Source of the DNA: Gemmatimonadales bacterium
Lineage (GTDB): Bacteria; Gemmatimonadota; Gemmatimonadetes; Gemmatimonadales; GWC2-71-9
Length of the DNA: 19,568 bases
Direction: 5' to 3'
NCBI GenBank assembly: GCA_039794085.1
Contig: JBDIWC010000062.1
Location: 1 to 19,568 of the forward strand
This document shows, one piece after another, positions 1 to 19,568 of the stretch. Position 1 is the stretch's first letter, and each line of letters begins with the position of its first letter. A program made the position numbers and the translations under genes. Under the pieces are notes generated by a model that was not told the DNA's origin, ran no database searches, and saw nothing but the letters and a program-made list of their open reading frames with translations.

Positions 1-164
1 CGGACGCGAGGCTGGACCCCGGTGGACGCGGTAGCCCTCAATCCACCCAAGCAGGAATCAACCCACGCGGCCACTCCCGAAGCGGCCGCATGAAGGCTCA
101 TGCGACAACTATCTTGACATTTACCGGTGCCTGCACGTCGCAGAGCCCGCCGTGACCAAGCGAT

Positions 165-298
165 TGGTGTTTCCCGGGGCTGACGCCCCTTGCTCGGCCA
201 GGGGAGGTGGCTCACGCCACCGAGGAGCCCGGGCGAACACCCGGCCGTGTGAACGGCCTCTCGCCGCCGAGCCCGGGGCGAAAGCCCCGGGGAAACCA
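165..298. other. Dense multi-hairpin structured region (candidate ncRNA or ssDNA structure)
   Basis: Stems GGGGC-TGAC-GCCCC (176-189), GGTGGC-TCAC-GCCACC (206-221), CCGGG-CGAACA-CCCGG (229-244), GGCCGT-GTGA-ACGGCC (243-258) and CCCGGGGC-GAAA-GCCCCGGG (272-291). Long-range pairs GCTCGGC(192-198)/GCCGAGC(266-272) and imperfect TGGTGTTTCCC(165-175)/GGGAAACCA(290-298). No credible CDS here. Confidence 0.45.
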
Positions 299-398
299 CG
301 CGACCCCGAGGCGCCTCTTTGGTTCCGGCTGTGCCGGCCTAGGGAAGTCCGCAATGCTCGTCACGCATCGCAGTTCATCAGGTGGCCACGGGTGGGGA

Positions 399-899
399 TC
401 AAGCGGCCCGCCCGGATGCGGCAGAGCGAAGAGTCTGAATGCACCAGTGCCACACGGCTGCATAGGCCTCGCGCTTCGCATCGGTGTCGAGCATGGTCCA
501 GGCAACCTTCACGTACGTTTCAGTTTTTCGCTCCGGTCCGACCAGATCCCCGAGCTGATCCAGTACACGGAGGCGATATCCTTCCACATCGAAGGCGCAG
601 CCCTTGAGCGCCTCCCTGACCTGGCGGAAGTTCAGGTCCGGCGCCGCCACTGGCGATAGCGTCCCGACCCTGATCAGCTTTGGAGAACGGGTAAGGGTGC
701 GCGGTACCTTCAATACGATGTGCCTGTGCGGCTTCTTGCTCGTGGCCGGCATGCTGCAATGCAGATCCGCACCCTCCGCATTCGCCCTGTGCAGCATTTC
801 GTCCAGTACCATGGCCGCCTTCCGAACCCCGTCCGCCTTTTCGGGATCAGCAGGTAGGGCAGCGAAGAAGGTAATAGGCAGGAACGCTGGCTGGGACAT
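399..899 (-). CDS. Hypothetical protein (~166 aa)
   Basis: ORF track 399..1013. The ATG at 899 (MSQPAFLPITFF) has GGAGG 8 nt upstream. An alternative GTG at 1013 overlaps the NYN stop. Protein-like composition; no family recognised. Confidence 0.6.
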   Translation of the reverse strand: MSQPAFLPITFFAALPADPEKADGVRKAAMVLDEMLHRANAEGADLHCSMPATSKKPHRHIVLKVPRTLTRSPKLIRVGTLSPVAAPDLNFRQVREALKGCAFDVEGYRLRVLDQLGDLVGPERKTETYVKVAWTMLDTDAKREAYAAVWHWCIQTLRSAASGRAA

Positions 900-1009
900 C
901 TGATGAACCTCCGCTCTCTGGAAAGGTAAGACATCGCTTTGGTGATCGTTGTGACTGCATCTCGCCCCCTCTGACCCCCTTGGGGTAACCCCCGGTTCCA
1001 TGAGCGCAC

Positions 1010-1618
1010 TCACTCCGGAGCCACCAGGGTCTCCATCATGTCATCGAGAAACAGGTGATTCCAGCAGGCGTTCCGCAGTTCGTTGGCGTGGCCCCGAAAC
1101 CACACATGGGTTACCTGCTTCATCCGCCCGCCGAGGAACTCAACAGCCGGAACATGATCGGCATCTCCAGCCAGAAGCAACGCCCTGTCGTAATGGTCGT
1201 CGAGTCCGTAGCGGATCATGTCGGTCACGATGGCCGTGTCCACTCCCTTCTCGACTGTGCGTCGAAGGGCCTTTCCGCAATGTGGGCAATCCACGATCGG
1301 CATCCGGCAGCCGTCACTGGAGCACCGTTGCGGGTTCAGCGCCTTCCGCTCCTTGACCACGACGGTATATCCTGGGAAGCCGTCCATCGTATTCACAAGA
1401 AATCTCTTCAGGGATGCATCCTTCACGCTTGCAGGATCATAAGACGCATAGACGTGAGTTCCCGCATAGACGGCACTGGAATCCACGGCAGCGACCAGAG
1501 TGGTGTACAATACGGGATGCCAGGGAATCCGCACCACGGACTCCCGCCCTCGCCGCGTGAAATACTCATTCCACGCCAGCTGAAGATTCCAGAAATCAAC
1601 AAAGATTTTTACACGCAT
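1010..1618 (-). CDS. NYN domain (LabA/DUF88, PIN-fold) ribonuclease with Zn-ribbon insertion, 202 aa
   Basis: N-terminal IFVDFWN, EKGVD and LLLAGDADH acidic motifs typical of NYN. CSSDGC...CPHCG insertion just before EKGVD. RBS GAGGAG 6 nt upstream of the ATG. Confidence 0.9.
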   Translation of the reverse strand: MRVKIFVDFWNLQLAWNEYFTRRGRESVVRIPWHPVLYTTLVAAVDSSAVYAGTHVYASYDPASVKDASLKRFLVNTMDGFPGYTVVVKERKALNPQRCSSDGCRMPIVDCPHCGKALRRTVEKGVDTAIVTDMIRYGLDDHYDRALLLAGDADHVPAVEFLGGRMKQVTHVWFRGHANELRNACWNHLFLDDMMETLVAPE

Positions 1619-1687
1619 TGGATGCTCCTCGAGTTGTGGTTGCGTTCAGGGTCGCAGAATCGCGAAAAAACCACACAATGTGGTTCC

Positions 1688-1717
1688 AAAGAAAACGGGG
1701 AGCCTGGCGGCCCCCCG
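1688..1717 (-). terminator. Intrinsic terminator in the NYN leader
   Basis: Minus strand CGGGGGGCC-GCCA-GGCTCCCCG (9-bp stem, one G-U) followed by TTTTCTTT. Confidence 0.8.
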
Positions 1718-1767
1718 GGGATATAATTCTCTCAGAGTCGGAAACTCCGAGAGGGGATTTAATGTGA
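1688..1767 (-). ncRNA. Putative ~80-nt structured small RNA or attenuator leader upstream of the NYN RNase
   Basis: Bounded by a promoter (1773-1801) and a terminator (1688-1717). Contains hairpin CTCTCGGAGT-TTCCG-ACTCTGAGAG (1753-1729; its G-U pair forms only on the minus strand). Confidence 0.55.
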
Positions 1768-1772
1768 ACAGT

Positions 1773-1801
1773 AATCTAGCACCCACGGATCAGGCTGTCA
1801 A
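1773..1801 (-). promoter_or_regulatory. Sigma70-type promoter
   Basis: TTGACA (1801-1796), 17-nt spacer, TAGATT (1778-1773), with extended -10 TGn. Confidence 0.75.
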
Positions 1802-1848
1802 GACCGAGGTATGGGACCCCCGCTTCCAGCCGGAAAGGACTCTACACT

Positions 1849-1934
1849 CACCACAGAGGCACAGAGGGGTTCCGTGGATCTATCGTGCATTCTCAGCACC
1901 TCTTTTCTTCTGTGCCCTCTGTGCCTCTGTGGTG
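1849..1934. repeat. Perfect 20-bp inverted-repeat element (REP/MITE-like) overlapping the HNH 3' end
   Basis: CACCACAGAGGCACAGAGGG (1849-1868) and its exact reverse complement (1915-1934), with a 46-nt spacer. The arms are built from tandem CACAGAGG units. Confidence 0.85.
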
Positions 1935-2722
1935 CACTGGAATACGTGCTCCCGGTGCCACTTGAGGTACACCCCATGCCCCGGCGCGAGCCCGCGGACC
2001 CGCACCGCTCCCCCGTCGACCCCGAGCACCCGCCGTTCCACCGCGCCGAGCGAGCGCGACACCAGCACCACGCCGTCCTCCCCCACCGCGATCAGCCCCG
2101 CGTCGAATGCCGCGTCGAGGTGCGCCACCAGCAGCAGCCCGTTGTGCACGTCCAGCCGCTCCCGGTCGGTGGCGTCCTTCCACGGCTTGGCGTGGGACGC
2201 CCGGAGCAGCGCCTGTTCGGTGCACCCGGTAATGGCGCAGCGGCCGCCCCAGTACTGTTCCAGCGCGGCCCGGAAGTGGTCCTGGCCCACCCGCTGCAGC
2301 ACCTCCGCCAGCCGCTCCGTCTCACCCTGTCCCTCTGTGGCCTGCTCCGCATCCGCCACCTCCCGTTCCCAGCGCCGGAGCACCTGGTCGGGGAGGACGT
2401 GGCCCAGGATCGCGATCCGGCGGCAGAGCCGGTCGAGGGCCTGCCAGTCGGTGCAGTGCCAGCGGCCGGCGGCTCCCTCCGGGGCCGTGCCTTCCACCGG
2501 AGCGGCGCCTGCCACGGGCCCCACCTCCGCGGTGACGGCGGCGGGAGCGGCGGCGGCCCGGATCCCGCCCCCGTCACCGCCGGCGTCCATGGCGAGCCAG
2601 AGTGTCGCGAGGTTGCCGCTGGCGCGGAACACGAGCCACTCCCCCGCGTGGTCGGGGCCGAGATCGAACCCCGCATCCCGGGCCCGCATCCGCAGCAGCG
2701 TCTCATCCTGATGGCTCGGCAT
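1880..2722 (-). CDS. HNH endonuclease (HNH_2-like), ~280 aa, last gene of the helicase-methylase operon
   Basis: QRVGQDHFRAALEQYWGGRCAITG...LLRASHAKPW...NGLLLVAHLDAAFD signature. The ATG at 2722 overlaps the methylase stop (TGATG). Confidence 0.9.
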   Translation of the reverse strand: MPSHQDETLLRMRARDAGFDLGPDHAGEWLVFRASGNLATLWLAMDAGGDGGGIRAAAAPAAVTAEVGPVAGAAPVEGTAPEGAAGRWHCTDWQALDRLCRRIAILGHVLPDQVLRRWEREVADAEQATEGQGETERLAEVLQRVGQDHFRAALEQYWGGRCAITGCTEQALLRASHAKPWKDATDRERLDVHNGLLLVAHLDAAFDAGLIAVGEDGVVLVSRSLGAVERRVLGVDGGAVRVRGLAPGHGVYLKWHREHVFQCTTEAQRAQKKRGAENAR

Positions 2723-5700
2723 CACCGGGTCCCGACCAACCGGTCCCACGCCTCGAGAACGAGGCGTCGTGTTCGGTACTCACCGTACTTCTGGAGTTCT
2801 CCGTCACGGAGACCTCTGAAGGTCTCGCTCGGGTAATCCTCACCATAACAATCTTGCGGCGACAGGACATACTCCAGATCTTGTCGCGTGAGCCCATACC
2901 TACTTGCAACAATCGCGTCGAGTTCTGCCTGGAGGACCACCCTACGTTCCGGATCCCATGCGTACGGACCTCGGCCAGATCTCCAAGCATTCTGGCCGAG
3001 CTTCCGCATTGCTTCGGCAACCTCCTCATAGAATGGCGTGAGGTGTACACTGGTGAAGGATAACTCCAAGACCCGAGACACCACTTCGGTCACGAGATGT
3101 ATGGGCCATGTCTCGGGAGGAGGAACAGCGAGTTGGCGTAGATAGGTATAAGTCAGGTGGAGGCCAGTAATCTTGAGTCTCGCAACGTAGTCACACGTTA
3201 GGGAATTGAGCGTGGCCAGCAGAACCGCCGACGTCATGCCGGAACTACCAGCGATAGCCCGGTCGGTGAAGATCAGAGGAGCTGTGTGGCCAACTGCCAC
3301 CCTGGGGATCAAGGATGTGATTACCGTCCTCTCATTCGTGGGAGCTGTGATGTCCTTGAACGCCAAGAACCAATTGCGATCGGTCCTTGTCCGTAGGCGC
3401 TCTATGACGACTGCTTCAGGCACCCAGTAGTACGGCCGCACGGTGTACTCAGGATCTTGGTACTTCTCGATCGGTGTTTCCGGCAGAACCCGGTAACCGC
3501 GCCCATCGTCCCGGGTCTCGAACGAGCCAAAACGGTGGTCGTACTGGTGGATCATCTTGGCCTCGTACAGCGGCACCAGCCCCGGCCCCGGCTCCGTCTC
3601 GAACAGATCCGAATCGTTTGACATGTCGAACAGTCTTGCGAACGAAATCCCCCACGGGTTCCCGTCCTCCCGGGTCTCATCCCAGAGCACCGGCACGTTC
3701 CGGTAGATCTTGGCCGTGAGCTCGGCGTCCGCCCGGGACCGGAAGATCGGAGCCGTCCCGGTGTTCGGATTGAGCCGCCTCAAATCCTCGGCAGAGAGCG
3801 TGAAGAGCCGCCGCGCATCGAACCGCTGCTCCGGCCGGGTCAGGAAGAAGGCGAACGACGGCTCCTCCACCGCCCCGATGGTGAGGAGACAGAACTTCTG
3901 GCGCGAATCCACAGCCGGAAAGAGTCCCTCCCGGTTCTCGAAGTCCACCAGCGACACCAGCCTTCCCTCGGCCACATGCCGGAAGAACGGCGCCGTCCCC
4001 GCATCGCTCGCGATCCCAGAGGGCAGCACCATCCCCGCCCTCCCCTCGTGGCGCCGGAGCCGCAACCCCGTCTCGGCAAAGAGGGCATACAGATTGACGT
4101 CCCCCACGCCGGTGAGCGGGAACCGCCCGCTGTCGTGCGCAAAGACACTCGCCCCTTCCGCCTCCTGTTTCGCCGCCTCGAACCGATCGAACAGACGTCG
4201 TTCGGCGCTTCCCGCGGGCGCCCTGCCCAGCTCCTCGATGAGCGTCTGCCGGCGGGACTTGTTCTGCGCCGCGGCAATCTCGGGTGCCCGGCTCTCGAAG
4301 AACTCCTTCTCCTGCAGCTTGAGCTTTTCCCAAGGGGGGTTCCCCACCACGCAGTCGAACCCGCCCCGCGCCATCACCGGCGCGAAGGTGATGGGCCAGT
4401 GCAGGAAGGGCACGCCCGCTGCCACCCGGCGCACCTCGTGCCGGACCGCCTCGTGCGGCGGGATCCCCTGGGCCAGGTTCCGGAGAGTCCCGGTCGTGGG
4501 CACCGGAGCCCCGGGGTGCTTGGGGATGAGAAATGCGGCGACATACGCGTCGCACGCGAAGCGGAACCGGTCATCCTCCCCGGCCCAGGTCTCCTGCAAC
4601 GCCTTCCGCTTGGCCCCGATCTCCTCCAGCGTGCCGTCCGGCATCGCGTTCACCGCCGCCAGCCGCTCGGCCCACGCCGAGGAGTCGAAGGTCATGGTGT
4701 ACTGCCCCGCGTCCCGCTCCTCCTTCAGCGCCTTCCGCTGTTTGGCGTTCTCCTTCCGCAGGTCGCCGGCCGTCTTCCTGTCATCGCCGGTGAGGGGCTT
4801 GAACGCGGCGTCGGGGATCCCGCCCTCGAGCACCGCCGGGTCGAGGATGCCGAGAATCGCGTCTCCATGCACCAGGTGGTGATCCAGAAACGCCAGCGGC
4901 TTGCCCGGTTCCATCGCCTCCAGCCAGAGGGCAATCCGGGCCAGTTCCACCGCCATGGGGTTCTTGTCCACCCCGTGGATGCAGCGCGCCATCACCTCGC
5001 GGAGCGCCGCGCGGTATTCCCGGTGCCCGGGGGTCCCGTCGCTCCGGAGCCGGGCCAGGTGCGCCGCGAGCCGCCGGGCGGCGCCGAGCAGGAAGTGGCC
5101 GCTGCCGCAGGCGGGGTCGAGCACGGCGAGGTTGAGCAGCGCCTCCTCGGGGTGGGCGGCCCGCAGGGCGCGGTCCACCACCGGGTCGAGCGCGGTGTCG
5201 AGCAGGGCCTGCACCAGGGAATCGGGGGTGTAGTAACTCCCGGTGAGCTTCCGCGCGTGCCCGGTTCCCGCCGCCTCCTCCCCATCGCCCAGAAAGCCGA
5301 ACCCGCTCGCCCCCTCGTCCACCCGCGGCACCAGTTCGAGGAGCGATTCGTACACCGAGCCGAACTCCTCGGTCCCCATGTCCCGCCAGTTGACCCTCAC
5401 CCGGGCATGGTTCTGCTCCAGCCAGGTGAGGCGGAAGAGCGCCTGGAACAGGGCGGCGTTGCCGAGCCGGGCGGTGTCGAGGTCGGGGCATTGATCGGTG
5501 GCGAAGAGCCCGCCCAGGGCCGGGAGCGCCAGGAGCGGCTCCCCGGCGGCGCAGCCGCGGAACACCACCCGGAGTCCGATCCAGGAGTCGTCGTGCCGGT
5601 CATGGGCGCGGCGGCGCGCGGCCCGTTCCCGCAGCCGCCGGAGGGAGTACCCCTCGTCATAGGCGCGCGATGCGTCGTCCGCGCTCCCCGGCGGGTGCAG

Positions 5701-6606
5701 CAGGTCCCGCTCCTCGGCCACCAGCAGAAAGATGATGCGGTAGACGAGCCGCAGGAGCTGCTGATGGTATCCCGACGCATCGAGTTGGCCATTCGTGAGG
5801 CGGTGGCGGAGCGCCTCATTGGCGGGATGCGCCAGGAATCCGTTGCCGAGGGTGCGGAGCGCCGCCTCGACACCATCCCGCAGCTTGTCCCGCGCCGCGA
5901 CTCCGGCCGCCAGCGACTCTTCGCGCCACCGTTCGAGAATCGCCTCATGCGCCAGGCCCGATCGGGCGGCAAACCGGGACTGGTGCAGGAGGAGCCAGAG
6001 GAGGGAGAAGTCGGCGTAGCGCTGCTCTCCCATGATCCGGCCAAGATCGGCCTCGATCCAGGCGGGCCGGGTGAGGGAGGCGTTGTCCCGCACCAGCCGG
6101 AGGAGCCGTCCGTTGGTCACCACTCCCCAGAGCGCCTTCTCCGAGGCGTTGAGGTACTCCTGCACCAGCCCGAACGGAGACCTCCTCTTCCCGTCGCCAA
6201 ACTGGGCGGCGCCCTGGTCGAGGTCGTGACCCGGAGGAGCCACCACGACGGGCACCTGCTCCCCCGCGGCGAGGCCGGTCAGAGGAAAGAGCCGGTCATC
6301 CACCACGACGGGAGTGTTCACCGGCTCCAGCGAGTGCCATCCGAAGGCCTGGGTGAGGAGTGCCAGCACGGCGCGCCGGTGGGCCGCCTCGTTCCCCGAC
6401 CCATCCACATCCTTCCAGTGCGCAGCCGCGATGCGCCAGGCCCGGCCGATCTCGTCCCGAATGGTGATGCCCCGCGGGACCTCGTAGTGCTTCTCCTTCT
6501 GGTGTTCGGCCCCGAGTGCCGCGACCCGTGCCAGGTAATCGGGGGTGAAGAGTCCCCCCTCGATGGAAACCGCCTCGAACATGACGTGGGGTGCGCGGCG
6601 GGTCAT
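2722..6606 (-). CDS. Large N6-adenine DNA methyltransferase (type IIG/Eco57I-like, DrmMI-like) with C-terminal target-recognition region, ~1294 aa
   Basis: GSYYTP, motif I LDPACGSGHFL, motif IV VGNPPW, FGSVYESLLE and WGVVTNG. The ATG at 6606 overlaps the SNF2 stop (ATGA); the ORF-track start at 6801 is a likely over-extension. Confidence 0.93.
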   Translation of the reverse strand: MTRRAPHVMFEAVSIEGGLFTPDYLARVAALGAEHQKEKHYEVPRGITIRDEIGRAWRIAAAHWKDVDGSGNEAAHRRAVLALLTQAFGWHSLEPVNTPVVVDDRLFPLTGLAAGEQVPVVVAPPGHDLDQGAAQFGDGKRRSPFGLVQEYLNASEKALWGVVTNGRLLRLVRDNASLTRPAWIEADLGRIMGEQRYADFSLLWLLLHQSRFAARSGLAHEAILERWREESLAAGVAARDKLRDGVEAALRTLGNGFLAHPANEALRHRLTNGQLDASGYHQQLLRLVYRIIFLLVAEERDLLHPPGSADDASRAYDEGYSLRRLRERAARRRAHDRHDDSWIGLRVVFRGCAAGEPLLALPALGGLFATDQCPDLDTARLGNAALFQALFRLTWLEQNHARVRVNWRDMGTEEFGSVYESLLELVPRVDEGASGFGFLGDGEEAAGTGHARKLTGSYYTPDSLVQALLDTALDPVVDRALRAAHPEEALLNLAVLDPACGSGHFLLGAARRLAAHLARLRSDGTPGHREYRAALREVMARCIHGVDKNPMAVELARIALWLEAMEPGKPLAFLDHHLVHGDAILGILDPAVLEGGIPDAAFKPLTGDDRKTAGDLRKENAKQRKALKEERDAGQYTMTFDSSAWAERLAAVNAMPDGTLEEIGAKRKALQETWAGEDDRFRFACDAYVAAFLIPKHPGAPVPTTGTLRNLAQGIPPHEAVRHEVRRVAAGVPFLHWPITFAPVMARGGFDCVVGNPPWEKLKLQEKEFFESRAPEIAAAQNKSRRQTLIEELGRAPAGSAERRLFDRFEAAKQEAEGASVFAHDSGRFPLTGVGDVNLYALFAETGLRLRRHEGRAGMVLPSGIASDAGTAPFFRHVAEGRLVSLVDFENREGLFPAVDSRQKFCLLTIGAVEEPSFAFFLTRPEQRFDARRLFTLSAEDLRRLNPNTGTAPIFRSRADAELTAKIYRNVPVLWDETREDGNPWGISFARLFDMSNDSDLFETEPGPGLVPLYEAKMIHQYDHRFGSFETRDDGRGYRVLPETPIEKYQDPEYTVRPYYWVPEAVVIERLRTRTDRNWFLAFKDITAPTNERTVITSLIPRVAVGHTAPLIFTDRAIAGSSGMTSAVLLATLNSLTCDYVARLKITGLHLTYTYLRQLAVPPPETWPIHLVTEVVSRVLELSFTSVHLTPFYEEVAEAMRKLGQNAWRSGRGPYAWDPERRVVLQAELDAIVASRYGLTRQDLEYVLSPQDCYGEDYPSETFRGLRDGELQKYGEYRTRRLVLEAWDRLVGTR

Positions 6607-9422
6607 GCCGGCACCTCGGGAATGGGAAGGAGCACCCAGGCCCCGATCACATCCACCGGTTCCACCGCTCGGACGCTGTACTTGCCGCGAGCCCCCGAGG
6701 CGTCCCGCACCCGCCGGTGATCGGCCAGGAGGGTCTCGGCGCGAGCCCGGGCCACGCGAGCCAGCACACCGGCCAAGGCCTCCCGCTGGCCGGTGAGCCA
6801 TTCGAGCTGGCCGGCGCGCGGGTTGGCTGCGAGGGTGCCGGCCGGTTCCGCGAGGAGGAGCGCCGAGGCCTCGGCGTCGGTGAGAGGAGTCTCCTCACCG
6901 GCCACGACCGCAACGGGGAGTGCCTCCTCCACCATCGCGACGGTGGACACCCCCTCCCGGACGGTGGTCAGTTCGTGCCGAAGCCGGGCCAGGAGAAGCA
7001 CCGTGCGCCGGGTGACGGCCGCGGTGGGCCAGACACCGGTTCGCCCCAGGACGGCGGGATCACTGTGCACCCCATCCGCATCGAGGGTGCGTTCCAGCAG
7101 CGCCTCGGCGAGAGTCATGACCAGGGGATGACTCCGGCGCACCGGTATGGCATGGCCGGTGGCCCGATCACCAGGCACCACGCGGATCTTCCGCGCATCC
7201 AGGCCCTGGGCATCGAGCCGCTCGCGGATGGCGGGGGGGAGTTCTCCCAGCTCGATGGTCAGGATCCCGCGGGCGTTCTCCGCCGGTTCGCTCCCCAGGC
7301 GGGTACAGGCGCGCCGGAGGAAGCGGGCCAGTTCGGCCGGGTCGCCGAGCGCCTGCTGGGCCCGGTCGAACTCGGGTTGAACCTCGTCGGGCTTGAGCTT
7401 GCGCTGCGCGAACTTGGTGAAGGTCTTCCGGGCCCGCTCCTCGGCGTCGCGCCAGGCAGTCTCCATCGCCAGGCCCTCGGTGGTCTCGAAGAGGTCGAGG
7501 AGGATCTGGTCGCGCCCTCCGCCACTGCGCCGCCGGAGGAGCACCGCCTTGAGGAGCGCCTCGGTGAGCCGGTTCTCGTCGTCCGGCAGGGGCACGGCCA
7601 CGCCGAGCCGCTCGGCGATCTTCCTGGCCTTGCGGAGAATCACATCGAGGACGGCACCATCCACCGGATTGTTCTCGCCGATCATCAGGGTGGCGCGCAC
7701 CACGGGGCGGGTCTGGCCGAAGCGGTCCACCCGGCCCTCGCGCTGCTCATGGCGGGTGGGATTCCACGACAGGTCGTAGTGGACCACGGCATCGAAGTGT
7801 TCCTGCAGGTTCACGCCCTCGGAGAGGCAGTCGGTGGCCACGAGGAGACGGCGCTCGTGCTCGCCCATCGCGTCCACCGCCTCGCGCCGCGCCTCGGGTG
7901 GGAGTTCGCCGGTGACCACCGCGATCTGCACGTCCTGGAACCTGGTCCGGAGGCGTTCGGCCACGTGGTGCGCGGTGGCGATATAGTGACAGAACACGAT
8001 GGGGGAGAACCCCTCCTCGAGGAGTTGTTCGAGGTGGCGGGAGAGGGTGGCGAGTTTCGGGTCGTTCCCATCCCCGGCCAGAGTCACGGCCTGTCCCAGC
8101 AGCGCCCGGAGTTCGGGGTCTCCGGAGTCGGCACCCGGCTCGAGGTCGTCGGTCGCCTCACCGCCTGTTTCCTCGGCGTCGAGATCGAACACCTGAGCCG
8201 CGAGACGGTCCACCGCCTCGGGATCCTCCGGCCGGGCAAGGCGGGTGCGGAGGGCGCGGGCGGCCGCGGCCGGCGAGGAGGTGACACAGCGCAGGAGGGC
8301 GAGGGTGCCCCAGAAGGCGAGGCGCCGCTCCCGGGCACCCTCGCCCGCCCCCTCGGTGACTCCCTCGCAGTAGCTGAGCACTGCTTCGAGGAACTCCTCC
8401 CACGCGCCGGTCAGGCGGTAGGTGAGGTCCATCGTTTCGCGTTTCGGGAAGAGCTTCTCATCGTGCCACTCCCGGATGTCCAGGCGGCGGCGCTGCACCA
8501 GGTGGTGCGCCAGGCGGTCGCGGGTGGCGTCGGCGAGGGCGGAGTCCACTCCCTCCAGCGCGGCGAAGTCGGGATGCAGGAGGGCCAGGAGCCGGACGAA
8601 GGCGGTCTCGTCGCCGCTGTGGGGTGTCGCGGTGCAGAGAACGGCGTGACGCCGGGGGTCGTCGAGCAGGGTCTTGAGGAGGAGGTACCGCTGGTGCCGA
8701 GTGCCCGTGCCGGTGGTGCAGGTGTGGGCCTCGTCCACGACGATGGCCCCGGGGCAGCTCCGGGCAAATTCATCGCGCCGCCGGTCGCTCTTGATGTAGT
8801 CGAGGGAGACGACAGTGAAGGGATGGGCCTCGAAGAGTGACGTACCCTGGGGAAGGCCCCGTTCCAGCCGGCCGGCCGAACCGGCGGTGACGGCCTCGGC
8901 GGGGAGGTGGAACCGGGTGCGCATCTCCACCACCCACTGCTCCACGAGGTGGGGCGGGCAGAGCACGGCCAGCCGGCCGATTTCGCCCCGGTCATAGAGC
9001 TCCCGGGCGATGAGAAGCGCCTCGATGGTCTTGCCGAGTCCCACGTCGTCGGCGATGAGGAGGCGGACCGGCTCCTGCCGGAGCGCCATCATCAGTGGAA
9101 CGAGCTGATAGGGTCTTGGGGTGACGTCCACCTGCCCGAAGGAGCGGAAGGGACCTGCGCCGCGTCGGAGCGAGAGACGGAGCGCGTCGTGGAGGAGGAG
9201 CGCCTCGGTGTGGTTCCCTTCCCGGCCCTGGGACGGCCAGGGGAAGGCGGCGTCGGCGACGTCGGGTTCGAGCCCGGTGTGGATGGTGGTGGTGTCGTCC
9301 TCACTGCCCGAGAGGGGGCGGAGCCGGAGGAGCGGGCCCGCGCTGTCGGGCAGCACGACCCATTCGCGGCCTCGCGCGCGCACCAGGGTCCCGGGGACAT
9401 ACTGCCGGGCCGGGGCGGTCAT
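6603..9422 (-). CDS. SNF2-family helicase (DrmD/RapA-like), ~939 aa
   Basis: LLIADDVGLGKT (Walker A), VVDEAH, TATPH, SEGVNLQ and QREGRVDR; N-terminal GTLVRARGREWVV. The ATG at 9422 overlaps the upstream stop (ATGA). Confidence 0.93.
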   Translation of the reverse strand: MTAPARQYVPGTLVRARGREWVVLPDSAGPLLRLRPLSGSEDDTTTIHTGLEPDVADAAFPWPSQGREGNHTEALLLHDALRLSLRRGAGPFRSFGQVDVTPRPYQLVPLMMALRQEPVRLLIADDVGLGKTIEALLIARELYDRGEIGRLAVLCPPHLVEQWVVEMRTRFHLPAEAVTAGSAGRLERGLPQGTSLFEAHPFTVVSLDYIKSDRRRDEFARSCPGAIVVDEAHTCTTGTGTRHQRYLLLKTLLDDPRRHAVLCTATPHSGDETAFVRLLALLHPDFAALEGVDSALADATRDRLAHHLVQRRRLDIREWHDEKLFPKRETMDLTYRLTGAWEEFLEAVLSYCEGVTEGAGEGARERRLAFWGTLALLRCVTSSPAAAARALRTRLARPEDPEAVDRLAAQVFDLDAEETGGEATDDLEPGADSGDPELRALLGQAVTLAGDGNDPKLATLSRHLEQLLEEGFSPIVFCHYIATAHHVAERLRTRFQDVQIAVVTGELPPEARREAVDAMGEHERRLLVATDCLSEGVNLQEHFDAVVHYDLSWNPTRHEQREGRVDRFGQTRPVVRATLMIGENNPVDGAVLDVILRKARKIAERLGVAVPLPDDENRLTEALLKAVLLRRRSGGGRDQILLDLFETTEGLAMETAWRDAEERARKTFTKFAQRKLKPDEVQPEFDRAQQALGDPAELARFLRRACTRLGSEPAENARGILTIELGELPPAIRERLDAQGLDARKIRVVPGDRATGHAIPVRRSHPLVMTLAEALLERTLDADGVHSDPAVLGRTGVWPTAAVTRRTVLLLARLRHELTTVREGVSTVAMVEEALPVAVVAGEETPLTDAEASALLLAEPAGTLAANPRAGQLEWLTGQREALAGVLARVARARAETLLADHRRVRDASGARGKYSVRAVEPVDVIGAWVLLPIPEVPA

Positions 9423-12400
9423 GCGCCGTCCACCTTCAGATAATTTGCCAGCCGGGCAAAGCGGTCGGGCCACACCGACTCGTCGGCGGGAAAGATGAAC
9501 AGGGTGGTCCCTTCGAGGTCGAGCCGTTCCCGCACCGTGGCGGGGGTGTCGGGGAGGATCACCGCCGCATAGGAATGAGGCCAGCGCGGCGCCTGGTTGT
9601 CCTCCAGGATCCACCGCGGGAGTGTGACCCCATCGCGGTGCAGCGCCGCAAGCCACTTGCCCAGCCATCCGGAGGGGGGGGCCTCCTGCGCGGGGTCGGG
9701 CGGAGTCGGGAGGGAAGGGTCCGGTTGGGGACGGAGTTCGGCCCGGGTTCCCGCCAGACGGAGGAGGATGGTGCGGGCCTCGGCGTCGCGGCGATCCACC
9801 AGGTCGTGGTCGGGCTGATTGTAATAGGAGAGAAGACAGCGGTAGCAGGCGCTCACGCACGTGCTCTCCTCATCCCGCAGCTCGCCGACAGTGGGAGAGA
9901 TGGCGGGTCTTTCTTCCGGCAGGTCGAGATGCATGAGCCGCAAGGCCTCCCAGGCCACCTGACCCAGGGCCTCGGGTTCGTGCACCAGCCGGGTCAGCAC
10001 CCCGGCGCCCCCTTCGGTCGCTTCGTAGAAGAGGAGGCCGGTGCGGCGGTCGCGATCGGGGAGCGGCTCCACGAGGAGTTCTCCCTCCTCGAGCTGATAG
10101 ACCACGTCCAGGGCGCGGCGAAGGGCGTGCTGGAGCGTGGCCCGGGTCACATCGCTCATCCCGCCGTCCTCGACGAACCGCACGTGCAGGGCATTCTTCT
10201 GCTCCTGCACGAACGGCACCACCCGTTGCGGAGGAACCCTGCCCGGATCCGGGTCTCCGTCTCCCCCGTCCTCGTCCTCCGACTTGCTCCACCAGCCGGT
10301 GCGCGGATTGATGTGGAACCCGTGGACCCGCCGTTCCTTCCGGCGCCGGAGTCCGAGATTGATGCGGGTGACGGTGGCGGACGCGGCGTACTGCATCACC
10401 AGGATCGGCCCCGCGGCATCGTCCACCGGCACGGTCTGCACGCTGATGCTCCCGCCCCGCTCGGGCCAGCGGAAGGTGGTGATGAGTTCGAAACCCTGGC
10501 GCTGGCGTTCCTCGTCGTCGGCGGTGATCCGCTGCGTCGGCCGGGTGTCCACATGCTCGATCCGGAGGAGACTCCTGACCATCATGGCGTCGCCGAGCCC
10601 TTCGCCGCAGGCGTGGCATTCGTTGTGGTGGGCCTCGAAGTGGCTTGCGCCGCAGCATCGGCAGATGCGGACCTCCTGCACCGGGAGCTGCCCCGCCTCG
10701 GGGCTGGCGCCTTCGGTCTGGCCACCCAGCCGAACCCGCATCACCCGATAGGTGCGTCCCTCATGATAGACCAGGGCCCGGGGGCCAAACTCCGCGAGAG
10801 CGAGGAACCGGGGGCGCTGAACATAGGCCTGTTCCTTGTCCCGTTCGCCCGGAATGCAGGCCAGCAAGGGGAGGCGCGGAAAGTTGTACCCGGGAAGAAA
10901 CCCCTCGGTGGCCAGGTAGCGGTAGAGGTAGAAGTCGCTGGTGCTGGTCTCGCTTCCGTCCCGGAGGGCCTGGATCAGGTCGGCGGCGATGTTCTGATCC
11001 CGCTTGGCCTGATCGTAGGCCTTGCGGTCCCGGGTGTGGTCGTCGAGCACCTTGCGGGCCTCGTCGCGCTGGCGCAGGGCGCTCCGATAGAGGGACCGCC
11101 ACCGGTCGAAGGCGCGCTCGAACTGCTCCAGTGCGCCCGAGGTGATCTGGGCGGCGAACTCGTCGCGGCCCGGGTACCACGGGGCCCGGTCAGGGGTCAG
11201 CTCCTCCGCCAGCAGGTCGAGGATGCGTCCCGAGCTGGCCGCCGCGGCTTGGGCCGCCTCGGTCCGTGCCAGGGCGGTGCGCAACGCTGCGTCCACCGGC
11301 TCTTCCACCCCCGGCGTGAGGTCGAGCACCTCCGCGATCGCGGTGGGCAACGGCTGTTCCGACGAGGCCAGCCAGACCGCCTGGAGGTGGGACGCGATCA
11401 GGTCCCGGTTGGCCAGGTCGAGCAGCGGGGGCCGGACCTCGCCATGCACCATGTCCTGCTGCCGCCGGAAAAAGTACTGATCGTGCGGTCCCCGGGCCGA
11501 GCAGTAGGTCACGACCAGGGCTGCCATGCCACTCCGCCCGGCGCGCCCGCTCCGCTGAGCGTAGTTCGCGGGTGTCGGGGGCACGTTGCGAAGATAGACG
11601 GCATTGAGCGCCGAGATGTCCACCCCCAGTTCCATGGTGGGGGAACAGAAGAGGAGGGGGAGGAAGGTCGGACGCTCCCCCTCCTCTCGCGCCGTCGTCG
11701 TGGTGCGCAGTTCCCGTTGTTCTCCCTCGCCGAACCGGAAGCGCTTTTCGCGGAGAGCGCGCCGCACATTGGGCACCTGGGCGGTGTGGGCCTGGGCCTC
11801 GAAGCCGAAGAGCGGGTTGTCGGCCCCGCGCAACTGCTCCACGACGTTCCGGTAGAAGGCGACGAAGAACGGATTCGCGCCCTCGTCGGGGTCACCGGCG
11901 TGATACCGGACCGTGTCGGCGGCGAGGCGCCATCCCGGGATCCGGAACGGCGTCGAGGGTTCGTGCGTGACGAATCCGTGGAAGCGCAGGAACTCGAGCG
12001 TGGCCGAGAGGAGGGCGTCGTAGTCGGCCCGGCTCGGAGTCCAGGCACCCTGCTGGCCCCAGAGCTCCGCCCGGCGGAGCGTCCTGCCGAAGCCCGTCTG
12101 GAAGCCGCCCCGGAGGAGGCGATCCCGGTCCTTGGCACTGGCCGTCTTCGGCGCCCCCACGGTCATCCAGGTGGGAACCCGAGGGTGTTCATCGGGGGCG
12201 ATGGCCCATCCCGGTTGAAGCCTGTTCCGGCTGGCCTCCTGCAGCTTCTCGAACTCGACCCGCTCGAAGGCCGGCGCCTCGACGGCGGATCCGAGCCGAA
12301 GGTGATCCAGAATGGTGCGGAACACATTGTACCGGGTCTCCGGGGTGGCGCCCGCGAGTGTGCCCGGAGCGCGTGCCATGGCCGCGTCGTCCGCCACCAG

Positions 12401-14722
12401 ATCGCGGAGCCGGTGGTACTCCACCCGGAGGAGGCCCAGACGTTCGAGGGTGGGATTGGTATAGCGCCATCCCCGCCGCTGGTCGAGCCACACCCGGTAG
12501 GCCAGCACCTTGCGCAGCACGGCCGCATCATCCTCGAACTTCCCTGGCGAGACATCGGGATCCGCCATCCAGGTGGCCCGGTGGGACTGGTCCGCGGGGA
12601 CACCCGGAGGAAGCGGCGCGTCAAATCCCAGCGCCCGCTGCACCGCGGCCCCGATCTCAGCGAGGGTGAGTCCCGCGTCTCCGGCGTCGGCCGCGGCGCG
12701 CAGCATCGCCCCCCGCAGAAGAGCCACGAAGATGAAGTCGTTGAAGTGCCCGGCCTGCAGGGCCGCATCCTGGCGGTTATCGGTGAAACCGAGCAGTTTG
12801 CGGCTGTGGCGGGTGAGGGCATCCTCCCGGTGCATCCAGCTCAGTGCAGACCAGGTGAGGACGGTGGTGGCCGAGGAGCGCCCCTCGGCGGAGAGGGAAG
12901 CGAGGCGGGTCATGTCCTTCCCCTGTGCCCCCCAGACCTCACGGCATCGCAGGCAGTAGCGGAACTTGCCGGGCGTGAACCAGGCGGGCTGGCCCTCCCC
13001 GGCAACGGTTCCGTCCGGTGCCACCGCCACGCCCACCGCCTTGTACCTCCGGTAGTTCGCCTTGAGCCGCAGAGATCCATCCTTCCGTTCCTCCAGCCAC
13101 TCCTCCGGGTAGTCGGAGTCCTCCCCGCTGAACGTGAACCCGGGGTCATCGGCCGGCTCGAGGGTGAGGAATCCCAGAACCTCTCGCTCTCCATCCTCGG
13201 TCGTGTCGTCCTCATCGTCGGCGGCGCGCAGGGGAGCATCATCGATGCTGCGGGGCAGAAAACAGAGTTCGGGGGATTCCCGGCGGCGGACCGGATGGTA
13301 CTCGTGTCCGCAGAGACGGCAGAAATGGGTCTCGTAGAGCCGGACTCCCGGTTCACCGGGCAGGAAAGGTTGTGCGTCGAGACTCACCCTCCGCGTTCCC
13401 GGCCGTTCCAGCGTGGTGTACGCCGTCCCGGCACCGGAGAAGAACTGGTGCAGCTTGAACGCGAAGAACGGTTTGTCGTTGCCGGCCGGGTTCCCGGTCC
13501 GCTCCCGCTCCGGGCGCGCCGCAACGAGGAGAAGGTCTGTCAGGGCGCGTTCGCAGTCGCTCCGCGGCACACCCGAGCTCTCCGCAAGCAGGTCCACCGC
13601 CTCCCGCATGGTCCGGGGTCTGGTGCGGAACCACTTCCCGTCGGGTTGCCGGGTGATTCCGATCGTGGTTTCGACCCAGACCGCGAGGGGGTGCCGGGCG
13701 ATATCCTGGTCGGTCATCTTCTCGGGGATCCCCGACTCGATGGCGGCCGCGAGACGGGGTGCGACGGTGTCCGCCGTCTCGTTGGTGTCGGTGGCGCGGA
13801 TCAGGGTTTCGGTCACCACGTTGGTCGGCGGGATCGTCGTGGCGAAGATGCGGGATGCCACCCGGGCGATCGCCTCCTTCCGATCCGTGAAGCTCCCTTC
13901 CGAGGCCATCGTCGCCGAGGTCCCGACGCAGATCAGACCGGGGGCGGCGAGGCGCTCCCGGACGCGGCGGACCAGCATCGCCACATCCGCTCCCTGGCGT
14001 CCCCGGTAGGTGTGCAATTCGTCGAGAACGAGGAACTCGAGTGGGGCGCAGTTGGCCATCACCTGACGGTCGAGTTCATCCTGCCGGGTCATCAGGAGCT
14101 CGAGCATCATGAAGTTGGTCATCAGGATGTCAGGCGGGTTGTTCCGGATGCGCTCCCGCTCCTCGGCGCTCTCCTGGCCGGTGTACCGCGCATAGGACAC
14201 CAAGGGCGGGGACCAGCGCCCGGGGAACTTGCCGAGTTCTTCGACCTGTGAATTGGCCAGCGCATTCATCGGGTAGACGATGAGTGCCCGGGTGCGGGGG
14301 GTGTTGTCCCGGGCCTTGGCGCGGAGGATCGCGTCGATCAGGGGGATGAAGAAGCAGAGGGACTTTCCGGACCCCGTGCCGGTGGTGACGACGAAGCTCT
14401 CCCGCTGCCCGGCGAGGGCCAAGGCCTGGCGCTGGTGGGTATGGAGAGTCAGGGGGCTCCCGGCCCCGGTGGCGCTCCGGTCATCGGTCCGGAAGATCCG
14501 GCCGGTATCGGAGTGGAGCGTTCCCTGCCGGACCAGAGTATCCACGTCCTCGGCGGGCTGGAACAGGGGATTGAGCTGCACGAGGGGGTCGGGCCAGTAG
14601 CGCCCGCCCTGGTAGGCGAGTTCCACCTGGGAGCGAATGTCATCCGCCCGGATGGTGGTGAACGATCGCGCAAAGCGCTGATAGTCCTCAACGAGGGTGT
14701 CGCGGAGGTTGAAGACGTCCAC
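9419..14722 (-). CDS. Large DEAD/DEAH SF2 helicase with C-terminal DUF1998-like Zn domain (YprA/DruE/DrmA+B-like), 1767 aa
   Basis: TTGTGSGKS, YPMNALANSQ, LDELH, TSAT, SPTMELGVDI and QRSGRAGR. Cys pairs CRLC, CLRC and CRCC..CHAC; EATEGGAGVL and CVSACYRCL (DUF1998-like). GTG start with GGAG 7 nt upstream. Confidence 0.93.
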   Translation of the reverse strand: MDVFNLRDTLVEDYQRFARSFTTIRADDIRSQVELAYQGGRYWPDPLVQLNPLFQPAEDVDTLVRQGTLHSDTGRIFRTDDRSATGAGSPLTLHTHQRQALALAGQRESFVVTTGTGSGKSLCFFIPLIDAILRAKARDNTPRTRALIVYPMNALANSQVEELGKFPGRWSPPLVSYARYTGQESAEERERIRNNPPDILMTNFMMLELLMTRQDELDRQVMANCAPLEFLVLDELHTYRGRQGADVAMLVRRVRERLAAPGLICVGTSATMASEGSFTDRKEAIARVASRIFATTIPPTNVVTETLIRATDTNETADTVAPRLAAAIESGIPEKMTDQDIARHPLAVWVETTIGITRQPDGKWFRTRPRTMREAVDLLAESSGVPRSDCERALTDLLLVAARPERERTGNPAGNDKPFFAFKLHQFFSGAGTAYTTLERPGTRRVSLDAQPFLPGEPGVRLYETHFCRLCGHEYHPVRRRESPELCFLPRSIDDAPLRAADDEDDTTEDGEREVLGFLTLEPADDPGFTFSGEDSDYPEEWLEERKDGSLRLKANYRRYKAVGVAVAPDGTVAGEGQPAWFTPGKFRYCLRCREVWGAQGKDMTRLASLSAEGRSSATTVLTWSALSWMHREDALTRHSRKLLGFTDNRQDAALQAGHFNDFIFVALLRGAMLRAAADAGDAGLTLAEIGAAVQRALGFDAPLPPGVPADQSHRATWMADPDVSPGKFEDDAAVLRKVLAYRVWLDQRRGWRYTNPTLERLGLLRVEYHRLRDLVADDAAMARAPGTLAGATPETRYNVFRTILDHLRLGSAVEAPAFERVEFEKLQEASRNRLQPGWAIAPDEHPRVPTWMTVGAPKTASAKDRDRLLRGGFQTGFGRTLRRAELWGQQGAWTPSRADYDALLSATLEFLRFHGFVTHEPSTPFRIPGWRLAADTVRYHAGDPDEGANPFFVAFYRNVVEQLRGADNPLFGFEAQAHTAQVPNVRRALREKRFRFGEGEQRELRTTTTAREEGERPTFLPLLFCSPTMELGVDISALNAVYLRNVPPTPANYAQRSGRAGRSGMAALVVTYCSARGPHDQYFFRRQQDMVHGEVRPPLLDLANRDLIASHLQAVWLASSEQPLPTAIAEVLDLTPGVEEPVDAALRTALARTEAAQAAAASSGRILDLLAEELTPDRAPWYPGRDEFAAQITSGALEQFERAFDRWRSLYRSALRQRDEARKVLDDHTRDRKAYDQAKRDQNIAADLIQALRDGSETSTSDFYLYRYLATEGFLPGYNFPRLPLLACIPGERDKEQAYVQRPRFLALAEFGPRALVYHEGRTYRVMRVRLGGQTEGASPEAGQLPVQEVRICRCCGASHFEAHHNECHACGEGLGDAMMVRSLLRIEHVDTRPTQRITADDEERQRQGFELITTFRWPERGGSISVQTVPVDDAAGPILVMQYAASATVTRINLGLRRRKERRVHGFHINPRTGWWSKSEDEDGGDGDPDPGRVPPQRVVPFVQEQKNALHVRFVEDGGMSDVTRATLQHALRRALDVVYQLEEGELLVEPLPDRDRRTGLLFYEATEGGAGVLTRLVHEPEALGQVAWEALRLMHLDLPEERPAISPTVGELRDEESTCVSACYRCLLSYYNQPDHDLVDRRDAEARTILLRLAGTRAELRPQPDPSLPTPPDPAQEAPPSGWLGKWLAALHRDGVTLPRWILEDNQAPRWPHSYAAVILPDTPATVRERLDLEGTTLFIFPADESVWPDRFARLANYLKVDGA

Positions 14723-14806
14723 GGGTGGTCTCCGCAGGCCCGGGCCGACACCACATCCGGTGGGGCCAGGAACCTGCTTCAGGGTTGGTTGGGCTACTGA
14801 TAACTC

Positions 14807-14815
14807 AAATTAGCA
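14807..14815 (-). promoter_or_regulatory. Possible extended -10 promoter of the defence operon
   Basis: TG-C-TAATTT in a short AT-rich patch ~85 nt upstream of the helicase start; no clear -35. Confidence 0.3.
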
Positions 14816-14987
14816 CAGGGCTGCGACAAACACCTCCCCCTGGGGAGTTTTCCCAGTGTCCCCCTGGGCGTTCCCTTCAGCGCTGGGCCCCGGCCTCGGC
14901 GAACCGGATGAGTATTCCCATGAAGGCTCCCCCCCTGGATTCCTGCCTATCCCCCGTGGAGCGGTCGGGCACCCGTCGGTTTCGGGC

Positions 14988-15962
14988 TCAGGTTCCCGTC
15001 TCGGATGCACCCTGCCGTTCGCGCCATCGAAGCGCGAGTGCGCTTGGCCGGAACTTCTCGTTTGCCGGCAGGTCCAGCCTTTGCCCGTCGAATTGCCCGT
15101 ACTCACCCCCCTTGAGCGTTGCATCCATCACGACCCGGTAGTCGGCCGGCTCCACATTGAGGAGGCCGAGGTCGAACAGGGTGTGGAGGTCGCTCCGGAG
15201 AAGGATGCCGTTGGTCACGGCCTGGGTGTCGTCTCCCCGGTACGGGTAGATATGGGCCGCCTCCAAAACCTCCACCGTGGAGCACCCCGAGATGGCACAT
15301 CGTTCCCCGTAGGCCTCGAGAAGTGCCTTCCGAAATGCGGTTTGTCCCCGCCGGTCCTTGATCGAGGCGAGGCGTCGCTCTTCGTCCGCATCGATGGCGT
15401 CGGGGTCAAATTCTGCCCCGGTGAGGGCGTCCGCTTCCGCGTCACCCGTGCCGAATCCCCCTACCGTCGTCGCGGCCAGCGCACCTGGTGGAGGATTGCG
15501 AGCCTGAGAAGGAAGTCTTCCGTCCGCCACCCGAACATCCCGGAGAGCGGCTCCAACCAGATCCAGCAATTCGCTCACGTTCGCAGGGTTCGCCAGAAAC
15601 GGGAGCTTGATGACCCCGTACCTTCCGGGCTTACCTCCCATACCGGGTACGAGACGACTCAGCGAGGCTTGGTACGAATCCATGCGTTCCTGTGAGTTGA
15701 AAGGGGCGACTCTACCGAGATCGTAGTAAATGAGGTCAATCTGGCCGTCCCTCGCATTGAAGGAAAGAACTTTTACTTGCCCGTTTCTCCCGTCGTCATG
15801 GGAAACATACAGATGATAGGTAGGAGCCTTGTCCGTTGCCGGAGGTGTCAGCACCACATCTCCATGGACTTTGCTCTGATCCATGATCCATCTCATCACC
15901 ACTTCCTGCGACTTCAGTTTGTCCTTGAGCCACGCACGGGAGAACCTATCGAGGTCGACCAT
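14988..15962 (-). CDS. HNH endonuclease with unrecognised N-terminal domain (putative type IV-like restriction nuclease), 324 aa
   Basis: C-terminal RRGQTAFRKALLEAYGERCAISGC...LEAAHIYPY...NGILLRSDLHTLFD; AAGGA upstream of the ATG. Confidence 0.9.
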   Translation of the reverse strand: MVDLDRFSRAWLKDKLKSQEVVMRWIMDQSKVHGDVVLTPPATDKAPTYHLYVSHDDGRNGQVKVLSFNARDGQIDLIYYDLGRVAPFNSQERMDSYQASLSRLVPGMGGKPGRYGVIKLPFLANPANVSELLDLVGAALRDVRVADGRLPSQARNPPPGALAATTVGGFGTGDAEADALTGAEFDPDAIDADEERRLASIKDRRGQTAFRKALLEAYGERCAISGCSTVEVLEAAHIYPYRGDDTQAVTNGILLRSDLHTLFDLGLLNVEPADYRVVMDATLKGGEYGQFDGQRLDLPANEKFRPSALALRWRERQGASETGT

Positions 15963-16143
15963 TTATAACGTTCCTTAATTGGGCAAAGGGGTGACCGATG
16001 TGATCCTGACAACCGACGCCTAGATTCAGATGCCGGTCCCGGCGCAGTCGTCTTCATGCCGGCAGCTCGTCACGAGACACATGAGTTCATGGTGGCACCA
16101 CACGAGGTAATGCTCGATCCAATGTAGCGTGGGGGTGTGACAA

Positions 16144-16236
16144 TCACACCTCGATCGTCACCTCGCGGACAGTCGTCGGTTCCCAGACCGGCGGAACAGA
16201 GCCCCGTCCCGAGGGAAGTCCATCAGCCTCGCTCAT
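16144..16236 (-). pseudogene. Probable remnant of a HEPN (DUF86) toxin gene
   Basis: An ATG overlapping the MNT 3' end reads MSEAD..., at the position where the HEPN partner normally starts. The frame ends after 30 aa with no RxxxxH motif. Confidence 0.4.
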
Positions 16237-16528
16237 ACTGCGTCTCGGCGGTTCGGATGACCTGGTCTCTGAAATGATGCGACAGGTCCCGCGGGGTCCG
16301 GAGATCCACCTTGCGACTCCCGAACAGGCCCGCAAGCTCGATCTCCATTCCCGCCATCGCTATGAGCCCGGGCTCCCGCCCCGGCTCGAACTCAACCAGG
16401 AGGTCGATATCGCTGTCGGGACCCGCCGTGCCCGCCAGCACGGATCCAAAGAGCGACAGCTTCCGGATGCTGCGGCTGCGGCAGTAATCGGCCAGTATCC
16501 CGGGTGCGACGGGCAGACGAATGTTCAT
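16223..16528 (-). CDS. Minimal nucleotidyltransferase (MNT/MntA-type antitoxin), ~101 aa
   Basis: LSLFGSVL...DSDIDLLVEF and KVDL motifs; GGAG RBS before the ATG at 16528. Confidence 0.92.
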   Translation of the reverse strand: MNIRLPVAPGILADYCRSRSIRKLSLFGSVLAGTAGPDSDIDLLVEFEPGREPGLIAMAGMEIELAGLFGSRKVDLRTPRDLSHHFRDQVIRTAETQYERG

Positions 16529-16596
16529 CAGATTTCTCCGCGGTACGTCAGGTGCCGGGGTGCGACTCCCCCCCGAATCTCGGCCTTCGAAATCAT
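16528..16596 (-). pseudogene. Probable remnant of an AbiEii toxin gene (22 codons)
   Basis: ATGA overlap with the abiEi stop; reads MISKAEIRGGVAPRHLTYRGEI*; its stop overlaps the MNT ATG (TGATG). MISKAEI resembles AbiEii N-termini as I recall them. Confidence 0.45.
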
Positions 16597-17399
16597 GTCC
16601 GATCACCACCGATTGTGGCATTGATCCAGAGCCCCCACCTCTTCAGCATCCGCCCCCGGCTTGCGATCGACGGATCAAGCTTGACCACACCGGTGGTCAG
16701 GCCTCCCCTCGCCGCCTCGATCAGCCCCACGGCCTCCGGCCACACCATCTCCGCAATGTACCCCGCTCGCTTGTGGGCAGCACCGTTTCCGTGTCGCTCC
16801 AGCTCGCCCACCAGCCTGCCCTCGGCATCAGCGCCGAGACCGGCGTAGGTTCCGAGGATCTCGGCCAGGTGCCTGATGCCTCCCACCCAGTCGGGGTGCC
16901 GGAAGGCGTCGACAAGCGTCCGCTCCGGCGTCGACACCTTCACCCTGGTAGCTCCCCGCCACTCCTCGACGCATCCGGACAGCCGCTCGTCGGGCACGAT
17001 CGCAAGCCTGAATGGTGTACCCAACGCCTCCATTTTGGTGGAGCGCACGGTGGCCGCGGTGACCACGAACGTGGTCCGGAACAGCTGCTCCGTGAGCCCC
17101 CAGTGGCCCGCTGCTGTCCACCCGCCGATGTAGCAAGGAGCAAAGAGCTCATCTGCCAGGACCCAGGAATCCTCCGCCACGACTTCGGCGCCACCAACAT
17201 CGAGGGGAGGAAGGTAGTACACCCCACGGCGCACGTGCCGCACCCATCCACCGCGCCGCAGGCGGGCGAGGCGGAGTGCCGCTTCCCGGGTCGGCGCCCC
17301 CCACGCCTCAGCTGCTCGCTCCACGGGGACGACCCCGGCACGAGCAACGCGACTCAAACGGTGGAGGTACTCGCGTCTGGTGAGATCACCTGTCTCCAT
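16593..17399 (-). CDS. abiEi: Type IV toxin-antitoxin AbiEi-family antitoxin/transcriptional regulator, 268 aa
   Basis: wHTH with LARLRRGGWVRHVRRGVY, then YIGGWTAAGHWGLTEQ, VSTPERTLVD and KRAGYIAE. Confidence 0.88.
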   Translation of the reverse strand: METGDLTRREYLHRLSRVARAGVVPVERAAEAWGAPTREAALRLARLRRGGWVRHVRRGVYYLPPLDVGGAEVVAEDSWVLADELFAPCYIGGWTAAGHWGLTEQLFRTTFVVTAATVRSTKMEALGTPFRLAIVPDERLSGCVEEWRGATRVKVSTPERTLVDAFRHPDWVGGIRHLAEILGTYAGLGADAEGRLVGELERHGNGAAHKRAGYIAEMVWPEAVGLIEAARGGLTTGVVKLDPSIASRGRMLKRWGLWINATIGGDRT

Positions 17400-17405
17400 G
17401 ATGGT

Positions 17406-17458
17406 AGACTATCACTCTTCTTATATCGTGTCAAGCGATATTATTACAATGATAATAT
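17406..17458 (-). promoter_or_regulatory. Sigma70 promoter of abiEi with overlapping inverted repeats (putative operators); leaderless transcript likely
   Basis: TTGACA (17434-17429), 17 nt, TAGTCT (17411-17406), 6 nt before the ATG. Inverted repeats ATATCG/CGATAT (17423-17441) flank the -35; ATATTAT/ATAATAT at 17438-17458. Confidence 0.75.
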
Positions 17459-17524
17459 ACCAATTGCACCCCGCAGTCCGCTGATCAAGCGCTCCAATCC
17501 GCAGCCCATCCCTGGCCCATCGGA

Positions 17525-17863
17525 TCACCGGCCGTGCTTCCTCACCCTCCCCCGGTTCTCCGCCGCTGGATACCGCTCGGCGTTCACCCGAAGCTTGTCC
17601 CGCACCGCCTCGTCCAGATCGACTCCGAGATCGTGAGCCAGGTACGTTAGGAGAATGGCGACGTCCGCCAGCTCATGGCGAAGCGCCACGCGGTCCCCCG
17701 GCGCCGAGTGGGCCTCTCCGTCCCGGGTCCATTGGAACTGCTCCAGGAGTTCCCCGGCTTCGACCGCGATGGCGATGGCGAGGTTCTTCGGGGTGTGAAA
17801 CTGTTCCCAGTCCCGCTCCTGCCGGAAAGTGAGCAGGTCACGCACCAAGGCCTCATCCAGCAT
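17525..17863 (-). CDS. MazG-like nucleotide pyrophosphohydrolase (dCTPase-like), ~112 aa
   Basis: FRQERDWEQFHTPKNLAIAIAVEAGELLEQFQW...ELADV...KLRVNAERYP; start overlaps the end of the upstream HNH ORF. Confidence 0.92.
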   Translation of the reverse strand: MLDEALVRDLLTFRQERDWEQFHTPKNLAIAIAVEAGELLEQFQWTRDGEAHSAPGDRVALRHELADVAILLTYLAHDLGVDLDEAVRDKLRVNAERYPAAENRGRVRKHGR

Positions 17864-18491
17864 AGTCGCCCACCCTTTCGAAGACATTCTCGTTGTGCCA
17901 CCTCAACAAATCACTGCTCGGCTGGTCCCGCGGGTTTTCGGGCAGGCTGGCGAGAGTCTGGTCTTGAAGCCGGTAATAGACCTTCCCGTTGAACCAATGT
18001 TCCCGGATGCGCTCGCTCACCTGAACCCTGTGCTCCGGCGTGACGGTCACGAGCCCGGCGTCGAACAGCCTGTGGAAATCGGAACGGAGCAGGAGCCCGT
18101 TGGAGGAATCGTGGAGGAACATCGGACCGTGCATCGTTTCCGCCACGGTCTGGGACATGCCGACCAAGCTCTCGAGCCGGAGCTGGACCTCGTTCCAGAG
18201 GCGGGCACCCGCCGGTTCGATGCTGTCGAAGGTCTTGCCCGCCACGATGTTCCTGGCGAAGTCGTCGCCGATCGGAATCCAGTCCTCCTGGTCCCAGAAG
18301 AACGGTTCGGCCAGGATGCTGCAGCCGATCTCCGGAGTTCGCCCGTCATCATGCGAGCGCAGTTGCCCGATCATGTTCTGGAGGGCCCGGTAGGAAAGCG
18401 CCCCGTTCTTGATCCCGAAGGCATCCCAGGCGAGCGGCAGGGGGAGCGTCGTGTATCGGACAAAGACCCCGCCACCGGCCCAGAACTTCAT
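17853..18491 (-). pseudogene. HNH restriction endonuclease gene with two apparent in-frame internal deletions (212 aa open frame)
   Basis: Retains AWDAFGIKNGA, IGCSIL, NGLLLRSDFHRLFD and LRWHNENVF. Lacks the RxGQxxFR...CAxxG...LxAxHxxP block present in both other HNH genes of this window. MKFW runs straight into AGGG. Confidence 0.7.
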
Positions 18492-18668
18492 CCTCGCGCC
18501 CTCGACCGGCTTGTTGGTAGTCTCCCAACCCGGAGAGGTTCCCCGCCTTGCGAAAGAGGGATGGAAAACGGCCGGGGAAAGGTTCGGTCAGTCATGCGCC
18601 CCCTCTGGTGGGAAGCCTGCGAGGGAGGAAGGATGGCACGGCCGGGCGGCTCAGGCCAGCCCTGAGAG

Positions 18669-18695
18669 GTAGGCACGGCTGCGCCGTGCCCCTAC
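18669..18695. repeat. GTAG-type REP-like palindrome
   Basis: Minus strand GTAG-GGGCACGGC-GCA-GCCGTGCC-TAC: a GTAG tetranucleotide followed by a GC-rich stem, as in RAYT-associated REPs. Confidence 0.65.
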
Positions 18696-18843
18696 TTTGC
18701 GACGGGCAGGTCCCCAGCCGCTTCGCGGGGGCCATCCGGCGGGCCATCGTCTCACCTCGGCCGAAGCCCTGAAGCGATGCACGCTACGCGTGAGCCTCCC
18801 CAAGGGTGAGATTAAAGCCCGAACCACCCTCGGGATGGTTGCT

Positions 18844-19568
18844 CTAGGGGACGTTGCTGTCACCCTTCACGTTGTTCCGGAAGACATTCCCCCCGGATGC
18901 AACTGGGGTCGGTGAAACCCGACCACCATTCTCCACCCATAGGCCCCAGCCGGAGCTTCCCGTCACTGAGCTGTTTTGCAGCAATAACTCCCCGGTCGCT
19001 CCCACCATGACGTTCGCAGGTTCGATGCCAATGAAAGGACCGCCAGGTTGGCCCCCGAAGCCAACAGCAACATGAGTCAGCTCGTTCGCGGAGCTGGTGC
19101 CGAAGAAACCGAGCCCCTGCCACGACCCTGGTACGGCTTGTTCCCCCGCAAACGTGATGGGCGAGGCGGCGGTTCCAACTGCAGACAGGGAGCCTCCACC
19201 CGTGACGAACAGTCCGGTCCCCGAGCCAAAGATGAGCCGAGCCCCTGGCACAATCGTCAGGGACGTGCCGATTAGCACTCCTTGGCCGAAGCGGATCGGC
19301 AAACTGGTGATCTGCCACGTATGAGGGCCACCAGGGGCGAGGTTCTCATATCCAACAATCCCCGGTGCACGGACATCAAGATAGGGCCGGCCATTACCGG
19401 TCAGATAGTCGGCCGCCGGGTCCAGTCCCCCCACCAGGGCGGCGGGAACCTGGAGCCCCGCGAATGCGTTGTCGCGGAGTGCTACTCCGGTGAACCCCAC
19501 GAGAGCTCCGGTATGTCTGACCGTCAGGCCGGTGCCACTGCTATGGTGGATAACGCTCTGCGACACGC
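18844..19568 (-). CDS. C-terminal part of a probable secreted right-handed beta-helix repeat protein (runs off the window)
   Basis: LTIVPGARLIF..GTGLFV..GGSLSAVGTAASPITFAG...PGSWQGL.F motif and G/N/T-rich repeats; the frame stays open to the window edge. Confidence 0.7.
   Translation of the reverse strand, partial: VSQSVIHHSSGTGLTVRHTGALVGFTGVALRDNAFAGLQVPAALVGGLDPAADYLTGNGRPYLDVRAPGIVGYENLAPGGPHTWQITSLPIRFGQGVLIGTSLTIVPGARLIFGSGTGLFVTGGGSLSAVGTAASPITFAGEQAVPGSWQGLGFFGTSSANELTHVAVGFGGQPGGPFIGIEPANVMVGATGELLLQNSSVTGSSGWGLWVENGGRVSPTPVASGGNVFRNNVKGDSNVP

What the first reader, a model, noticed from the sequence alone, without database searches (positions are those of the whole stretch)
1010..1801. 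Promoter - small structured RNA - terminator - NYN RNase: candidate RNA-antitoxin (type III-like) module
Seen in sequence: a near-consensus promoter (TTGACA-17-TAGATT, extended -10) would start a ~80-nt RNA with a 10-bp hairpin that ends at a strong intrinsic terminator ~70 nt before a NYN RNase gene with its own RBS. Known: promoter, short RNA, terminator, then RNase is the layout of type III TA/Abi systems (ToxIN, AbiQ, CptIN), where termination sets an excess of antitoxin RNA over toxin mRNA. Inference: this PIN-fold NYN RNase may be neutralised by the upstream RNA and act as an abortive-infection effector. I know of no characterised NYN-based system of this kind. Unlike ToxI, the RNA has no tandem repeats.
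Basis: partly seen in the sequence, partly recalled or inferred. Interest (0 to 1): 0.82.

Follow-up and report, generated by a model that had tools for sequence, protein, structure and literature searches.

The report
Hairpin-repeat RNA antitoxin for NYN RNase
A small predicted RNA-cutting enzyme sits beside a short repeated-hairpin RNA gene in 156 of 160 related bacterial loci examined, and stays beside it even when the two genes are flipped relative to each other, so the RNA is likely an antidote that binds the enzyme, which would make this an undescribed family of RNA-controlled toxins.

Summary
The promoter, hairpin, terminator and NYN gene are real and conserved. A covariance model finds one RNA copy next to the NYN gene in 148 of 160 homologous loci from 16 phyla. 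Eight more give weak hits at the expected place; four lack flank or carry an intron. In 12 loci the RNA lies on the opposite strand, convergent or divergent, from at least four orientation changes. It therefore cannot be only an attenuator and likely acts in trans. The nuclease keeps its catalytic aspartates and is predicted to dimerise. The sister family HEC-09 has an analogous RNA with a different motif. Rfam and ten paper searches gave no prior description, and the scan holds no look-alike finding. Best reading: a type III-like RNA-antitoxin module with a fold not seen in that role. Toxicity, RNA binding, expression and phage defence are untested.

The parts
1773..1801 (-). sigma70-type promoter (TTGACA-17-TAGATT, extended -10) of the RNA and, by read-through, of the NYN gene
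   Evidence: a promoter pattern ends 0-50 nt before the penultimate linker motif in 66 of 86 homologous RNAs versus 30 of 1057 control windows
1688..1767 (-). predicted ~80-nt non-coding RNA, two units, candidate antitoxin
   Evidence: fold z = -5.1; model R1 hit 1688-1764, 65.6 bits (this copy is in the training set); single copy in the 4.16-Mb genome
1754..1762 (-). linker motif 1 (UUA-NNN-YCC), just after the predicted +1
   Evidence: motif before the upstream hairpin in 91 of 122 unique RNAs versus 3.4% of control windows
1729..1753 (-). hairpin 1: sequence variable, pairing conserved
   Evidence: 7 of 7 modelled pairs show changes on both sides; 90% and 97% of cells paired
1718..1728 (-). 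11-nt single-stranded linker holding motif 2 (1726-1718)
   Evidence: linker is 11 nt in 76 of 122; mean unpaired probability 0.6-0.95 along the motif
1688..1717 (-). intrinsic terminator, also the last hairpin of the array
   Evidence: stem pairing probability above 0.9 in 86 of 86 homologues, so no competing antiterminator fold
1625..1630 (-). ribosome-binding site GAGGAG
   Evidence: sequence
1010..1618 (-). NYN (LabA/DUF88-type) predicted RNase, 202 aa, catalytic D8/D127/D152/D154, inserted C99/C104/C111/C114 zinc ribbon, predicted homodimer
   Evidence: Pfam; invariant columns D8, C99, C111, C114, D127, D152, D154 in 74 sequences, C104 in at least 90%; AF2 pLDDT 94; Foldseek VPA0982 2qip and MARF1 NYN; dimer score 0.47, best control 0.00

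Best explanation
This is a two-part module of a repeated-hairpin non-coding RNA gene and a predicted NYN RNase gene, and the RNA likely binds and neutralises the nuclease protein in trans, as a type III-like antitoxin would. Shown: the layout, the conservation, the repeated unit, the one-to-one linkage, and survival of the pair after strand flips. Inferred: the promoter makes the RNA in excess because most transcripts stop at the terminator. Each linker-plus-hairpin unit is one binding site for one protomer of a dimeric nuclease, so two or three sites per RNA. The conserved single-stranded UUA is the likely contact or cut site, and cutting there would release hairpin monomers as in ToxIN. When host transcription stops (phage takeover) or the element is lost (plasmid or IS loss), the RNA would decay and the freed RNase would arrest growth, giving abortive infection, addiction or both.
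For: (1) Linkage. R1 hits next to NYN in 148 of 160 loci (137 at E <= 0.01), with one weak hit elsewhere in about 0.8 Mb. Of the 12 missed loci, 8 have their best unfiltered hit at the expected place (E 0.014-2.5) and 4 lack flank or carry an intron. Out of sample: 2 of 2 new genome loci and 5 of 5 plasmids have their best hit beside NYN. (2) Repeats. The motif precedes the upstream hairpin in 91 of 122 versus 3.4% of controls, with a period of mostly 32-37 nt. The promoter sits 5-10 nt or 32-43 nt before the penultimate motif, that is two or three units. (3) Covariation. 305 cells change on both sides versus 98 shuffled (MAFFT alignment); 284 versus 72 (alignment fitted to the model). (4) Trans action. 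8 convergent loci and 4 divergent loci (L155, L041 with a weak hit, plasmids L189 and L190) keep motifs and hairpins, and promoters where the flank shows them. The 8 relocated NYN proteins checked keep their catalytic and cysteine motifs. One origin of the convergent form is rejected (p-AU 2e-5; starred branches force at least 2 changes), and divergent forms fall in two distant clades. (5) No conserved protein partner. The most recurrent neighbour is an IS1-family transposase, in 25 of 160 loci. Distribution is patchy (4 of 151 genomes of the phylum), and the family occurs on five plasmids of 6-12 kb, as expected of a TA module. (6) Homodimer model: score 0.47, best control 0.00. That mark was reached by 20 of 30 solved homodimers and 1 of 23 single chains; the runs agree in at least 98% of contacts; partner pLDDT at least 89. 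No close solved relative exists to copy from. (7) Precedent with another fold: the AbiF RNA RCd22 has two motifs before a terminator and neutralises a dimeric HEPN RNase in cis and in trans (PMC12373285).
Against: No experiment shows toxicity, RNA binding or cleavage. No pseudoknot signal, unlike ToxI and CptI (23 of 91 versus 21.5 permuted). Many copies sit between housekeeping genes, and only about 10 of 38 sampled loci had a defence or mobile-element Pfam neighbour, with no background control. No relative in viral contigs or phage records. HEC-09, a sister NYN cloned with its native promoter region, protected against none of the coliphages tested (10.1101/2024.01.29.577857). One three-unit RNA with its own promoter has no family NYN in its 94%-complete genome (L163). 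94 of the 160 loci hold an exact training sequence, so the 148 count is partly circular.
Confidence: 0.63

Rival explanations
1. The RNA is a real trans-acting partner but not an antitoxin: it is a substrate, decoy or cofactor of a non-lethal regulatory RNase, for example processed into hairpins that do a job of their own.
For: All linkage, repeat and flip evidence fits equally well. The characterised CRISPR-associated NYN is an RNA-processing enzyme of relaxed specificity (PMC11346440). HEC-09 gave no defence. An orphan RNA exists (L163).
Against: A stand-alone two-part module that is patchy, plasmid-borne and IS-borne, with a terminator throttling the nuclease gene, is the pattern of TA systems. 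Closely related three-unit RNAs share a near-constant first hairpin and the stems are self-paired, so the units do not look like acquired guides.
Confidence: 0.19
2. The RNA is a cis-acting leader (attenuator or autoregulatory site cut by NYN in its own mRNA), and the flipped copies are relics.
For: The tandem layout dominates (139 of the 148 model hits). The terminator lies 11-113 nt before the start. An earlier scan note reached a similar verdict for a different PIN-adjacent RNA (e1-4216757).
Against: Opposite-strand copies in 12 loci keep both motifs across NYN genes that are only about 66-86% alike in DNA, and arose several times. No antiterminator fold: stem probability above 0.9 in 86 of 86. 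The RNA was not found before other gene families: 5 of 7 RNA-first hits in 453 genome scans lie beside NYN, and 1 of 40 terminator-like hairpins in the own genome has the motif, against 97 of 122 NYN-linked ones.
Confidence: 0.1
3. The repeats are DNA-level sites (cassette or recombination ends of IS1-family passenger cargo), and the promoter and terminator are incidental.
For: An IS1-family transposase lies in the flanks of 25 of 160 loci, including 4 convergent ones. The convergent form is an inversion whose breakpoint falls between terminator and RBS.
Against: Fixed promoter-to-motif spacing, a U tract on one side only, and hairpin 1 more stable on the transcribed strand in 64 of 86 loci versus 13 on the other. 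The element is on one side of the gene only. Most loci lack the transposase.
Confidence: 0.05
4. The RNA is an antisense (type I-like) regulator of the NYN mRNA.
For: In divergent loci the NYN mRNA leader may overlap the RNA gene.
Against: Duplex energy with the cognate translation-initiation region is no better than with non-cognate ones: stronger in 48 of 86, means -30.2 and -28.0. Most copies lie on the same strand as the gene.
Confidence: 0.03

Closest known systems
Type III TA families ToxIN/AbiQ, CptIN, TenpIN (PMC5086642; abstract and sections 2, 4.3, 5, 7 read)
   Same: Single promoter, repeated RNA, Rho-independent terminator, then an RNase gene; repeat number varies; found on plasmids and near transposases.
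   Different: Their toxins share a MazF/Kid-like beta core and their antitoxins are near-identical pseudoknot repeats. Here the protein is a PIN-like NYN fold with a zinc ribbon, and the units are a conserved 11-nt linker plus a sequence-variable simple hairpin. The terminator is itself the last unit, and the RNA gene can be on the opposite strand.
AbiF/Abi_2 with abiF-motif RNA (RCd22; Rfam RF03085) (PMC12373285; abstract and first part of the Discussion read; Zilberzwige-Tal et al. seen only as cited there)
   Same: Short RNA with two motifs ending at a terminator before a dimeric RNase; a type III-like system with a non-ToxN fold.
   Different: HEPN fold versus NYN; no Rfam match here, RF03085 included; AbiF neutralisation is shown by experiment, this one is not.
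HEC-09 (PADLOC PDLC04163; 10.1101/2024.01.29.577857, passages read)
   Same: Stand-alone NYN of about 200 aa in defence contexts; partial profile hit, E = 1.8e-9 over residues 109-167. HEC-09-type genes also carry a promoter-hairpin-terminator leader.
   Different: Separate family: 23% identity over 103 aligned residues to a full-length HEC-09 member, and a different RNA motif not hit by R1. The paper's main text has no occurrence of 'non-coding' or 'ncRNA' and found no defence.
NYN.COG1432 / LabA-like group, VPA0982 (2qip), MARF1 NYN, CRISPR-associated NYN (PMC5499597 and PMC11346440, passages read)
   Same: Fold and catalytic aspartates.
   Different: Listed as function unknown, clock-related or RNA-processing; the passages read mention no RNA antitoxin.

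Membership tests
NYN (PF01936) / LabA-like PIN nucleases | Profile and fold match | tested here: met
   Pfam 39.5 bits, cut-off 24.2; Foldseek 2qip E = 2e-7, MARF1 NYN E = 8.5e-4
NYN (PF01936) / LabA-like PIN nucleases | Conserved catalytic aspartates | tested here: met
   D8, D127, D152, D154 invariant in 74 sequences; the D127 and D152 columns align with 2qip chain positions 95 and 118, which I take to be D92 and D115 of PMC11346440 with a 3-residue offset (inferred)
Type III TA (functional class) | One promoter, RNA, Rho-independent terminator, then toxin gene | tested here: met
   window and 139 of 148 model hits; not met in 12 relocated loci
Type III TA (functional class) | Antitoxin built of repeated units | tested here: met
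   2-3 linker-plus-hairpin units; structural repeats, not near-identical sequence repeats
Type III TA (functional class) | Protein is a toxic endoribonuclease | not testable with these tools
   active site predicted intact; no assay
Type III TA (functional class) | RNA binds and neutralises the protein and is processed by it | not testable with these tools
   indirect only: retention on the opposite strand
ToxIN / CptIN / TenpIN | ToxN (MazF/Kid-like) toxin fold | tested here: not met
   NYN fold by Pfam and Foldseek
ToxIN / CptIN / TenpIN | Pseudoknotted antitoxin; Rfam family match | tested here: not met
   loop-to-linker pairing 23 of 91 versus 21.5 permuted (one pseudoknot geometry tested); no Rfam hit
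AbiF/Abi_2 | HEPN domain and abiF RNA motif | tested here: not met
   only PF01936 matched; no RF03085 hit
HEC-09 | Full-length match to PDLC04163 | tested here: not met
   only 59 residues match, E = 1.8e-9, against full length E = 1.7e-41 for L180
Abortive-infection defence system | Protection against phage | not testable with these tools
   the window is a defence island; family context is mixed

The most novel reading that the evidence does not exclude
Small stand-alone NYN/LabA proteins form a large, overlooked superfamily of RNA-antitoxin systems. It would be a third independent origin after the ToxN and HEPN folds, with each protein clade, including the published HEC-09, paired with its own hairpin-array RNA. 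A zinc-swapped nuclease dimer would cut the UUA linkers and stay bound to the hairpin units until phage shut-off of transcription frees it.
Probability: 0.4. Interest if true: 0.88.

Novelty: new variant of a known kind. Interest (0 to 1): 0.8.

Why it matters
RNA antitoxins that act on a protein are known for ToxN-fold and, lately, HEPN-fold RNases. A PIN/NYN-fold case would be a third independent solution. It would give a testable function to part of the NYN.COG1432 group, listed as function unknown (PMC5499597), and would extend type III-like systems to 16 phyla; the 2016 review counted 8 (PMC5086642). The RNA has a simple grammar (fixed linker, variable hairpin) and is not in Rfam. It also offers a reason to retest HEC-09, whose family carries an apparently unnoticed upstream RNA. 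Cultured hosts and small plasmids exist (L070, L072, L186, L188), so the test is easy.

Tried and rejected
Rfam: no gathering-score hit in the window or at the RNAs of 33 loci (the only hits were a tRNA and a plasmid RNAI elsewhere). A sub-threshold suhB hit (22 bits, gathering 41) was rejected as generic two-hairpin likeness. Viral contigs and phage records: no relative by protein or by two strict RNA patterns. Sequencing runs: no RNA holder listed, which is no evidence either way; no reads were laid. Protein antitoxin: the downstream ORF (1013-399) has relatives only in the window's genome and its closest relative, and a 100-aa ORF before some convergent NYNs spans 4 of 133 NYN clusters; it has no Pfam, NCBIfam or PADLOC match. 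Antisense pairing, antiterminator and a peptide-coding RNA (any ATG in only 29 of 86) were rejected. Pseudoknot: no signal. Extra hairpins between terminator and RBS: z = -0.24. L183 (30 bits) is the 3' terminator of a gene, so R1 scores near 30 bits or below are not proof alone. The RNA-first genome search scores only 31 candidates per genome and missed RNAs later found in G078 and G088, so its blanks do not show absence. In one search the careful tree did not finish, and two rows read past a frameshift give long branches; the printed group statistics there compare only two labels and were not used. The first tblastn used a wrong frame and was superseded. Paper searches (NYN, LabA or DUF88 with RNA antitoxin, type III TA, ncRNA, ToxN or RNA motif) listed no paper describing this system; the library lacks most subscription journals. 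An idea left untested: the linker's UUA-N-A resembles anticodon loops with U34-A35 (recalled), but position 5 is U in 15-30% of units, which weakens it.

Full report
Observation. The minus strand carries TTGACA-17-TAGATT with an extended -10 (1801-1773), a hairpin (1753-1729), a 9-bp terminator with U tract (1717-1688), an RBS (1630-1625) and a 202-aa ORF (1618-1010). The 80-nt segment folds at z = -5.1. The ORF is NYN, PF01936. The window is a defence island: Eco57I/DrmMI-like methylase, SNF2 and DEAD/MZB helicases, three HNH proteins, AbiEi, a nucleotidyltransferase and MazG-like. Rfam has nothing.

Protein. 555 relatives came from the word-index search; 74 were aligned. D8, D127, D152, D154 and C99, C111, C114 are invariant. 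A full profile search gave 75 clusters at E <= 1e-30 and 3946 at E <= 0.001. AlphaFold2 gave pLDDT 94. The best structural matches are VPA0982 (2qip) and MARF1 NYN; 2qip is the only solved relative by sequence, at E = 0.01. Two copies scored 0.47 against a best control of 0.00. That mark was reached by 20 of 30 solved homodimers and 1 of 23 single chains; the runs agree in at least 98% of contacts and partner pLDDT is at least 89. The best-resolved contacts join C99 and C104 of one chain to C111 and C114 of the other, which suggests swapped zinc sites. This supports a dimer but does not show it.

RNA family. I fetched 160 loci: the best 80 of 300 genome matches and the best 80 of 361 metagenome matches. 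The named relative at 99% identity is titled Gemmatimonadales; tree labels cover 16 phyla. A terminator was parsed within 260 nt upstream in 137 of 160. Three mis-parsed loci were dropped, leaving 134, of which 122 are unique. Before the terminator stem lies UUA-NNN-YCC. That register was chosen within 3 nt by likeness to the motif, so its frequencies are inflated. The independent test is the upstream hairpin, found by folding alone: the same motif precedes it in 91 of 122, versus 3.4% of control windows. The linker is 11 nt in 76 of 122 and the period mostly 32-37 nt. A promoter pattern ends 0-50 nt before that motif in 66 of 86 versus 30 of 1057 controls, with peaks at 5-10 and 32-43 nt, that is two- and three-unit RNAs. 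On the MAFFT alignment of 84 RNAs all 7 pairs of hairpin 1 change on both sides: 305 such cells in all versus 98 shuffled, and at most 145 when partners are slid. The model-fitted alignment gives 93% paired (it leans to the model).

Linkage and specificity. Model R1 hits beside NYN in 148 of 160 loci (137 at E <= 0.01), with one weak extra hit elsewhere; 94 of these loci hold a training sequence. Of the 12 misses, 8 have weak best hits in place, 3 have at most 118 nt of upstream flank, and L119 has a group II intron-like insertion. Out of sample, L171 and L172 and five of five plasmids have their best hit beside NYN. Searching RNA-first, the own genome has one copy. 453 genome scans in three phyla gave 7 hits: 5 beside NYN (3 of them training copies), one orphan RNA (L163; no family NYN in that genome) and one ordinary terminator (L183). 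That search is insensitive. One of 40 terminator-like hairpins in the own genome has the motif, against 97 of 122 NYN-linked ones.

The natural experiment. In L014, L029, L113, L115, L116, L122, L132 and L134 the RNA lies just downstream of NYN on the opposite strand, three units long. A promoter-like site is visible where the flank allows. Comparison of L113 with L123 shows that the NYN ORF with its RBS is inverted relative to the RNA gene. In L155, L041 and plasmids L189 and L190 the RNA is upstream but divergent. Motifs are kept across NYN genes about 66-86% alike, and the 8 relocated proteins checked are intact. A 26-row tree rejects one origin of the convergent form (p-AU 2.2e-5; 3-4 changes, at least 2 forced), and divergent forms lie in two distant clades of the quick 147-row tree. 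Attenuation cannot work from the opposite strand and antisense pairing shows no signal. A trans-acting RNA that meets the protein is the one mechanism that fits all three layouts. This step is inference.

Context. No protein neighbour is conserved. An IS1-family transposase is the commonest, in 25 of 160 loci. Among up to four neighbours each of 38 loci (150 of 165 ORFs picked by length), about 10 loci had a defence or mobile-element domain (Eco57I, DUF3375, Schlafen/AlbA_2, integrase, transposases, AAA_21, HI1420); many others sit between housekeeping genes (no background control). The family is patchy (4 of 151 genomes of the phylum), on small plasmids, and not found in phage collections. 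This fits a selfish TA cassette; a phage-defence role is plausible but unshown.

Wider family. The own genome has a second small NYN (L180), a full-length HEC-09 match with 23% identity to ours. Of 19 relatives found in 301 genomes I read 17 upstream regions (L202 and L204 left out, partial matches). By eye 16 show hairpin, terminator and U tract, 14 with a promoter pattern, and with a different conserved context. No shuffle control was run on this set. The HEC-09 preprint cloned one member with its native promoter region and saw no defence; its main text has no occurrence of 'non-coding' or 'ncRNA' (passages).

Comparison. It likely works like type III TA as defined in PMC5086642 (promoter, repeats, terminator, RNase) and like AbiF/RCd22 (PMC12373285). 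It is not a member of ToxIN, CptIN, TenpIN or AbiF: the fold differs, there is no pseudoknot signal and no Rfam match. The PIN classification lists this NYN group as function unknown (PMC5499597). Paper searches listed no description of an NYN with an RNA antitoxin; subscription journals are largely missing from the library. The scan's own index holds no look-alike.

Verdict. The feature is real, and the RNA family is conserved and apparently undescribed, tied one-to-one to a zinc-ribbon NYN RNase. RNA antitoxin 0.63; other trans-acting partner 0.19; cis leader 0.10; DNA element 0.05; antisense 0.03. New variant of a known kind; interest 0.8.

Noticed in passing
L180 (G000:C38, gene at locus 1237-1869) and L191-L208: HEC-09-type NYN genes carry their own promoter-hairpin-terminator RNA with a different motif (C-rich run before hairpin 1, often GGCGCG before the terminator) in 16 of 17 inspected; no Rfam match.
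   Followed up: partly
L174, L177, L179, L181: Still other small NYN/LabA genes also have promoter plus hairpin leaders, mostly ending in terminator-like stems; L179's last linker resembles this family's motif.
   Followed up: no
L168:3000-3130 (G011:C102): Orphan three-unit RNA with promoter, after FRG-like and nuclease-like ORFs and before a recD2-like gene (names from reading the sequence, no family search); no family NYN found in that 94%-complete genome.
   Followed up: partly
L119:1-375: 3' end of a group II intron (maturase tail and domain V/VI-like sequence) just upstream of the NYN RBS; group IIC introns insert after intrinsic terminators (recalled).
   Followed up: no
L014, L029, L113, L122, L132, about 300 nt upstream of NYN: A conserved ~100-aa ORF without Pfam, NCBIfam or PADLOC match precedes convergent NYN genes; probably another IS1 passenger gene.
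   Followed up: partly
25 loci, e.g. L014, L097, L103, L108, L152: An IS1-family transposase lies within the fetched flanks, suggesting the module rides as passenger cargo.
   Followed up: partly
window 2722-14722, 14988-18491: Defence island: Eco57I/DrmMI-like methylase, DpdE/DrmD-like SNF2 helicase, DruE-like DEAD/MZB helicase, HNH proteins at 1880-2749, 14988-15962 and 17853-18491, AbiEi (16593-17399), nucleotidyltransferase (16223-16621), MazG-like (17525-17887).
   Followed up: no
window 399-1013: ORF overlapping the NYN stop (GTGA); a likelier start lies at about 899 with its own RBS. No family match, and present only in the closest relative.
   Followed up: partly
L172 (G088), L037, L067: NYN genes with an internal stop or frameshift whose RNA is still present.
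   Followed up: no
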